Shown here piece by piece: positions 1 through 64,000 of a stretch of DNA of 64,000 nucleotides (positions within the stretch are counted from its first letter, which is position 1; every line of letters begins with the position of its first letter). Source of the stretch: Methanotrichaceae archaeon (GTDB taxonomy: Archaea > Halobacteriota > Methanosarcinia > Methanotrichales > Methanotrichaceae); contig CAWDLW010000015.1 of assembly GCA_963803145.1 (NCBI GenBank), forward strand, positions 288,001 to 352,000, given 5' to 3'. The notes under the pieces are model-generated. The model saw only the letters and a list, made by a program, of their open reading frames with translations, made no database searches and was not told the DNA's origin. The position numbers were made by a program, and so were the translations under genes.

Positions 1-154
1 CTGCCTCTAGCTCTTCCAGGGTCAGAGCAACATAGTTGGCTTCCCGGGGGCAACCTGCCTCCCTAGGGCAACCGCCTACGGGCATGAAACATCTGATAGG
101 AGGTATCTCTGATATCCACCGCTTTCCACGACGTCTGCCTCTGCAGGGACACAT
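1..154 (-). CDS. DUF134 (UPF0251) putative DNA-binding protein, 5' part; runs off window edge
   Basis: Manual translation from ATG at 154: MCPCRGRRRGKRWISEIPPIRCFMPVGGCPREAGCPREANYVALTLEELEA..., matching the DUF134 N-terminal R-rich/P-x-F-x-P/L-x-x-EELEA pattern; not in the ORF track. Confidence 0.75.
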   Translation of the reverse strand, partial: MCPCRGRRRGKRWISEIPPIRCFMPVGGCPREAGCPREANYVALTLEELEA

Positions 155-457
155 AGTTATCGCTGTGCTAAGGTAATATTTGAATTTTTGGTTCTTAGAA
201 ATATTTAAATATATCACCTCATAAGCTACTATTACTCATGGGTATGACCCATCTCAGCAGCCCACGCCTGCTGAGGATATAAAGGTCATTGGACGGCTTC
301 AATTCGATAAAATTATAGTTGAGGCAACGATCTACGGCCTGGCTGTAGTATAGATGAAGGCTCCAGCCGCAGATGCCATTATTGTGCTGCGGGAAACTAC
401 AATCAGAGATTTTGGATTATCACTCAACCGCTATAAAAAAGAGAGATCATTAATAGG

Positions 458-751
458 TTACCAGCCCCAATAATATGTGGTTCTAACAGGGCCGTAGACG
501 TTAGCAGCCCACCAAGGGTCAAAGTAATTGTAAGGATCGATGTAATTGTAAACCACTGGTGTGTACCAAGCATAGTATGGAGCCGGATAATACCAGGTGC
601 TATAGTATGTAGTCGGGTACCAAGTTGTGTGGTGCACAGTAGCTACTCCGCCTGGGGAAAGCCAATCATAATGTGGAATTGCCATTGCTGTACCCATAAA
701 GCAGAACAGCCCACAAGCCATAATTACCATTGCAAGTTTGATCGTGCTAAT
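458..751 (-). CDS. Small secreted Tyr/Trp/Pro-rich protein; possible ATT start at 751 (first ATG at 730)
   Basis: Hydrophobic signal peptide ending AMA, then Y/W/P-rich tail; GGAGG 7 nt upstream of an in-frame ATT. Confidence 0.65.
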   Translation of the reverse strand: MSTIKLAMVIMACGLFCFMGTAMAIPHYDWLSPGGVATVHHTTWYPTTYYSTWYYPAPYYAWYTPVVYNYIDPYNYFDPWWAANVYGPVRTTYYWGW

Positions 752-980
752 TGTAATTCCTCCACTGAGTTAAACATCCGCTCTGCATAAAAGGGTACTT
801 TTTATGTGGGCCTCGCCTTAAAGTCATATGAATCACCGCTATTTAGATAGCGATATTTTATGGGCAGGATTCGCCAGAAAGTTGGTTCATAGGCGGTGGT
901 CGACCATGGCAATATCGAGCAGTACCTCATATCTTTTACGCGGCAGTAAGTTCTTACTCTTAGACTCTTGAGTTTAAATT

Positions 981-1766
981 ATGGATCGTATATTCGATGA
1001 AACCATCGATTTAGAGATAGGCTCGCTTTATCAGGCGAGATCGGTCGAAGAGATTCCAAACGCACAAGATGGAGGAGTGGTCAGCTGCCTTTTGGGGTAT
1101 GCCCTGGATAAAGGCATAATAAAAGGAGCAGTAGTTGTGGGGAAGGATGACCATTGGAATACATTTCCAGTGCTTGTGACCGATTCGAGAGAGCTCAAAA
1201 AATATGCGGGAAGCGTTTATTTTCCCATAAATAACAGAGAGCATAGGGCGATGATCAGAAGGGCAATAGATACTTACGGAGATATTGGAATAGTAGTCAC
1301 GCCTGGTGAGATGAGCGTTCTTGGCACGGGCACCAATATAGTAAGGCCTGATGAAATTTTTCTGAAAATAGGACTTTTTTGCCTTGGAAGTTTTAGGCCA
1401 GAGGAATTCTGGAATTACGTAGACGGAGAAATAAAAAGAGAAGATATTAAGAGATTTGAGATTGGTGCGGAGCTCAAACTTATCGATAAAGAAGGAAGAA
1501 CGGTTTTCCAAAGGCCAGTCAATGAAGCTCACGATTATTCAACTTCTTGGTGCAAAAAGTGCCATTATTTCATACCCGATACTGCCGACCTGTCCATCGG
1601 ATCGGGGCCAAAAAAGGGTACGAGCGCGGTTTATCTGCAAACCACAAGAGGCTTGGAAATCTTCAGGAAAGCGTATGAAGACGGCCGGATGATTGTAACA
1701 GAGATACCGCCAAAATTTAAGGAAAGGTTCGAAAAGACCATGCATCAAAAGCGAGGGTTTATCTAA
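981..1766 (+). CDS. Coenzyme F420 hydrogenase/dehydrogenase beta-subunit (FrhB/FdhB) family protein, no ferredoxin domain
   Basis: QDGGVVS, IGLFC, CxxC and ADLSIG motifs; the usual GxPCQ motif reads VTPGE. Confidence 0.8.
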   Translation: MDRIFDETIDLEIGSLYQARSVEEIPNAQDGGVVSCLLGYALDKGIIKGAVVVGKDDHWNTFPVLVTDSRELKKYAGSVYFPINNREHRAMIRRAIDTYGDIGIVVTPGEMSVLGTGTNIVRPDEIFLKIGLFCLGSFRPEEFWNYVDGEIKREDIKRFEIGAELKLIDKEGRTVFQRPVNEAHDYSTSWCKKCHYFIPDTADLSIGSGPKKGTSAVYLQTTRGLEIFRKAYEDGRMIVTEIPPKFKERFEKTMHQKRGFI

Positions 1767-1816
1767 ACAGGCAAGAGCCAAGGATTACGCCCAGAAAACG
1801 AAATGCTTATGTAGCA

Positions 1817-1930
1817 TCAGTGGCAGCAATGGTGCTCATGGTGGTGCTCTTCATCACGACAGTGCTCATGAGTATGCACCACGCCTGATTCGTGTTTATG
1901 CTCATGCTCATCACTGGTATGACAGCACAT
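1817..1930 (-). CDS. 37-aa His/Cys-rich putative metal-binding micropeptide
   Basis: MCCHTSDEHEHKHESGVVHTHEHCRDEEHHHEHHCCH*; GGAGGTGA RBS 4 nt upstream; TATTTAAA box at about 1973-1980. Confidence 0.8.
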   Translation of the reverse strand: MCCHTSDEHEHKHESGVVHTHEHCRDEEHHHEHHCCH

Positions 1931-2020
1931 CAGCTTCACCTCCAATTAAAATTTTATCTCGCGTTCTTAGCATTTAAATAGTCCTTATAATCTAAATATC
2001 TTTTGGCCGATAGTATAAAG

Positions 2021-3079
2021 TGTAGAGTCCCGAATGTTTTGACTTTATATACTCGGTCTCTACTTTTAGGTTCTATCTCTAACATTTAATTCAGTCTCCA
2101 TACGATCGAGAAACATTTTCAGCTTGCACCCTTCTGGTAGCCTGGACCAGAAAGCACTATCTGGCGTCTGAAGATACCATTTTGTATCGAGCGATTCATG
2201 GAACCTAACAGTGTTATACCAATCCATGAAATTGTCAAAATTATCGAACCTAGACCTGTTCTTTTGGTATGTATCATTCCATTTTTCGAATTTGCCATTT
2301 GTCTGAGGGTGTTTGACTCTCGCTTTAATATGGACTATTTTATTATCCTTAAGGAAGTTCTCAAATCTGCTATCGGCCTCTCCCTTTTTATCTCGTTTAT
2401 TGGCATAGAACTGAGTTCCATGATCAGTCATTACCTGACTGATTCCCGTCAGCCATCCAAAGTTATCCAGCGCCTCCTGAAGGAGCATGATACTATTCTC
2501 AGTAGTTTCTGCATCGAACTCTCCGCCTGCGAGAATTCGCCGCGAACTATCATCAAGAACTGCACATACCTTTTTTCCATTGAGCTTACTGGTATGCCAG
2601 TCCAGATGTACCAGTGTCAGGCTGTGCTTGCGTTCCCACCTGACCCAAGGTTTTCTACGCTTCGCTTTATTACGGTTTACTTTAGCTTGGCCATGATTCA
2701 GCAGAACCTTGTGAATTGTGTTGTGAGGGATATGTTTTCCGTACTTGAATTCTATGATCTTTTCAAGACGCCTTGCCCCCAAATTTTGCTCTTTGTTGGT
2801 TTCTAATATCAATCTCTCTGATTCCTCATCAACATCTTTTTTCTTACGTCCAAATTTGTTAATGTTTAGGGGCATCTTGGTTTTCATCCAATGCATCCAG
2901 ACTCGCTTAACGGTTGACTCGCTGACTTTCATCTCAGCAGCGATTCTTTTGGTGCTGATGTTACTGGTTTTAGCTCGGATTATGTACCGGATCTTTCTTT
3001 GTGTTAGCTTTACAACCTTATTCTTCTTTCCCATGCCCCTTTGGTGGGTATATAAAGTCAAAGATTTCGGGACTACACA
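2021..3079 (-). mobile_element. IS481-family insertion sequence
   Basis: 32-bp imperfect IRs (TGTAGAGTCCCGAA..GACTTTATATAC / TGTGTAGTCCCGAA..GACTTTATATAC); 15-bp direct repeat GCCGATAGTATAAAG at 2006-2020 and 3080-3094. Confidence 0.92.
2066..3034 (-). CDS. IS481-family DDE transposase (rve core)
   Basis: N-terminal HTH; HLD..DDSSR..TDHGTQF..HPQTNGKFEKWN integrase-core motifs. Confidence 0.9.
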   Translation of the reverse strand: MGKKNKVVKLTQRKIRYIIRAKTSNISTKRIAAEMKVSESTVKRVWMHWMKTKMPLNINKFGRKKKDVDEESERLILETNKEQNLGARRLEKIIEFKYGKHIPHNTIHKVLLNHGQAKVNRNKAKRRKPWVRWERKHSLTLVHLDWHTSKLNGKKVCAVLDDSSRRILAGGEFDAETTENSIMLLQEALDNFGWLTGISQVMTDHGTQFYANKRDKKGEADSRFENFLKDNKIVHIKARVKHPQTNGKFEKWNDTYQKNRSRFDNFDNFMDWYNTVRFHESLDTKWYLQTPDSAFWSRLPEGCKLKMFLDRMETELNVRDRT

Positions 3080-3128
3080 GCCGATAGTATAAAGCTTATA
3101 AGAGATTAACTTCTATCATCAAGGGAGC

Positions 3129-4370
3129 TTGAATAAGTTAATGAATGGCTTTCACAGAACCGAACCCACAATATGCAGGGTTGCTCTATACTCACTGCTG
3201 CTAAACCTGTCTCTAGTATCCACTAAGCTTGTGCTCTCTATAATCACGGGCAGCCTAGCGCTACGCGCCGATGCTATACACTCTTTGGTTGATGTTTTTG
3301 GATCGTTAGCTCTGATAATGGGATTGGTTATATCCAGCAGAAAGAGCAGCAGCTTCCCATATGGTCTTTACAAAGTAGAGAATATGGTTTCGATTATTAT
3401 ATCTTTATTGCTCTTTTCGACGGCCTATGAGATCGTCAGGGAGGCATTAACTGTGGAACAGTCAATCAATCCCTATGGCGAATGGGTTCTATTGGTTGCG
3501 GGTTTTATGATCCCAATCCCGCTTCTGTTCGGTCGCTTTGAGGTAAGGGCTGGACAGAAAGCAAACTCCCCAAGCCTGATTGCTGATGGCAGCCAGTTCA
3601 AGATAGATGCCTTTACAGCATCTATAGTTCTTTTCGCTTTGGTTGGTCAGCATTATGGCGCCCCTCTGGATAGAATCGCAGCAATAGTGGTTGCTATTTT
3701 CGTAGTCAGAGCAGGTTGGAGCATCCTGGTAAGCGGGATGCGGGTGCTCTTGGATGCATCTGTGGACGCACAGACACTGGAGAAAATTCGGATAGCGATA
3801 GAGGCCGAACCAGATGTGAGTGCTGTGAAGTCAGTCACAGCTCGTAACTCTGGACGATATCTTTTCGTTGAGGCTACGGTAGCGCTGCGTATCACCGACC
3901 TGACGAAAGCGCATCAGGCTAGCGAGCGTATAGAGAAGAAGATACGGGAAGCAGTGCCCCATGTGGATCGAGTCATAATACATTATGAGCCCCAGAGCAG
4001 GACCCGGATTCGCTATGCTATTCCTCTAGCAGATGCCGGCGGAGAGATCAGCCTCCACTTTGGAGAGGCTCCCTACTTTGCCCTGGTGGAGATAGATATG
4101 CAACAGAAGATAGTCTCCCGACGGGAAGTGCTGGCCAATCCTTATAAGGATCTGGCAAAGGGTCGGGGACTACGGGTAGCTGAGTTCCTGCTCGACCACA
4201 AGCCGGATTTAGTCCTGACCAGAGAAAACCTCTCAGGAAAAGGCCCCGGCTATGTCTTCGCCGAGGCAGGTGTGGAGATAGTGCAGACCGAGGTCGAGAC
4301 GTTGGGAAAGCTAATTGTTGATCTGCTAGCAGGGCTCGAAACTAATTCTTCAAAGGACCTATCTACATAA
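3129..4370 (+). CDS. Cation diffusion facilitator transporter fused to C-terminal NifX/NifB-type (COG1433) domain
   Basis: ADAIHSLVD and FPYG CDF motifs, ZT dimer domain, C-terminal ISLHFGEAPYF. Confidence 0.88.
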   Translation: MNKLMNGFHRTEPTICRVALYSLLLNLSLVSTKLVLSIITGSLALRADAIHSLVDVFGSLALIMGLVISSRKSSSFPYGLYKVENMVSIIISLLLFSTAYEIVREALTVEQSINPYGEWVLLVAGFMIPIPLLFGRFEVRAGQKANSPSLIADGSQFKIDAFTASIVLFALVGQHYGAPLDRIAAIVVAIFVVRAGWSILVSGMRVLLDASVDAQTLEKIRIAIEAEPDVSAVKSVTARNSGRYLFVEATVALRITDLTKAHQASERIEKKIREAVPHVDRVIIHYEPQSRTRIRYAIPLADAGGEISLHFGEAPYFALVEIDMQQKIVSRREVLANPYKDLAKGRGLRVAEFLLDHKPDLVLTRENLSGKGPGYVFAEAGVEIVQTEVETLGKLIVDLLAGLETNSSKDLST

Positions 4371-4561
4371 CCATAATTGCTTATATGGATTTACTTGAAC
4401 GCCATATGGAGCAGGCTAACGATCAATATTTTCAATTAACCAGTTAGCGCCAACAATGCTTTCCAAGATGCTGTGCGTATATGCCCTTCTTCGATTTGAG
4501 TTAATTTTAAATACAAAATCGCATATTGGCATAATTGTTTCGAAAGACAGTGAGGTATTTA

Positions 4562-4921
4562 ATGAAGGTATGCATCCCAACTATGGGCGACGGCGGCATG
4601 GAAGCGTCAGTTTCTCAGCACTTCGGACGGGCTCCCACTTTCACAATTGTGAATCTAGACACCAGAGAAGTGCAAATCTTAGCCAACAAGGGAGAACACA
4701 TGGGCGGCAACGTCTTGCCGACGGATACGCTCAAAGATCAGGGAGTTCAGGTTATAATCGTGGGTAACCTGGGGCCTAAGGCCATCCAAGCCTTTGCTGA
4801 GCAATGTATTGAAGTTTTCGTCGGGGCGACGGGCACGGTCAAGGATGCCATCGATGACTGGAGAGAAGGGCTACTGACGAAAGCAAGCTCTGATAACGCC
4901 TGTCAGGAGCACAGACATTAG
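4562..4921 (+). CDS. NifB/NifX-family (dinitrogenase FeMo-cofactor biosynthesis domain) protein
   Basis: VSQHFGRAPTF, LGPKA, GTVKDAI motifs; C-terminal CQEHRH. Confidence 0.88.
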   Translation: MKVCIPTMGDGGMEASVSQHFGRAPTFTIVNLDTREVQILANKGEHMGGNVLPTDTLKDQGVQVIIVGNLGPKAIQAFAEQCIEVFVGATGTVKDAIDDWREGLLTKASSDNACQEHRH

Positions 4922-4952
4922 AAAGAAGGCTTACACATAGGAGTATGATAGC

Positions 4953-6557
4953 TTGGCACCTTTTATCGAGATCCGGAACCTGACAGTTCGTTTTGGAGAA
5001 GTTGAAGCCCTGCATAATATCAACCTAACTATAGAGGAGGGCGAGTCGGTAGGCATCCTGGGGAGGAGCGGCTCAGGCAAGAGCATCCTATTGCATGTAC
5101 TCAGGGGAACTGAGACATTTCAGGATATCAGCGGAAGCGTGATCTACCATGTGGCCAGGTGCAAGGCATGTGGGCATGTCGAACCGCCAAGCCTGGCAGG
5201 GAAGACATGCAGGTGCGGCGGCATTTTAGAGCCAATTGATGCCGATTTCGCTGCTCTGGATGTCAATAATTCCTTGAGGAGAGATGTGGCCAGGAGAATT
5301 GCCATAATGCTTCAGAGGACATTTGCCCTCTATGGAGACGAGAGGGTAATAGTCAACGTAATGAGGGCAGTAGAGGAGTCTGGAGATGGAAATACCATGA
5401 GCGTCCAGAGGGCTGCGGATCTGCTAGATGAGGTCGATATGTCTCACCGCATGATGCATGTGGCCCGTGAGCTATCAGGAGGCGAGAAGCAGCGTGTGGT
5501 CTTAGCCAGGCAGCTGGCTAAGTCACCGATGATCCTTCTGGCTGATGAGCCTACGGGAACGCTCGATCCAGCAACGGCTGAATTGGTCCATGAGTCCATA
5601 AGGCGAGCAGTCAAGGACTTTAGGATGACTCTAATCATCACAAGCCATTGGGAAGATGTGATGGTTAACCTGGCAGATAGGGCCGTACTTATGGATAAGG
5701 GGCAGATCAAATCCATAGGTTTGCCTGGGGATGTGGCTGCCGAGTTTATAGCCATGGCCGGGGAGCTAGGCAAGCGCGAGGCTGTAGAGGTTGGCGAGCC
5801 TATAATAAAAGGCAGTGGCCTCTCCAAGCGCTACATAAGCATTGATCGAGGCGTTGTCAAGGCAGTAGATAGTGTAAATTTTGAAGTCAAGGAAGGCGAG
5901 ATCTTCGGCATGGTAGGAGTCAGTGGTGGAGGAAAAACCACACTATCTAGGCTCATAAGCGGGCTCGTCACGCCGACTTTCGGGAATATATCTGTTAGAG
6001 TTGGAGATGATTGGATAGATATGACAGTCTTAGGCTCCGGAGGCCGGGGAAGAGCTACAAAATATATCGGAGTGCTTCACCAGGAGTACACGCTTTATCC
6101 CTCCAGATCTGTTATAGAAAATCTGACGGAATCAATAGGCTTATCGCTTCCATTCGAGCTTGCAGAGAGAAAGGCAATTCATACGCTGACTACGGTTGGC
6201 TTTACAGAGGAGCAGGCTGAGGCTGTGCTTGCCAAAATGCCGGACGAACTGAGCGAAGGTGAACGGCATAGAATTGCCATGGCCCAGGTGCTGATAAAAG
6301 AGCCTAGCATAATTGTTCTGGATGAGCCGACTGGAACCATGGATGCCATAACCAAGGTTGAGGTGACGAAATCTATTCTCAGCGCTCGTGAAGAGCTGAG
6401 TGAGACATTTGTTATAGTCAGCCATGATATGGACTTCGTGAAAAACGTATGCGATAGGGCTATGCTAATGCGTAATGGAAAGGCCGTGTTCACTGGCAAT
6501 CCTGATGATGTTTTGGCCAAGATTACTGAAGAAGAGCATGAGCTGATGGATAGCTAA
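4953..6557 (+). CDS. atwA: Methyl-coenzyme M reductase system component A2 (double ABC ATPase)
   Basis: Two ABC cassettes, Zn-binding insert CKAC..CRCG, IAIMLQRTFALY, HRMMHVARELSGGEKQRVVLARQLAK. Confidence 0.93.
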   Translation: MAPFIEIRNLTVRFGEVEALHNINLTIEEGESVGILGRSGSGKSILLHVLRGTETFQDISGSVIYHVARCKACGHVEPPSLAGKTCRCGGILEPIDADFAALDVNNSLRRDVARRIAIMLQRTFALYGDERVIVNVMRAVEESGDGNTMSVQRAADLLDEVDMSHRMMHVARELSGGEKQRVVLARQLAKSPMILLADEPTGTLDPATAELVHESIRRAVKDFRMTLIITSHWEDVMVNLADRAVLMDKGQIKSIGLPGDVAAEFIAMAGELGKREAVEVGEPIIKGSGLSKRYISIDRGVVKAVDSVNFEVKEGEIFGMVGVSGGGKTTLSRLISGLVTPTFGNISVRVGDDWIDMTVLGSGGRGRATKYIGVLHQEYTLYPSRSVIENLTESIGLSLPFELAERKAIHTLTTVGFTEEQAEAVLAKMPDELSEGERHRIAMAQVLIKEPSIIVLDEPTGTMDAITKVEVTKSILSAREELSETFVIVSHDMDFVKNVCDRAMLMRNGKAVFTGNPDDVLAKITEEEHELMDS

Positions 6558-6881
6558 TTCCGAGGGTATATCGAATATATGGAGGCTCACTGGAATTGGA
6601 GTTCGACCAAGTTGGCCATGATATTCATCATCAACGTTATACAAAGCTATAACAGCTGATGAAGGCGGATATTTTGATGTATCACCAAATTTGGTTACTA
6701 GCGGGCCAAGTGATAGGCTGGCGAATTACTGGCATGTGGTCGCCCTGAAATATGCCTCCCAGATAGTGATACCTATGGAAGTAGGTGGTTCTGTTGAATC
6801 TTATGGTGGTAGCTTGGATAAATCGATATCATTCAATCACCCCAAATTCCATAACACCATCGGATGCAACAGAATACTGAT

Positions 6882-7334
6882 TCACCTAGATACGTCTCCT
6901 TCAATCATCAAGTTCATGACATAATCGAACTCCATCGCCTGGCACCATCCGGACTTCTCAAAGATGGACATAAAGCAGACACCTATGAGCTTTTTGTACT
7001 TAACCTTGGTTAGAAAATTTTTCATTTCTTCAGGTTTTACGCCTATCTTGGGCATGGCCATACCTCCTAGAACTACGACCACATCTGCATCGGCGCTGCT
7101 TCCCTCACCAAGTTCCAACCCATACTCCGTTGAGATTATTTTGCGCGCTTTTTCCTTATTTAGGCTCGGCACGAAAGCCAGCTCTTTGTCTCGAACTGGA
7201 TAGCCCAGGAAGAGTGCAAAAGGCGTACAAAAACCAGGGGACCCAACGAAGGTTATCTTCTTTTCATCTTTCACCAGATCTCTGAAGCCGTTCAGCATTC
7301 CGCCGAGGCCTTTAACATCCTGAACCTTTTCCAT
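6882..7334 (-). CDS. DUF2124 family protein (methanogen-associated)
   Basis: GSPGFCTPFA, VVLGGMAMP, IGVCFMSIF motifs. Confidence 0.8.
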   Translation of the reverse strand: MEKVQDVKGLGGMLNGFRDLVKDEKKITFVGSPGFCTPFALFLGYPVRDKELAFVPSLNKEKARKIISTEYGLELGEGSSADADVVVVLGGMAMPKIGVKPEEMKNFLTKVKYKKLIGVCFMSIFEKSGWCQAMEFDYVMNLMIEGDVSR

Positions 7335-7471
7335 AATGATCTGTTCAGACTACATCTCCTAGAGCATTAACTTTTGGTTAGGGAAAGAGAATCAAATGTG
7401 ATGCAATCCTCCGCAGCAGTCAAGCGTAAGTAAGAAATGCTGATTTACCCACTGTACCCATTGGAGATTAT

Positions 7472-8182
7472 ATGAACCTTAATGAAATATCCGATGTTTT
7501 GAAGACATCCCTTGGGATCAAAGATAACCCAGTTGGCGTAGTCCTATTTAAGAGAGAGGAGGACATACCGAAAGAGATAATGGTCACAGAGCGGCCTTTT
7601 AACTACTGCCAGATGATCCAGGGTGCCAGGCTGAATGGTGAGAGCTTCCTTGCACATGCCGATTATCATAAGTGCAAAGGAGGCGCAGCAGGCCTTGGCC
7701 TATTGGAGTGTCCTGAGAATATTTCATCAGGAACTCTGTATTTTGAAAAGCTTCATAAATGCGCGTCTAAGGAGGCCGGATCACAAATCGCTGCCAATAT
7801 GCCTCGCCTGCCCGCCGGTTCAACCGTGGCGACATATGTCGCTCCTCTGGACAAGATGGTGGTCAGCCCAGATATCGTCATAGTGGTGGGCGCTCCGCTC
7901 GCGGCCAGGAGAATCACTCAGGCTGAGATGTATGCCGAAGGTGGAAGGGCGAATTTCAGCACCGCAGGAATTCAGTCCTTCTGTGTCGACGCTACTGCAT
8001 CTCCATATCTTAAAGGTGAGGTCAATGTATCTCTTGGATGCGATGGATCTGCCAGGAATGCCAACCTTGAGGATGAAAGCGTAGTCATAGGCATACCCTT
8101 CGATGTGCTAAAACAGATCACCCCAGTTCTCAAAGAGCACTATAAGGGATGGGATGCCTTCATGAGGAGCAAACCAAGCTAG
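7472..8182 (+). CDS. DUF169 family protein
   Basis: PVGV, YCQMI, CKGGAAGLG, SLGCDGSAR motifs. Confidence 0.85.
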   Translation: MNLNEISDVLKTSLGIKDNPVGVVLFKREEDIPKEIMVTERPFNYCQMIQGARLNGESFLAHADYHKCKGGAAGLGLLECPENISSGTLYFEKLHKCASKEAGSQIAANMPRLPAGSTVATYVAPLDKMVVSPDIVIVVGAPLAARRITQAEMYAEGGRANFSTAGIQSFCVDATASPYLKGEVNVSLGCDGSARNANLEDESVVIGIPFDVLKQITPVLKEHYKGWDAFMRSKPS

Positions 8183-8390
8183 CTCCCCTACATAAGATTT
8201 TTAAAGAGTAGTCAAGTTTCATGGGCATATATGCCTTAGATTGCCAAATATGTTACATATAGTACCCAAAAGAGAGCAGAAGAAACATACCTTTGATAAG
8301 ATGTTATTGTTTATTCCAATAATCTTCCATGCCACCTGGAGGATATGAAGGCTCTAATTATAGATTCCATGAGCCTGCAATAAAGATATG

Positions 8391-9275
8391 CTAGAGTTCT
8401 ATCAGGTCTCCTGAGGCCAGAGGCTGACACCGGTCTCCAAGAGAATCCATAAGGCAGCAGATAGCCTTGGTACCTGTGCAATGCCCTGGCCTGAGTATTT
8501 CAGGATCGAGCTTTACCATCTCCTTCGCCATCAACGCCATGTGATCCTTATCCGCTCCATTGAGATGAAAACCACCTATCACTGCATACAGATCCTCAAT
8601 GCCGGTAATCTTTTGAGCGTACTTTGTAGTGTTTATTATCCCTGAATGAGCACAGCCAGAGACGACCACGAGTCCTTTGCCTTCGATGTTTACTATCATG
8701 GCCTGATCGCCCTGAATAAGGTCCTGCGAATATATGCCCTCCTTAGTTGTATAGAAGCCGGCCACCTTTTCAAAGGGCATCTCTCGTATTATTTCGCCTG
8801 TTGTCATAAATCCATCAACCAAAGTGACAGGATTTCTGGCATATACCATGACAGCGCCTGATGCCTCTGCTTCTGTTTGGGAGAAGGGCGGACCAATGAA
8901 CTTCAGAAAAGGCTTTGATTTCAGCTTGGGAGAGAAGATATCTGGATGGGCTAAAACTGGTATCCGCTTATTTACCCTTTTCAAGACCCCAATCAGGCCG
9001 CCAGTATGGTCGTAATGCCCGTGGCTTAGAAAGATGAGGTCGATATCATTCAGGTCAAGCTTCAGGGCATCAGCATTGTGAATAGTGACTTCAGAGGATG
9101 ATCCCGTATCCATCAGTACTTTCAGTTTCTCAGAGCAACCCAAATCCAGCTCCAAAAAAAAGCTGAGCCCATGCTGTCCCCATATCAGGGGGTCTGTTGT
9201 AGAGGCGGAATCCTCCACCACTACTCTGAGCTTTAGCCCTTTAACCATGGTATTGAACAGGCATCCTCCATGCAT
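8391..9275 (-). CDS. MBL-fold metallo-hydrolase (COG1237-like); start may be 9248
   Basis: HGLS, LMDTG, SHGHYDHTGG, GCAHSG, IGGFHL, PGHCTG. Confidence 0.88.
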   Translation of the reverse strand: MHGGCLFNTMVKGLKLRVVVEDSASTTDPLIWGQHGLSFFLELDLGCSEKLKVLMDTGSSSEVTIHNADALKLDLNDIDLIFLSHGHYDHTGGLIGVLKRVNKRIPVLAHPDIFSPKLKSKPFLKFIGPPFSQTEAEASGAVMVYARNPVTLVDGFMTTGEIIREMPFEKVAGFYTTKEGIYSQDLIQGDQAMIVNIEGKGLVVVSGCAHSGIINTTKYAQKITGIEDLYAVIGGFHLNGADKDHMALMAKEMVKLDPEILRPGHCTGTKAICCLMDSLGDRCQPLASGDLIEL

Positions 9276-9326
9276 AGGGAGATTCTAAACAGACATATGG
9301 GCTCCAAACAAGTCGATACTAGAGGC

Positions 9327-9974
9327 TTAAAGCGAATCGCTCTTGCCGACGAGTCTTTCGAAGCACTCTTTGCAGACCACTTTCCCGCATGCAGTTCTGC
9401 CTTTTATCTCCATAAAGTTCTCGCCGCATTCTTCGCATTTGAGCGAAGGATATATTCTGGCCATTTCCGGAGCAGGAATATCCACTTCTTCTATCGATAG
9501 CAGATCCTTATCAGGTGCATTTAATATATACTGGAATAGCTGTTCTCTTAATCCTTCAAGCTCTTCTTGCTCTTCTTTCGTCAGCTGGCTTCTGGATAAC
9601 TTCTCCTGAAGCTGACCCATGCGCTTAGGGATCTCACCTTTAAAGTATATCCTCAGAGCTTTGTTATTTCCTCTGCTGTAAAAGGTGAAGGCCTGCTTTC
9701 CATAGTCTTTGAAGACAAGGTTACCCTTCCCAAAGGTACAGCTGAGCATCTGCTGAATGGCATCAACGCTACAGGAGTTATTATCAACAATTGCAACTAG
9801 CTCTTCGTCCTCGGCTTTACCGTAGTGTTCCTTAACATATTTAGCTACTCTATAACCGATCGCTAGTCCAATGCACTCATGTCCATGAAATTCTATAACC
9901 TTTCTGAGATCTTCATCCATATCAATCGCCGGATTAGATATCTCTAAGCCTGGCGATAAGTATGTTCTGATCAA
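9327..9974 (-). CDS. FmdE-family protein with C-terminal Zn finger
   Basis: FHGHEC, CSVDAIQ, CTFGKGNL, CEECGE..CKEC. Confidence 0.88.
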   Translation of the reverse strand: MIRTYLSPGLEISNPAIDMDEDLRKVIEFHGHECIGLAIGYRVAKYVKEHYGKAEDEELVAIVDNNSCSVDAIQQMLSCTFGKGNLVFKDYGKQAFTFYSRGNNKALRIYFKGEIPKRMGQLQEKLSRSQLTKEEQEELEGLREQLFQYILNAPDKDLLSIEEVDIPAPEMARIYPSLKCEECGENFMEIKGRTACGKVVCKECFERLVGKSDSL

Positions 9975-10331
9975 GTCCCCTTTTATTCAGAAGCTGAAGT
10001 ACATCTTCCGATCCACAGTTTTTTTCTTTTGTCTTGCTTTATAGAAAAGCGGCAAGACTGCCAATATATCCTCTGGATTCATGCTAACCCCCTGGGAGTC
10101 TTTGCTGATACTCCCGTTTGAATATAGCGCTAGGATTGAGGATATTAATATCCTCCTCATTGTTATCAATTTCTTGGATAACTGTAGCAGGCAAAACGGC
10201 ATCTAATGGGCCTTGAATCAGAAGTTCAAGAGGGAGAAAACTTGAAAAAAGTTGAAGAAAAAAGGAGGAAAATATTGCCATAGCATTTATTGCATGACAA
10301 GCTAAGAAATTAAAAATTTTGTTATAGTGCA

Positions 10332-10658
10332 CTAGTCCCCTTTGACTTTAATGGAGTTAATTTCGTGCCCTATAATAGTATACCTTTTTCCTCTTAAAGC
10401 ATCCTCGAGGCCATCAATGATTCTGCGATAATTGTTGGAGCCGACAACTGTATTTATCATGATGCCAGGCTCCGACTGATCTTTTATTGCATTTAGAGCC
10501 ATGTCTGGGTCCTCGCTGAGACGGAAATTCTTCCAGGCATTGGGGGCCATACCCCGATACTCTATTAGATAAAAGCCTGTTATCTCAAGTTCAGACAGCA
10601 TATTTATGACCTTAACAAGGTTGTCATGGTCTACGAAAATCTGGGCCATTATCTTCAT
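10332..10658 (-). CDS. MJ1244-family (PII-like) protein
   Basis: IFVD..VINML..ITGFYLIEYRGM pattern; start reassigned to ATG at 10658. Confidence 0.7.
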   Translation of the reverse strand: MKIMAQIFVDHDNLVKVINMLSELEITGFYLIEYRGMAPNAWKNFRLSEDPDMALNAIKDQSEPGIMINTVVGSNNYRRIIDGLEDALRGKRYTIIGHEINSIKVKGD

Positions 10659-11003
10659 GAAATACCCCAAAGCGGTTAATTCTATGGCATATCTTAAATA
10701 GCTTCCCAAGATCAGAAAATATTCTTTTATCCTACATGCATATTGGAGATCGCATGACAGAGGATAGATGGTTGCATCCAGCATCTATCTATTCTGCCTC
10801 TCTTTTCTTTGTGATACTAAAATATATATAACCTGTAGGATAGCGATCTCATTACCTAAGGCTATGTGAGTATATGAATATTATTATAAAAGCATCTTCA
10901 ATCCTCTTACCAAACATCTTTACGCTCTGAAAAGCCAGTAAGAGCGGCAAGAATTCGATAATTTCGGAAAGTATTTCAACACTAAATAACAATATAATGT
11001 GTT

Positions 11004-11213
11004 ATGGCCAAAGAAGAATATAAGCAATTTACCTGTAGTGATATAGGCATGGCATGTGGATTTCAGGTTCGTGCTAAGACTGAGGAGGAGGTCATGGAGC
11101 ATGCGAAGATGCATGCCTCAAAAGCCCATGGCATGAAGGAAATATCTCCGGATTTTGCAAAGAAGATCAAGGCCAGTATTAAATCAGTGCCGGTAGATAT
11201 ACCGAAGACCTAG
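11004..11213 (+). CDS. DUF1059 small metal-binding protein
   Basis: FTCSDIGMACGF..EEEVMEHAKMHASKAH. Confidence 0.88.
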   Translation: MAKEEYKQFTCSDIGMACGFQVRAKTEEEVMEHAKMHASKAHGMKEISPDFAKKIKASIKSVPVDIPKT

Positions 11214-11248
11214 GCAGAACCTCTTTAACCTTCCTTTTTTTATTGATG

Positions 11249-11632
11249 TTACCAAATCACTAAGTAGATTTTATCGCCTTCCTTCTTACCTTTCACTAGC
11301 TGACAGTGCCTGAGTATTGCGAACTCATTCTCCAGTTCCCTTGGGCTCAGCTTGAACTCATTTCCTATTTCTTCCCTGGTAGCCGTTCCTTTAGCTTTAA
11401 TGAACTCGTAGATGCCTTTCTGCAGATCAGTAAGGCCATCGGTTCCAGTAAGGCCATGGCTCTCTCTAAAGACCCGCTTTGATCTCTCTCCCCAGGGATC
11501 GCATACTCTGATCCTATGTCCTACTTCGATATAGCAATCCTCGCAGAGAGTCTGGCCTCCTGATGCGAAGACCTCCTCCTCAGGAACATCTTTGCCGCAG
11601 CTTTGGCATTTTATGTAATTGGGCATGCTCAA
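11249..11632 (-). CDS. Hypothetical Zn-finger + winged-helix protein
   Basis: CQSC..CEDC, CDPW, C-terminal HTH-like segment. Confidence 0.7.
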   Translation of the reverse strand: MSMPNYIKCQSCGKDVPEEEVFASGGQTLCEDCYIEVGHRIRVCDPWGERSKRVFRESHGLTGTDGLTDLQKGIYEFIKAKGTATREEIGNEFKLSPRELENEFAILRHCQLVKGKKEGDKIYLVIW

Positions 11633-11638
11633 TCTCTC

Positions 11639-11941
11639 CTAATCCTCAAGAAGCAATGAAGCAGCATTGAATCCAGAACCCATGCGTACTAATCCCGCTA
11701 CTGCAGCGGCTTCAAGGAGTTCATCTCTGCTGGCACCAGCAACTAAAGCGCGTTCTTTGTGCACCTTGACGCAAGTTTCACATTTAACTGCAACGGCACA
11801 CGCCAATGCAATGATGGCTTTATCTTTTGAGGAAAGCGCGCCATCTTTTAGAATCTCTAATGCCAATTTCTTAAAGGCAAGATCTACTTCCTCACCTAAC
11901 GCCTCTGCGAACTTATCTGCTCTGGGTTTTTGTCCTATCAT
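11639..11941 (-). CDS. Carboxymuconolactone decarboxylase/AhpD-family protein
   Basis: [26 protein letters not shown]. Confidence 0.9.
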
Positions 11942-12050
11942 TTCGAATTACCTCATAAAACTCAGATATCCTTATTTCAAGATACTAATAGCATCACACC
12001 ACGCCATGTTATGTAAGGTTAATAATAGTTGATATGGTTTACTTCTCCCT

Positions 12051-12491
12051 TCACGACCTTTCATGAGGTACTATCAGAACTGGCGCCTTAGAGTATCGAA
12101 CTACTTTTTCTGCTACGCTTCCGAGAAGTGCACTCGTAAGTCCGCTTTTTCCAATGCTACCGATTACCAGCAGGCCAACACCGTGTTCCTGTGATATCCT
12201 GACCAGTTCCGTGCCAGGATCGCCCTCTACTATAACCCCCTCGCAAGAGACTCCCTCGGTCTTGGCTATCTCACTGATATCTTTTATTGCTTTTTCCCCT
12301 TCCTGCTGCAAGCATTTTCGTATTCCATCTGAAAATTCTCCGCAGTTGGATAGATAAGCCAGCCGGATAACATCCGCTACATAGACTCCGATAACCTTGC
12401 TACCGGAGAGTTTCGCAATCTCTATGCCCGAGATTGCTGCATTCAGGCTCGTATCAGATCCATCAGTTGCAACTATTATCTTCTCAAACAT
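12051..12491 (-). CDS. Universal stress protein
   Basis: IIVATDGS..LLGSVAEKVVRYSKAPVLIV. Confidence 0.93.
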   Translation of the reverse strand: MFEKIIVATDGSDTSLNAAISGIEIAKLSGSKVIGVYVADVIRLAYLSNCGEFSDGIRKCLQQEGEKAIKDISEIAKTEGVSCEGVIVEGDPGTELVRISQEHGVGLLVIGSIGKSGLTSALLGSVAEKVVRYSKAPVLIVPHERS

Positions 12492-12823
12492 GAAATTGAG
12501 TATGATATATTACAACAGAGTTATATAGGCATATCCATGCAGATATGCTAGATTCTCATTACTCCTATAGCGTCAATCCTTGACTGTTGCTTTCTATTTA
12601 CTTTGTGCCCCTGTCTTTGAAATAGTCTAACAACGATTTGAATTTACAGCAGATCTCTTTTTGAAAGGCTTGTAGTCTGAAAACTTCTGCATCGTCGGAA
12701 AGACTAGAGAGCAGCCTGCCAGCATCGCCCTATGTGGTAAATGCGGGCTGATCCACTATGAGAAAATAGATAAAATCAAAGAGTTCTAGCTTAGTCGCTT
12801 CTGATTTCAACTTTTTGGGATTA

Positions 12824-14008
12824 TCATTTTATCGATGTTTCCGCACTGAACAAGCGTAAAGACTTATCGTAAACATCTTCCGTCCTCTCAGCAATCTTAT
12901 CCCATCTGAACTCTGCTTCGACCCTTTGTTGTCCAGCCTTGCCTAGCTTATTCATCTCTGAAGGATTATCTAAAAGTCGGTTTATGCACCACGCGATAGA
13001 TTCGGGCTGAATATAAGCCAACAGACCATCTTCGAAGTTCCTTATAATGCTGATCGCCTCGGTTGCTACAACAGGTTTGCCCGCATCCCAAGCCTCTAAG
13101 ATTATGACCCCAAAAGGCTCGTTCCTGCTGGGGACGCAGACAAGATCGCATGCGCTTATCAACGTCTCTTTCTGTGGACCTGGCACGTATCCCAAAAACT
13201 TGCATGCCTCTTGTATACCGATGCTTCTGGCCCGATGCTCACATTCGGCCTTCATATCGCCTTCGCCCATGAAGATGAAATTTGCATTATTATGTTTGCG
13301 AAGCACTAGTGGTATAGCTTCAACTAGGAGATCGGGGCCCTTCTGGTAGCTTATCCTTCCGCAAAAGAGCACTAATGGATCAAGCGGATCTATGCTATAC
13401 TTCTTCTTAACCATTCCAGGATCTGGATATCTATTCGCCTCTTTTCTCGCGATGCCATTTGGTATAATGTTTATCTTGCTTTCAGGAATAGAGTAGATCT
13501 TCTGAATCTCATCCAGCATCTGCTTTGTAGTAACGATAATCTGCGATGATTCATAACCTCCAAGCCATTCCCTGTGAGAGATCTCCTTAGACGCGCTCGA
13601 ATTGCCAAAGTTATTGCCGTTTCTACCCCAATCGGTGCTATGTATGGTAAATGCATAAGGAATGTTATGCTCGAACTTTATGCGATTGGCTGCTAACACT
13701 GGGTGCCAGTCGTGAGCGTGGATTACATCGAATCTGCCAAAGATCTTCTGAACTCTTTCAAAGCGATCAAAGATGGCCTCGCACATCCCGTTCATTTGGG
13801 ATATGACATCTCCTGTGCTATCCGAATCAACTCTCTGGTAGTGAACCTCATTTATCTTATCATAAGCATCAAAGTCGCCATTGCGGGTAAATACGTGTAC
13901 CTCATGGCCCTTGCTGGCTAGCGCCTCAGAAAGTTGAGATACATGGGGCGCTATGCCGCCCACTTTTATAGAGTACAGACTCTCCCAGGAGAGCATTCCT
14001 ATGCGCAT
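12824..14008 (-). CDS. Glycosyltransferase family 4 protein
   Basis: MRIGMLSWE, HAHDW, PSRNEPFGVIILEAW. Confidence 0.9.
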   Translation of the reverse strand: MRIGMLSWESLYSIKVGGIAPHVSQLSEALASKGHEVHVFTRNGDFDAYDKINEVHYQRVDSDSTGDVISQMNGMCEAIFDRFERVQKIFGRFDVIHAHDWHPVLAANRIKFEHNIPYAFTIHSTDWGRNGNNFGNSSASKEISHREWLGGYESSQIIVTTKQMLDEIQKIYSIPESKINIIPNGIARKEANRYPDPGMVKKKYSIDPLDPLVLFCGRISYQKGPDLLVEAIPLVLRKHNNANFIFMGEGDMKAECEHRARSIGIQEACKFLGYVPGPQKETLISACDLVCVPSRNEPFGVIILEAWDAGKPVVATEAISIIRNFEDGLLAYIQPESIAWCINRLLDNPSEMNKLGKAGQQRVEAEFRWDKIAERTEDVYDKSLRLFSAETSIK

Positions 14009-14129
14009 CTCTTCACCTGCTAATTCCACTCAGCGTTTATTATGTCATTTACGTCTATTTAAGGCATCTATGAAAATTCATGTTAAATCGAAAAGGATCC
14101 CCTAAATGGTACATGCGTTTTGGATTGCT

Positions 14130-14143
14130 AAAAAAAGAGAAAA
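14130..14143 (-). terminator. Oligo-U terminator of the mcr operon
   Basis: TTTTCTCTTTTTTT on the minus strand about 20 nt after the mcrA stop. Confidence 0.6.
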
Positions 14144-14163
14144 TTGGGTGTAGGCCTTGCGGC

Positions 14164-15876
14164 TTACACTGCTGGCATGACCAGGGATCTCTCGCCTGCA
14201 GCGCGGAACTCGCGTGCACCGCCCTTGCCGAAGCCACCGCGGACATCGTCCCAGGTAAATACCATTCCTGGGTTGGCGAATGTTACCTTGATCAATGGGT
14301 TGATGGCGAACGCATCCATGCGGCCAGCGTGAGCAGCAGATGATATGCCTGCATACTCGCCCTGGTGGCCCACGTTCATCGCGTAGTTCGGATAGTTGGC
14401 GCCCCTCAGCTCCAGTGGGTTGCCCTCGTCGGACTGATAGGAGAACACGTTTGTTGGACCGCACTGATCCTGCAGGTCGTATCCGAAGAAGCCCAGTCTG
14501 CCCCAGCCTTCCTTGTGCAGGAGCATGCTGAGATACCAGGCAGCGAGTCCAACCTGGCTGTGTCCGGAGGCGATTGCGCCAGTGATACCGGAGGCAGCGG
14601 CCAGGACGGAAGCCCTCTGGGATCCGCCGAAGTGATCCTCGAGCAGTGTCGGATATGACTCATACTGCTCCATGCCGTAGAGAGTGACCTCAGTGCCCAG
14701 CTCCTTGGCTATATCCAGGGTCTTGGGTGCCTTGGCGAATCCGCCGAACTTATCGTTGGCGAAGTCTACGCCGTAGTAGCAGAAGTCGTCCAGGACGTCA
14801 TTGGTGTAGGCTGCTGTTGCGTACTGTGTGAATCCGACACCGCCGGACATGTAGCTTCCGAGCCATATCTGGTCATAGAGCATAGCGCCAGCGGCGACTA
14901 CGTTCAGGGAGACCTTGACTGGGTCCTGTGGGTTTGTCCTGGATGTCTGGACCATGTCTGCCAGGAATCCGAAGGATATACCGCCGGGGTTGTTGGGTCC
15001 GCGGGCCCTTCTGGCGGGCAGCATCTCTGACATCTGCAGAACTGCAGCGTGCTTGGCAGCGAATGCCAGGTCAGCTACAGCGGCCTCACCGGCGCACATG
15101 TTGTATGCATCGATGAAGGTCATGCCGAGCTGCATGGCGCTCCACCTTGATGTGGTGCCGCCGTCGCAGGATCTGACTACGATAGTTGGGATGTGGATTG
15201 CCTGCCATGTGGTCTTGCCGATGGCTGCCTTGAGCGCCTCTGCCTGATCGGCTGGGAATGCCTTGTTGATGTTGATTACATACTGAGAATCGATCTCATC
15301 AGCCAGGGCATCGTCGCCTGTGAATACACGGACGTTGCAGTCATCTACCAGGCCGGGGTGAGTCTCGCACATGTGCTCCTGAACCACGGCTGCGCCGGGC
15401 ATGGCGTGGTTGAGGATCTCGAGATAGTTGTTGATGGTCTCGGGTGTGACCTCTTTGCCGAGCCTCTTCTCCAGAACCTCGTGGGCCAGATCCAGGCCTA
15501 CGATTATGGTCCTGCGAACATCGTCCCACATCTGCTGCATTGCAGGGTTGTTGACGAAGTGCAGGTCATCGCCCTCTACTACATACTCAGTTCCTGAGAG
15601 CTTGTAGGGGACGAGCTGCCTCTGACCCAGGGGTATTCCGCCTGCGTGTACATAGGGATTATAGAATGAGACGCCACGCTTGCCCTCAAGCTTCTTGGAG
15701 AACTCCATGAACTCTCTCTTACGGGGGCTCTGATCGGGGCCGAGCCTCAGGTATCCGGTCTTCTGGTCCTGGAGGTTCTCTTCCATTATCCCTGCAGTAG
15801 CGAGCAGCTTCTTCTCGGCTGCAAACTTCTTATCGAGAGCCTTTATGAATAGCTTCTTGCTGTGTAACTTTGCCAT
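14164..15876 (-). CDS. mcrA: Methyl-coenzyme M reductase alpha subunit
   Basis: [54 protein letters not shown]. Confidence 0.99.
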
Positions 15877-15893
15877 TTTATATCACCCACCTT

Positions 15894-16649
15894 TTACTCT
15901 GGCCTGAATCCCCACTTGCTGCGCAGCTCCCACATATGATGTAGGGCGGTGATGGTTTCACCGTTCTGCTCTTTTCTGAGGTTGACGCCGTCAACTCTGA
16001 ATATGGTGGTTCTCTTCTTGGCCTCAGACTCGCTCATGGGCTTGCCAATATTGATCTTTCTGTCCAGTGGGATTCCGACCTGGTCCTTGACCTGGTAGAC
16101 GTTTCCGTCCTTGCCCATCTCAGTCCTGGCCAGCATATCGAACATCATGCCGTTCTCTTCCAACCTCAGGGAGTGGCCATGCACAGTGCAGCCTCTCATG
16201 GAAGAGAGAGCGACATCAGTCATCTCGCTGTCCAGCTGCTTCTTGGTGTATGCCTCGATATCCCTCTCCCTGGCCTCGATGATCTGTCTTCCGGACAGAG
16301 TGCCTGGGTCGCATCCCTTGCAGTTGATGGCTCCCCAATAGGATCTCCAGTAGGGGATTGAGGGTGCGAAGTAGTATGAATCGGCAAACTGGGAGTACCT
16401 TACACGGTCACCAGCTGCTGCACCGGGTGTTGGGGTTACGATCTGTCTTACTGGGCAGTCGGGCTCGCCCATCTCCTTGAGTGGTGGATGGGTGCTTGGA
16501 TAATCGGCACCTGGCGCCCTGTGGCCCATTGTTGTTACTACATCAGCCTCGGGAATATCTCTGAGCTTCTCGAGGTTGCCGGACATGTGCTTCCTCCTGT
16601 TAATGCCAACAGAGGTGCTTCCGGGATAATATTGTGGTGTGTATGCCAT
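15894..16649 (-). CDS. mcrG: Methyl-coenzyme M reductase gamma subunit
   Basis: PQYYPG, DPGTLSGRQIIEARERD, VHGHSLRL. Confidence 0.99.
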   Translation of the reverse strand: MAYTPQYYPGSTSVGINRRKHMSGNLEKLRDIPEADVVTTMGHRAPGADYPSTHPPLKEMGEPDCPVRQIVTPTPGAAAGDRVRYSQFADSYYFAPSIPYWRSYWGAINCKGCDPGTLSGRQIIEARERDIEAYTKKQLDSEMTDVALSSMRGCTVHGHSLRLEENGMMFDMLARTEMGKDGNVYQVKDQVGIPLDRKINIGKPMSESEAKKRTTIFRVDGVNLRKEQNGETITALHHMWELRSKWGFRPE

Positions 16650-16652
16650 ATT

Positions 16653-17174
16653 TTATCTCTCCTCATCATTGTCGTCAATAGTCACATGTTCTTCAGACAG
16701 AATTGAAAGCCTATCCTTCTTAGCCTTCGGATCGGTCAGCCCTAAAATCCTCTTGTCTTCGACTTTGCTTCCGTACTTGGCATAGTCGGAGACTGTCAGC
16801 CGGTCATGGAAGAATTTGCCTATTTTGATCTGGCAGGAGAATGGCAGCGCTCGCTCACACGCCGCCTTTAAACCCTCTAGGTATTCCTCGCTCTCCAGCT
16901 CGAGCCTTATTCTTCCTACCTTTACTTTCAGCTCAAATGCCTGATCTCCGATCTGGATGAGGATGTCTCTGTTCTCCTCTATGGGAGAACCCTTGCCCGG
17001 GCCGTAGGGAACCGACCTGGGCATATTGGGACCATGTATAGTGATCCTCAAGACACCCCCATTCTTATAGATCTCGTTGAGAAGGCGCTGAGCCGATTCA
17101 GGCATCAAGAACCTGCTGGGGAATATCTCAACCTGGACTGATTTCGTGTCTGATTCAGTGACCATGTCCGTCAA
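16653..17174 (-). CDS. mcrD: MCR operon protein D
   Basis: EIFPSRFL, HGPNMP..VPYGP, TVSDYAKYG; lies between mcrB and mcrG. Confidence 0.96.
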   Translation of the reverse strand: MTDMVTESDTKSVQVEIFPSRFLMPESAQRLLNEIYKNGGVLRITIHGPNMPRSVPYGPGKGSPIEENRDILIQIGDQAFELKVKVGRIRLELESEEYLEGLKAACERALPFSCQIKIGKFFHDRLTVSDYAKYGSKVEDKRILGLTDPKAKKDRLSILSEEHVTIDDNDEER

Positions 17175-17177
17175 GTC

Positions 17178-18482
17178 TTATACAGCCTCCGCAACCGATA
17201 CGATCGGCTCACGGAACTCCTTAATCTCACCGTATATGGCACCGACCAGTCCAGATGTCATCTCAGGTGTAAACATCTGGGTTCCGGCGTCAAGAGCTAC
17301 TGCAGCAGCCACACAGGGGATAGCAAATCCTCTGGAGTGCCTTGTTACAACGTGGTTGCCGTTGAAGACTCCGGGCCCGCCGCCGCCATAGATGGAGTGG
17401 CTGAAGAACGAGAATCCGACAGCAGTACCCATGACCCTTCCGAAGTCGCATCCGGGCAGGGCTGTCTCCTTCTCAATTAGATCGTTGAAGTACAGCAGTG
17501 TCGAGGACACAGCCTGGGCACCCCTCAGGGAGCCGCAGTTGACCATTGTGGCAGCCAGTACGCCAGCGGCGCAGTAGGCGTTCCACTTGGATACATCGTT
17601 GGCCTCATACATGACATATCCCGATGGGAGCTTCTTTCCGGCCTTGATGACCTTGTCCTCAATGGCCTTGCCGACTGTGCTCTGAACGACTGTGCCTATT
17701 GTTCCGGTCTTGCCGTTGGCCTTGACGCACTCATAGACCATGTTATCGGCGTTCAGGCCCTGGTATGCCATGCCCAGGAGCTGGTGCCTCTCGAATATTC
17801 CAAAGGCATTGCCCATCTCGAACTCGCCGATCTGCTCATATATTGAGGCTAGAGCGGCTGCATTCATGGCGTTCCTCTTTGTGATTGCTGCAAGGTGGTT
17901 TGCCATGACGTTCCTTAGAGCGAAGCCCAGACCCTCGTCGTTCTGGGGGATGTTGAGAACAGATGCGACGTTTCCGCCGGCCATTCCTACTGTCTGTGGA
18001 TACTCGCCCCAGACTGAAGCATGTACCATTGGTGCATCGATCATGTTTGTCTTGAACTGCGAAACGATTGCCTCGACTGTGGCTGCGGCTGCACCGGTTA
18101 ATCCTACGACGAACTCAGAGGCTGCATTCACACGGGCAGTTGGGACCTGGACGAGCAGCTGCTTTCCGCCACCAAGTACTCGGACGGCGGTGTCGTCGCC
18201 TGAAGAAACCTGCAAAAGCCCCTTTATCTTTTCTGCGAGAACATTAGCGTTCGCAACTACATCATAATTAAGCTCACGACCCTTGATCTGCCTGCGTCCT
18301 CCTGCTACCTTTCCCGTCTTCAGGGCGCCTTCAATCCCAGCCAGATTGACTGCGACTGTTCGCTTAGTAAGGGAAATGAGTCTCTGCATGGCAGCGTTCT
18401 TAAGTGGGCTGACGGCGCTTAGATCGACGTCGCTCTTTATAAGAACTCCGCGGTCGCTATATAGGTCTATCTTGTCAGACAC
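17178..18482 (-). CDS. mcrB: Methyl-coenzyme M reductase beta subunit
   Basis: SDKIDLY, GFSFFSHSIYGGGGPGVFNGNHVVTRHS; GTG start with GGAGG RBS. Confidence 0.99.
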   Translation of the reverse strand: MSDKIDLYSDRGVLIKSDVDLSAVSPLKNAAMQRLISLTKRTVAVNLAGIEGALKTGKVAGGRRQIKGRELNYDVVANANVLAEKIKGLLQVSSGDDTAVRVLGGGKQLLVQVPTARVNAASEFVVGLTGAAAATVEAIVSQFKTNMIDAPMVHASVWGEYPQTVGMAGGNVASVLNIPQNDEGLGFALRNVMANHLAAITKRNAMNAAALASIYEQIGEFEMGNAFGIFERHQLLGMAYQGLNADNMVYECVKANGKTGTIGTVVQSTVGKAIEDKVIKAGKKLPSGYVMYEANDVSKWNAYCAAGVLAATMVNCGSLRGAQAVSSTLLYFNDLIEKETALPGCDFGRVMGTAVGFSFFSHSIYGGGGPGVFNGNHVVTRHSRGFAIPCVAAAVALDAGTQMFTPEMTSGLVGAIYGEIKEFREPIVSVAEAV

Positions 18483-18633
18483 GTTCTTTATCCTCCTTTA
18501 CCTTTTTAGCTGAAGAAATGTAACTACGTCATATGCCGAAGCGACGATAAGAAAGACTCCGCTAGGGAATATCTTATCCAGCATATTCACAGTCCGTTAC
18601 AGTCTCCTGCCGCGTTCTTTACTGTCTCATAGC

Positions 18634-18650
18634 TACTTAAACTTTTTGCG
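18634..18650 (-). promoter_or_regulatory. Candidate BRE-TATA promoter of mcrBDGA
   Basis: CGCAAAAAG-TTTAAGTA on the minus strand about 150 nt upstream of mcrB, within an AT-rich 800-bp divergent intergenic region. Confidence 0.6.
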
Positions 18651-19297
18651 TGATTAAATTATAACAATCAAAATTATATCAATCTGTACTCATTGTGAGG
18701 ATTTTATAGGGCGAATTTTTAATATAAACTTTATTGTAACAAATGCTCATAATATCGCTATCTGTCGGCACCTTGGTTTTAATATAGTAATGCGATCTGG
18801 AAACGTTAATACGATTTTATTAAATAATATGTTGACGGATAAGGATCTTTTAAAAAAGGAGTTTTATTGCAGGAAGTTGATAGAATGAAATGTCCTTAAA
18901 AAAAAGTTTGTTATCATGTCGATATTGTCTAATCAAACAGAGTTTTAGGCCGAATGTACAAAACCTGCTACCATGCATGATTTCAGTATTGTATCAAGAA
19001 ATATCACAATTAAAAATTGTTGATTAATCATGTTGATTGCCTGTTTTATAAAACCAATCGAATAGCTAGAATATTTTATATCCTCGTATGTGCTATTAAG
19101 TATGTATGCGCGATGAAATATCCTTGGCTGCCAGTGATAGACACCTAAATCGACCTGAAATCACTCTGAACTCAAGAGCACTTCTTTCCCTAATTGGCTA
19201 TTAAGATTAAAATATAGAATGCTGAAGATATGAAACGCTGCCGCCTACGCATGTTTTCCGAAAAACTTATATCGACCATAAGAGTTGGCTGAGAAGA

Positions 19298-21520
19298 ATG
19301 CATCTTATCATTACAGAGAAGCACGATGCTGCGAAGAGGATTGCCCAGATCCTTGCAGGCGCAAAGCCGAGCTCCAAGAGGACGTCGGGAGTTGAGACAT
19401 ATCATTTCGATAATAAGGTCATCCTTGGCCTCAGCGGCCATATAGTCGGAGTAGATTATCCACCCGGCTATAATAACTGGCAGAAGGTCGACTGCAAGGA
19501 GCTGATAAGGGCCGATATCATTACAAGGCCACTCCAGCCGAAGATAATTTCAGCCCTACGGAGCCTAGGGAAACAGGCAGATAAGATAACGATAGCAACG
19601 GATTACGATAGGGAAGGAGAACTTATAGGCGTCGAGGCCTTAAAGATCGCCCAGGAGGAAAACCCTGGACTGAAAGCCGATAGAGTCAGGTATAGCGCCA
19701 TTACAAACAGCGAGATATTGGCTGCCTTCAAGAATCCAGGAGAGGTGGACTACGATCTCGCATCCTCAGGCGAGGCTAGACAGGTTATCGATCTCGTTTG
19801 GGGAGCCGCCCTAACACGATTCATATCACTCACATCAGGACGGCTTGGCAAGGAGTTTCTATCGGTAGGCCGAGTCCAGTCGCCTACGCTTGCACTCATC
19901 GTGGATCGAGAGAAGGAGATAGAGGCATTTATACCGAAGCCCTACTGGGAAATATACGCCGACCTGGAGAAGGGCCTCAGAGCTCATCATGCCAAGGGGA
20001 GGATTTGGGATAAGGCTGAAGTCGATAAGATTATCGCCAACCTCGGACTTGAGGGAGTCGTAAGATCGATAGAAAATAAGGAGAGGCATGACAAACCGCC
20101 TACGCCCTTCGATACAACAAGCTTTATCTCAGCTGCAAGCGGTATTGGATTCTCTGCAGCAAACGCCATGCGCATTGCCGAATGGCTTTACATCAACGGC
20201 TTCATCTCATACCCAAGAACCGATAACACAGTTTATCCAGCATCCATAAACCTCAAGTCTTTGATGGCACTCTTTACCAAAGGTGCATTTGCACATGAAG
20301 CCAGTCAGCTTCTCAAGGGAAAGATGGTTCCAACATGTGGAAAGAGGTCGACTACAGACCATCCTCCAATCTATCCTACAGCGCTCCCAGAAAAGAAGGA
20401 TCTAAAAGAGGAGCAATGGCGAATCTATGAGCTCGTCATTCGTCGTTTCTTTGCAACTCTTGCTGAAGAATCCATTTGGGCAATTTCAACCCTAAAGTTG
20501 GACATAGGGAAGGAACCTTTCAAGGCAAACGGCGCTAGATTGATCCAGCCCGGATGGCGTGCCTATTATCCATACAGTAAGGCTGAAGAGACCATCCTGC
20601 CGGAGCTTCGTGAAGGCGAGCGTCTGTTAGTTCTGGGCCACGAGGTCCTAGCCAAGGAAACGCAGCCCCCAGCGCGTTACGGTCAGGGAAAGCTCATCAA
20701 GGTTATGGATGAGCTGGGACTCGGCACCAAATCAACAAGGCACGATATCATAAGCAAGCTCTATGCGCGTGCGTATGTCCAGGGCAATCCCATGAGGCCA
20801 ACAAACACGGCTCACGCTGTTGTGGGTACACTCGAGAAATATGCTCCGACGATTACAAAGCCTGAGATGACCCAGACCCTTGAGAAGGATATGATTCAGA
20901 TCTCGGAGCAGAAGATCAAGGAATCGGAGGTCATAGATGAGTCGCGCGAGATGCTTTCATCGGTCTTCAATGATCTTTTAGGCAATAAAGAGGAGATAGG
21001 CACATCATTGAAGGATGGCCTAAGAACAGATAAGATTGTGGGAACCTGCGAAAGATGCGGCTCGGAGCTGTTAGTAAGACGGGGAAGGCAAGGGAAAAGA
21101 TTCATTGGATGCTCAGGCTATCCTAACTGCAAGTTTACACTTCCCCTCCCAAGATCAGGCATACTTGTTGTTACAGATAAGCTCTGCGATAAGCACCGCA
21201 TGAACCATGTAAGGATCATTAACAAGGGCAAGAGACCCTGGGACTTGGGCTGCCCCCATTGCAATTTCATCGAATGGCAGGCAAAGAAGGCATCTGAGCC
21301 TAAGAAGGTCGAGGCGAAGGCAGCTATGAACGGCCTAGCCGATGTCCAGGGAATAGGGCCTAAGACCCTTGAAAAGTTGGCTGCAGCGGGCATAAAAACT
21401 GCAGAGGATCTTCTCCACTCAAAGGCAGCGAGCTTGGCAGAGAGGACCGGCTTAAGCGAGAAGAGGATCACGGCCTGGCAGAAATCTGCCAGGTCACAGG
21501 CTGTATTAGGCAGCTCCTAA
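19298..21520 (+). CDS. topA: Type IA DNA topoisomerase with Zn ribbons and C-terminal HhH domain
   Basis: LIITEK, ATDYDREGE, GRVQSPTL, ISYPRTD, GLGTKSTR. Confidence 0.96.
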   Translation: MHLIITEKHDAAKRIAQILAGAKPSSKRTSGVETYHFDNKVILGLSGHIVGVDYPPGYNNWQKVDCKELIRADIITRPLQPKIISALRSLGKQADKITIATDYDREGELIGVEALKIAQEENPGLKADRVRYSAITNSEILAAFKNPGEVDYDLASSGEARQVIDLVWGAALTRFISLTSGRLGKEFLSVGRVQSPTLALIVDREKEIEAFIPKPYWEIYADLEKGLRAHHAKGRIWDKAEVDKIIANLGLEGVVRSIENKERHDKPPTPFDTTSFISAASGIGFSAANAMRIAEWLYINGFISYPRTDNTVYPASINLKSLMALFTKGAFAHEASQLLKGKMVPTCGKRSTTDHPPIYPTALPEKKDLKEEQWRIYELVIRRFFATLAEESIWAISTLKLDIGKEPFKANGARLIQPGWRAYYPYSKAEETILPELREGERLLVLGHEVLAKETQPPARYGQGKLIKVMDELGLGTKSTRHDIISKLYARAYVQGNPMRPTNTAHAVVGTLEKYAPTITKPEMTQTLEKDMIQISEQKIKESEVIDESREMLSSVFNDLLGNKEEIGTSLKDGLRTDKIVGTCERCGSELLVRRGRQGKRFIGCSGYPNCKFTLPLPRSGILVVTDKLCDKHRMNHVRIINKGKRPWDLGCPHCNFIEWQAKKASEPKKVEAKAAMNGLADVQGIGPKTLEKLAAAGIKTAEDLLHSKAASLAERTGLSEKRITAWQKSARSQAVLGSS

Positions 21521-21627
21521 TTTGAAGAACGCAAATAAAAATTCGCGATAAAGATAGTATTGCTAATTATGATTATAACCCCCAATTATTTTATTAATTT
21601 TCAGTCAAGGAGTTACGATTTCCAGCA

Positions 21628-21702
21628 TGGGCCTGGCCGGATTTGAACCGGCGACCACCCGGTTATGAGCCGGGCGCTCTTGCCGGACTAAGCTACAGGC
21701 CC
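21628..21702 (-). tRNA. tRNA with CAU anticodon, most likely tRNA-Ile2
   Basis: Cloverleaf GGGCCTG..CCCGG-CTCATAA-CCGGG..GTTCAAATC..CAGGCCCA; body resembles archaeal Ile2; tandem with tRNA-Asn. Confidence 0.88.
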
Positions 21703-21712
21703 GAAATGGATG

Positions 21713-21802
21713 CGCCGCCAACAGGGCTCGAACCTGTGACATTCTGGTTGCTGCTTTACGACAATTAACAGCCAGACACTCTACCATCTGAGTTATGGCG
21801 GC
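21713..21802 (-). tRNA. tRNA-Asn(GUU) with 17-nt intron at 37/38 (21749-21765)
   Basis: GCCGCCA/TGGCGGC acceptor stem; TCTGG-CTGTTA^[ATTGTCGTAAAGCAGCA]A-CCAGA; BHB helix CUGU/GCAG. Confidence 0.92.
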
Positions 21803-21859
21803 CCGAACCCATTCCTTAACACACAATGATTTAAGCCTTTTGATTAGATGTAAGTATTC

Positions 21860-22900
21860 ATGCGTGTCCTGAAGAAGAACCTGCGCGGCGATGAAGGCGA
21901 GATCACACTCCTGCCTGAATCGCTCGACGATCTCTGGCACCTTCAGTATCTGATAGAGCCCGGGGACCTGGTGTTTGCACTAACCCACAGAAAGGTCCAG
22001 GCTGCGACAGATAAAGCCCGTCCAGAGAAGCTTGAGCGAAAGCCCGTACGTCTTGGCATTCAAGTAAAGGAGATTGAGTTCCATATCTACTCAAACTGGC
22101 TGAGGCTTCATGGAGTGATAAGGTCGGGCATGGACGTCGGCGCGTATCATACGCTGAACATTGAGGTAGGGACAGACCTCTCGATAATCAAGTACCACTG
22201 GAGGCTTGACCAGTATCAGAGGATAGAGGAGGCTGTTGCAGAATCGCAGAGGCCAAAGGTTGTGCTTGCGCTCGTTGAAGAGGGCGAGGCGACTATCGGC
22301 GTGCTGCGTCAGTTCGGGGTGCAAACGGCTGCCGAGCTTCGTTCAGGCAGCGGCAAGGGTGCAGGCGAGGATTCGCGGGAACAGTTCTTCAGATCAGTCG
22401 CAGATGCTATGGTTCAGGCAGCTGGCGATGATGCCCAGGTGATTTTGGCAGGCCCTGGATTTGCCAAGGAGGATCTTAGGAAGATCATAAATTCGGCTTA
22501 TCCTGATCTTGCGAAAAGGATAACGATGGACGAGGCATCATCGATAGGCAGATCCGGCTTTCAAGAGGTGCTGCGCCGCGGTGCAGTGAACACTGTTCTT
22601 GAGAACAGCCGCATAGCCATGGAGACAAAGCTGATCGATGATCTCTTCAGGGAGGTTGCAACGAACGGAAAGGCTGCCTATGGCCCAAAGGAGGTTGAGA
22701 CCGCCATGAATTATGGCGCAATCGATTATCTGCTTGTGCTAGATGAAGTAGCAAGAAGGAGAACGCTGGAGTCGCTTATGCAAAATGTGTCCAACGCACG
22801 CGGCAAAGTGGTGATCTTCAGCTCGGAGTTCGAGCCCGGAGAGAGACTGCGATCCTTGGGCGGCGTAGCAGCGCTTCTGCGATTCAGAATCACTAAATGA
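21860..22900 (+). CDS. pelA: Pelota (mRNA surveillance)
   Basis: PESLDDLWHL, YHTLNI, AGPGFAKE, LGGVAALLRF. Confidence 0.95.
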   Translation: MRVLKKNLRGDEGEITLLPESLDDLWHLQYLIEPGDLVFALTHRKVQAATDKARPEKLERKPVRLGIQVKEIEFHIYSNWLRLHGVIRSGMDVGAYHTLNIEVGTDLSIIKYHWRLDQYQRIEEAVAESQRPKVVLALVEEGEATIGVLRQFGVQTAAELRSGSGKGAGEDSREQFFRSVADAMVQAAGDDAQVILAGPGFAKEDLRKIINSAYPDLAKRITMDEASSIGRSGFQEVLRRGAVNTVLENSRIAMETKLIDDLFREVATNGKAAYGPKEVETAMNYGAIDYLLVLDEVARRRTLESLMQNVSNARGKVVIFSSEFEPGERLRSLGGVAALLRFRITK

Positions 22901-22927
22901 TCATACAATATCGATTACGGGGATACG

Positions 22928-23791
22928 ATGAAATGCGATAAATGCTCTGCAGCTGCTGTCATATATCAGAAGTACTCGGGAATGCACCTTTGCACTGCGC
23001 ATTTTCAGGAGGATGTCCACCGCAAGATTCGAGGGTCGTTGCGTGAATCTGGGATCTTCGCCCATGGCGCAAAGCTTGCTGTGGCTGTGAACGGCAGCGC
23101 AGACAGCGCTGTGCTGATCTATGTGCTAAAGAGCCTTTTCTCGAATAGGAAGGATATTGAGCTTGTGGCAATCATGATCGACGAGGGGATTGATGGCTAT
23201 AGATATCAGGCCCTGGATTGTGCCGTAAGGCTGGCTGATGAACTTCATGTTCCTTTTGTAATAAGGCGCTTCAGTGATGCTTTTGGAGCTACGATGGATG
23301 ATCTTCACGATGTTAAAGAGCCGTGCTCTATCTGTGAGCCAATGAGAAACGAGCTTCTGAACATGACAGCCACTCAAGTTGGCGCGAATGCACTGGCTAT
23401 TGGCAGTAGTCTGGATACAGAGGCCGCAGAGATCATGCTTAGGTATCTTCATGGAGATATCGAAGGCACATCAGATATATCGGGTATATCAGGTACATCA
23501 GGTACAGCGAGTACTATGGGCATATCCCCTCACAACGCAGGAGAAAAAATCCCTGTTATAAAGCCGCTAAAGCGCATTCCTTCAGAAGAGGCCAGGCTTT
23601 ACGCGAGAAACCTCGGGATCTGCTTCACTTCAACCCCTTGCCCATATGCCCGCGGACTACTGACGGATGTCAAAAAAGAGCTTAGGGGATTTGAAGCAAG
23701 GCATCCGGGCACAAATTATTCGCTGCTACGAAGCCGGGAGCGTATGGCAGAGCTTCGCCTATTGCGCGATAAAGAGGGGCAAAGCCTTTAA
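22928..23791 (+). CDS. TtuA/Ncs6-like tRNA thiolation family protein with degenerate PP-loop
   Basis: N-terminal Zn finger CDKC..LCTAH, IDEGI, CSIC, KPL, CPY retained; SGGKDS reads NGSADS. Confidence 0.75.
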   Translation: MKCDKCSAAAVIYQKYSGMHLCTAHFQEDVHRKIRGSLRESGIFAHGAKLAVAVNGSADSAVLIYVLKSLFSNRKDIELVAIMIDEGIDGYRYQALDCAVRLADELHVPFVIRRFSDAFGATMDDLHDVKEPCSICEPMRNELLNMTATQVGANALAIGSSLDTEAAEIMLRYLHGDIEGTSDISGISGTSGTASTMGISPHNAGEKIPVIKPLKRIPSEEARLYARNLGICFTSTPCPYARGLLTDVKKELRGFEARHPGTNYSLLRSRERMAELRLLRDKEGQSL

Positions 23792-23819
23792 GAATAGACG
23801 AGAAAATAATCTCTAGCGC

Positions 23820-23894
23820 GCCTCGGTAGCTCAGCTGGTTAAGAGCGATTGACTTGTAATCAATAGGTCGCGTGTTCGAATCACGCCCGGGGCT
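23820..23894 (+). tRNA. tRNA-Thr(UGU)
   Basis: GCCTCGG/CCGGGGC acceptor stem; ATTGA-CTTGTAA-TCAAT; GTTCGAATC. Confidence 0.95.
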
Positions 23895-23920
23895 TAAAAT
23901 TGTTCTAGGGGTTAACCGTT

Positions 23921-24388
23921 ATGAATATGAGGGCATGCTTGGCTTTACTCATAATAATAGCTATATTGGCATCGCCATCATTCGCAAAGCCGTCTGCCTT
24001 TGCGACGGATAACTCGGACAAGGACCTCCAGGATCTGGAGTCGATGCTATCTGGAGAGCACAGAGGCGCACAGTACGCCGAAAGTGTGCTGCCAAATCAG
24101 ATGCCAAGTCAGCTGCCAAGTCAGCTGTCAAGTCAGCTGTCAAGTCAACTGAGTCCAATTGGCGCGCTTTATGATCCACCTTATAAAAATGAATTTTTAA
24201 ATGATACCTTCTTCGGAGATTTCCTACGAGAGTTGGGGGGAGGTCCCTCAACACCTCGAGCGAACCTGACATGGCCCGAGATTCTCCTCACAGGGCGTCC
24301 CTACTCGAATACGAGCACTACTGTCAAGCCTTCAGGGACCAATAACCATCATATAAAATCGGTATTGGTAAAGGAACCTGATTTCTGA
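23921..24388 (+). CDS. Hypothetical secreted protein with SQL(P/S) repeats
   Basis: Signal peptide; 12-bp tandem repeat. Confidence 0.65.
   Translation: MNMRACLALLIIIAILASPSFAKPSAFATDNSDKDLQDLESMLSGEHRGAQYAESVLPNQMPSQLPSQLSSQLSSQLSPIGALYDPPYKNEFLNDTFFGDFLRELGGGPSTPRANLTWPEILLTGRPYSNTSTTVKPSGTNNHHIKSVLVKEPDF
24091..24150 (+). repeat. 12-bp coding tandem repeat, about 5 copies (G[C/T]CAAGTCAGCT)
   Basis: Seen directly in sequence. Confidence 0.85.
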
Positions 24389-24662
24389 GCTATAGAATCC
24401 TCCTCGACTTTTTAACATCTAATCTAGTCTTACACCTAGGGCATGCTTTAGGCTTGTTCACCCTTGTTTCCCATCCGTAACTGCATTTAGGACATTTCAT
24501 CTGTTTCATATAACTACGGTTGTAATAAGAGTATTAATAACTTTCCATTGATATGAATATACATACTACTCCGATAAACTTCATAGAGAAGTTTCCAGAG
24601 ATATTTAAAACATCCGAGGCGTAAAGCCTTTAATTGAATTGCAGTAGTAAATACAGAATTTC

Positions 24663-25142
24663 ATGAACGAGATTTTGGAGATCCTTTCCGAGAACGCCAG
24701 GGCTACACCTATGGAGATCGCGGCACTTCTGGGCATACCTGAGGACGAGGTCGCCAGAAGAATCAAGAACCTGGAGGACTCGGGCATCATAAGGAAGTAC
24801 GTCACGCTCATCGATTGGGAGAAGCTCGATGGAACTTACGTATTTGCAGTGCTTGAGCTGAAAGTCGCGCTGCAGCGCAAGACTGGATATGATGCAGTGG
24901 CCGAGAGGATCGCCAGATTCTCAGAGGTTGAATCCGTCAGGCTGATCTCAGGGGATTACGATCTCTCGGCGATCGTGAAGGGCAAATCGATGAAAGATGT
25001 GGCTTACTTTGTTGCTGAGAAGATCGCGCCTTTGGAGGGCATACAGTCAACCTGTACCCATTTCATATTGAAGAGCTACAAAGAGCATGGCGTAATATTG
25101 ACTGAGCGGCCTAAGCCCAAGAGGCTGGTGGTGACTCCATGA
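24663..25142 (+). CDS. Lrp/AsnC transcriptional regulator
   Basis: ENARAT HTH, LISGDYDL RAM domain. Confidence 0.92.
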   Translation: MNEILEILSENARATPMEIAALLGIPEDEVARRIKNLEDSGIIRKYVTLIDWEKLDGTYVFAVLELKVALQRKTGYDAVAERIARFSEVESVRLISGDYDLSAIVKGKSMKDVAYFVAEKIAPLEGIQSTCTHFILKSYKEHGVILTERPKPKRLVVTP

Positions 25143-26332
25143 AACTGAGCCTGAAGAATATTTCCGAGTGGAGTCCGGAGGCTCACCTTTCCAGGCTGGT
25201 GAAGGATATGCCGCCCTCAGGCATACGCAAGTTCTTCGACCTTGTAAACGAGATGGAGGGCGCGATATCCTTAGGCGTCGGCGAGCCTGATTTTGTGACG
25301 CCTTGGCATGTTCGCGAGGCATGCATATATTCACTTGAGTCGGGCAACACCTCGTATACATCCAATAAAGGGATGCCTGAGCTGAGAGACTGCATCTCAG
25401 AGCAGATGAAGGAAGATCTGGGGCTAGAGTATGACCCTGCTGAGGAGATACTCATCACCACAGGCGTAAGCGAGGCAGTTGATCTCGCATTTAGGGCCAC
25501 TCTGAACCACGGGGACGAGGTGATTGTGCCTGAGCCGTGCTATGTTGCCTATGCACCAGACGTTGAATTGGCAGGCGGAGTTCCACGGATGGTTCCAACG
25601 AGGCTAACAGAAGAGTTCAAGGTCAGGCCTGAGGACATATCCTCAGCTATAACCGACAGATCAAAGGCTCTGATGCTCAGCTATCCCAACAACCCAACAG
25701 GCGCAATCATGACCCGCCAGGATCTTGAGGAGATCGCCGATGTCGTCGTTGATAACGACCTCCTTGTGGTGTCGGACGAGGTTTACTGCAAGCTCAGCTA
25801 CTCAGGAAAGCATGCCAGCTTTTCCCAGCTTGAGGGAATGCAGGACAGGACATTGATCCTCAACGGCCTTTCCAAGTCTCATGCCATGACCGGCTGGAGA
25901 ATAGGCTTCGCCCTAGGCAATTCTGCATTAATCGGCGCTATGACAAAGGTTCACCAGTATACGATGCTTTGTGCACCTGTCATGGCACAGGTGGCGGCAC
26001 TCGAAGCCCTGCAGCGCGGCGAAGATGAGATGCTGCATATGAAGCATGAGTACGACCTGCGCCGCAGGATGTTCGTATCAGGGCTGAACAGAATAGGCCT
26101 GAACTGCTTCGAACCCCGAGGAGCATTCTACGCCTTCCCATCTGTAGAAAGCACGGGAATGAGCTCAGAGGAATTTGCTGAACGCCTGCTTAAGGAGCAA
26201 AAGGTTGCAGTCGTGCCTGGAAATGTATTCGGACCGAGCGGCGAAGGCTTCCTGCGGTGCTCTTACGCAACATCGCGTGAGGAGCTGATCGAGGCGCTGG
26301 ACAGGATGGAGACATTCCTAAACAGGCTGTAA
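25139..26332 (+). CDS. Class I/II PLP aminotransferase
   Basis: GEPDF, YPNNPTG, SDEVY, SKSHAMTGWRIG. Confidence 0.93.
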   Translation: MKLSLKNISEWSPEAHLSRLVKDMPPSGIRKFFDLVNEMEGAISLGVGEPDFVTPWHVREACIYSLESGNTSYTSNKGMPELRDCISEQMKEDLGLEYDPAEEILITTGVSEAVDLAFRATLNHGDEVIVPEPCYVAYAPDVELAGGVPRMVPTRLTEEFKVRPEDISSAITDRSKALMLSYPNNPTGAIMTRQDLEEIADVVVDNDLLVVSDEVYCKLSYSGKHASFSQLEGMQDRTLILNGLSKSHAMTGWRIGFALGNSALIGAMTKVHQYTMLCAPVMAQVAALEALQRGEDEMLHMKHEYDLRRRMFVSGLNRIGLNCFEPRGAFYAFPSVESTGMSSEEFAERLLKEQKVAVVPGNVFGPSGEGFLRCSYATSREELIEALDRMETFLNRL

Positions 26333-26427
26333 GGGCTTTAGAAGAATTAAAGAATACACGGATAATAAACGATAAGGACAACAAAGGTTATAGGGATTCA
26401 ACATAAAAGGACTAAAGGATTAAAAGG

Positions 26428-27042
26428 ATGTTCAAGGCGAGGCTGAGATCGGAAGATACAGATAGAATTCTGCAGGGCTTCGCTTCCTTTGGCCTAGGAC
26501 CGAATGCCTGGACGGCGCTGTCCATCATCCCGGCACTTGCAGGCTTTGCCGCCCTGGTATACTACAGACTTGAAATCGGCCTAATATTTTTCGTGCTTTC
26601 AGGATTCATGGATATGATTGATGGGGCTGTTGCACGTGCCACCAATAGCACGAGCAGCAAAGGAGCATTCATCGATGGAGTGCTGGATAGATATATCGAG
26701 CTTCTTCTTATCCTGGGGCTCACGATCTACCTTGGAAAGACCGATTTTCTAGCGGCCCCATCTGAGGTATGGATGGTCTTGCTGCTCTTCGGAGCTGTGA
26801 TGACGAGCTTTGTCAGAGCATATGCAGACCACAGGGGGATCGTTAAGAATCCAGAGGAGCAGAAGAGGATGGGAGGGCTCCTGGAAAGGGCAGAGAGGCT
26901 TATGCTGCTCTATATTGCAATGCTTCTGGGGCTGTTCAACTTAAGCTGGATGATGATTGTAATAGCAATAACTGCAGTGCTTGCAAACGCTACGGCGATA
27001 CAGAGGATTCTGTTTGCGCTAAGGCATGGAAATGGCAGGTAA
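26428..27042 (+). CDS. CDP-alcohol phosphatidyltransferase (archaetidylinositol-phosphate synthase-like)
   Basis: DMIDGAVAR..GAFIDGVLDR. Confidence 0.9.
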   Translation: MFKARLRSEDTDRILQGFASFGLGPNAWTALSIIPALAGFAALVYYRLEIGLIFFVLSGFMDMIDGAVARATNSTSSKGAFIDGVLDRYIELLLILGLTIYLGKTDFLAAPSEVWMVLLLFGAVMTSFVRAYADHRGIVKNPEEQKRMGGLLERAERLMLLYIAMLLGLFNLSWMMIVIAITAVLANATAIQRILFALRHGNGR

Positions 27043-27115
27043 GATTATGGCCCGTTATTTTATCATAGGTTATGTATTCGTGCACTTTTGACCCAACCAC
27101 AAAGGCAGCATATTA

Positions 27116-27295
27116 AATCTTGTCCCATCAACCTCATCGCCTGTGTTTCCAAAACATTCCTTCGAAAATGGGTTAGGGGTAGCCCGCATGGCAACAGAGT
27201 ACGCTAGTATAATCGTTAGTAGCAGCCCCAAATGCGAAAGTCAGAGCAGTTTTGGAATGTACGCTCTTGGATTATAATCTCTAGAAGAACACTAT
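27116..27295 (+). repeat. Dispersed structured repeat, copy A
   Basis: Manual alignment to the copies at 52035, 53466, 55218 and 57495. Confidence 0.8.
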
Positions 27296-27451
27296 CGTAT
27301 GGGAAGCAGCTGGCCCAAATGAAGTGTAGGCAGTTCATCGTTTGGCTACTGCTAGTCATCTGCGACAGCTATCACCCCATCGGGTTCAATGGATCAGACC
27401 AATATGGACCCGATCTTGGCGAGTTATAATTTGCATTGTAGGGCGGATTTG

Positions 27452-28676
27452 GGTTGTGTATGTGACCTATTGAAATGGGATCCTCCAAGTCATTAACTCC
27501 TTCATAGTCCAAATATGGTCGGTAATCAATTCAACCATCGCAGGCGTTCGAGGGATCCATTTTTTAGGATTCAGAGCGAATCCCACTTCTTCCATGTCAA
27601 GGTTTATCTCAATTTTTAAAGAATCATGCGGCTTAACGAAGTTGTACCAAGCTTGGAAAAAGTCTATTGCGCCGGTATGAATTTGCCTATCTTTACTAAA
27701 GTTCATAGACTCACGTATAAACCTGGCCAGATAATTCCTGAAAGTGAGATTCATTCGTTCGACGTAGGATGTCTGGATATGTTCTTTCGATGTTGGGCAA
27801 AGCAGTTCAAGCACATCTTTCGGGTCACCATATACAATCCGTTCAAATGTGTTAACCACTTCATCATTCTTTTTATTTTTCACAATTTGAGCATATTTAA
27901 GGTCAGGAGGAGGAACAAGTATAGGATTTGGTTTTCTGCCTAGTCCTTTGTATTCAGGCGTCTCCTTGACACCGTAGACTTCAAGGAGGGCATTGGAAAA
28001 TGGATCCCAATCATCGGAAACGAATACCGGAAGAGGTGTGCCTGTCGCCCGTCTATGTTCTAAGTCACTAAATAAGGCAGTTGCATCTTCTATAGTTCGG
28101 CCACCTTCATGATGGCAGATTAGTAACCTTGATTCAGCATTTATTGCTGTCAGACTATATACGTCACCAACGTCTTTTGAGTCATAGCTACTTACATTTT
28201 TTTGTTTTTTTACAAAATGACCATATTTCATCTATCTGCACTTGTGTAAGATGAAGATGGTTCAGGAAGTAATCATTGACCTCTTTGCAATGATCCGCTG
28301 CCCTTTTGAGCCATCGGCAGATTGTATTTTTATCATGACCTGTAGATCTTGCAACACCACGAATACTGCCTTTTTCTACCAATTGGGCCAGGACATCTAA
28401 GACTTCCTCATCTGATGTGCTTAAACCGAAAAATATTGTTCCGCGAGTCTCGCTGAAACAATGACCACATGTTCTACACTTCAAGAGCGCACGGTTGTTC
28501 TTTCCATAGTGATCTTTTATCACTATGTTGCCTTTATCGTTTATGCCATAATCCTGGCAGCCTTCATGATGGCACCAGTAATCGGACAATGTAATATCAG
28601 ACATTTTTGATACATCCCTTTTAAAGAATGTATCATTATAAACATATAACTATTTCATCGGAACGCATACACGACC
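27452..28676 (-). mobile_element. IS1-family insertion sequence
   Basis: IRs GGTTGTGTATGTGACCTATTGAAAT / GGTCGTGTATGCGTTCCGATGAAAT; 8-bp TSD CGGATTTG. Confidence 0.92.
27467..28604 (-). CDS. IS1-family transposase InsA/InsB joined by -1 frameshift at the A7C run (about 28204-28211)
   Basis: Zn finger + HTH ORF, IDEIW, then SDDW..TSYVERMNLTFR..RTPAM ORF; AAAAAAAC slippery site. Confidence 0.88.
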
Positions 28677-29270
28677 CGGATTTGTATAGTAAGGTGAATT
28701 TGTGTAGTAAGGCGAATTGGGATAGTAGGGCGGATATGCGTTGGGAGCATAATAGCCATCGTGATTAAGAAAATTGTTGACTTCCTGCTCCCATATCATC
28801 TGCTCATAGTAGGCCCTGCCTGGACATGTTCCGTTGAAGAAAGACCATAATTCGCAATACGACCCATCAGGGAAGTAGCAGTTGCCACCGCTAGGACAGC
28901 CACCATGCTGTATACAGTAAGCTTGAGCAGCATTCCCGGCCTGACATTGACCGGGACCATAGGACCCGAAGCCTTGGGCGCATACAGGCTCAGCTATAAA
29001 AATTAGTCCGATGATCATCAGCACCATCAGTGCATTTTTATCATGCGTAAACATCCCTCCTTAGTATCCCTCTTTTCTGCTTAGTATCTATCTTATCCAA
29101 TATAAGGAGATAGCACGACCGAGAGATTGGAAAGCATAAGGGAAATGATCAACTCTTATCCGGAGAATACTCAAGCGCATTTTACTACTGACAAATAATC
29201 CTGCTTAAAAGCTATAGCATCTTTCTAAATGGCAAAAACAGAAAAGGTCTGGGCGAGAGCCCAGAGCGGT

Positions 29271-30131
29271 TTATTTTGGAAGAGTACTATTAAGCTGTGT
29301 GGCGTTGGCTGCTGGAGTTACTGTGGGGGCTACTGCGGGGGTTACTGTCGAGGTAGCATTGCTGGGAAGCGTAACATTCCCGGCAGGCATCTCCTTGTTT
29401 GCAAAGTTGATACCCGTTATGTCCTTATCTGTCAGATTGACAGTATACTTGCCATCAGCTGGCGTAACTATAGCCCATCCCAGGGGCAGAACCTCAGAGA
29501 CAACATACGTTCCCGGGTTCAAATTGCTGAAGGCATAACTCCCGTTGTTGTTAGTCGTAGCATTAGAGATAACTGTGCCCGCAGGCTGCTCGAGGTTGAC
29601 CATCCAGCTGGCTAAGCCCACACCGCTTGTATCATTGGTTACTACGCCCATAATGGCGAATGTAGCTGGCGCAGGTGCTGCTTGTGATGCCGGTGCAGTT
29701 ACATTTTGTGGAACAGCTGTACTTGGCGCCTGGGTTTCGGTAGGTGCCTGGGTTACGGGCGCTGCTTGGGTGGTCGAAGCGGCATTCTTAGCTAGAGATC
29801 CAAGAGCTATAGTTCCGGGCGCTGTCTGCATGCCCTCAGGCGTTGCAGTTGCCCCAGATGCCAGCTTAATGGAATATGGTGCTGCTGCTCCGAGCTTTAT
29901 CGAGTATGGAACATTAGTAACTGTGACCGCTGATGCCGGGGAGACCTCTGATGGTATCATGCCTGGAGTAATATTGTGGGCAGGCGCTCCCATGCTTATC
30001 GAATAATTGACTGGAGTCGACTGGATGGAATATGTCTGGTTAGCCCCTGACTGAATAGTGTACCCCATCACAGGCGATAGAACAATTGCCGCAAACATAA
30101 CAGCTGCGATAATAGCCAAAACTTTTCTCAT
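29271..30131 (-). CDS. Secreted P/T/A-rich surface protein with SdrD-B/CnaB-like domain
   Basis: Signal peptide; TTNNNGSYAFSNLNPGTYVVSE..NFAN. Confidence 0.8.
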   Translation of the reverse strand: MRKVLAIIAAVMFAAIVLSPVMGYTIQSGANQTYSIQSTPVNYSISMGAPAHNITPGMIPSEVSPASAVTVTNVPYSIKLGAAAPYSIKLASGATATPEGMQTAPGTIALGSLAKNAASTTQAAPVTQAPTETQAPSTAVPQNVTAPASQAAPAPATFAIMGVVTNDTSGVGLASWMVNLEQPAGTVISNATTNNNGSYAFSNLNPGTYVVSEVLPLGWAIVTPADGKYTVNLTDKDITGINFANKEMPAGNVTLPSNATSTVTPAVAPTVTPAANATQLNSTLPK

Positions 30132-30286
30132 TGTAAATTACCTCCTATTAATCTAGTGCATCGCATTTATGACTATAGCTTGGGCATCCTCCCATTTGAG
30201 AAGAATTCACCACTTGTCTAGTTATTCTCTATATATATAGACTTTCGTGGTGCAAGGAATTTAATGTTAGGCATTAAATAATGCGC

Positions 30287-31156
30287 TTATATCGATCGAA
30301 TTAAATGAGATCCATCGCATGATACTTTTCGCTGACTGATCAATCCCTCCCTACAGGCAGCAAAGCTCATACCCTCATTAGTGGCTGCCATCTCCATATC
30401 ATGCATTATGCTCTGCCTCAGCTCCCTAGGCAAGTAAAGGCTTCCTCCAATCCGCTCTCCATTCTTAAACAGGTCCTTAAGAGCCTCTGCCTCAATAGGA
30501 AAAGCAGTGGACAGCCTTTTCATGCTATCGGGCCTGGCCTTATAGGTTGAAGAGGTAATGTGCTGAGCCCCGGCGTTAAATGCCTCGGAGACAACATCAT
30601 TAAGCTCCAAATCGTTTATGCCGGGTATGATCGGGTCTACTCTGACGGATACTGGTATTCCATTATCGCTCAGCCTTCTGATTGCCTGAAGCCGCTTGCC
30701 TGGTAAGGGCGCACCTGGTTCGATCTTTCTGGATAGTGTGTCCTTTAGAGTAGTAATTGTAATATTGACAACAGATCTCATGCCCGAAAGCAGATCGATA
30801 TCTTTGCAAACCGTATCGGATTTTGTCACCACTTGAACAGCCATGCATCCAGATCTCAGAACCTGAAGGCAGCCACTTGTAAGCCCAAAATCTTTTTCGG
30901 CTGGTTGATAAGGATCTGTGCTGCCTGATATGGTTATGAGAGTTCCTGGAGCTATTTTGGAGATATCGCGCTCTGGCTGTCTCAATAGGTCCTTCTTTGG
31001 CCTGCACTCGGAAAACCTGGGTATATACGACGATGCATAGCAGTAAAGACAACCGTGTGAGCATCCCGTATAAGGATTCAGACTCAGCTTTGAGGGACAA
31101 GTACAGAGTTGATTCTTCCACGGATCGAATGGCTTGAGGACTGCCATTTTAGTCAA
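30287..31156 (-). CDS. SPL-family radical SAM protein
   Basis: LNPYTGCSHGCLYCYA, TDPYQPAE, IEPGAP, PIIPGIND. Confidence 0.88.
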   Translation of the reverse strand: MTKMAVLKPFDPWKNQLCTCPSKLSLNPYTGCSHGCLYCYASSYIPRFSECRPKKDLLRQPERDISKIAPGTLITISGSTDPYQPAEKDFGLTSGCLQVLRSGCMAVQVVTKSDTVCKDIDLLSGMRSVVNITITTLKDTLSRKIEPGAPLPGKRLQAIRRLSDNGIPVSVRVDPIIPGINDLELNDVVSEAFNAGAQHITSSTYKARPDSMKRLSTAFPIEAEALKDLFKNGERIGGSLYLPRELRQSIMHDMEMAATNEGMSFAACREGLISQRKVSCDGSHLIRSI

Positions 31157-32244
31157 ACTATTTCCTCTGCAGAGGTTATTCCCTCAAATGGAAATGCCTT
31201 TGGAGCTCCAAACAATGATATCATACGCTGTCGCCGCTCAGCATAGCCATTTCCAGTCATATCCTCCCCATCGATATAGAGCAGATCGGATACCACGAGC
31301 GCGGGGTTAATGCTGCTTCGCCTTGAGAAGTGCCTGCGGTTAATGTACCTAACGATCTCGCTCTGGTTCAGCATCCTGCCATCCTGAGAGCCTACAAGGA
31401 TCGATTCGGCAACGAAGTTATGCTTTATCTTAATGTCTCTGAACACGACCGCCAACGCTGGCGTTATATTCTTTAAACGTGCCGTATAGGCGTAGAATTT
31501 GTTCTCTAGGCCATGAATCTGTACTCTAAGCCCCGGATATTTTTGCAAATATGCGTTTCGGGACACTGTATCATCTTGCCTGAGCTGCAAGAGCCTTATG
31601 GGCCTTGGAGGTACTATTGTTATATTATCTAGCCTTCGATTTAAGGCAGCAACTGCTACCATTCCAGTATCTGGCATGAACGAGTATGCTTTTTCAACAG
31701 TTTCACGGCTATAGCCAAATGCTTCCGATATCGCAGAGATCATAGTCCTAGGTCCAAGCCCTATGATAGTGTTGCCCATAACAGCCCGTGAAATATATTT
31801 CCCCTCTAACGGTGATGCTTCTAGAAGAAGCCCTCGCAATATCGCAGCCTTTCTGTAATCGGATCCAGGTCCCGCCTGATCTGAAATGCGCAGAAGACCT
31901 TCGTAGACGGACATGCAGTCCATTGCATCTGAGCTGAGAAGCTTCTGCGATTTTCGCATCAAGGCAACCTCTGTAACCGCGCCTATTTCGCCCATGTTTT
32001 TTCTAAGAACTGTAATGTCCTCTAGAGAGATCTCTGCAAGAACACTGAGCATTATTTCTTGCCCTAGTCCCATCTCTCTCAGCTCCCAGTGAGGCCAGAG
32101 TTTGCCCACCAGCAGCCTAACACATGGATAGAGATCATCCTTTTCCAGATCTGCCAGAAATTTGCAGGTTATACCAGCTTTGTCTCCTCTGGCTGCGCGA
32201 CCTATCTCCTCAAGGACGGATGCTAACCTTCCATAAAGAAGCAT
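31153..32244 (-). CDS. Truncated/degenerate ATP-dependent DNA ligase-like protein
   Basis: Ligase N-terminal DBD (SPLEGKYISR), motif I as QKYPGLRVQIH, DLLYIDG; no OB domain. Confidence 0.75.
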   Translation of the reverse strand: MLLYGRLASVLEEIGRAARGDKAGITCKFLADLEKDDLYPCVRLLVGKLWPHWELREMGLGQEIMLSVLAEISLEDITVLRKNMGEIGAVTEVALMRKSQKLLSSDAMDCMSVYEGLLRISDQAGPGSDYRKAAILRGLLLEASPLEGKYISRAVMGNTIIGLGPRTMISAISEAFGYSRETVEKAYSFMPDTGMVAVAALNRRLDNITIVPPRPIRLLQLRQDDTVSRNAYLQKYPGLRVQIHGLENKFYAYTARLKNITPALAVVFRDIKIKHNFVAESILVGSQDGRMLNQSEIVRYINRRHFSRRSSINPALVVSDLLYIDGEDMTGNGYAERRQRMISLFGAPKAFPFEGITSAEEIV

Positions 32245-32529
32245 TTACCTCTCGATCCTTATCTTCTTAAGCTGAGTAGCATCTTCCACGATCTTCTCGA
32301 CCATAGAATCGAGCTGATCCAGAAATGGCCTTGTGCGCTCTGTGGTCACAGCTCCGGGAGCAGATGCTGCAATAAGCCCCTCCTGCTCCAGCACCCTCAA
32401 AGAGTAACGCACCTTATGGCTGGGAATCTTTGTGCCGTCTGCAAGCTTTAATATTCCTATCGGCTCGTTCTCAACGACATATTTCAGAACGATCAGATGC
32501 CTGCGCAGCATCTCCAGCTCCCCGATCAC
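32245..32529 (-). CDS. Conserved euryarchaeal winged-helix protein; start possibly ATT at 32544
   Basis: RHLIVL..ENEPIGILKL..HKVRYSLRVLEQ. Confidence 0.75.
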   Translation of the reverse strand: MIGELEMLRRHLIVLKYVVENEPIGILKLADGTKIPSHKVRYSLRVLEQEGLIAASAPGAVTTERTRPFLDQLDSMVEKIVEDATQLKKIRIER

Positions 32530-32648
32530 CTTCTCTGCAAGAATAGTATCACATCCGGTTAAGGGCTAAACGAATAATAACCGGATGTTGTCTTTTATAA
32601 CTCCATCGATTGACACGGTACATGCTAGCACGTGCCAAACATAGGCGA

Positions 32649-34106
32649 TCACTGAATGGGCACGCGCACCGCCCGATTCCTTATGCACCCAGGATCATCT
32701 GCCAGCAAGCTGGAGTTATAGTAGTATGCTCTGGCTCTGCAGCCTCCGCAGAAGTTCCTGTAACCGCAATTTCTGCAGTGGCCCGTGAAATTATCTCTGT
32801 CCCTGAGAAGGTTGAACTCACTGCTGTTATCCCAGATCTCCCTGAAGCGATTTTCTCTTATGCTTCCAACTGGAATAGGCATGAAGACGCACGGCACAAC
32901 AATGCCATCAGGCTGGATCCCCGCGTAGATTCTGCCCGCACCACAGCCACCAACGAACTCAGCTAACGTTTTTGCGGCGCATGCACCTCCTGCATAAAAA
33001 TGAGCTGGCGATACCGGCCCACCTTCAACGAGCAGGCATACTCTCGCGTACTGCGGAGCGGTCGACAGTACCTCAATCTTCCTGTGCCTCATCTCGTGAT
33101 AAAGGGTTCTCATGAACTCTTCCCGCTCATCAGGCGTCAGATCCTTTTCCTCGATATCCTTTGCCCTTCCAGTTGGTATGAAGTTGAAAAAGATAACTCT
33201 CATGAGCCCCATGCTTTCCGCCAGGTCCAGAATATCCTCTATTTCATTAAGCGTATCTTTGCTCATGAAAGTGGCCATTCCATTTGCCATCCCCAACTTT
33301 ACAGAGTTCCCTAATGCAGTTATAGCATGCTCCCAGGCTCCAGGCAGGCCTCTGAAATGATCATGCATCTCAGACCTTGCAGAGTCTACTGAGACCTCCA
33401 CATATTGTAGCCCTAGATCCTTAGCCTCATTCAGCTTGTTGATATCTGCAAACGTCCATCCGTTCGTTGCAACAGACGTGAATATTCCTCGTGAAGCCAG
33501 CTCTTTAACGATCCTCTTGAAATGGGGATGGATTGTTGGCTCTCCGCCGCTCAATGCGACTGCAGCGACTCCTGCCTCATCGAGCTGGTTTACAAGATCA
33601 AGCTTCTCCACTAGACTAAGCTCATTGGGAAGCGCCCCTGATGCCTGCTGATAGCAGTGTTCGCACCTGAAGTTGCAGCTGTTTGTGAAGTTCCAGACAA
33701 TTAGAAAAGGAGACGGCAATCTTTGGGGCACTGTTATTCCATATCTCGCTATGCCCTCCAATACCACACAGATGCCCCGTCTGATATGAGGCTCTTTGAG
33801 CACCGCATCCTTAACTAGATCCTCATTGCCGTTGGCCAACATGACTCCAAGCTTCATGAGCATCTTCACAGCCTGGCTCTGGAACCAGAGCTCCGGAGGC
33901 ATATCGAGATCCTCACCTGCGTATGCTCCCAGAGCCCAATATAGGGCTGGAAAAGATTTGTTGTTAATTTCATAACGCTTCAATGCAGTGCTCAATATCG
34001 CCCTAGAGACTGGGTTTCCAAGGGTTCTCTTAAATGCCCATAATGCAGTAGTTATACCGTTATCACTTTCAGCCTTTGACGGCTTGTAGATTCTACCACC
34101 TTCCAA
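32649..34106 (-). CDS. Radical SAM/SPASM domain protein with N-terminal extension
   Basis: CNFRCEHCY, SGGEP, GCGAGR..PCVF, CRNC..CGGCRARAY..DPGC. Confidence 0.9.
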   Translation of the reverse strand: MEGGRIYKPSKAESDNGITTALWAFKRTLGNPVSRAILSTALKRYEINNKSFPALYWALGAYAGEDLDMPPELWFQSQAVKMLMKLGVMLANGNEDLVKDAVLKEPHIRRGICVVLEGIARYGITVPQRLPSPFLIVWNFTNSCNFRCEHCYQQASGALPNELSLVEKLDLVNQLDEAGVAAVALSGGEPTIHPHFKRIVKELASRGIFTSVATNGWTFADINKLNEAKDLGLQYVEVSVDSARSEMHDHFRGLPGAWEHAITALGNSVKLGMANGMATFMSKDTLNEIEDILDLAESMGLMRVIFFNFIPTGRAKDIEEKDLTPDEREEFMRTLYHEMRHRKIEVLSTAPQYARVCLLVEGGPVSPAHFYAGGACAAKTLAEFVGGCGAGRIYAGIQPDGIVVPCVFMPIPVGSIRENRFREIWDNSSEFNLLRDRDNFTGHCRNCGYRNFCGGCRARAYYYNSSLLADDPGCIRNRAVRVPIQ

Positions 34107-34309
34107 TAAGATTTACTAAAGTATATTCCTTTAAAGTGTTTAAAATTTTTGATAAACTATATTTATTAGCGCAAGTATACCTAACGTTCCATCAACTCAA
34201 AAACAGGCTCATGCTATATGGCAATCAGTAGAGTAATCTTACTAAGAATATATCGAACGGTAAAGCAACCTAAAAAGGTCAGGATGGAGATTAAATATGC
34301 TAACTAACC

Positions 34310-35425
34310 CTAATAACGGCTTCTCCTTGGAAGGAAATCTATGCCGTGCTTTGATATGATTCGTTTGTTCGTATCCTTTCCGAGGATTTGGGGAGATGAA
34401 ACACCCGTCACGACCAGCATAGTCCTCAGGGTATTCTCCAGATTAGGGTCTATCTGAGCGCCCCAGATTATCCTTGCATCGGGGTTGATCCTCTGATAAA
34501 CCTCCTCTACGACTGTCTCTGCCTCAGTGACAGTCATATCTGGCCCGCCTACTACATTTACCAGAGCAGATGTTGCCCCTGAGACGTCTACATCAAGTAG
34601 AGGGCTCCTCAATGCCTTAGATACGGAGTCTTTAGCCTTCTCCTCTCCATCGGCCTCGCCCATACCTATCATGGCGACTCCGCCGTTCGTCATGACTGTG
34701 CGCACATCTGCGAAGTCAAGGTTGATCAATCCAGGCCGTGTTATGAGCTCAGCTATTCCCTTCACTGAGCGCATAAGTACATCATCTGCCACCTTGAAGG
34801 CCGCCTGTAGAGGTAGATTCGGAGCAACATCCAGCAGCTTATCATTCGGCACCACAATTACAGTATCTGCCACATCCCTGAGCCTTTTTAGCCCTGCCTC
34901 TGCATTAGCCATCCTAATCGTGCCTTCTGCGCTGAACGGCAAGGTAACTATGGCTATGGTCAGGGCTCCAGCTTCCTTTGCAGCCTCAGCGACAACGGGA
35001 GCAGCACCAGTGCCCGTTCCGCCGCCGAGGCCGCAGGTGACAAAGATCATATCTGCTCCAGCCACGGCAGCTTTGATCTCGTCTATGTTCTCCTGAGCGG
35101 CCTCTTCTCCAATTGCCGGTAGGGAGCCAGCTCCAAGGCCACGTGTTGTGCGTCTTCCTATCAAAAAGCGCCGATCAGCATTTACATGCAGGAGGTGCTG
35201 TGCATCTGTGTTGATTGCAAATAGCTCAGCACCCTGAATGCCGCAGGCTGCAAGCCGATCTATTGTATTGGAGCCGCCTCCTCCGCACCCTATGACCCTT
35301 ATTACAGTAGTCAGTGCTTCAAGGACCTCAACGAGCTCTTCATCGCTTTGGACCGTACTCGATTGCTTTATGCCCTCCGAATCGGGCCTGCCGAGCGCCT
35401 CATCGATGATGTATTTCATCTCCAT
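34310..35425 (-). CDS. ftsZ: Cell division protein FtsZ
   Basis: [26 protein letters not shown]. Confidence 0.97.
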
Positions 35426-35683
35426 CCCCTGACTTTTTATGGCTGATTCGATTTTATTAGTATATAGATTTTTTCATAGTTGGATGTGCATATTTAGTAG
35501 AATATTAAATAAGCTACATAAGTAATTGATGGATGAAGCTTAGACAAAAAGCGCCGATCAACCTCGGATAACACAGTTAGCACATTGTTAATATTATTAT
35601 CCAATGAGTTCATCCATCACGATTGATACGACGCATCTAAAGAAACAACGCCTCTAATGAGGCAGAATTTTATCCAAATATAC

Positions 35684-36067
35684 CTAAGACTTTAGCGCCC
35701 TGAGCTTTTCTATCTGCCTCAGGATTATCTCAGATTCCTTAGCCTTCTCCCCCTCCAAATAAGAGATTATCTCGGGCAAGCTTTTGTTCAGCCTGTAAAT
35801 TCTATATGGCCTTCCCTTTCCGGGGTTCTTCTCATCCCTCTCAGAGATCCAGTCCAACTTTCGAATCTCTCTCATGGCTATGCTAACTTCAGGCTGCCTG
35901 AGATCTGAGCCCATCTCGATCTCACGAGATGTAGCCTCATCCACCCCTGCAAGATACGTGAGAACCCTAGCCACGTTTCTTTTGAGTCCCACCTTCATCA
36001 GTATTGATGCAAACTCGTCGCGCTCGATTTTGAAGCCTTGCGCTGCTATCCTGTCCACAGCGGTCAC
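35684..36067 (-). CDS. Archaeal wHTH transcriptional regulator (COG4738-like)
   Basis: SREIEMGSDLRQPEVSIAM..GKGRP. Confidence 0.8.
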   Translation of the reverse strand: MTAVDRIAAQGFKIERDEFASILMKVGLKRNVARVLTYLAGVDEATSREIEMGSDLRQPEVSIAMREIRKLDWISERDEKNPGKGRPYRIYRLNKSLPEIISYLEGEKAKESEIILRQIEKLRALKS

Positions 36068-36219
36068 CAGGCTGGATAACGCTCGGTTACATATATATAA
36101 GTTTCGTCAAAAATAATTGCCTTACGCCTGAAATTCGTAGAGTCTTCCAAATTATTTTTAATTATTGATGTGCAAGTAGCGGCCCGACAAGCTCATCTGG
36201 TGAGAGTCTATCTGTTCCA

Positions 36220-36924
36220 TTGATGAAGATGATATATTTAGAGGATAGCTATCAGAGGGGCTTTGATGCAACTGTACAGTTCGTATCCGGCGATCGTATA
36301 AACCTGGATCAGACTGCCTTTTATCCACAATCAGGAGGTCAGCCATCGGATCTAGGACGGCTGTATAGAGGAGGAGATGTATTCGATATCCTTCATGTCG
36401 AGCCATCGGATGGTCAGGTTGTACATAATTTAAATAAGGAGGGCCTGAGGCCAGGCGACCAAGTCCATGGGGAGATCAACTGGGAAAGACGCTATAAGTT
36501 CATGCGCGGCCACACTGCATGCCATATCCTGAGTGCTGTGATCTTACGCGAAACAAACGCGAAGATAACCGGCAACCAGATAGATTTGGAGCACTCGCGC
36601 GTTGACTTCAGCATGGAAAGCTTCGATAAAGCAAAGATGAACGAATATGTGCAGATGGCCAATCAGATAATAAAAGAGAATAGGCCCGTCAAAACAAGAA
36701 TACAGCCCAAGGCAAATGCAATGGCTATACCGAACCTCATGCGCCTTGCAATGGAGGTGCCCGATAGAGATGAGATAAGGATTGTGGAGATAGAGAATAT
36801 CGATATTCAGGCGTGCGGAGGGACTCATGTGAAAAGCACTGGAGAAATAAAAGAAATAAAGATGATAAAGTCGGAGAACAAGGGGAAATCCAATAGACGG
36901 ATTTACTTCTCGCTGGAGGACTAG
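36220..36924 (+). CDS. alaXM: Alanyl-tRNA editing protein AlaX-M
   Basis: FYPQSGGQPSD, HTACH, CGGTH. Confidence 0.9.
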   Translation: MMKMIYLEDSYQRGFDATVQFVSGDRINLDQTAFYPQSGGQPSDLGRLYRGGDVFDILHVEPSDGQVVHNLNKEGLRPGDQVHGEINWERRYKFMRGHTACHILSAVILRETNAKITGNQIDLEHSRVDFSMESFDKAKMNEYVQMANQIIKENRPVKTRIQPKANAMAIPNLMRLAMEVPDRDEIRIVEIENIDIQACGGTHVKSTGEIKEIKMIKSENKGKSNRRIYFSLED

Positions 36925-36928
36925 AGTC

Positions 36929-37774
36929 ATGCATATAATGGAGCTTCTTGGCAAAACAAAGGTGAAAGTAAAGGATGGATGTATCGCTGAAACCGGTGTG
37001 CCGTTGATAAAATGGTGCCCTCTTTTCGATAAGGTTAGAGGTATAAAGGAGGTCACACCTGAAGCTGCTGCCGGCAATATGAAGTTCAGAATGGACAGGT
37101 ATGGCATGTTCTCCTCTAGAAGGAAGCTCAAGATGGAGGTCTTTGTCGGCTTTGGCGCATCAGAATCAATGATGACAGGCGTAACCCGGGAAATCATAGA
37201 TGCTGCAGTCACGGTCTGCGATGGCGCAGGCACTGTAATAACCGATAACCCCCAGCTTATTCAAGGCATGGGAGGCTATATCTCCGGTCTCACGGAAACA
37301 GAGCCAATACCAGAGGTCATAGCAGGTATCGAGGAGATGGGAGGGCACGTTCTTTCTCCTAATGACGCGTTGATTGACCAGATCGAGGGCGCGAGGTGGG
37401 CAGCATCTAATGGTTTCTCCAAGTTCGCAGTCACTGTGGCTGATGCTGACACTGCAGAGGAGCTTCGCAGGCTCGAGAAGGCCGCATATGTGAGAATAAT
37501 GATAATAGGAGTGCATTTGACTGGCATAAGCCGGGAAGACGCTACTAGGCTTCTAGCCGCTGCCGATATAGTCACTGGCTGTGCATCGCTCCATATTCGA
37601 GAGCTTGCAAAGCCATTAGTTCAGGTCGGGACGGCTGTGCCGTTATTCGGCATGACAAAATGGGGCAAGGAGCTTTTGATTGAGAGGGCAAAGGATGTTG
37701 AGCAGCCACTGCTGATAAATACAATGCCTCTGCCGGTCCTGCCTGAGCACAAACAGCCTAGGCCTCTGGTTTAA
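36929..37774 (+). CDS. Methanogenesis marker protein 8 (DUF2099)
   Basis: HIMELLG, CPLF, FGASE, VCDGAGTV, QGMGG, IDQ. Confidence 0.88.
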   Translation: MHIMELLGKTKVKVKDGCIAETGVPLIKWCPLFDKVRGIKEVTPEAAAGNMKFRMDRYGMFSSRRKLKMEVFVGFGASESMMTGVTREIIDAAVTVCDGAGTVITDNPQLIQGMGGYISGLTETEPIPEVIAGIEEMGGHVLSPNDALIDQIEGARWAASNGFSKFAVTVADADTAEELRRLEKAAYVRIMIIGVHLTGISREDATRLLAAADIVTGCASLHIRELAKPLVQVGTAVPLFGMTKWGKELLIERAKDVEQPLLINTMPLPVLPEHKQPRPLV

Positions 37775-37802
37775 AATTTATAAATTTATAAATTTATATG
37801 CC

Positions 37803-38423
37803 TCACGGGCATGGCAATGTCAGAACCGAGGCATTTCCTGCCTCAATAGTCATCCACATGTTTGTATTTCCCACATAGGTTCCGCCCATGATATATGCAG
37901 GATTAGTGCTTCCGCTCTTTTGTACTCTCGCACCTATCTTGGCAGTTCCCTGAATCTCTGAATGAATGTCATAGACCGATACCTGATCGGTTTGAATGGC
38001 ACTCGTATCCTTGACAAGATCCCTTATATCAGTATAGCTTTCTGAGTAAACGGATCCGACTGCATAATTCTTGGCACAGAGGGCATTCCGCAGGTCACTC
38101 TGAGTCAAAGGAGGAGTATAAGCCTGATTTTGATTCTGATAGGATCCCCACTCGTTAAAGGAGAGCTCATCATTGCCATAGCCGCCATAGACCCCAGCGC
38201 TTATAGTCCTTGAGACGGTCCCGCTGCCTTGGGTGCCCGAAACAAGCTTCTGTCCAGCGAATCCTGGTTCAGTCTGATAGATCCTCTCATCATTCATATA
38301 GCCCTGGTTATAGATCCATGAGTGCTCAGTGATATTCTGAGGAGCTGACACTAGAGCTGTCGAGGATGCTATCGTAAAAGCATAAATGGCAAACGTAAGC
38401 AATAATATGAGCAACCATCTCAT
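37803..38423 (-). CDS. Hypothetical secreted protein
   Basis: Signal peptide; GAGGTG RBS. Confidence 0.7.
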   Translation of the reverse strand: MRWLLILLLTFAIYAFTIASSTALVSAPQNITEHSWIYNQGYMNDERIYQTEPGFAGQKLVSGTQGSGTVSRTISAGVYGGYGNDELSFNEWGSYQNQNQAYTPPLTQSDLRNALCAKNYAVGSVYSESYTDIRDLVKDTSAIQTDQVSVYDIHSEIQGTAKIGARVQKSGSTNPAYIMGGTYVGNTNMWMTIEAGNASVLTLPCP

Positions 38424-38490
38424 GTAGACACCTCTTCCACCCTCAAGGTTTACTTAAAAACGCGATCAGATATAAATTTGATCCTCAGCA

Positions 38491-39345
38491 TTAGGGCTTT
38501 GCCAGTTTCGTTCTTCCTATTTTTCTTATCTCCGCTAGACGCCTATCCAGAGATTCCTTCAGTTCAGTCGAAGGGCCTGCCCCATAGAAGTCAAGCCTGG
38601 CAGCTATCGCAAGCTTCCCTGCCAAAGTGCGCGCTATCCTGCCACGAAGCCTTTTTGGCCCACCAGATATGGAAGGATGTCTAAAGATCAACCCGTGTTT
38701 GGGCGACGGCGCATTTCCCTTTAAATGCTTGAATAGCGACTTTTCTGCTCCCATCACCTGAATGGCACTGGATGGCATCTCTGAAAGACGTTTGAGACTA
38801 CCAGACCTCGAGATTAGCCTTGCGGCCAGAATAGGACCTGCCAGGTTCGAGAGGTTAGGGGCTATATGGGCGGCTGTCTTGGCCACCTCATTCTCGAGAC
38901 CCAATCGAGATTCTCTCAGGCTAAGAATTGCATGTGCCATATCGCCCATGGTTTTATCGTCCTTCAGAGCCTCTGCCAAGTCCTTTCCATGCACGATCTC
39001 ATCTCTATGCAGCCGCGACCATTCGTAGAGCCTCTCGTCCAGTAGATTTACGGACTGGTTCAGATCATCAAGTGCCTCTACCGCCTGAAGAAGATCCTGC
39101 TCAGCTGTTGTAAGTTCCTTCAGCTGCCTGCGAGCGAGGTTTATGGCAAACTCTCTTAAACGCCTGTTATATTCCATATCGCAGCTGGCAAAGCCGCATG
39201 CCTTAGCAAGAGCGCGCAGATCAGGCTGGACTGTTGGGCAGGATAAATGCCCCAAGAGAAAATCCGCTGCATCATCATCGCTTCTGGAGGGTATAAATGA
39301 ACTTGTATCAACATCCAGCTTGCCGAACCACGCCAATATTTCCAT
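38491..39345 (-). CDS. nop5: Nop5/Nop56-family C/D box RNP protein
   Basis: APNL, IQVMGAEKSLF, PKHGLIF, GKLAIAARLD. Confidence 0.9.
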   Translation of the reverse strand: MEILAWFGKLDVDTSSFIPSRSDDDAADFLLGHLSCPTVQPDLRALAKACGFASCDMEYNRRLREFAINLARRQLKELTTAEQDLLQAVEALDDLNQSVNLLDERLYEWSRLHRDEIVHGKDLAEALKDDKTMGDMAHAILSLRESRLGLENEVAKTAAHIAPNLSNLAGPILAARLISRSGSLKRLSEMPSSAIQVMGAEKSLFKHLKGNAPSPKHGLIFRHPSISGGPKRLRGRIARTLAGKLAIAARLDFYGAGPSTELKESLDRRLAEIRKIGRTKLAKP

Positions 39346-39459
39346 TTAACCTCCACTTTGCATTGTTAGATAGATCACTTTCGCCCTGCACAGGTACCTC
39401 TTATATATAACACGATTCTTAGTTATGATCACCTCTTAGAAAATACAGGGGCAGATGGT

Positions 39460-40995
39460 ATGAAGGAACTAATAGATCAAATATCAGCTCGTCTCAGGGA
39501 TCAGAAGATCGAAGTCCCTGATGATGAGATCGAGGCTCGCCTAAGGAAGCTAATAGAAGAGTTCAGCGTTCCAGAGAGCGAGGCAAGACGTTCTGTTCTG
39601 AACTACTTCTTCAAGGAGCACGGTATAAAGCCCACTGCAGTGACGAACTCAGAGAAGATCAAGATCTCGGATATCAAAGAGCCTGGGAAATGGGTCGATC
39701 TGAAGATCAAGGTTCTTCAGCTATGGGAACCCACAAATGATACCATTTCTCAGACGGGTTTGGTCGGCGATGATACCGGCAAAATAAAGTTCGTAAAATG
39801 GACCAGGGACAATTTGCCAAATATGGTGGAAGGCAAAAGCTATCTGTTGAAGAAAGCGGTCACAGACGAGTTTCAGGGACGGTTCGGAATCAGACTAAAC
39901 CGTGTGAGCAGGATAGAAGAGCTGGATTGCGATGTTCAAGCGGTTCAAAGCAGTCCGACCGAGGAGCTCAAAATTGGGGATATCAAAGAAAAAGGCCGCT
40001 GGATGGACTTAAGGGTTAAAGTTCTTCAGCTCTGGGAACCAACAAGCGAGACCATCTCTCAAACAGGTTTAATCGGTGATGAGACAGGGAGAATCAAGTT
40101 CACCAAATGGGCAAAAGACAATTTGCCAAATATGGTGGAAGGCAAAAGCTACCTGTTGAAGAATGTAGTCGCCAGCGAGTTTCAAGAGAAGCTCAGTGTA
40201 AATCTGAATCGCACAAGCAAGATAGAAGAGCTTGGCGTGGAAGTTCCTGCAGCTCAACGTGAGCCGAATGCCAACTTAAAGATCGTTGAAATAGATCAGC
40301 CCAACCGCTGGATTGACATCAGGGCAAAGGTCGTCACTCTCTGGACATCGAATAGCGATGCCATTTCCCAGGCAGGTTTGATAGGAGATGAGACAGGGTC
40401 CATAAAGTTTGTCAAGTGGGCCAAGGCCGACCTGCCCGAACTTGTTGAAGGCAAGAGCTACATCATCAAAAATGCAATCACCGACGAATACCAGGGAAGG
40501 TTCAGCCTGAAGCTCGGCAGTGCCAGCAAGATCGATGAGTTAGATGAGGATATCGAGGTCGGCACTCAGGCCGCAGAGTTCGCAGGTGCAATCGTTGAAA
40601 TCCAGAACGGCTCAGGCCTTATAAAGCGCTGCCCGATATGCAAGAGATCTCTATCCAAGGGCATGTGCGGCGAGCACGGAAAGGTAGAGGGTGTATATGA
40701 TCTGAGGATTAAGGCTGCAATAGACGACGGCCGCAGGTCACAGGACATACTGATCAACCGTGAGACTACTGAGCGGCTGGTAGGCATAACCTTGGAAGAT
40801 GCCAAGAAGATGGCCATGGAGGCCCTCGATCACGAGGTGGTTAAGAGCCTGATAGATGGCAAGCTTGTGGGGAGGTATTATACAATCAGCGGACCCAGAG
40901 TGGACCGCTATATCCTTGTGGAGGTCATAAACGAGGCAACACCTGTGACATCCAAGGATGTTGATGAGCAGATAAGCCTTGTCGAGGTGGATTAA
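39460..40995 (+). CDS. rpa: Replication protein A (three tandem OB folds + Zn-finger domain)
   Basis: Three repeats of K(V)..LW..Q.GL.GD.TG; GLIKRCPIC..CGEH. Confidence 0.9.
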   Translation: MKELIDQISARLRDQKIEVPDDEIEARLRKLIEEFSVPESEARRSVLNYFFKEHGIKPTAVTNSEKIKISDIKEPGKWVDLKIKVLQLWEPTNDTISQTGLVGDDTGKIKFVKWTRDNLPNMVEGKSYLLKKAVTDEFQGRFGIRLNRVSRIEELDCDVQAVQSSPTEELKIGDIKEKGRWMDLRVKVLQLWEPTSETISQTGLIGDETGRIKFTKWAKDNLPNMVEGKSYLLKNVVASEFQEKLSVNLNRTSKIEELGVEVPAAQREPNANLKIVEIDQPNRWIDIRAKVVTLWTSNSDAISQAGLIGDETGSIKFVKWAKADLPELVEGKSYIIKNAITDEYQGRFSLKLGSASKIDELDEDIEVGTQAAEFAGAIVEIQNGSGLIKRCPICKRSLSKGMCGEHGKVEGVYDLRIKAAIDDGRRSQDILINRETTERLVGITLEDAKKMAMEALDHEVVKSLIDGKLVGRYYTISGPRVDRYILVEVINEATPVTSKDVDEQISLVEVD

Positions 40996-40996
40996 A

Positions 40997-41851
40997 ATGG
41001 CAGGTTTCTCCAGAGAGGTGGCCAGAAGGGTCTTCGCCGAAGAGCTGCTGAACTCAAGTTTGGCCTTCAGGGATAGCGATGATCAGTATGCACCTCAGTA
41101 CCTGCTTACGCCCACAGGTGCACGGTGCAACCGTATCTTCCTGGTAGGTACATTGATTGAAAGGGACGACATCGGCGGAGATACAGAGTACTGGCGAGGC
41201 AGGATTGTTGATCCAACAGGAAGTGTTCGAATTTATGCAGGCCAGTACGACCCCGAGGCTTGCCAGATGCTGGCAAATATTGAGCCGCCAGCCTTTGTAG
41301 CGGTTGTAGGCAAGCCGAAGCTGTACCAGCCTGAGGATGGAGGCACTGTAGTCAATATCCGGGCGGAATCAATCCAGAAGGTGGATGAGTCCACAAGAAA
41401 CCAGTGGATACTGGATACAGCCGTGAGAACTCATGAGCGGTTAAAGGCTCTTAAGAATGTAGTTCCTACATCCCTGGATTTCTCGACCGCCGATAAGACA
41501 CCAGTTATCTCGTCAACTACGGACGCTGAAAGGGCACTTCAGCATTACAGCACTGATGCAGAGAAATATAGACAGATGGTAATTCGCGCGCTGAACTCAT
41601 TAAGGGCGGATCTGACCAAAAATAAGGGCACGGCTCCTATCATGCCGGGATTTGCCAAGAGAGATGCTAAACCGGAGGTCAAGCAGGAGACCGCAAAGCC
41701 GGCAGAGAAAGAAATGTTGAAGCCCAAACAAGAGATCAAATCCGATAAATCTGATATCCCAAAGAAATCCAAGCAAAAGGCCAAGGGAACCCTTACAGAT
41801 TGGCCTGAGTCTGATGAGGTAGAGACTATAGACTTCGGCAAGAAGAGCTGA
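40997..41851 (+). CDS. RPA-associated OB-fold protein (COG3390)
   Basis: REVARRVFAEE, LLTPTGARCNR, YAGQY; operonic with rpa. Confidence 0.85.
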   Translation: MAGFSREVARRVFAEELLNSSLAFRDSDDQYAPQYLLTPTGARCNRIFLVGTLIERDDIGGDTEYWRGRIVDPTGSVRIYAGQYDPEACQMLANIEPPAFVAVVGKPKLYQPEDGGTVVNIRAESIQKVDESTRNQWILDTAVRTHERLKALKNVVPTSLDFSTADKTPVISSTTDAERALQHYSTDAEKYRQMVIRALNSLRADLTKNKGTAPIMPGFAKRDAKPEVKQETAKPAEKEMLKPKQEIKSDKSDIPKKSKQKAKGTLTDWPESDEVETIDFGKKS

Positions 41852-41897
41852 AAAGTCTTATATAATGTGCTGAGGCACTATACAAATGGTGAATAAA

Positions 41898-42128
41898 ATG
41901 GTGATTGGAGTAACGATGGTGAAGGTGGTGCCGGGGCAGGAGAAATCAGTTTACAATGCGCTTCAAGAGATCGATGGCATCAAGGATGTCTATCATGTAT
42001 TCGGCGAGTTCGATTTCGTTGTCATCATTGAGGTCGAAGGCCTCAGCATGCTCAACAAGCTCGTGGATGTCATCAGAGAGATAGACAACGTCACCGCAAC
42101 CCAAACCGTGGTCGGGGCCGAGCTCTAG
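41898..42128 (+). CDS. Stand-alone Lrp/AsnC ligand-binding domain protein
   Basis: [12 protein letters not shown]; upstream of top6B. Confidence 0.85.
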
Positions 42129-42145
42129 GCCCCATTAACCTTTTT

Positions 42146-43978
42146 ATGGAGATAGCTGAAGAGCTGGCTAAACAGCAAAAAGCCATCTCAGTAGCTGAAT
42201 TTTTTGAGAAGAACCGACAGATACTAGGATTCGATTCTCCACCACGAGCGCTCATCACCTGCGTAAAGGAGGCTGTTGATAACTCCCTGGATGCATGTGA
42301 AGATGCAGATATATTACCTGACATTTTCGTGCAAATAAAACGCAGCGGTGAGTATTATACCATTGCAGTGGAGGATAACGGCCCCGGGATTGTATCTGAA
42401 GAGATCCCAAAGGCATTTGCAAAGCTGCTCTACGGATCGAGGTTCCATACTTTGAGGCAGAGCAGAGGACAGCAGGGAATAGGAATATCCGCTGCTGTGC
42501 TCTATTCTCAGCTGACAAGCGGCAGACCTGCGAAGATCATATCCAAGATAGGCCTTGGAAGGCCCGCAAGGCGTTGTGAGCTTATGATAAATACAGCCAA
42601 GAATGAGCCTGAGGTCTTAATATCAGAGGATACCGATTGGGAGAGGCCTCATGGCACTCGAATAGAGCTTGAGATGGAAGGATCATATGTTCGCAGCCGA
42701 AGACAATCTGTATATGGCTACCTCAAGAATGTGGCAATAGTCAATCCCCATGCCCGGATAACCTTGATTGAGCCAGATGGGAGCATTGAGACTTTTGAAA
42801 GGTCAACTGAGACGCTCCCAAAAAAGGCATATGCTATCCAGCCTCACCCAGAAGGCATCGAACTTGGAGAACTGATAAAGCTTCTAAGATATACTGAAAG
42901 AAAGAAGCTGAGAGTATTTTTGCGTGAGACATTTTCGAGCATCGGATCGATAACATCTCAGGAAATGTGCGAATTATCGAGCATTGATCCTGAAAGGTCC
43001 CCAAACAGCCTTAACCATGATGAGGCGAAAAGGCTTCTTGCAGCCTTTAAGCAAATTAAGGTCAAATCGCCCCCTATGGATTGTCTGTCTCCCATAGGCG
43101 AAGAGCTGATCAAAGCAGGTCTTGAGAAGGAGTACAAGCTGGATTACATAGCAACTACGGTTCGGCCGGTCTCTGTCTACTCCGGCAATCCCTTCCTCGT
43201 TGAGGTCGGCCTGGGCTATGGCGGAGAGCTCGAGAAAGAGGGGAGAATAGAGATCCTCAGGTTTGCGAACCGCGTGCCTTTAGTCTACCAGCAGGGAGCT
43301 TGTGCCATAACCCACGCAGTGGAGGAAATACCCTGGAAGAACTATGCTCTGGCCCAGCCTGCAGGCGGAGTTCCAGTAGGCCCGGCAGTTCTCATGATAC
43401 ATGTAGCCTCAACGAATATACCCTTCACATCTGAATCGAAGGATGCAATAGCAGATGTTCCTGAGATCCTGGAAGAGATAGACCTAGGCCTGAAGGAGGT
43501 CGGAAGAAAGCTCCGGAGATATTTAAGCCGGCAGAGCGTCTTATCGGATCGAAGGGAGAAAGAGGAGATCATAAGAAAGATACTTCCAAGGATTGCGAAG
43601 AAGCTCTCAGACCTACTTGGCGAGGAGGAGCCCGATATAGGACCTGTAGTAGCCAAGATAATGGGCAACGTCCTGATAAAAAGAGCAATCGTTCAGGCAA
43701 ATGGGCTAACAATTGTTAGGATAGATGTCGAGAATCACAGCGATGTTATGAGAACATTCAAGCTTCACGAGGTCATATCCCGGGAGGCATCAGACATATC
43801 TCCCGCCGCAAAGGCAATGCCGATTGGGGAGGGCTTTGATTACCATTGGAAGCTATCAGTGAAGCCCGGAGAGAGATCCTCTCTGAACTATAAAGTATCC
43901 TCAGAGGGATTAAGCTTCAAGGATCTTGTAGTCGAGGGCCTTGATGCTGAAATCGTCACAGGCGCAAGGGTGATTTGA
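42146..43978 (+). CDS. top6B: DNA topoisomerase VI subunit B
   Basis: [35 protein letters not shown]. Confidence 0.97.
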
Positions 43979-45060
43979 TGAATAAGATCGATGTTACCCA
44001 GGATCGGCTTACAAATCTGGCAAGGGGAATTTACGACCAGTTCCAGCAAGGCATAGTTCCTCATATCGCCCTGCCGTCGAGGACTAAGAGCAACATCGAA
44101 TACAGCAATAAGGATGATGTCTGGGTCTACGGCGATCTGGAGACGACTCGGTCGGTGAAGACTGCCAAGGGCGCAAAGAGCATGCTCAAAACAATCTATC
44201 TGGCAGAGCTTCTAATTAAGGAGCACCTGAGGAACAACCGCAGCTCGACATTGAGGGAGATCTATTACATATCGGAGAACTGGGATATCGCCAAGTTTCC
44301 GGAGCAGGCAGAAAGCGACAGATTGATCGAGGATCTTGAGATCGTTACCAGCCTTCAAAGGGAGGACTTTCACATCCGGCCTGAAGAGGACGGCGCAGCC
44401 ATATTCGGGCCGTTAAAGCTGAAAGAGCAGACAAAGCGCGGCGAGCGTACTATACACTGCCAGGAGGATGTGGGCGAGGCAGGGTATCAGATTCCATTTA
44501 ACGTTGATAGCATTCAGTTCCTTGAGCATGATGCGAAGATGGTCGTGGCAATAGAGAGCGGCGGAATGTACGCACGGCTAATCGAGAACGGCTTTGACGA
44601 GGAGTTTGGTGCGATGCTTGTACACATCAAGGGCCAGCCGGCAAGGTCAACACGTAGAATAATAAAAAAGATGAATACCGAGCTGAAGATCCCTGTAGTC
44701 GTCTTCACAGATGGAGATCCCTGGTCCTACAGGATATTTGCAAGCATTGCCTACGGGGCGATAAAGAGCGCACATCTATCGGAGCACCTGGTCACACCAT
44801 CCGCCAAATTTCTGGGAGTTCAGCCAAGCGATATCGTAGACTACAACCTTTCGACTGATAAGCTCACGGACAAAGATTTTCATGCGCTCAGAAGCGAGCT
44901 TACAGATCCCAGGTTCAATACTCCATACTGGGACAAGCAGATCAAGCTCCAGATCGATCTCAAGAGAAAGGCTGAGCAGCAGGCATTTGCAGGCAAAGGC
45001 TTAGATTATGTTACAAAAACATATCTTCCGGAGAGGCTTTCTGATATGGGAATAATTTAG
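43978..45060 (+). CDS. top6A: DNA topoisomerase VI subunit A
   Basis: [21 protein letters not shown]. Confidence 0.97.
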
Positions 45061-45186
45061 CTGGAATAGCAAGGATAATTTAGCAAGAACGTTCTTAGTC
45101 AATATAACTTATAAACTCATAATACAACTCATCTCGCAGATATCGTTATACTGATATCGCTATGTAGGCACATACTGTAGGCTCAT

Positions 45187-45987
45187 ATGATAATCGATTT
45201 TCACGCTCACATCTACCCAGAAAATGTGGCAAACAAGATACTCCCAGCTGCAGAAAAGAAGCTGAAAATAAAAGTACCATGTACTGGCTCGCCTCAAGAC
45301 CTCCGGTCACGAATGCGCAGCTCTGGAATTGATTTATCCATAGTTCTTCCGCTGGCAAAAGGGCAGGGCGATGTGCCATCGCTGAATGATTGGGTGCGCT
45401 CTATCTCCGGTGCCGGGCTTACAGCCTTTGGAGCAATCCATCCTCTTATGGATGGCCTGGAGGAGGAGCTGGACAGGCTAGTCTCCAACGGCATCAAGGG
45501 TGTCAAAATGATGCCGCTTTTGCAGATGGTTTTCCCAGATGATTCAAGGTGCGATAGGCTCTACGAGGCAGTGATTCAGAGGGACATGATACTTGTTACG
45601 CATGCAGGCAGAGACCCTCTAGATCGTGATGAGGTGTTTGGGACACCTGAGCGTTTTGCTAAGGTTGTAGAGTCCTATCCGGAACTCAAGCTTATACTGG
45701 CACACCTTGGGGGCCTGAGAATGTGGGATGATGTGCGAAAGTATCTGCTGCCAGTAAAAGGAAATGTTCGCTTTGATACCTCATATGCCTACTTTTACAT
45801 CCAGAGAAAGGAGATGACTGAGCTAATACATGACTTTGGCACAGATCGCGTCCTCTTTGGGAGCGATTACCCCTGGGAGGATCCAGGCAGGGCGGTTGAT
45901 GTCATAAAGAGCCTGGACCTCTCTGAAAATGAGATAGATTCATTGCTTTGGAAGAATGGGGCTGAACTTCTGGGGATCGAAAAATAG
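45187..45987 (+). CDS. Amidohydrolase_2 family protein
   Basis: IDFHAH, LAHLGG, LFGSDYP. Confidence 0.9.
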   Translation: MIIDFHAHIYPENVANKILPAAEKKLKIKVPCTGSPQDLRSRMRSSGIDLSIVLPLAKGQGDVPSLNDWVRSISGAGLTAFGAIHPLMDGLEEELDRLVSNGIKGVKMMPLLQMVFPDDSRCDRLYEAVIQRDMILVTHAGRDPLDRDEVFGTPERFAKVVESYPELKLILAHLGGLRMWDDVRKYLLPVKGNVRFDTSYAYFYIQRKEMTELIHDFGTDRVLFGSDYPWEDPGRAVDVIKSLDLSENEIDSLLWKNGAELLGIEK

Positions 45988-46194
45988 CTATTTTCTTGAT
46001 ATACAGGAGTCCAGCTCCCTTTCCATTTCCCTGACCCTGCCCTCCAGTATCCTAACCTTTTCCTCTGAAAGATTCAGTTTGCCCTCAAGCGCCACCTTGA
46101 GCTTTGAATCAGATGTCCTAAGCCTCTCCTGAAGCTCCCGAATCCGATCTTCAAGGATTTCAACATTCTCTCCATGTGTAGGCATTTTCATCAT
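45988..46194 (-). CDS. Small coiled-coil hypothetical protein
   Basis: Heptad pattern. Confidence 0.55.
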   Translation of the reverse strand: MMKMPTHGENVEILEDRIRELQERLRTSDSKLKVALEGKLNLSEEKVRILEGRVREMERELDSCISRK

Positions 46195-46393
46195 TCCTGG
46201 AGTAAACCTCTTTAATTATTTCTGCTTATTCAATTAATAACTTTCTGAATGAATATCGTCCAATTCTTACGATATTATCATGATAATGGGAAATGACAGA
46301 ATAATGATATTGATAATAATATGAGTATTTTCAATAAGGCATTCTAAGAAATTGATACAAAAGCTTATACTCCTCAGAAATATAGTCGGACGC

Positions 46394-46576
46394 ATGAAGA
46401 GAGATCTTCTTGATATCCTGGCATGTCCCCTCTGCAAAGGCGATCTGACTTTAGAGGTCTTCGAGGAGAATGAGAAAGAGATTGTCACCGGCAAACTCTG
46501 CTGCAAATCGTGTAAGGAATGCTATCCCATAGAAGAGGGCATACCAAATATGCTGCCGCCTGATCTTAGAGATTAG
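46394..46576 (+). CDS. Trm112-family methyltransferase partner
   Basis: LLDILACPLCKG..YPIEEGIPNMLP. Confidence 0.9.
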   Translation: MKRDLLDILACPLCKGDLTLEVFEENEKEIVTGKLCCKSCKECYPIEEGIPNMLPPDLRD

Positions 46577-46654
46577 TCGGATATATAAGCGTAGTCCATA
46601 CATCCGAAATATTTATACGATATTATTGCAGATCATTGATAAGGGGGTTAGAGA

Positions 46655-47635
46655 TTGGACCACGTTGTTCACATCAATAATGGCTCTGAAAAGGCTGAAC
46701 CGCTTGTACTGCACCTTCTTCCTGGCGAGGAGATGAAGCTTGACCTTAAGGTTGTAAACCATGGGGCGCCATCGAATATATCCTTGAAGGCGAGCAATGA
46801 CATTGCGAACGCGGTTCGAACGGATAAACCAGACCATTATCTGGCCGGAGAGGATATAATTCCAATCCTGGCCAGGATGCCTGATGTGGATAGACTTGAA
46901 GGAGAAATTCTTTTTACAGGCGTTGGGGGTCAGAGCAGGTTGCCAATCGTATTTATCAAAGACTCCGAAGATCCGGATGATAACAGCCCGGAGAATGATG
47001 AGGGGCTTCCGTATACCGAAGAGGATGATGAAAAGGCCGATCCCGAGGATGCTGACCCAGATACAGAGAGTTCCAATAATTCTGAGGAGTCTGAGGATAC
47101 AAGCCGAATCAAGTTCTCCAAAGATAAAGACCTCCAAAGATATAGAGCATCCCGCATGCGCAGAGCCAATGCAGACTACAGAGACTCCAACAATAGGGAC
47201 ATGGATAATAGAGATATTGACAATAGAGACATAGACAATAAAGATATAGACAATAGGGATAGTGGCTACAGAGATATGGAATATAGGGATACTGAATACA
47301 GGGCTACAGAATTCGGAGATCCAGAAGGCGAGAGGCAAATAGAGAACACATCAAACAATGCAATCGACTATGGGCACCCAGATTCAACAGAAAATAACGA
47401 AGCCGCTGAAATCCCAGAAGAGAGAAACAACGAATTAAAAACGAGGCTATTTGAATTGACAGGCGATAAAAGCGCCCTCTTGGCAGTGCCTGCGGCCATG
47501 CTCATAGCCCTGATAGCACTGCTGATATTGACGTTTTACTCTGAGAGCATCCCTGAGTTTAGCGGCGCGCTTGCGTCGGCGATGCTGATCGTTACCCTTA
47601 TCATATACGGGGCTGCAACGCTCCTGAAGGCTTGA
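46655..47635 (+). CDS. Hypothetical membrane protein: beta-rich N-domain, acidic linker with NRDxD repeats, two C-terminal TM helices
   Basis: Composition; 15-bp degenerate tandem repeats at about 47170-47310. Confidence 0.75.
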   Translation: MDHVVHINNGSEKAEPLVLHLLPGEEMKLDLKVVNHGAPSNISLKASNDIANAVRTDKPDHYLAGEDIIPILARMPDVDRLEGEILFTGVGGQSRLPIVFIKDSEDPDDNSPENDEGLPYTEEDDEKADPEDADPDTESSNNSEESEDTSRIKFSKDKDLQRYRASRMRRANADYRDSNNRDMDNRDIDNRDIDNKDIDNRDSGYRDMEYRDTEYRATEFGDPEGERQIENTSNNAIDYGHPDSTENNEAAEIPEERNNELKTRLFELTGDKSALLAVPAAMLIALIALLILTFYSESIPEFSGALASAMLIVTLIIYGAATLLKA

Positions 47636-47719
47636 TTATGAGACGCGATAAGCGGACGCAAAGATCGAAGAGCGGAAGCAATATCATGCGGCAACGCTCC
47701 TGAAGGCTTGATTATGAGA
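47615..47719 (+). repeat. Exact 29-bp direct repeat GCAACGCTCCTGAAGGCTTGATTATGAGA separated by 47 bp
   Basis: Copies at 47615-47643 and 47691-47719. Confidence 0.92.
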
Positions 47720-49321
47720 TACATTGTGGTCACAGGCGGGGTTATGAGCGGGCTTGGAAAAGGTATCACCGCTGCATCGATAGGCAGGCTGCTCATGGAC
47801 AGGGGCTATCGCGTCACTGCGATCAAGATAGACCCCTACATCAACATAGATGCAGGTCTCATGAGCCCCTTCCAGCACGGAGAGGTCTTCGTCCTGAAGG
47901 ACGGAGGCGAGGTGGACCTCGACCTGGGGAACTACGAGCGATTTTTGGATGTCGAACTCACGCGCGACCATAACATCACAACTGGAAAGGTTTACAGCAC
48001 TGTTATCGATAAAGAACGCAGGGGCGAGTACCTCGGAAAGACAGTCCAGATAATCCCGCACATCACAGACGAGATCAAGAAGCGCATCAGACAGGTATCC
48101 CGCGACGGCGGATGCGAGATCTGTCTTATTGAAGTCGGCGGAACAGTGGGCGATATTGAGTCGATGCCCTTCCTTGAGGCCATGAGGCAGCTGAAGTACG
48201 AGGAGTCCGGCAACATCTTCTTCGTGCACGTGACCCTTGCCCCGTCGACGATGGATGGAGAGCAGAAGACGAAGCCGACGCAGCACAGCGTGAAGGAGAT
48301 GCGTGAGCTGGGCCTTCAGCCTGACATGATAGTAGTGAGGTGCGAGAAGCCTCTGCTCCCCGAGACGAAGGTAAAGATCGCGCTCTTCTGCGATGTTCCA
48401 GTTGATGCAGTGATCAGCGCCCATAATGCCGGAGATATCTACAAGGTCCCACTGCAGCTTGATGCCGAGGGCCTGACGAAGTATCTCATGAAGGCCATGA
48501 GGCTGTTCCCACTTGAGGAGAGAAAGGATTGGGACGGTTTCGTGAAGAAGATGGACGAACCTCTGGAGACGGTGACAGTTGCAATCGTCGGGAAGTACAC
48601 CGTCGGCTCACAGTGCGCAGACCCAATGGAGGATGCCTACCTTTCCATCCGCGAGTCTTTGAAGCACGCTGGAATCCAGGCAGGCGTCAGGCCTGAGATT
48701 ATGTGGGTGGATGCAGAAGAGCTTGAGAGAGGCTCGCCAGATCTGATCCTCAGGGGTGCCGATGGAATTCTAGTTCCCGGAGGCTTCGGCTCACGGGGTA
48801 CTGAGGGAAAGATCAAGGCTGTGCAATATGCACGCGAACATAATATTCCTTACTTGGGGCTATGCTTTGGAATGCAGCTTGCTGTCATTGAGTTTGCGAG
48901 AAATGTCTGCGGCCTTGAGGGCGCAAGCTCAACTGAGTTCGGGCCAACGCCTAATCCTGTTATCGCCATTCTTCCTGAGCAGGAGAAGATCAGGGAGATG
49001 GGTGCGACAATGCGCCTGGGGAACTATCCTGCGCACCTGAAAGAGGGAAGCCTTGCCAAGAAGATCTACGGAGCAGACGAGATCATCGAGAGGCACAGGC
49101 ACAGGTACGAAGTGAATCCCGGATTTATCAAGCAGATTGAGTCTAAGGGCATGATCTTTTCAGGAACAAATGACGATCTGATGGAGATCTGCGAGATACC
49201 TGAGCATCCGTTCTTCTTTGGGTCGCAGTTCCATCCTGAGATGAAGTCTCGACCTGGGAAGCCATCGCCGCCGTTTTTGGCGTTTGTGGAGGCGATGAAG
49301 GAGCGGAGAAAAAAAGGATAA
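47714..49321 (+). CDS. pyrG: CTP synthase
   Basis: [41 protein letters not shown]. Confidence 0.98.
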
Positions 49322-49423
49322 ATATTATTAATTCTAGTGTATTTTTTTCTATATAATCTATCATAAACGATACTGTTTTAAGCAAAGATTATTGTTACCG
49401 ATCTTATTGTAGGAGGATGACTT

Positions 49424-51982
49424 ATGAAAGAGGTATCTTTGGATTTAGGAAGACTTGCACAAGATAATCCTAATTATACTCCCAAAGAGCCTTTTCCTTG
49501 CCAAGGGGAGGCATTTAGAGCCTTAAGCAGTATCTTTACATTCCCAGCTGAAGGATACAAAGGCGGCCTTTTAGTCCTTCCTACAGGTGCAGGAAAAACG
49601 TTCACTGCAGTCAACTGGGTATGTAGAAATGTTCTTCCTAGAAAGACTAAGGTTCTTTGGCTAGCCCAGTCATCCTATTTACTCGAGCAGGCAGGCAGAG
49701 CTTTTTATGAAAACGCCCTTGTGATCCCTTATGGTAGGAAATCACTTAATATCAGAGTAGTATCAAGTAGCCCATTGCATTCCAAGCCGGCTACTATAAA
49801 GACTACCGATGATGTTCTAATTGTCACTACGCAAACAGCAATCAAGAATTTCAATGCCAATCCTGAGGATTTGAACGGTAAAAAAGTTGAAACGCACTTT
49901 AAGAATTTTATAAAGTGTAATGTAAACGATGGCTTATTCATAATACTAGATGAAGCTCATCATGCACCAGCGTATGGATGCAGGAACCTATTATCTAGTA
50001 TCGGTGAAATAATAAAAGATCTGTACCTCCTAGGCTTGACAGCTACGCCCACATATACTGATAAACGGACAAGGGGCTGGCTCTCTAAGATTTTCGATCA
50101 GGGCATAATTTATGAAGCCACAAAAGCAGGTCTGATTGCTCAGGACATTCTTGCCAAGCCTAAATATCTTGAAAAATCTACTGGCAGGGAGTTTGAGATA
50201 GATGATAAATTATATGATCGGCTTGTAAGAGAGCATAAAGATCTACGTGAGGATATCATTGAAAAACTAGCAAACGATTCTCCAAGAAACGATTTTATAA
50301 TTAACGACTATATAGATAATAAAAGCGTTTATGGAAAAACTATTATTTTTTCTGATAGATGGTTTCAATGTGAGTATATAAAAACAAAACTGAAGGATAA
50401 AGGAATAAAAGCAGAAGCTGTTTATTCTATGGAAGATACGAATCTAGGGTCATCCGAGTTGAGGAATAAGAGGACATCCACGGATAACGAAAAGATTATA
50501 AGAGATTTCTCGGAAGGTAAGTATGATGTGCTTGTAAATGTACGTATGCTTACAGAAGGCATTGACGTACCCGATGTTAAAACCGTTATGCTCACAAGGC
50601 AGACTACCAGTTCGATACTGACGACACAAATGATCGGAAGGGCCTTAAGAGGCAAAAAGGCTGGCGGTGGGCCCAATAAATCCGAGGCTAATATCGTATT
50701 ATTTATCGATAATTGGAAAGGCTTAATCAATGATGTTTGGGCACACTTCGAGGGTGGTTTAGAAAATATACCACCCATAGTTAGGGGCTATAGACCGTTG
50801 GAATACATATCAATCGATCTGATCGATAAAGTCAGCAGGCAAATCGATAACTGCCTTAACTATATTCCTGTGCCGTTCTTAGAATACGTTCCTATGGGCT
50901 GGTATCAAACAGAAATAACAGTAGGTCTAAAAGATGATATTAGTAAAAATGAAGAAATGCAATCTTTCGTAGAATATGTGATGGTTTATAATAGGACTAG
51001 AGATAAATTTGAAAAATTCATTGAGGGCGTATTTAATAAAATACCTTCACGTTGGGCTGATGAAAGCATTGATGAGAGATCGATAATAATTCCGCAAATT
51101 CATGATTGGATTAAAGAGAACGATTACTTTAACCTCGAAGAGGATAATATAGGTGGCAACCTGATAGATCATTTAGTAAAAATAGTAAGACACATAGCAC
51201 AAAACGGAGATCTGCCCGATTACCATTCCTTTGATGAGCGAGGTTTGTATGATTTAGACAAATTGGCTGAACGATTTGCGAATAAAACGTCCTTCGAGCA
51301 GCTTCATTTTTTAAAATTTGAGTTTGATAAACCAGGCAATTTATGGAAGATATTCTATAGAGATTTCTATAGATTTAAAACAGCATATGATGGCGCCCTA
51401 AACAGATATATCGATATAACCATGAATGGTGAAAATTTCAAGCCATTAAAAGAAGAAATAAACCCCATGGATCTCGAGCTCACTGAGGAGGAAAAAGAAC
51501 AAGTTAAAGCCAGAGATGGCATGTGTTTATGTTGTTTTAAGAAGGGACGCGGAAATATATTACAGGTAGATCATATCATTCCCATCTTCATGGGCGGACC
51601 AGCTAATGTAGAAAATTCTCAAACTCTATGTAAAGAATGCAATAGGCAGAAAGGGATAAACTCGGTTAATTTTAGAAGCAATACAACTCCTTTAGTTAAT
51701 CCTAAAGAATTGAAACTTTATCCTACACAGGGAAGAGAGTCTCCTTTGAATACATTAGCTAGGACTATAAACTTCTTTTTCCATTGCCAAGCTATATTAG
51801 ATATTAATGCAAGCGAAAGAAGAAATGGAAAGAACTATTCAAAATGGGAAATAAAGATTTATCAGGGAAATAATCCCCAATGGCTGATAAACCATGAAAT
51901 TGCTTTGATAAAATATATTCAAAACGATTTACGTTGCCCTCAAGTTAAAAGCATAGAAGTATTGGGCGTATCTGATCACTAA
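49424..51982 (+). CDS. SF2 (ResIII-like) DEAH helicase fused to HNH endonuclease; AT-rich
   Basis: LPTGAGKT, LDEAHH, TAT, QMIGRALR; RDGMCLCC..VDHIIP..GG..N.QTLCKECNRQKG. Confidence 0.9.
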   Translation: MKEVSLDLGRLAQDNPNYTPKEPFPCQGEAFRALSSIFTFPAEGYKGGLLVLPTGAGKTFTAVNWVCRNVLPRKTKVLWLAQSSYLLEQAGRAFYENALVIPYGRKSLNIRVVSSSPLHSKPATIKTTDDVLIVTTQTAIKNFNANPEDLNGKKVETHFKNFIKCNVNDGLFIILDEAHHAPAYGCRNLLSSIGEIIKDLYLLGLTATPTYTDKRTRGWLSKIFDQGIIYEATKAGLIAQDILAKPKYLEKSTGREFEIDDKLYDRLVREHKDLREDIIEKLANDSPRNDFIINDYIDNKSVYGKTIIFSDRWFQCEYIKTKLKDKGIKAEAVYSMEDTNLGSSELRNKRTSTDNEKIIRDFSEGKYDVLVNVRMLTEGIDVPDVKTVMLTRQTTSSILTTQMIGRALRGKKAGGGPNKSEANIVLFIDNWKGLINDVWAHFEGGLENIPPIVRGYRPLEYISIDLIDKVSRQIDNCLNYIPVPFLEYVPMGWYQTEITVGLKDDISKNEEMQSFVEYVMVYNRTRDKFEKFIEGVFNKIPSRWADESIDERSIIIPQIHDWIKENDYFNLEEDNIGGNLIDHLVKIVRHIAQNGDLPDYHSFDERGLYDLDKLAERFANKTSFEQLHFLKFEFDKPGNLWKIFYRDFYRFKTAYDGALNRYIDITMNGENFKPLKEEINPMDLELTEEEKEQVKARDGMCLCCFKKGRGNILQVDHIIPIFMGGPANVENSQTLCKECNRQKGINSVNFRSNTTPLVNPKELKLYPTQGRESPLNTLARTINFFFHCQAILDINASERRNGKNYSKWEIKIYQGNNPQWLINHEIALIKYIQNDLRCPQVKSIEVLGVSDH

Positions 51983-52034
51983 ATATAGATCTATGTAACA
52001 GATTCATTGGAAGATAATGATATAGGGAATTGTT

Positions 52035-52175
52035 AATCTTATTCCCTTCAACCTGATAGCATGGGTTTTCCAAAGCCTTCCCCCAGCGAGGGGTTAGGGG
52101 CAGCCCGCGCGGCGATTGAGCGCGCTAGAATAGCCGTTAGTGTTAGCCCCAGAAGTAAGCGTTAGCTTCTGAATT
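52035..52175 (+). repeat. Dispersed structured repeat, copy B
   Basis: CCCTTCAACC..CCCCCAGCGAGGGGTTAGGGGCAGCCCGCGCGGCGATTGAGCGCGCTAG..GTTAG..TAGCCCC. Confidence 0.85.
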
Positions 52176-52255
52176 GTGTAATCAGCTCCGATACGTAGTT
52201 AAATAGTAATCAGAGACGCTCGCTTTGCACGAAATAAACTACCATATTTCGCGCC

Positions 52256-52414
52256 TTAAGCATTCTGAGAGTGAACTGCACGCAGCCTCTTGAATTCCCG
52301 GAGCAATTCTGCCATGGCCTTATCTTTAGATGAATAATGCCCCTCTTTCTGGAAATCTATAAGAACGTTATGCGCTTCCTCGTCTACTACAACGTTTATC
52401 CTTTTTAGCTCCAT
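52256..52414 (-). CDS. 52-aa ribbon-helix-helix-like regulator (not in ORF track)
   Basis: MELKRINVVVDEEAHNVLIDFQKEGHYSSKDKAMAELLREFKRLRAVHSQNA*: beta-helix-helix pattern. Confidence 0.7.
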   Translation of the reverse strand: MELKRINVVVDEEAHNVLIDFQKEGHYSSKDKAMAELLREFKRLRAVHSQNA

Positions 52415-52469
52415 TGGGATCTGACTTATGTCTTACATATTTATAACAATATCGTCATACTATAAAAGT

Positions 52470-52510
52470 TTAACGTTATAATAGTTAACTATTTAAACGT
52501 TAACGTTATA
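52470..52510. promoter_or_regulatory. 34-bp near-perfect palindrome with repeated AACGTT/GTTAAC units between divergent genes
   Basis: TTAACGTTATAATAGTT|AACTATTTAAACGTTAA followed by CGTTATA. Confidence 0.7.
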
Positions 52511-52533
52511 GTAAAACATAGAGGCGAAATAGC

Positions 52534-52764
52534 ATGGCCGGGATTGTTCGCATAAGCGGTAAGATCATGAGCATACATGGAGCGGCTGAAAAGATGAATA
52601 ACATAAGCTTAGCTGCTGGTGATTTCCCCGATGTATTGCACGTCTTTAGCTTGGAATTTCCCTCTGAAGCCGCCATACCAAACGGCGATGTCCACGAAGG
52701 CTCTATACGATGCTCCTCACAAGAGCTCTCAGAAACAGAGATCTCAAAATCAGAGGCGGTCTAA
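52534..52764 (+). CDS. Hypothetical protein
   Basis: GAGGCG RBS-like site; stop abuts next start. Confidence 0.4.
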   Translation: MAGIVRISGKIMSIHGAAEKMNNISLAAGDFPDVLHVFSLEFPSEAAIPNGDVHEGSIRCSSQELSETEISKSEAV

Positions 52765-53352
52765 ATGGCCGCTCCAAACCATTCCGAAAACGCCTTGCTG
52801 ATAGCTACCGATTCAATTAACACAATAGCGTCCGATTCAGCAACCGCAAACACATTATCAGAGCTGAGCGCAGCACTAGCCGAGCTTCAGCCTCTGGCCT
52901 CCAGGATCGCCAATCTGAAAAAGGAAACTCTGGAGAAAGAAGCGATAATCCTGAAAGCGATCCTGGAGAAGGCCACACCTCTGGTGCCTCTGCTGAGTGA
53001 AGACTGCGAGCAGCATTACCGCCGTGAGATTGTCATCCTGGCCAGAGAAGAGAGAGTGCAGCTTGAGGAGGGCTTTAGCTTTTTCAGCGAGCACAGACTG
53101 ATTCTCTACGAAAATGGCCTCTTAGTGAGAACGCATCGCTATGGCGAATCATCTGAAGGTCTGCACCCGGGATGGGAGAATACAGACGAGGTTGTTCTTA
53201 CACCTGAGGCGGCCATAATTACATTCGATTTCAGAGAAATTTCAAAGGGCCTGATAAAGGTGCTTGGTGAGGCATCATCGATGGCTATCCTCAAAGAGAA
53301 GCTTGAAGGCGATCTGGTGGCTTTAGCTAAGGCACTGGAGGCTCTACATTAA
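52765..53352 (+). CDS. Hypothetical protein (helical/coiled-coil)
   Basis: 195-aa ORF with protein-like composition. Confidence 0.65.
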   Translation: MAAPNHSENALLIATDSINTIASDSATANTLSELSAALAELQPLASRIANLKKETLEKEAIILKAILEKATPLVPLLSEDCEQHYRREIVILAREERVQLEEGFSFFSEHRLILYENGLLVRTHRYGESSEGLHPGWENTDEVVLTPEAAIITFDFREISKGLIKVLGEASSMAILKEKLEGDLVALAKALEALH

Positions 53353-53465
53353 GACTTCAGCGGACTTGTTAGCAGGAATGCAGCTTTGGAGCGCCTTTAC
53401 GAGATTTTCATTCGTTTTTCAGCAACTAAATAGAACGGAGCTCAACTAGCGAACGCATTTTCTGG

Positions 53466-53601
53466 AGCGCCCGCGCGGGCTACCCAGACGCGCGGGCGTT
53501 GGAGCGCGCTAGTATAACCGTTAGTTTTAGCTCCAAATACGAAGTCGGAGCGGTTCTTAGATTACGAGGCGCAGATTGAATATCTCTTATAGGAACTCTA
53601 T
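53466..53601 (+). repeat. Dispersed structured repeat, copy C (3' part, preceded by a distinct 10-bp GC hairpin)
   Basis: GAGCGCGCTAGTATAACCGTTAGTTTTAGCTCCAAATACGAAGTC.. aligns with copy A over about 100 bp. Confidence 0.8.
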
Positions 53602-53608
53602 GGATACT

Positions 53609-53971
53609 TCAATGCTCAAAGAACCTCATCTCTATTTCATCCAAGATATCTGAGATGCATTTTTCTTTTGACTCCTCAACAACCCCAGGAAGATGTTTGT
53701 GGCAGGGAAACGTTGAGACTTCATGATGAGGCGCATTATCGTATCTGAATATCATTGCACCTTCCTTATCCATGAAGTGAAACCTATACTTTAATCGCTT
53801 ATCTCCCTTGAGGTATTCCATAAATTCCAGCAGCGATCCATCCATGAAGAGGAGCTTTCCTATCAGCATGCCTTCCGAGGGAGTAAATTCACGAAAATCC
53901 ACGCTCTTATCTGCAACGACCTTTGAATTCTCTATTCTCATCTCGACTTCACGGAAATAGTCAGAGATCAA
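53609..53971 (-). CDS. DUF6516/TumE-like toxin
   Basis: FMDGSLL, YRFH, FRYDNAPHH..TFPCHKH. Confidence 0.82.
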   Translation of the reverse strand: MISDYFREVEMRIENSKVVADKSVDFREFTPSEGMLIGKLLFMDGSLLEFMEYLKGDKRLKYRFHFMDKEGAMIFRYDNAPHHEVSTFPCHKHLPGVVEESKEKCISDILDEIEMRFFEH

Positions 53972-54246
53972 GTGGATAGCACCGCTTTTATCTTCGCTAG
54001 TTCATCTTCGATTGCCTTTTGGCCTTTGAGCAGGCCCCACCATTTAAAGCAATCCTGAGAATCACCCAGCTCTCCTGCCTCAAACCTGCTCATAAATTCA
54101 GCCGAGCTTATTCCATACTTCCGCTCAAGTTCGGCTATCCCCTCTGCCGTCAGCTTCCTCTTCATCTCCAATAGTCCCATCTCCCTTTCCAAGGATCTTC
54201 TTATTATTAGAGATGCATCTTCAGCAATTGAGGCATACATAAACAA
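53968..54246 (-). CDS. TumA-like antitoxin
   Basis: ELERKYGISSAEFMSRFEAGELGD..KW; 4-nt overlap with the toxin. Confidence 0.72.
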   Translation of the reverse strand: MFMYASIAEDASLIIRRSLEREMGLLEMKRKLTAEGIAELERKYGISSAEFMSRFEAGELGDSQDCFKWWGLLKGQKAIEDELAKIKAVLST

Positions 54247-54361
54247 TTAAAATTGCTTTTAGTTTTATAAAGCTTTTCAGGCTTGAAGATACTCTGACGA
54301 AGCTTCATCTTAACCTCGTCAACTTTATCGCCTGTATTTCCGGAAACTATAGTCCTAGACG

Positions 54362-54718
54362 TTACTCAAAAGTTGGTGCTGCAGGGTCACATGGGGCCTG
54401 CACAGATCGAGTGGGCATAGCTGGCGGCTCCTTTCCTGCCAGCTTTTCGATGAGGCTTCTATTGATATCCTTAAAGGCCCTTATGAAATCCGAGTCCTCG
54501 TTGACCGTGTAATAATTAGCATTGCCGCGCTTGGAGTCCAGCTTTATTAATCCCCATTCAAGAAACTTTTTTACTACAGGTATCGCCGCCTGACGCGAAA
54601 TATCGGACTCCTCGGCTATCTCGGTCATATTGAAATCATAACCCCTTTTAGATATAATGGATTCTATTATCCTCAATTCGCTAGTATCCCCGAACAGTTT
54701 CTCGAAGGGCTCCGCCAT
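54362..54718 (-). CDS. Winged-helix DNA-binding protein
   Basis: LFGDTSELRII, FNMTEIAEESDISR. Confidence 0.8.
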   Translation of the reverse strand: MAEPFEKLFGDTSELRIIESIISKRGYDFNMTEIAEESDISRQAAIPVVKKFLEWGLIKLDSKRGNANYYTVNEDSDFIRAFKDINRSLIEKLAGKEPPAMPTRSVQAPCDPAAPTFE

Positions 54719-54784
54719 ATATGTCTCCGATCTAAGTAAGTTTTCTTTCTATATATCAGTTTTGACAGCAGTGTTAACTTATCT

Positions 54785-55074
54785 TTACAAATGCCTAATT
54801 CTACCCGATGCAACATCGTAGTCATGTAAGCTAAGGGCGCTCTCGACCGTGGGGCGATCAGAAATGAAATACTTAGGATCGTTTTTCTTTTTTCGTGTCA
54901 AATAGCCTTTATTGGCCAGGCTTTTAGCGGCCTCTCTCTCACATCCTTATTATGTATTCTTTGGAATCCTTTATATAGCCTCAATAAGTTGAAACTGGAA
55001 TTGCTGGTAAAGCAACGCCTACTATATAATTTATCGAGAAGCCATAATTCATAATCCGCAAGACCGCATGGCAA
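54785..55074 (-). pseudogene. About 95-aa basic protein frameshifted by an extra AG in a (GA)n run
   Basis: MPCGLADYELWLLDKLYSRRCF..KDVRE / AAKSLANKGYLTRKKKNDPKYFISD..GRIRHL*; removing 2 nt at about 54932-54940 restores the frame. Confidence 0.65.
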
Positions 55075-55217
55075 CTTGCCATCTCCTCGTTTTATGGATA
55101 AGGCTTCAGGCGAAAAAGGTTTTGGTGGATCATCAAGGAAAATGAAATATAGCTAAGGCTAATACCTCAGATTGCATCAAAGTCGCAAGCTTTGATACTA
55201 CAATAAAGGGATGAGCT

Positions 55218-55335
55218 AATCCTATCCTATTCAACCTTACAGTATATGTTTTCCAAAGCATTCCCCCAGCGAGGGGTTAGAGGTAGCCCACACGGCGACT
55301 GAATGCGCTATTAGGTCGCTAGTAGCCCCAAAAGC
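55218..55335 (+). repeat. Dispersed structured repeat, copy D
   Basis: TTCAACC..TTTTCCAAAGCATTCCCCCAGCGAGGGGTTAGAGGTAGCCC..TAGCCCC. Confidence 0.85.
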
Positions 55336-55364
55336 CGGGTTAGGAATGGCATAACCTAAAATAT

Positions 55365-56450
55365 TAGGACTTACGCATTTGCCGGAACTTTCTTATAATA
55401 TGGAGTTTATATTAAATGAGAAATGAGCTGGAGAAAGAGGCATTGAATCCGGCTAAATGCGATGATCTAGATTACATTCACTTTCTAATTGCATCGATGG
55501 ATGTTTTTTCCTGCACCGAAGCAGCTAGATGTCAGTTACCACGGGAAAATAATCCATCACATGATGCATTTACCCGTCTATTACAAAGACAGCCTCCTGA
55601 TACGGAAGCGTTATGGGATGAGGTTAAGAAATTCATCGGCACCCAAGACTGTTTCTTAATTCTTGACGATACAACATTGGACAAACCCTATGCCAAAAAG
55701 ATGGATTTAGTCTATCCCCTTTGGAGCGGAAAGCATCATAAAGTAGTAGAAGGAATCAATATTACTACATTGCTTTGGACGGATGGGACTCCAATAATTC
55801 CAGTTGATTTTCGAGTCTATGATAAAGATACTGATGGCAAATCAAAGAACAATCATTTTCGCGATATGTTGAGTAAAGCAAACGAACGTGGATTCAAGCC
55901 TGATTTTGTTCTTTTTGATAGCTGGTACTCTGGAATAGATAATCTCAAAGCATTAAGGAAATTCGGTTGGCATTGGTTTACTAGGTTGAAGAAAAATAGA
56001 TTAGTAAATCCTGATGATACTAAGAATATACCAATTGAGGAAATAGAGATCCCACCACAAGGCAGAATTGTGCATTTGAAGGCTTACGGTTTTATAAAAG
56101 TATTCAAGATTGTCTCCGATGATGGTGACATCGAATACTGGGCGACTGATTCATTGAAAATGAAAGAAACGAGGCGAAAAGTATTAAGTAAGCATTCTTG
56201 GAAAATCGAAGAATATCACAGAGGGATTAAACAATTCTGCGGAGTTGAGCGCTGTCAAGCAAGAAAAAGTCAGTCTCAGAGAGCACATATCTCTTTCTCT
56301 ATTAGAGCATTTCTCAGATTGGAGCTAAATCGACTTATCAAGGGCATAAGTTGGTTTGAAAGTAAGCGTAGAATTATTAGAAACGCTATTAGCACATACA
56401 GAGAATATCCCGATTTCTTATGGTTTATGGGCTCAACTGCGTAAGTCCTA
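55365..56450 (+). mobile_element. IS701-family insertion sequence
   Basis: Perfect 13-bp IR TAGGACTTACGCA; 5-bp TSD AATAT. Confidence 0.92.
55416..56444 (+). CDS. IS701-family transposase
   Basis: SHDAFTRLL, LDDTTLDKPY, FDSWY, WKIEEYHRGIKQ. Confidence 0.92.
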   Translation: MRNELEKEALNPAKCDDLDYIHFLIASMDVFSCTEAARCQLPRENNPSHDAFTRLLQRQPPDTEALWDEVKKFIGTQDCFLILDDTTLDKPYAKKMDLVYPLWSGKHHKVVEGINITTLLWTDGTPIIPVDFRVYDKDTDGKSKNNHFRDMLSKANERGFKPDFVLFDSWYSGIDNLKALRKFGWHWFTRLKKNRLVNPDDTKNIPIEEIEIPPQGRIVHLKAYGFIKVFKIVSDDGDIEYWATDSLKMKETRRKVLSKHSWKIEEYHRGIKQFCGVERCQARKSQSQRAHISFSIRAFLRLELNRLIKGISWFESKRRIIRNAISTYREYPDFLWFMGSTA

Positions 56451-56615
56451 AATATATTGGCACCTACAAAAATCGAACCTGGAGATGAATATGCTTTAAG
56501 ATTCAATCTTCTCCACACTCTTCATAATCCTGCTCTAGCTCTTTGATGAGATCCTCATCGTATTCAGTAATACCCATAAAACCGTAATACTGCCAGGTCT
56601 TGATAACTTGCGCTC

Positions 56616-57122
56616 TCATGGCTTGTAGATATCTATGTCACCAATCCTTCCAAAATCACCATCATTGGTTGCGATATTGGTGATGCCTCTGGTCTTCATA
56701 AATGCTATATGGGTGGCATCGGAAATTAAGAGGCCATGTTTATTCGATAGGTCAACCGCCATATCAATTATCGCTACATCGACGCCATGGATGACAAGGG
56801 GATACTCCCTTATCCTAGCATAATCCCTCCAAACCTGTGAAAGTCTGGAAATAGCCTCTGGTCGCTCCTTTAGGAGCTTTATTGTATCACGTTCAGACCT
56901 TAGCTTATAGACTCTGGCTGTTTCGGCAAGGATTAGTTTGTGGATGACTTCATTTAGCACTTGAGTAGACGTAGAAGCTGAGTAAATATCTGCTTCAACC
57001 TTTTTTAAAAATGCCATGCACGAGTTTCTGAACCTTGGATGACCGAGGACATCGTATAAAAATATATTGGAATCAATAAAGATCTCAGATGCTGATGGAA
57101 GCTGCTCCAGCGATTTTATCAA
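56616..57122 (-). CDS. vapC: VapC PIN-domain toxin
   Basis: FIDSNIF, VLNE, DATHIA, IATNDGDF. Confidence 0.9.
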   Translation of the reverse strand: MIKSLEQLPSASEIFIDSNIFLYDVLGHPRFRNSCMAFLKKVEADIYSASTSTQVLNEVIHKLILAETARVYKLRSERDTIKLLKERPEAISRLSQVWRDYARIREYPLVIHGVDVAIIDMAVDLSNKHGLLISDATHIAFMKTRGITNIATNDGDFGRIGDIDIYKP

Positions 57123-57337
57123 AGCCAGTCCTCAGAATCTATTATTTCGTCGATTAAATTTATATCATCGAGCTTGATAGAATCAGTGATCTCCTCAGTA
57201 ATGCTTTTTACTGGCTTGATAAGTAGTTCCCCCGCTTTAACGCTCAAAGCTACTTTCTTACCTTCGCTAAGCCCTAGCTCAGATAATATAGAGCTAGGAA
57301 GCTCAAGCACTCCGCCCTTCCGGATTATCGCCTCCAA
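57119..57337 (-). CDS. AbrB/MazE-type antitoxin (VapB)
   Basis: GVLELPSSILSELGLSEG swapped-hairpin motif; overlaps vapC. Confidence 0.85.
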   Translation of the reverse strand: MEAIIRKGGVLELPSSILSELGLSEGKKVALSVKAGELLIKPVKSITEEITDSIKLDDINLIDEIIDSEDWL

Positions 57338-57494
57338 ATTAATCCCCGCTTACAGTCAATTTTACACGACTTAAATAGGATATGAGATGTCAAACCTTTA
57401 TAAAAGCCATTCATAATATAGATTCCCCATGATCTAGAGAGGTGCCTATATTGACGTCCCTTCTTTCTATTTTAGGTCTTATGGCACTGCTAAT

Positions 57495-57632
57495 ATTCAC
57501 GAACCTGAACTTCGTTTTGAGGCTAAAACTAATGGCGATCCTAGCGCGCTCAATCGCCGCGCAGGCTGCCCCCCTAACCCCTCTCTGGGAGAAGGTTCTG
57601 GATCTGCAGGCAATAAGGTTGATGGGAATATA
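57495..57632 (-). repeat. Dispersed structured repeat, copy E (inverted)
   Basis: Reverse complement reads CCCATCAACC..GAGAGGGGTTAGGGGGGCAGCCTGCGCGGCGATTGAGCGCGCTAG..TTAGTTTTAGCCTC. Confidence 0.85.
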
Positions 57633-57662
57633 TAGACGACTCCTATCCTGAGAAATTCAGCC

Positions 57663-57960
57663 CTAATCTTGCGCCTTCCGATTCTCCTTCAGCCTTTTCA
57701 GAGCCTCGCCATAGTCATCTCTAAAGTAATCTAGATCCTTCTGCGTATATTTATCGGAGATATAATCGGTGAGTTTTCTCTCAGCCTCTATTCCCAACCC
57801 TGCCTTCGTTATACAATCCAGAAACGCCTTCAAGTAATCTGAGAACTCATCCGCATAATAGCCATTGGAGTCATCCACCTCATCCATTCGCTCCTCGATG
57901 GTCTCAAAAAGCGCCTGGTATATCTTGGCAGCCTCAAGGAAGTTCTTCCTTTGCAAGAAT
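57663..57960 (-). pseudogene. C-terminal fragment of a helical protein (resembles C-termini of SWIM-finger proteins)
   Basis: NFLEAAKIYQALFE..EVDDSNGYY; no credible start or RBS. Confidence 0.5.
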
Positions 57961-58054
57961 TTATGTTTACAAGCTATAAACATTTTGTTTACAGGCTGGC
58001 AACAATATGTTTACGCCATGTACCATGTAAACTTCGGGATTCAACTGGAACCAG

Positions 58055-58738
58055 CTATATCATTCCTAAATACACTGGAACTGCTATCAGTATCGTGGGC
58101 ACCGCCACAACTGTCCAGACGATATGGCTGCTGCGCCATATCTTCGCCCCATCCAGGGGACCAAAGGGCAGTAGATTGAAGGCCGCCAGCACCAAATTTA
58201 TGAATAGTGCAAAATTTATGGCGCCAAACCATAGTCCGCTCGTTGCAGCGCCGCTAATGATCAGCGCGAAGAATAATATTGCTAATACTATGTTCGTCAG
58301 AGGACCGGCCAGGGATATCCATAGCTCCTCTTTTCTTTCCCTTTCAGCCTCGGATTGTCCTGTCGATCCCGACGACACACCAGCCCAGTAGGCATCCTCG
58401 GACATCGGATGTGCCTTGTAGATCATCACAGCACCGGGGGCTGCGAGTATAAATCCAAAAAGTGCCATGACGATGATGAGTACCAGACCAGGCCGATTCG
58501 CCCTGTACTCTGCCCAGTAGCCGTACCTTTGGGCAACGAACTTATGAGCCATCTCATGCAGCAGGAAGCCTGTGCCTGTGCCAATCGCTGATACGAAGAG
58601 CACATCTGCGCTTGGCATACGCCGCTCGCCTAAGATTGCGAAACCGACAGTAAGCGCTATCAGAGATAAGAGCAGATCAACCAGCTCTGTATTTCCGATC
58701 CTGCTGAAGTTGCTCATATACGCCAACAAAACTGCCAT
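58055..58738 (-). CDS. M50 site-2 protease family protein
   Basis: HEMAH, AGPLTN, FNLLPFGPLDG. Confidence 0.92.
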   Translation of the reverse strand: MAVLLAYMSNFSRIGNTELVDLLLSLIALTVGFAILGERRMPSADVLFVSAIGTGTGFLLHEMAHKFVAQRYGYWAEYRANRPGLVLIIVMALFGFILAAPGAVMIYKAHPMSEDAYWAGVSSGSTGQSEAERERKEELWISLAGPLTNIVLAILFFALIISGAATSGLWFGAINFALFINLVLAAFNLLPFGPLDGAKIWRSSHIVWTVVAVPTILIAVPVYLGMI

Positions 58739-58959
58739 CTAACTGCCATCTATATCAGTCTATTGATGCTAATTTTGAGACGATAAGAGCGATAGAACAG
58801 CGACTGAATGTGGAATTGATTAGATATTGAATAATCGAGTGCTGAACGCGGATAGAATAAGAACTTCTAGATTGACGATATTTCCTAGATTGCTGAAGAG
58901 GGGCATCCGAGTCGCATTAGTAGCATTCGGCTCAGTACCTCATCAGCTTTTTTTGTGAA

Positions 58960-59268
58960 TCATGCGTGTGCTCTGGCCTGTGAAGCAGTTCCTGCTGATC
59001 TGCTCCTTCGATTCCTGGCTGCATGGCGGGTGCGTTTTCCCACTACATCTGATATCTTTACCCATTCGCCCGTTTCTTCATCCTTCTTGTACTCCTCTTT
59101 CACAGCAGACCATGCTGCCTCATGGGAGTCCTTCTCGCGCGCAAGATCGTCTTCGGCATCAGAATAATCATCCCAGGCGCTGTTGAAGGCCTTCATATAG
59201 ATCGTCTTGGCACGGCTAGGAAGATTGCGGACACTTTTGGGCAACTCGTTTATGTTCTCGTAAGGCAT
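58960..59268 (-). CDS. ChaB-family protein
   Basis: ELPKSVRNLP..IYMKAFNSAW..AWSAVKEEY. Confidence 0.9.
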   Translation of the reverse strand: MPYENINELPKSVRNLPSRAKTIYMKAFNSAWDDYSDAEDDLAREKDSHEAAWSAVKEEYKKDEETGEWVKISDVVGKRTRHAARNRRSRSAGTASQARAHA

Positions 59269-59402
59269 CTATACACCCCCTGCGTTTGTTGTGTGCAGGT
59301 AACCTAGTAACTATGGAGAAGGTAGTTTAAAGGTTTTCTGGTTGCTGTGTCTTAGTGTGTCACGGCATATTGATATAACCATATACAGTTGCCTCAATTG
59401 TG

Positions 59403-60574
59403 GGTAGTCTACCTTAGATAAGTTGTTATATTATCAACTGCAATCATATAATTGGAGGAATACAATGATGAATGAACAATTGGTTCCTCCAAGCACGTTT
59501 TGCTGGAACCAAGAGTGTATCGACTATTGCAAAGTAAAAAATGAAAACATCATAAAATTTGGCCGAACCGCCAAAGGAACACAACGCTATCGATGTAAGA
59601 CCTGTGGGAAGACATTCGTTGAAAACATAGGTACAGTATTCTATGGTCGCCATCATAGCCAGGATACAATTCTAAAATGCTTAGCCTTGCTGGCCGAACG
59701 CAATAGTCTGGCATCCATCCATCGGGTTATGGGGATTAAAGAAGAAACAGTTATGGATTGGCTTCACGAAGCAGCTAGCCACGTTGAAGAGCTAGAGGCT
59801 CTAATGCTTGCAAACTATAAACTGACTCGTGTTCAACTGGATGCTATGTGGTCATACGTAGGAAATAAAGGCGAAAAGGGGGCTATCCAGAAGAGAACGA
59901 TCGTGGTAGCTTCTGGCGCGGTACAACGATAGATATGGATACTCGCCTTAGAGTTGGGCGGTCAATCAGGAAGAGTGAAAGCGAAGTCTCTATGGAATTG
60001 ATGGCCCAGTTGAAGGCTCGTGGTAATCCGGATAAACCTCCTGCTATCGCTACTGATGGCTATGATAGTTATCCGGAGGATATGCTTGAGACTTGGGGGA
60101 AAGTACCTGAATACTCTGGTAGAGGAAGACCGCCTACTCGAAAGAAGTCTGAGCCTGATTGGAAATGCATTCAGATAATCAAAACACGATCTGGAGGGCA
60201 TCTTGTTAGTATCCACTACAAAGTTGTCTTTGGTGATACGAAAGGGGTCTGTGATCTAATGGGCACCCATACTGCCTATATCGAGAGGACTCATCTAACA
60301 TCCAGACAGATGAATGGGCGATTTGTTAGAAAGACCATTTCGTTCTCTAAAGAGATCGAGATGCATAGGGTTTCTTGTGCCTGGGAAGATTGGGTTTATA
60401 ATTTGGCCAGGCCTAACAAGTCGTTACGAATCGATTCAGCAGAATCAAAGCGACGCTGGACGCAAAGATCTCCAGCTATGGCTGCAGGTTTGACTGATCA
60501 TATTTGGACTATAAAAGAAATCCTTATGAATGTCGTGGTTCCAGACGGGAGCAACATGAAATAGGTAGACTACC
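59403..60574 (+). mobile_element. IS1-family insertion sequence
   Basis: 12-bp IR GGTAGTCTACCT; 8-bp TSD CAATTGTG. Confidence 0.92.
59465..60564 (+). CDS. IS1-family transposase, two ORFs joined by -1 frameshift at AAAGGGG (about 59875-59881)
   Basis: Zn finger + HTH, QLDAMW; -1 frame reads GYPEENDRGSFWRGTTIDMDTRL..TDG..TAYIER. Confidence 0.85.
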
Positions 60575-60676
60575 CAATTGTGTTTAGCTCATTAAAGCGA
60601 AAGTATGCAATAGAAACTTATTCCAGCTCTATGATAACACCTTGATTGGACTATAAAAGCTTTAAAGCCAGGGCTA

Positions 60677-60976
60677 TTAAAGCTTATTGAAGTTTCTGAT
60701 AAGATCTGAGGCATCCTCCTTGCTCAGGTTCATACGCATCATCCTCGTTATAACGCAGCGTAGTGCTTCCTTCTCAGACTTCACTGGAATGCTGTCCTCG
60801 GATTTGGATGCAAGCCCATATGTTTCAAAGAGATGTTCCCGCTCATCCGAATGCCACGACGTCCCCCATTTTCCGAACATCTCTGCAGCATGGTCCAAAA
60901 GGTGCTGGTCGAACATCTCTGGCCGCCTGCAACCCTCTATCTGCCTCAGGAATTCCGCCTTCTTCAGAACAATCAC
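60677..60976 (-). CDS. Hypothetical protein
   Basis: 99-aa ORF, helical composition. Confidence 0.6.
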   Translation of the reverse strand: MIVLKKAEFLRQIEGCRRPEMFDQHLLDHAAEMFGKWGTSWHSDEREHLFETYGLASKSEDSIPVKSEKEALRCVITRMMRMNLSKEDASDLIRNFNKL

Positions 60977-61145
60977 CTGAGCCCCATTAATCCCTAATGG
61001 ATTTAGCCATTTCTTACCGTTCTCTCAACGCTTAATTGATGATCTATGTAGATACTATAAGGCTGAAACAGGATGCTCAAGAATCATTAATATTTATAGA
61101 AATTTATAACCAATTCATGGCTGGCGGCTAACCAGTAGTGATCAA

Positions 61146-61210
61146 GTGAACTCCACTCACGGCCTGAAGGATGGGGACTTCCCGCTTCGTCCTTCGCAAT
61201 CCTACAAGTT
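61146..61210 (-). mobile_element. Solo IS200/IS605 (TnpB-type) right-end remnant
   Basis: Minus strand GAAGCGGGAAGTCCCCATCCTTCAGGCCGTGAGTGGAGTTCAC resembles the GAAGCCCC..CTTCAG..GGGGTAGTTCAC terminal hairpin. Confidence 0.55.
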
Positions 61211-61249
61211 AAATTCCAAAAAAAGGTTCAGAAGGGACAGTTTTATATT

Positions 61250-62362
61250 TTATACGTAACCGGCTGTTCCGGGCTCAACATAGATAATCTTAGGTACGCC
61301 GCTCTGGAAGTATATGCTCTTTGGATAGTTGAACTGGCCATCAGATACCCTTATATCGTGGTACATGTTGCCCTTCACATTGAAGCTGAAGCTCCCATCG
61401 CCACTGGTTTCACTGCCGATGTATGCCCCATCTAGAAAGACCTGATATCCTCTCATCCCGTTGGACTTGATGGTCACAGGAACATCCCCTGTTGTGGGAA
61501 CGGGTGTTGCTACAGGTGCTGGTCCAGGCACTTGATTATACTGCTGGCTAGTTTGCTGCTGGTTATATTGTTGGCCATATTGCTGAGTGTATTGCTGGCT
61601 GTAAGTCTGAGTGTATTGGTTCGATCCCTGGTTGGCAGGTCCTTGTGGCGGCATCTGCTGCGTCGGGATCTGTTGAGGAGCAGGCGCTGGGATCACATCG
61701 ACTATTATGGCATTGCTCGGCTGGCCGTTTGCAATGAACAGCAGGATATGTCTTCCGATATTATCTGCAGCAAAATACATGTTATTATAGAGACTGTAGA
61801 GCGAATATTGCTTGCTCGTGACGTTCATAGCCGCAACCGGGAAGTTCGTCTGGAATATCTCATATAGCTCAGCCTGGCCGCCTGCAGGAGTAAAGGCCAT
61901 TAGCTGAAGTCCAGTTCCAACAGGGCATACGACATATTGGGACCAATCTGACATTCCCTGTATCCAGAGCTCATTTCCTCTGCTGGATGAAACGGCAGAT
62001 GTGTACTGCGAATATGCCATCTTGTGGCCGCTTACATAAATCTCAGAGGGCATCTTATGAGTGATATCCACTCGGGTAGGAATGCTCACTATTCCCATTA
62101 CAGGCATAGGCGTGCCAGTGTAGTACTCCCTGAAGAACGAATATGCTTGGCTGAAGTTATAGGATGAGTCTGATGCAGTATTGAACTGGAAGTCAAATCC
62201 CGGCATATCAGCTCCGAATCCAGGAACTGTAAAGTTAAAGAGGTCTTCATTATCCATTCCGCTGGTCAGGCCTAAGGATTGCTGCATAGAGAATCCGCTC
62301 TGTGCGGCTGCAGATCCCATGAAGAGTGCCAGAAAGATTAAACATATAACCCTAAATTTCAT
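61250..62362 (-). CDS. Secreted protein with Q/P-rich linker and C-terminal PEGA-like beta domain
   Basis: Signal peptide; NELWIQG; GYQVFLDGAYIG. Confidence 0.75.
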   Translation of the reverse strand: MKFRVICLIFLALFMGSAAAQSGFSMQQSLGLTSGMDNEDLFNFTVPGFGADMPGFDFQFNTASDSSYNFSQAYSFFREYYTGTPMPVMGIVSIPTRVDITHKMPSEIYVSGHKMAYSQYTSAVSSSRGNELWIQGMSDWSQYVVCPVGTGLQLMAFTPAGGQAELYEIFQTNFPVAAMNVTSKQYSLYSLYNNMYFAADNIGRHILLFIANGQPSNAIIVDVIPAPAPQQIPTQQMPPQGPANQGSNQYTQTYSQQYTQQYGQQYNQQQTSQQYNQVPGPAPVATPVPTTGDVPVTIKSNGMRGYQVFLDGAYIGSETSGDGSFSFNVKGNMYHDIRVSDGQFNYPKSIYFQSGVPKIIYVEPGTAGYV

Positions 62363-62641
62363 CAATCGCACCTCGGCTGGAGGTCTGCCCATATCGTATA
62401 TAGCTTTGAGTTTCCTGTGAACCTCATCTAGAGATCACGAGAACAGAGACGGCGATCTGAATGTCTCATATGACCCCGGAGAGGGATACGTTTGATCTAA
62501 TTTTACCGGCTGCAATTTAAACTGCATAATATCGGGTCAAGTGGGGGACCGCGAGATTGAGCTGAGTTGAAGACAATGCGGGAAATCTTAATGATTCAGC
62601 AACTAGCAAAGGATAATATATCTGCCCAAAAACATGGTTCG

Positions 62642-62911
62642 TTAATCATCAGATTCATTGGCAGCAATCATAGCTTCGATAGGCTTAAGACGCTCAATGA
62701 ATGCGAGCCCTTTATTGGTTGTTTTATATAAGGTGACTGGTCCATCTATTGTTTCCAAAAATCCGTTGTTGACCAGCCCTTCCAAGTAATGGTTTGTAAC
62801 TTTGAAATTAAGATTGCAGGCATAGACGATCCTAGTTTTGGCTGCCCCTTCGCCTCTGCAGACTTCCAGGATTTTAAAAGAGATCTGTTCTTTGCTCCTT
62901 CTTCGATTCAT
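62642..62911 (-). CDS. Archaeal winged-helix regulator (HTH_45/ArnR1-like)
   Basis: RRSKEQI..IL..KTRIVYACNLN..YKTTNKG. Confidence 0.88.
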   Translation of the reverse strand: MNRRRSKEQISFKILEVCRGEGAAKTRIVYACNLNFKVTNHYLEGLVNNGFLETIDGPVTLYKTTNKGLAFIERLKPIEAMIAANESDD

Positions 62912-63329
62912 CTAAATATAATGAGGGCTTAATACATATAAAAGTATCTGAATCAGATTACTTATCAAACTTCGAATTTTCTTCAAAGGTGGAATAGACT
63001 AGACAACCATCAATCTTTCCTATGGCTTATGCCAGAATTAGTGGACCTTACAATCAAAATACCAGTACGTGGACGACTTAATCACATAGGATTGAGAGTA
63101 TGGCGAATATGAGTTCAGCAGATATCAATGGGTATTTGAGAGGCGTAAATCATCCGACAGTTGAATAGGGCCTTCCAGCAGGGAATCTCGTTGGTAAGCT
63201 ATATGCTGATCTAATAGGCAATAGATCTGCTTTTGCTTTTCTCTAATATTCAGAACGCCACTTTGCCATAGGCATGAGGGCAGAGCAATAAAATTGCCAA
63301 ATATATTCCATTATTAGTTTTATTATCGC

Positions 63330-63629
63330 TCAGTGATGGGATGAGGCCAGGGCTGCGTCTGCCTCGTTGATTATCTCATCTGCATGGAACTCACGGTTTA
63401 CATCTTTTGCAAAGCTTACGGGTCTATATGCTGCCTCGCCCGGTTTATCGAGCATTGCTACCTGTTCACGATACCATCCAGCAACATCGCCTATATTATC
63501 GCCCATATCCTTCGGCAAGGGATCTATAAATGCAAAGCATAGAGGTCGAGATCTGCCCGCGTAGCCTGCTTCTACCCCATCGGTTCTGTACTCTTTAGCA
63601 GTATGTTTGTACTCCGAAGTTCCAAGCAT
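63330..63629 (-). CDS. Hypothetical protein or gene fragment
   Basis: 99-aa ORF, no recognised motif. Confidence 0.35.
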   Translation of the reverse strand: MLGTSEYKHTAKEYRTDGVEAGYAGRSRPLCFAFIDPLPKDMGDNIGDVAGWYREQVAMLDKPGEAAYRPVSFAKDVNREFHADEIINEADAALASSHH

Positions 63630-64000
63630 TTTTGCGCACCAATAACATAATAAATCGCAATATCTTATAAATGTTTTCCTATTTTATAATTACATTAAAT
63701 AGAAGTAAATATAATGCGAGCGCGCGGAGAGTATCCTATAAATTGTGGACGAATTATTCGCGATAGCATATAATCATGATAGAAAACTATTATCAGAATA
63801 AGTAACGGGATTGTATTTGACTCAATGCCGATAGATACGATAAAGTTTTAGCGTTGGCAAAGCTCATTCTTAAGTAGGCTGTTAGATCGGAATATGAATT
63901 CTATGAAATAGAAAATCAAGGCTCTTTCAAAGAGCGGCTGCCTTTTAATAGAAAATAATGGCCATTCTGTTTGACCTAATAGCCCTAGCCTAGACCTTAA

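Follow-up and report, generated by a model that had tools for sequence, protein, structure and literature searches.

The closest described counterpart of the gene investigated here is component A2 of M. maripaludis, in which the hydrophobic patch P396/F399 holds the N-terminal helix of McrA (PMC12176620). A zinc-binding Cys4 motif was described to distinguish A2 from a zinc-less homologue (bioRxiv 10.64898/2026.03.18.712670). Several atwA genes were reported for Methanothermobacter in an account that, as far as consulted, describes no NifX linkage (PMC3087415). The clusters for MCR activation are probably made by NifB (PMC12176620), and the route of L-cluster-type cofactors to their archaeal targets was regarded as unresolved in a 2026 review (PMC13474568). 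IssA, which functions in thioferrate iron-sulfur storage of Pyrococcus furiosus, consists of a PF02579/IPR003731 domain that is extended at the C-terminus by a long, Gly-rich and cationic tail (PMC5524996), and 134 of 168 species of type II methanogens were reported to have IssA homologues (PMC8351635). MrpORP was described as an Fe-S carrier belonging to the orp cluster (PMC6345978). Finally, for an ANME-2a genome, conserved neighbourhood was taken to link MCR with a CDF transporter, a protein of the NifX family, a P-loop NTPase and 4Fe-4S proteins (PMC12622379).

An ORF scan of the window, which is the whole 64,000-nucleotide stretch of Methanotrichaceae DNA analysed in this study, identified three co-oriented ORFs on the + strand, CDF-NifX, NifX-A and atwA2 (Table 1). 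ORF, Pfam and NCBIfam calls agreed with a sequence-only reading of this DNA that two NifX/NifB-type domains are co-oriented with atwA, and that the gap in front of atwA is 31 bp (4922-4952, between NifX-A and atwA2). The distance to mcrA, given there as about 7.6 kb, was measured as 7,606 bp from the atwA2 stop to the end of mcrA. This mcrA is the sole one of the genome (single TIGR03256 match genome-wide). Also as that reading had it, no homologues of MCR_C, mmp3, mmp7 or mmp17 were found with Pfam and NCBIfam among the 18 ORFs scanned at 981-18482; a genome search located these genes on contigs C11, with an Mmp7-type match, and C34, with a weak MCR_C match. The NifX-A ORF can start at 4535 or 4562, of which the ATG at 4562 agrees with the N-termini of 35 orthologues.

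Table 1. Features of the window around atwA2 and the mcr operon
Feature	Position	Strand	Remarks
FrhB/FdhB-like (F420-binding beta-subunit family) protein	981..1766	+	Pfam FrhB_FdhB_N + FrhB_FdhB_C
IS481-family transposase between FrhB-like gene and CDF-NifX gene	2066..3061	-	NCBIfam IS481, Pfam rve
CDF-NifX, CDF divalent-cation transporter with C-terminal cytoplasmic NifX-fold (PF02579) domain, residues 304-398	3129..4370	+	413 aa
Conserved promoter-like motif, TATA-like TTTAAATA then TCGCATATnnGCnTAATTG, 5' of NifX genes	4505..4538	+	
NifX-A, stand-alone PF02579 protein, 119 aa	4562..4921	+	C-terminal N-A-C-x-x-H-x-H
atwA2, second intact MCR component A2 copy, 534 aa	4953..6557	+	TIGR03269
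DUF2124	6882-7334	-	Pfam
DUF169	7472-8182	+	Pfam
MBL-fold hydrolase	8391-9275	-	Pfam
mcrBDGA operon without mcrC	14164..18482	-	Pfam, NCBIfam

A six-frame search of the genome counted two A2 genes over the cut-off, which bears out the earlier caveat that this atwA might be a second paralogue. The canonical copy, atwA1, is on contig C11 in an atwA-mmp3-mmp6-mmp5-mmp15-mmp17-mmp7 cluster of which all members are present; atwA2 is outside such a cluster, with none of those mmp genes within 981-18482. The polypeptide encoded by atwA2 matched positions 1-527 of 530 of TIGR03269 with 821.2 bits (821 bits in the six-frame search; cut-off 517.1), contained two ABC_tran stretches according to Pfam and aligned over its full length with chain K of PDB 8S7V (596.9 bits). 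It was 85% identical to that of atwA1 (457/535). The Cys4 motif (C70/C73/C86/C88) and the Walker and signature columns (G37-K43, G322-T330, D198-P200, D457-T460, LSGGE and LSEGE) were invariant among 30 aligned A2 sequences, which included both copies. In an ungapped block counted by hand, P400 and L403 of atwA2 aligned with P396 and F399 of M. maripaludis A2, respectively, and both were invariant in all 30 sequences, that of atwA1 included. The dN/dS values against the orthologues of a same-genus genome were 0.073 for atwA2 and 0.048 for atwA1, and purifying selection on atwA2 was as strong as on its neighbouring genes. The dS between the two paralogues was approximately 1.45, compared to between-species values of 0.30-0.41. 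Judged by its sequence, atwA2 is an intact, functional-looking second A2 under purifying selection.

The only two PF02579 domains of the genome are both found at this locus, one at the C-terminus of CDF-NifX and the other in NifX-A, which matched the Pfam model with 79.9 bits (E 1.8e-22, cut-off 26.3). The N, A, C, H and H columns of the NifX-A C-terminus were each at least 90% conserved in a 36-sequence alignment. NifX-A stops 12 residues past the fold (...SSDNACQEHRH), with no long cationic Gly-rich tail of the IssA type. Its AlphaFold model (pLDDT 88.7; tail mean 54) was most similar to the orange protein ORP (TMq 0.81) and TM1816 (TMq 0.80), and matched the NafY core 1P90 (TMq 0.63) and NifX in the NifEN-NifX complex 9IAN (TMq 0.50) more weakly. 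A match to a NifX or NafY family model was not obtained, and the sole NCBIfam match at E <= 0.001 was a partial one to MrpORP (47.7/21.5 bits, cut-off 450). The domain calls of the sequence-only reading were correct. Against its interpretation, however, both PF02579 proteins fall into the branch of TM1816, ORP and MTH1175, outside NifX/NafY proper. Moreover, a nifDK-type gene or nif operon was not found in the genome, and the locus was not associated with nifB, nifEN or nifDK. The sole PF00148 match in the genome was a 384-aa frame, read as CfbD-like, and NifB is encoded among housekeeping genes on contig C8, beside the genes for SRP19 and RNase P p30.

In CDF-NifX, Pfam recognized Cation_efflux (E 6e-35) and ZT_dimer (E 9e-14, 51.7 bits) in addition to the Nitro_FeMo-Co domain PF02579 (E 8e-11, 42.5 bits, cut-off 26.3), and the score with TIGR01297 for CDF was 176.5 bits (cut-off 82.35). 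Its structure matches were FieF/YiiP (E 2.5e-14) and, on residues 297-386, MTH1175. The metal-specific equivalogs MamB, MamM, FieF, MntE, Cdf31, ZitB and DmeF all scored below their cut-offs for CDF-NifX, the best being MamB with 129.2 bits versus 350. The dN/dS value of CDF-NifX against its same-genus orthologue was 0.13, and 449 relatives in the species-genome collection were confirmed by tblastn. For ANME-2a, the NifX-family protein was named as an F430 shuttle and the CDF as a nickel importer, a proposal derived from neighbourhood alone (PMC12622379). That the CDF of this study would likewise import or buffer nickel and the NifX-fold proteins would shuttle coenzyme F430 to MCR is highly improbable, given that McrD, which is encoded in the mcr operon of the window, is the protein that was described to act prior to the translocation of F430 (PMC12176620). 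Also against this route, the CDF matches found here were efflux-type Fe/Zn/Mn/Cd transporters, with no nickel-specific family at cut-off. The known ligands of PF02579 are Fe-S, FeMo or Mo-Cu clusters, and tetrapyrroles are not known to be among them, which counts against it as well.

In the window, the promoter-like motif is located 3' of the CDF-NifX stop, and 28 of 80 related loci have it there too. Its PWM score was 49.2 here, and the next best score in the whole 4.13-Mb genome was 15.6. It aligned with the region upstream of NifX-B in the same-genus genome, and we infer that it is a promoter. NifX-B, the usual middle gene of the cluster in relatives, is deleted in the window. Among the 25 rows listed, every NifX-B from Methanotrichaceae possessed a long Gly/Arg-rich cationic tail. 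Because this tail is IssA-like, iron-sulfur handling is probably the core role of the CDF-NifX/NifX cluster. The same tail (PMC5524996), together with the finding that the best partial CDF matches were the iron transporters MamB, MamM and FieF, would also be expected if the cluster functioned purely in iron or iron-sulfur storage and efflux, as an IssA-type thioferrate store with an Fe(II) transporter, and atwA2 were a redundant duplicate that landed or was inherited there without any functional tie. We consider such a passenger role of atwA2 possible, albeit doubtful.

Our survey of related loci bears on this question from both sides. As a module, the CDF-NifX/NifX cluster is widespread among class II methanogens, and in 64 of 80 CDF-NifX loci the flanks that were fetched had neither atwA nor mcr nor any gene of the mmp cluster, as a passenger would predict. 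In nine loci, genes of mcr or of the mmp cluster were present within 10 kb, against approximately 1.3 loci expected by random placement, and a further seven had a second atwA only; the relatives compared are not independent. The adjacency of NifX and atwA was not restricted to this genome, a restriction that the sequence-only reading had listed as counting against it. The CDF-NifX/NifX-A/atwA2 run had the same gene order in a same-genus genome, where the spacer is 30 bp, and a looser association was found in three more genera: in g4 and g15, atwA2 was 1.3-7.4 kb from CDF-NifX, and in g14 it was beside the MBL gene frequently found with the cluster. In one same-genus genome, the atwA2 contig contained none of the reference proteins compared, PF02579 included, and only one weak PF02579 match was found elsewhere. 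Some of the signal in Methanotrichaceae may reflect synteny inherited around mcr. A single clade of Methanotrichaceae atwA2 was rejected (AU p = 0.0013), and the copies nevertheless keep the same neighbourhood, which, like the purifying selection on atwA2 and a canonical mmp cluster that abuts NifX-A in another genus, argues against a passenger. On the other side, the reading frame of atwA2 was disrupted in each of the three g4 assemblies seen. A third duplication of atwA was found in family f4, with no NifX link and beside ArsR, DUF63 and ferredoxin; two of the three f4 genomes with that duplication had no PF02579 at all. In Methanosarcinaceae, NifX pairs were at least 150 kb from atwA on closed chromosomes. 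Finally, 5 of 24 family relatives (96-99% complete) had atwA and no PF02579 domain, and therefore the NifX-fold proteins cannot be essential for MCR activation.

FrhB-like, DUF2124, DUF169 and MBL genes are recurrent neighbours of the CDF-NifX/NifX cluster. The FrhB-like gene was directly 5' of CDF-NifX in three loci (L037, L038 and L039) and across an IS in the same-genus genome, and two family f3 genomes encoded a 642-aa FrhB-like fusion next to CDF-NifX. DUF169 was beside CDF-NifX in L038 and two f3 loci, and the MBL gene was present in 24 of 80 CDF-NifX loci, as summed over the rows with an MBL label. In a Methanoregula locus (L091), DUF2124, MBL, NifX and CDF-NifX were close to mcrA. The transposase in the window scored 157.9 bits with NCBIfam IS481, below the cut-off of 224. 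The genome contained six copies of it with 100% protein identity, and the IS at the same site of the same-genus genome was 93% identical (dN/dS 0.07).

In Methanoregulaceae, atwA1 and atwA2 were sister clades within their own 100/100 clade, and therefore atwA was duplicated there independently. DUF134 flanked atwA2 in 9 of 11 loci, 9 of 11 likewise had an MrpORP-like carrier next to it, and mmp3 adjoined the atwA1-type genes in all 19 loci examined. In one locus (L077), a gene for a Cys/His-tailed NifX is approximately 0.8 kb 5' of atwA2, and the cluster also includes two further MinD-type ATPases bearing a 4Fe-4S insert. The Methanoregulaceae cluster has two MinD/Fer4 ATPases and two NifX-fold genes with atwA2. 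Its first genes encode a repressor of the DtxR type and an importer of the ZnuABC type, which suits the passenger role. The MrpORP-like protein scored 354.6 bits, below the family cut-off of 450, and had no fused PF02579. Two independent duplications, in Methanotrichaceae and Methanoregulaceae, each put atwA beside a Cys/His-tailed NifX-fold gene, which speaks against a passenger.

The composition of the Methanoregulaceae cluster also raises the question of whether an ORP-like complex (NifX/Mrp/MinD-Fer4/DUF134) recruited the A2 paralogue to serve as its ATPase. Such a complex would mature or repair an Fe-S or heterometal protein other than MCR. The position of atwA2 between DUF134 and the gene for an MrpORP-like protein, whose namesake was described as an Fe-S carrier (PMC6345978), the two MinD/Fer4 ATPases and two NifX-fold genes of the same cluster, and the predicted structure of NifX-A, which is as near the Desulfovibrio orange protein as anything else, are consistent with such a recruitment. 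However, no MinD/Fer4, Mrp or DUF134 gene was found in the window with Pfam. Moreover, atwA2 matches the 85% identical atwA1 at Cys4 and, with P400 and L403, at the residues aligned with the McrA-helix patch, and therefore gives no sign of a changed partner. We regard this recruitment as rather improbable.

We tentatively favour the reading that the locus is an IssA/ORP-type iron-sulfur handling operon with a fully intact second A2 gene attached. NifX-A and atwA2 would be expressed as one transcript starting at the conserved motif, so that extra A2 would be made along with carrier proteins for Fe-S or metal whenever the operon is on. The transporter domain and NifX-A may hold or hand over iron or Fe-S species, and atwA2 would bind MCR and drive its ATP-dependent activation like the canonical A2. 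Such a coupling would help to supply the activation machinery, which needs much Fe-S, and would be an accessory, dispensable back-up and not a core part. That the pairing recurs after independent atwA duplications speaks for a functional rather than an accidental coupling. A stronger version, in which NifX-A and the NifX-fold domain of CDF-NifX are the missing carriers of the NifB product (L-cluster-type [8Fe-9S-C]) to McrC and Mmp7, atwA2 is the dedicated ATPase that loads or reloads clusters into the MCR activation complex, and Methanoregulaceae arrived at this solution on their own and added an Mrp-type carrier, appears unlikely. The proposal of the sequence-only reading that these proteins could carry or buffer cluster or metal for MCR activation is partly supported, by genomic context only.

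If a second A2 was recruited repeatedly and independently to NifX-fold/Mrp carrier genes, concrete small proteins become candidate carriers or buffers. As the pairing is also found in unrelated methanogens, they are candidates for how the MCR activation machinery gets its unusual iron-sulfur clusters, and cultured lineages, Methanoregula and Methanothrix relatives, are available for testing. If the link is only regulatory, atwA2 would be a condition-specific second A2, of which no earlier report was found in the literature searched. Even if it is accidental, the results define a CDF-NifX/IssA-like/NifX-A cluster that is widespread among class II methanogens and has a promoter-like motif of unusual conservation.

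Among known systems, FieF/YiiP and MamB/MamM have the superfamily match and the dimerisation domain in common with CDF-NifX, which differs from them by its C-terminal NifX-fold extension; no description of such an extension was found in the literature searched. IssA shares its globular domain with the proteins of the cluster and its cationic Gly-rich tail with NifX-B of relatives, whereas NifX-A and the CDF-fused domain have no such tail and NifX-B is missing from the genome. NifX-A shares the fold of TM1816, PH0822, TM1290, MJ0327, MTH1175 and Desulfovibrio ORP (TMq 0.73-0.81; sequence E 8.7e-14 to 2.2e-6), and, similar to TM1816, has a His-rich C-terminal tail. Different from the stand-alone COG1433/PF02579 proteins, it has its own N-A-C-x-x-H-x-H C-terminus and atwA2 downstream. 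With NifX/NafY of nitrogenase cofactor maturation, it has the domain superfamily in common and a weak fold match. Similar to the orp cluster with MrpORP of sulfate reducers, the Methanoregulaceae counterpart joins PF02579 proteins, two MinD-type 4Fe-4S ATPases, DUF134 and an MrpORP-like carrier, whereas the window has the PF02579 parts only; the description of the orp cluster that we consulted mentions no A2 gene (PMC6345978). Finally, atwA2 has the two ABC domains and the Cys4 zinc motif of component A2 (M. maripaludis A2, 8S7V/9H1L chain K; TIGR03269), with P400 aligned to P396, and differs from it in being a second copy, off the atwA-mmp cluster and behind a NifX-fold gene, with L403 in place of F399.

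In each of two orders, duplicates of component A2 have independently joined clusters of CDF-NifX and NifX-like genes, which often have mcr or the canonical mmp cluster as a neighbour. For the window, the sequence-only reading had placed CDF-NifX (a CDF transporter with a C-terminal PF02579 domain), NifX-A (a small PF02579 protein) and atwA2 (a second component A2 gene) in one run close to mcr, and all three plus-strand ORFs were confirmed on the sequence at the positions claimed. The 31-bp spacer between NifX-A and atwA2 was also correct, as was the proximity of mcr, 7.6 kb from atwA2. A domain scan of local ORFs agreed with the further claim that mcrC, mmp3, mmp7 and mmp17 are not found alongside the NifX/atwA2 run.

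Coordinates and matches of the features discussed
Feature	Sequence	Position	Strand	Description
IS481-family transposase	window	2066-3061	-	between FrhB-like gene and CDF-NifX
CDF-NifX	window	3129-4370	+	413 aa; Cation_efflux, ZT_dimer, TIGR01297 (176.5 bits, cut-off 82.35)
PF02579 (Nitro_FeMo-Co) domain	CDF-NifX C-terminus	residues 304-398		42.5 bits (cut-off 26.3)
Promoter-like motif	window	4505-4538		downstream of CDF-NifX stop
NifX-A	window	4562-4921	+	119 aa from ATG; stand-alone PF02579, 79.9 bits
atwA2	window	4953-6557	+	534 aa; component A2, TIGR03269 (821.2 bits, cut-off 517.1)
mcrBDGA	window	14164-18482	opposite to atwA2	operon without mcrC
Third A2-like frame	G000:C15	254183-255826		580 aa; TIGR03269 221 bits, below cut-off
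atwA1	C11	35272-36849		canonical copy
atwA2, genus g4	L010 (=L038)	8874-10443		frameshifted
atwA2, genus g4	L037	7025-8648		frameshifted
A2-like paralogue, family f4	L164	9344-11458		704 aa; C-terminal extension
Distant CDF-NifX locus, family f3	L027	6761-12400		
Distant CDF-NifX locus, family f3	L028	7395-12958		
Small protein, Methanoregulaceae	L077	15553-16089		178 aa
Small protein, Methanoregulaceae	L077	18954-19328		124 aa

Six copies of the IS481 transposase occur in the genome, and their protein sequences are 100% identical. The site between the FrhB-like gene and CDF-NifX is also occupied in a same-genus genome (93% identity, dN/dS 0.07), which could reflect an old retained insertion or a preferred target site.

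The caveat that atwA2 might be a second paralogue proved correct, as the source assembly (4.13 Mb, 99.3% complete, 6.8% contamination) contained two A2 genes above the family cut-off. The proteins of atwA1 and atwA2 were 85% identical (457/535 residues). On contig C11, atwA1 is the first gene of the canonical activation cluster, followed by an mmp3-size ORF, DUF2102, DUF2112, a BcrAD-type ATPase, DUF2113, an MCR_C-family protein and a CMD protein. The sole mcrC-like match, a weak MCR_C match (34 bits), was on contig C34, and an Mmp7-type match was on C11. Since the genome contained only one mcrA, a second MCR isoenzyme was rejected as the reason for the second A2. A third A2-like frame, situated ~32 kb before the start of the window, may be the zinc-less A2 homologue of a 2026 preprint.

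The two PF02579 domains of the genome were both within the window locus. NifX-A and its 35 orthologues had PTMG, HFGRA, EH-GG and GGLGPKA in common as well as a C-terminal N-A-C-x-x-H-x-H, whose motif residue columns were each at least 90% conserved; the predicted model of NifX-A had a pLDDT of 88.7, with a low-confidence tail. The Methanotrichaceae cluster has a further small gene, NifX-B, whose product was ~30% identical to NifX-A, and every Methanotrichaceae NifX-B among the 25 rows listed carried a long Gly/Arg-rich C-terminal tail. NifX-B was missing in the window (4371-4561), where the region upstream of NifX-A aligned with that upstream of NifX-B in the same-genus genome G002, and the first codons of both genes were the same. 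Thus, a deletion fused the NifX-B leader, together with its start-codon region, to the NifX-A frame. The core cluster is most readily interpreted as a putative Fe-S or metal handling module consisting of a CDF protein with a NifX-fold domain, an IssA-like NifX-B and a Cys/His-tailed NifX-A.

The NifX-atwA run was not confined to the source genome, as the synteny survey found it gene for gene in G002, in the order FrhB-like, IS481 transposase, CDF-NifX, NifX, NifX, atwA2, DUF2124, DUF169, MBL and FmdE, with one NifX gene more than in the window and a 30-bp spacer before atwA2. Among the 41 family genomes surveyed, the source included, 34 possessed PF02579 and 37 atwA. The position of atwA2 varied by genus: it was upstream of FrhB-like and CDF-NifX in g4, 7.4 kb from CDF-NifX in g15, and at a contig end in g14, adjoining an MBL gene that often goes with the cluster. 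Genus g8 had a single atwA, with NifX-A directly adjoining the canonical mmp cluster at its end; in one g8 genome, mcrBDGA was ~1 kb from CDF-NifX.

An explanation in which atwA2 is a passenger without a functional tie to the cluster ranked next after functional coupling, and we consider it rather unlikely. In two g4 loci, atwA2 was frameshifted at different points (after residue ~370 at one locus and residue 194 at the second), and in a third g4 assembly it was N-terminally incomplete, matching only from model position 187; these breaks reflect either pseudogenisation or assembly error. In the same-genus genome G001, none of the compared reference proteins, including those of PF02579 genes, was encoded on the atwA2 contig, and the remaining contigs had a single weak PF02579 match. 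PF02579 was not found in five family genomes with atwA (G004, G007, G010, G018 and G021; 96–99% complete). In a class-wide sample, atwA was present in 192 of 201 genomes and in two copies in 10 of them (three of genus g1, two of g4, one each of g14 and g15, and three of family f4). The A2-like paralogue of f4 is a third duplication, preceded by an ArsR-type regulator and a DUF63 membrane protein and followed by a ferredoxin; PF02579 was absent from two of the three f4 genomes carrying it.

A counterpart of the arrangement was found in Methanoregulaceae, where atwA was 5.2–7.2 kb downstream of CDF-NifX at four loci (L073, L077, L080 and L081). L077 and L073 contained, in order, genes for a DtxR-type repressor, ZnuA, fused ZnuBC, DUF134, DUF5320 and the CDF protein, followed by a radical SAM gene on the other strand, NifX, two MinD-type ATPases with 4Fe-4S inserts, a second DUF134, NifX, a 178-aa protein, atwA, an MrpORP-like carrier (354.6 bits versus a cut-off of 450) and a 124-aa protein; in L077 alone, mcrA came last in this order. 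The radical SAM gene beside CDF-NifX was ruled out as NifB and had only weak matches to other radical SAM families. Similar to NifX-A, the NifX-fold protein encoded nearest atwA2 possessed a Cys/His-rich C-terminal tail. The 178- and 124-aa proteins flanking atwA2 and Mrp are paralogous to each other, share the block ...ERWVTVQELR..FGL.RNQCTTVSGFL.RL... and had no Pfam or NCBIfam match.

In addition to this atwA, the genomes of these four loci each had another one, which is the first gene of the canonical mmp cluster. Across Methanomicrobiales, atwA was found in 148 of 151 genomes, ~43 of which had two matches by a count from the table in which some may be split genes. Among 30 atwA loci examined, 19 were of the atwA1 type, all with mmp3 next door, and 11 of the atwA2 type. 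The latter were flanked by DUF134 in nine cases and by an MrpORP-like gene in nine, while a NifX-like gene and DUF169 were each found within 1.5 kb in two.

In the maximum-likelihood tree of A2 (35 rows), atwA1 and atwA2 of Methanoregulaceae formed sister clades (each 100/99) inside one 100/100 clade, and all Methanotrichaceae copies fell inside their own 100/100 clade. The duplications of atwA in the two families were therefore independent. Within Methanotrichaceae, the atwA2 copies did not form one clade, and g4 atwA2 was sister to g4 atwA1 (100/100). A single origin of these copies was rejected by the AU test (p = 0.0013 with 6 rows; 4.3e-5 with a seventh), for a grouping that was chosen after the tree was known and with an outcome that gene conversion between paralogues would also yield. 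Either atwA was duplicated repeatedly into one neighbourhood, or a single old duplication was followed by gene conversion. The dS between atwA paralogues was ~1.45 as against 0.30–0.41 between atwA genes of the source genome and G002; hence, the duplication is much older than the species split. Between the same two genomes, dN/dS was 0.073 for atwA2, 0.048 for atwA1, 0.19 for NifX-A and 0.13 for CDF-NifX. The A2 motifs, Cys4 included, were invariant across 30 aligned sequences. In the alignment with chain K of PDB 8S7V, P396 corresponded to P400 and F399 to L403, alike in atwA1 and atwA2.

CDF-NifX fusions were widespread. A pattern search covering a single genome of each species yielded 500 stretches; tblastn confirmed 449 of them, and the best 80 of these were retained. 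Part of the 80 lie on the same contigs as loci of the other surveys, so that the surveys overlap. These best 80 of 449 loci came from Methanotrichaceae, Methanoregulaceae, Methanoculleus, Methanospirillum, Methanocella and a few bins otherwise labelled, and 45 of them had at least one separate NifX-like ORF. Genes of atwA, the mmp cluster or mcr were within the flanks of 16/80 loci, and of 13 of the 29 with 8 kb or more on each side. The mcr or mmp cluster was touched by 9/80 loci versus ~1.3 expected by random placement in a 2.5-Mb genome, a rough estimate that ignores kinship, and another 7/80 had a second atwA alone. Two genomes of family f3 had a more distant CDF-NifX (~30% identity), whose neighbours were a 642-aa FrhB-like fusion, a NifX-like gene and a pair of DUF169 genes, showing that FrhB-like and DUF169 genes travel with the cluster across families. 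The transmembrane motif of CDF-NifX (residues 48-55 and 152-160) was ADGxQFxxD in Methanotrichaceae, with Gln, and ADATHSYTD in f3, with His. This Gln/His position is part of the CDF transport site, so the two groups may have different metal preferences.

A highly conserved motif of ~34 nt, TTTAAATA-n5-TCGCATATnnGCnTAATTG, follows the CDF-NifX stop in the window and in 28 of the best 80 of 449 loci, in several genera, and is probably the promoter of the NifX(-B)/NifX-A(/atwA2) transcript. A whole-genome PWM search found no second site (next score 15.6 versus 49.2); thus, the motif is uninformative on co-regulation with mcr, mmp or iron genes. In a promoter/terminator scan of 2900-7500 with bacterial models, outside which archaeal promoters fall, sites were no more frequent than in shuffles.

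Because A2 duplicates joined independently in two orders and the mmp cluster or mcr often adjoins, a real but accessory coupling of the cluster with MCR activation is favoured over the passenger explanation, tentatively and at somewhat short of an even chance. This suggestion draws throughout on genomic context, with counts inflated by kinship. Delivery of an L-cluster to MCR activation by the NifX-fold proteins is possible but improbable. According to the excerpt of PMC12176620, which also gives A2 contacts, McrC and Mmp7 carry L-cluster-like clusters with NifB as the probable source; the available part of PMC13474568 describes shuttling of the cofactor to archaeal targets as unresolved and archaeal NifB as without a NifX domain. 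The source genome had one NifB-type gene, with no related genes found in its neighbourhood, no nifDK-type gene, and one PF00148 match, a 384-aa frame read as CfbD-like.

By sequence and fold search, NifX-A was closest to TM1816, PH0822, ORP, TM1290, MJ0327 and MTH1175, whereas true NifX (9IAN, TMq 0.50) and NafY (1P90, TMq 0.63) were farther away, and the NCBIfam models of NifX and NafY did not match the NifX-fold proteins of the window. The tail of NifX-B is a feature described for the thioferrate store IssA in the excerpted text of PMC5524996, which together with part of PMC8351635 covers IssA and its methanogen homologues; MrpORP is covered in part of PMC6345978. For A2, the zinc motif, a zinc-less homologue, essentiality and low expression are reported in the available part of a preprint (bioRxiv 10.64898/2026.03.18.712670), and two or three atwA genes in Methanothermobacter in that of PMC3087415. 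An A2 paralogue linked to NifX-fold genes was not found described in the literature, supplements aside, as far as the portions available extend. In a neighbourhood network of ANME-2a, a NifX-family protein, a CDF protein, 4Fe-4S proteins and a P-loop NTPase were tied to MCR; in the section available, the NifX-family protein is interpreted as a shuttle for F430 and the CDF protein as an importer of nickel (PMC12622379).

Follow-up and report, generated by a model that had tools for sequence, protein, structure and literature searches.

A structured, modular intergenic repeat of some Methanotrichaceae that may serve as a junction for accessory gene modules

Chromosomal Vibrio integrons carry repeats of ~120 nt, pneumococcal BOX elements are modular (boxA-boxB(n)-boxC), and the NIME/dRS3 elements of Neisseria are a target of IS110-like recombinases. 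Integron arrays without an integrase (CALIN) are recognised operationally by at least two sites of one orientation within 4 kb of each other (PMC9668308), attC sites are targeted by IS1111-group elements (PMC11187229), and REPs are preferred targets of the IS110 family (PMC11208160). Here we describe a lineage-specific, modular, structured intergenic element of some Methanotrichaceae, which appears to resemble an integron array or CALIN in its working yet lies outside that family.

The likeness to integron attC arrays extends to several features: repeats of ~130 nt stand in co-oriented arrays at a spacing of 0.9–3.5 kb, the modules between them are full of toxin-antitoxin (TA) pairs, small hypothetical genes and recurrent families, modules are reshuffled from one relative to the next without change of orientation, a junction falls within the repeat, the structure is strand-asymmetric, and the site is targeted by IS110/IS1111-type elements. 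Measured against the CALIN spacing criterion, the genome holds 10 arrays of at least three sites with a median spacing of 1412 nt, and 42 of 54 neighbour pairs are co-oriented (12 opposed). Unlike attC, the repeat has no R''/L''-L'/R' end-to-end hairpin and is accompanied by no IntI; sequence motifs and several short hairpins are conserved in place of a single long imperfect palindrome; the crossover point is not fixed; many modules run antisense to the repeat, apparently with their own promoter-like box; and single copies are scattered all over the genome.

We began from a 64,000-nt stretch of one such genome (the window), in which a first-pass annotation had described five copies of the repeat, four of them separating the modules of a defence and TA island. 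All five were recovered with covariance model R1, which also placed a sixth, degenerate copy, and every inter-module gap of the island was found to contain the repeat (Table 1). The copy at 53466, originally described as the 3' part only, aligned just to the corresponding part of the model. The open reading frames (ORFs) of module 2 have no Pfam or NCBIfam match, but the 195-aa ORF belongs to a multi-copy family (24 tblastn matches in the genome), and the 5' flank of copy 3 still carries a relic similar to the 3' end of this family. Module 1 is missing from this locus in G001, G002 and sediment contigs; the TumE pair also occurs in G001, there without flanking repeats; and in G002 the locus of the singleton copy is occupied by 8.2 kb of other genes, with just the 3' module of the repeat present. 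Contigs of one sediment sample continue into repeat-like sequence at 54346 (joint 54346 to 52077, four runs). The IS701/IS4-like insertion lies outside the repeat system; in one sample, contigs connect 55358 to 56450, leaving out 1091 nt with six letters shared.

Table 1. Repeat copies and modules in the window; copies were placed with covariance model R1.
Feature	Position	Strand	Evidence and context
Copy 1, full core	52044..52170	+	R1 141.8 bits, model 1-127; nhmmer C15:340040-340173; between helicase-HNH gene and next module
Partial copy, 3' module alone, preceded by a different GC hairpin	53489..53551	+	R1 31.1 bits at 53489-53529, model 63-102; nhmmer profile 73-130
Degenerate remnant (sixth copy)	54315..54381	+	R1 20.8 bits, E 0.0038; between TumE pair and wHTH gene
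Copy 3, full core	55227..55349	+	R1 96.7 bits
Copy 4, full core, sole inverted copy in the island	57499..57626	-	R1 112.8 bits
Singleton, full core, at another variable spot	27124..27249	+	R1 93.8 bits
Module 1, 852-aa helicase with HNH nuclease	49424..51982	+	Pfam ResIII, Helicase_C, HNH
Module 2, 52-aa ORF (-), 76-aa ORF (+), 195-aa ORF (+)	52256..53352	mixed	ORFs
Module 3, TumE toxin and 92-aa partner	53609..54246	-	Pfam TumE 2.4e-21
Module 4, wHTH protein and 58-aa ORF	54362..55074	-	Pfam HTH_11, MarR_2, weak matches
IS701/IS4-like insertion, directly after copy 3	55359..56449	+	Pfam DDE_Tnp_1, DDE_5
Module 5, PIN toxin and MazE/AbrB-type antitoxin (VapBC-like)	56616..57337	-	Pfam PIN 3e-12, MazE_antitoxin 5e-4

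The family is far larger than the five window copies first noticed: an nhmmer search seeded with four of them gave 117 matches at E<1e-3 across the 4.13-Mb genome, and a 67-copy profile gave 126. Full repeats measure roughly 130–260 bases and comprise a conserved 5' extension (~20–30 nt), a 5' module, a 3' module and, in many copies, a tail of ~95 nt; the core spans 127 nt with 4–5 helices. The 3' module (profile position 63 onward) recurs alone ~70–75 nt downstream of full copies, and can repeat in tandem. Judged by their divergence, the copies are old, with a mean pairwise identity of 66% and a maximum of 85%; identity to an orthologous copy in G002 is 87%, much as for the flanking genes (84–92%), and some adjacent copies, which match at 94%, are local duplicates. 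The first reading of the sequence had assigned the repeat to no recognised family, and this still holds: at the gathering threshold Rfam found three tRNAs in the window and nothing else, copy 1 in E-value mode gave nothing relevant (Rfam itself has no attC family), and 10 loci from other genera and viral contigs gave tRNAs alone over threshold, with one further sub-threshold match to an unrelated family. Neither full-text literature searching nor Rfam yielded a description of the family, which is limited to some Methanotrichaceae genera and patchy among them.

The repeat had been called hairpin-rich, a description that fails thermodynamically, since single copies fold with ordinary energies (z-scores −1.27 to +0.28), but stands by covariation. 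In a MAFFT alignment of 32 copies, 91.2% of cells were paired as compared to 88.2% in shuffles, a value reached by 0 of 500 shuffles, and partners slid out of register paired in 34–48% of cells. Likewise, 32 copies from four other genera, in an alignment fitted to the model, had 18 pairs with double changes versus 11.7 in shuffles (0/500). One hairpin of the multi-hairpin core occurs in four Watson-Crick-compensated variants, two of its pairs reading C:G/G:C, C:G/C:G or U:A/C:G in this genome and U:A/G:C in other genera. The repeat is thus a conserved folded element with genuine compensatory changes; the 3' hairpin, whose sequence was thought to differ between copies, proved weak (just 62.7% of cells pair). 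Consensus folds computed with RNAalifold from 67 and from 32 copies consist of several short local helices and leave ~45 nt at the 5' end unpaired; pairing between the two ends of the repeat was absent on both strands with 67 copies, and also with 32. Helices P1–P4 contain 95 G:T against 35 A:C mismatches, a strand bias towards the top strand. Together, the conserved hairpins and loops, the compensatory changes and the excess of G:T over A:C suggest that one strand is recognised in folded form by a protein.

Nearly all near-full copies are intergenic (74/79), and they are clustered about four-fold: 54 neighbour pairs lie within 5 kb of each other, where 13.1 are expected and 1000 random placements gave at most 23. 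All sites point the same way within each of the four largest arrays (7, 7, 10 and 8 sites), whereas gene direction varies between arrays; because some neighbouring copies are the 94% local duplicates, tandem duplication accounts for part of this co-orientation. In most cases homology ends at −20 to +40 or at +90 to +150, counted from the core, and the flanks of the dispersed copies are unrelated on both sides. Co-oriented arrays that set discrete accessory modules apart support what was proposed from the window.

Comparison between species reveals differences in module order. Modules X and Y are adjacent in G002 and lie 7 kb apart within the same array in G000, with homology switching inside the shared repeat at about positions 40 to 118. 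Eleven blocks of the G002 array map to C8:491.8-512.9 kb of G000 in permuted order, 10 of the 11 in the same orientation, although this mapping may mix paralogues and orthologues; two neighbouring modules have changed places, and the 5' extension goes with the module on its 5' side. Of the singleton and edge loci, five were compared in three species; each varies at the repeat, and at none of the five is the element alone cleanly present or absent. At C30 a 2.7-kb species-specific segment has the repeat in its interior rather than at its border, and module Y' exists in G002 without a repeat. Of 64 ends of high-identity blocks, only 8 come as close as 40 nt to a repeat in one or other genome, a test made unfair by fast divergence of non-coding flanks. 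The cassette-like behaviour suspected at the outset is supported by reordered modules in a sister species and one junction within the repeat; a fixed breakpoint is not, as junctions and truncations spread over positions ~10, 20–28, 40–118 and 62–75. Segment-to-segment distances within the repeat are nearly uncorrelated (r = −0.03 to 0.31), and so carry no usable signal for the site of a half exchange.

With somewhat under an even chance in our estimation, the repeat acts as a strand-specific recombination junction for the accretion and shuffling of cassettes, a landing pad at which small accessory modules (TA pairs, defence genes, hypotheticals) would be gained, lost and reordered. In keeping with this, copies in other genera frequently come directly after a housekeeping gene and have small accessory genes as their other neighbours. 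A circle or incoming fragment bearing one repeat would recombine with a resident repeat to give repeat-cargo-repeat in direct orientation, and successive rounds would build co-oriented arrays. Recombination between direct repeats could then excise a module together with one hybrid repeat, which might re-enter at any other copy, with shuffling but no inversion as the outcome. With the crossover inside the conserved core, a gene module 5' of the repeat would take along the 5' extension and 5' module, and a gene module 3' of it the 3' module and tail. As a fallback, the near-invariant ~30–50 nt of the core could support plain homologous recombination. The first-pass annotation had seen no integrase in the window and proposed action in trans; our search likewise found no recombinase linked to the repeats (13 generic tyrosine recombinase matches in the genome, none inside arrays, the two closest to a repeat at 4.4 and 4.6 kb), which means that an enzyme, if there is one, would have to work in trans. 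Counting against a junction are this lack of a linked recombinase, the lack of a fixed crossover, the repeat-free modules (the TumE pair in G001, Y' in G002), the internal repeat at C30, the 8/64 block ends, the low segment correlations and the independence of Y1/HUH genes from the repeat across genomes; neither excised circles nor transcripts were seen.

The main rival, which we consider somewhat unlikely, is a REP/BIME- or BOX-like structured repeat selected at the RNA or chromosome level, with recombination incidental. It might, for example, stabilise transcripts or guide their processing, give rise to an sRNA, or be bound by a nucleoid or topology protein; rearrangements would be a by-product of homologous recombination between dispersed repeats gathered where insertions are tolerated. 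High intergenic copy number, modularity with a tandem-repeatable 3' module, conserved hairpins with a top-strand G:T bias, diverged old copies under constraint, and breakpoints whose variability suits homologous rather than site-specific exchange are all consistent with this. The position after particular housekeeping genes is conserved between other genera: the topoisomerase I/pelota-like gap holds a copy in G011, G023 and G015, and a copy follows DUF2099 in G015 and G016; the nearest upstream ORF is co-oriented at 23 of 34 loci from other genera and viral contigs. By contrast, the claim that copies lie sense-oriented just downstream of genes fails in this genome, where by crude gene calls the upstream gene is co-oriented at 38 of 79 near-full copies and opposite at 41, placing the structured strand outside the neighbour's mRNA in about half of cases. 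A TATA-like box ~45 nt upstream, counted by eye, accompanies ~14 of 77 copies and is missing from most, and inspection of aligned flanks by eye showed no oligo-T stretch at a fixed end; together with the near-random orientation, the sparse boxes argue against a stand-alone ncRNA gene. Ordinary single-copy folding energies also weigh against selection of this kind, which leaves unexplained the strict co-orientation of large arrays whatever the gene direction.

As regards known families, the repeat shares with REP/BIME sequences and their RAYTs its abundance, structure and intergenic position, often directly 3' of genes, as well as age, host restriction and targeting by the IS110 family (PMC11208160). 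It differs in having several hairpins and four to eight times the length (a 127-nt core plus extension and tail, as compared to a single imperfect palindrome of ~20–40 nt), and forms direct arrays spaced by whole genes rather than tight inverted clusters; REP/RAYT itself was rejected on length, hairpin number and the lack of a co-distributed Y1 or RAYT gene. BOX and NIME/dRS3 are likewise modular with one tandem-repeatable module, have predicted stable folds and are tied to variable regions between conserved genes, but their sequences are unrelated, the host here is archaeal, and kilobase-spaced, co-oriented arrays bound gene modules.

Improbable, in our view, is a non-autonomous transposable element (MITE/PATE-like) mobilised in trans by an IS enzyme (HUH Y1, DEDD/IS110 or other), its arrays reflecting insertion near existing copies. 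Dispersal in over 100 copies whose flanks are unrelated, patchy occurrence among genera, inverted pairs on C9, C17 and C38, and IS200/IS605 and IS110 elements in the genome and within arrays would fit. Yet no pair exceeds 85% identity, which speaks against a recent burst, and neither terminal inverted repeats nor target duplications were seen by eye in 77 aligned flanks; given the maximum identity and the lack of element-only indels at five loci, there is no sign of recent MITE-like transposition. An IS110-family element is inserted at one identical position in seven repeat copies, but it targets the repeat and does not carry it. Linkage to a HUH transposase, which the first-pass annotation had advised looking for, was not borne out: Y1 (PF01797) occurs in 16 of 25 genomes irrespective of the repeat, being absent from G015 with its six copies and present in G003, G004, G010, G012 and G013, which have none, and the one G002 copy of Y1 that lies in an array belongs to an IS605-type TnpA+TnpB pair.

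Very improbable is a true CALIN whose unusually long attC sites are served by an IntI elsewhere, despite co-oriented sites at distances below 4 kb (PMC9668308), TA-rich cassettes, a GTTAGGG motif agreeing with GTTRRRY at 6 of 7 positions and IS1111-group targeting of attC (PMC11187229): IntI (TIGR02249) is above cut-off in 0 of 5 repeat-bearing genomes (best 60.8 bits versus 265), consensus folds of both strands leave the two repeat ends unpaired with each other and the first ~45 nt single-stranded, the GTT motifs lie within the repeat rather than at module boundaries, and the main text of an archaeal integron survey mentions neither Methanothrix, Methanosaeta, Methanosarcin- nor Halobacteriota. 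The integron membership entertained at first was accordingly rejected for want of IntI and of an attC-type end-to-end hairpin.

For Methanotrichaceae metagenome-assembled genomes, the repeats are a practical source of assembly breaks. On a modest reading they are, as far as literature and Rfam searching showed, the first REP/BOX-like structured repeat family described for Methanotrichaceae, with clear covariation and a dedicated IS110-family 'occupant'. A bolder proposal, which we hold to be unlikely, is an integron-independent archaeal cassette system in which a multi-hairpin site, recognised as a single folded strand of DNA by a putative recombinase that is neither IntI nor RAYT, captures, stores and reshuffles TA and defence modules at more than 100 landing pads per genome; if true, methanogens would have arrived at the integron principle independently. 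Should the repeats prove to be recombination junctions, a new recombinase-site pair would be implied, and they would explain how the environmentally important acetoclastic methanogens of this group assemble and turn over accessory genes for defence and TA functions without recognisable integron machinery.

Reading and aligning the five places in the window at which the first-pass annotation had reported a hairpin-rich repeat gave a common core of ~127 nt, and a covariance model of this core (R1) places all five, one of them as a 3′ part only, and adds a sixth, degenerate remnant (see table). Searches of the 4.13 Mb source genome (G000; the window lies on its contig C15) returned 117 matches at E<1e-3 with a profile from four window copies, and 126 with a profile built from 67 near-full copies. 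The placement of the window copies by R1, together with these 117–126 matches genome-wide, thus confirms the original observation. The copies also punctuate the gene island 3′ of pyrG as described: every gap between its modules contains one.

The repeat matches nothing in Rfam, in keeping with its having been called unrecognised, and literature searches turned up no description of it. Among 41 genomes of the class, R1 matches occur in 8: 85 (scored) in G000, 46 and 70 in the other two species of its genus, and 1–16 copies in each of four additional genera within the family, while 16 genomes from two other families have no match. In a species-representative collection, an exact 20-letter core pattern occurs in 55 stretches, all in five assemblies titled as Methanotrichaceae or Methanosaeta MAGs, and a 33-letter pattern in 3 stretches of metagenome contigs. 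Viral contigs hold the 20-letter pattern in five stretches, four of which match R1 weakly (26–34 bits). These four core versions are divergent and GC-rich, carry two hairpins and a GGTTAGGGG motif, and are flanked by a short (~95 aa) ORF on one side and, on the other, by a 188-aa ORF that starts within ~20–30 nt and whose N terminus resembles a signal peptide.

Coordinates of repeat copies and associated features (L numbers, extracted loci; C numbers, contigs of G000)
Feature	Location	Strand	Remark
Repeat copy	window 27124-27249	+	R1 covariance model
Repeat copy	window 52044-52170	+	R1 covariance model
Repeat copy, 3′ part only	window 53489-53529	+	R1 covariance model
Repeat remnant, degenerate	window 54315-54381	+	R1 covariance model
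Repeat copy	window 55227-55349	+	R1 covariance model
Repeat copy	window 57499-57626	-	R1 covariance model
195-aa family member	window 52765-53352		no Pfam or NCBIfam match
IS701/IS4-like insertion, 1091 nt	window 55359-56449		directly 3′ of repeat copy 3
IS110-family element	L002:8326-9870		G000 C8, ~490.3-491.9 kb
IS110-family element	C27:15574		G000
IS110-family element	C18:150107		G000
IS110-family element	C15:18727		G000
IS110-family element	C34:4953		G000
IS110-family element	C42:1738		G000
IS110-family element	C9:32336		G000
Acylphosphatase-like family member	L001:10213-11138		
Acylphosphatase-like family member	L002:9938-10462		
Acylphosphatase-like family member	L003:899-1492		
Acylphosphatase-like family member	L003:2868-3428		
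Divergent GC-rich core version	L108:2152-2294		viral contig
Divergent GC-rich core version	L107:2922-3064		viral contig
Divergent GC-rich core version	L109:1385-1456		viral contig
Divergent GC-rich core version	L110:2971-3027		viral contig

The element is new, restricted in lineage, and both structured and modular. Two observations establish its modularity: firstly, the 3′ module, which starts at profile position 63, reappears by itself ~70–75 nt 3′ of full copies; secondly, 5′ halves occur alone in G001, another species of the genus. Conservation exceeds the core first described, with a ~20–30 nt 5′ extension upstream that falls into several classes, one extending from the stop codon of genes for a 195-aa protein family and another having a TATA-like box ~45 nt upstream in ~14 of 77 copies (counted by eye), and with a tail of ~95 nt, described from a flank listing and a histogram of homology boundaries, in many copies. 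Homology between unrelated copies mostly stops at −20 to +40 and +90 to +150 from the core start (4247 pairwise matches, 77 copies); correlations between the distances of different repeat segments (r −0.03 to 0.31) are uninformative on crossover location. The 67 near-full copies average only 66% identity (range 44–85%); the family is old and without recent amplification. Convergent inverted repeat pairs sharing a central segment were seen in G000 at C9:4342-4639, C17:253934-254231 and C38:47144-47440; these carry a different GC-rich hairpin in place of the 3′ module, a type also found in copies of genus g14 and 5′ of the partial window copy at 53466.

The hairpin-rich fold proposed at first stands in so far as it is seen as covariation across copies, but single-copy energies are ordinary, being no better than those of shuffles (z = −1.27 to +0.28). 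With 32 copies aligned by MAFFT, a model made up of five short helices pairs 91.2% of cells as compared to 88.2% in shuffles (0 of 500 reach this value), and sliding the partners by 1–3 columns lowers pairing to 34–48%; on this alignment the model holds across copies. Covariation lies almost wholly within one hairpin with a conserved loop, whose two central pairs take four compensated states in total: C:G/G:C, C:G/C:G and U:A/C:G in G000, and U:A/G:C in other genera. In 32 copies from four other genera, double changes affect 18 pairs as compared to 11.7 for shuffled data (reached by 0 of 500), in an alignment that was fitted to the model, so that this test leans towards structure. Pairing in the 3′ hairpin, noted at first as differing in sequence between copies, is weak, at only 62.7% of its cells. 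Where a single partner has changed, this is mostly a C that became U opposite G, and among mismatches in helices P1–P4 G:T exceeds A:C (95 vs 35, largely from two pairs); this points to the top strand, as RNA or single-stranded DNA.

Our own rough codon log-odds gene set for G000 (4297 genes, 81% coding) places 74 of the 79 near-full copies between genes, and 51 copies have a convergent downstream neighbour. The suggestion that copies lie in sense just downstream of a gene holds where the upstream gene is co-oriented (median gap 81 nt), but not as a rule in G000, with 38 upstream neighbours in the same and 41 in the opposite direction. Of 34 loci in other genera and viral contigs, 23 have their nearest upstream ORF in the same direction as the repeat, 10 have it in the opposite one and 1 has no ORF called; in the other genera, housekeeping genes (topoisomerase I, HisG, Ham1, DUF2099, QueC and others) are common in this position, and small accessory or TA genes lie across the repeat from them.

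Copies are both strongly clustered and mostly co-oriented: 110 sites form 54 neighbour pairs within 5 kb, as compared to 13.1 expected (maximum 23 in 1000 random placements), 42 of them co-oriented and 12 opposed. Each of the four largest arrays (7, 7, 10 and 8 sites) keeps one repeat direction throughout, and their genes run antisense to the repeats in two, sense in one and mixed in one. Array genes comprise TA genes (PIN, MazE/MazF, ParE, HicA, HepT, UPF0175, DUF4258/DUF2283) and small unknowns, besides members of an acylphosphatase-like and of the 195-aa family. On five contigs, GC skew tracks gene strand and gave no replichore signal. tRNA genes lie 0.2–3.5 kb from repeats in the window (21628-21802, −; 23820-23894, +) and at two loci of one other genus (L035:1151-1333 and L023:1766-1840), which may reflect coincidence or shared integration hot spots.

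Loci that hold a repeat vary between the three species of the genus. At the pyrG locus, where G000 carries a helicase-HNH gene (window 49424-51982), G001 has neither this insert nor a repeat, and the 195-aa gene and then the right flank follow a ~20-nt motif resembling the element's 5′ end; the third species, G002, has instead four other genes over 4.7 kb (L008:5350-9700), a segment unrelated to the helicase-HNH gene and including one long coiled-coil/ATPase-like ORF, followed by a repeat without its first ~25 nt. The spot 3′ of pyrG looks like a defence-type hot spot. At the locus of the window copy at 27116, other genes fill 8.2 kb in G002, where the 3′ module alone stands beside the conserved right flank. 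On C17 a repeat stands alone between two conserved genes in G000; G001 keeps its 5′ part and a tail piece with the central ~150 nt missing, and in G002 the place is taken by an unrelated 1.39 kb segment containing a 324-aa ORF. A repeat on C30 sits within a 2.7 kb segment absent from G002, and one on C12 coincides with a synteny break.

One junction maps inside the repeat itself. In a G002 array, module X (81- and 127-aa ORFs) directly precedes module Y (86-, 74- and 193-aa ORFs); their G000 counterparts, at 85–90% identity, are 7 kb apart within one array, and homology switches inside the shared repeat. Eleven blocks of one G002 array map to G000 C8:491.8-512.9 kb in a different order, some possibly as paralogues, with orientation the same for 10 of the 11. 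Two adjacent modules are swapped, and the repeat's distinctive 5′ extension goes along with whichever module lies 5′ of it. The expectation that breakpoints fall at one fixed position in the repeat was not borne out, since they fall at more than one. Over 47000-60000, contigs of one sediment sample break or diverge from the window at repeats, and 49604-51773 and 55680-56113 are without cover; apparent joints between repeat copies in these contigs are out of register, and most likely represent other family copies rather than excisions. A look-up of RNA data sets for window 51000-56000 returned none.

Insertion elements also meet the repeat. An IS110-family element of ~1.55 kb (Pfam DEDD_Tnp_IS110, Transposase_20), encoding a 419-aa DEDD transposase, starts at the identical 3′-module position in 7 different copies; the interrupted repeat picks up again immediately beyond it in 5, the remaining two lying at a contig end and carrying a nested change, respectively. 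The element's copies are 92–99% identical, with two T's apparently duplicated at the junction, and it looks like a dedicated occupant of the repeat. This mirrors the known targeting of REP sequences and attC sites by IS110/IS1111 elements (PMC11208160, PMC11187229). The IS701/IS4-like insertion is recent or polymorphic, because the sediment contigs run from 55358 straight to 56450, sharing 6 letters at the joint.

Candidate enzymes and partners were each set aside. The integron integrase IntI is above cut-off in none of five genomes; generic tyrosine recombinases number 13 matches in G000, none within arrays; and Y1/HUH genes do not follow the distribution of the repeat. An IS605-type pair (127-aa Y1 TnpA, 384-aa TnpB-like ORF; L047:8826-10351) lies between two array repeats of G002, ~150 nt from the next repeat, and its TnpA is the sole strong Y1 match in that genome. 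In G000, a repeat begins 20–100 nt 3′ of the 195-aa gene's stop codon in at least 8 of 15 copies, and one lies 430–720 nt upstream of the gene in at least 8 of 15. This family is not co-distributed with the repeat, having 24 matches in G000, 20 in G002 and 1 each in G001 (against more than 46 repeats) and G018, or 4 of 41 genomes in all, and none in repeat-bearing genera g10, g14 and g15, and so was rejected as its enzyme. All 120 named database relatives are 'hypothetical protein' from Methanotrichaceae or Methanothrix, and the confidently predicted structure (pLDDT 81.4) runs from one long helix through four strands to a second long helix; for this fold Foldseek found nothing in the PDB at E ≤ 0.001, only faint PUR-alpha/Whirly-like rows. 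The acylphosphatase-like family (174–197 aa; N-terminal acylphosphatase-like domain, repetitive coiled-coil tail), common in arrays, was rejected as a partner, several copies being 24–31 kb from any repeat.

How, then, should the element be classed? MITEs and REP/RAYT systems appear to differ from it in structure and enzymes. The first-pass annotation had proposed an integron-like or REP-like cassette site, and the likeness to integrons stands in logic, but not in structure or enzyme. Against a strict cassette model, breakpoints vary in position, modules are also found without repeats, and some neighbouring copies are plain duplicates. A serious rival is a REP/BOX-like element at which recombination is incidental. 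The data show the family itself, the constraints on its fold, its clustering and shared orientation, variable loci, and a single junction mapped within a repeat; a junction role would further involve an enzyme acting on the repeat, strand-specific recognition of it and circle formation, all of which are inferred. The best-supported reading is that the repeat is a junction where accessory modules are added and reordered.
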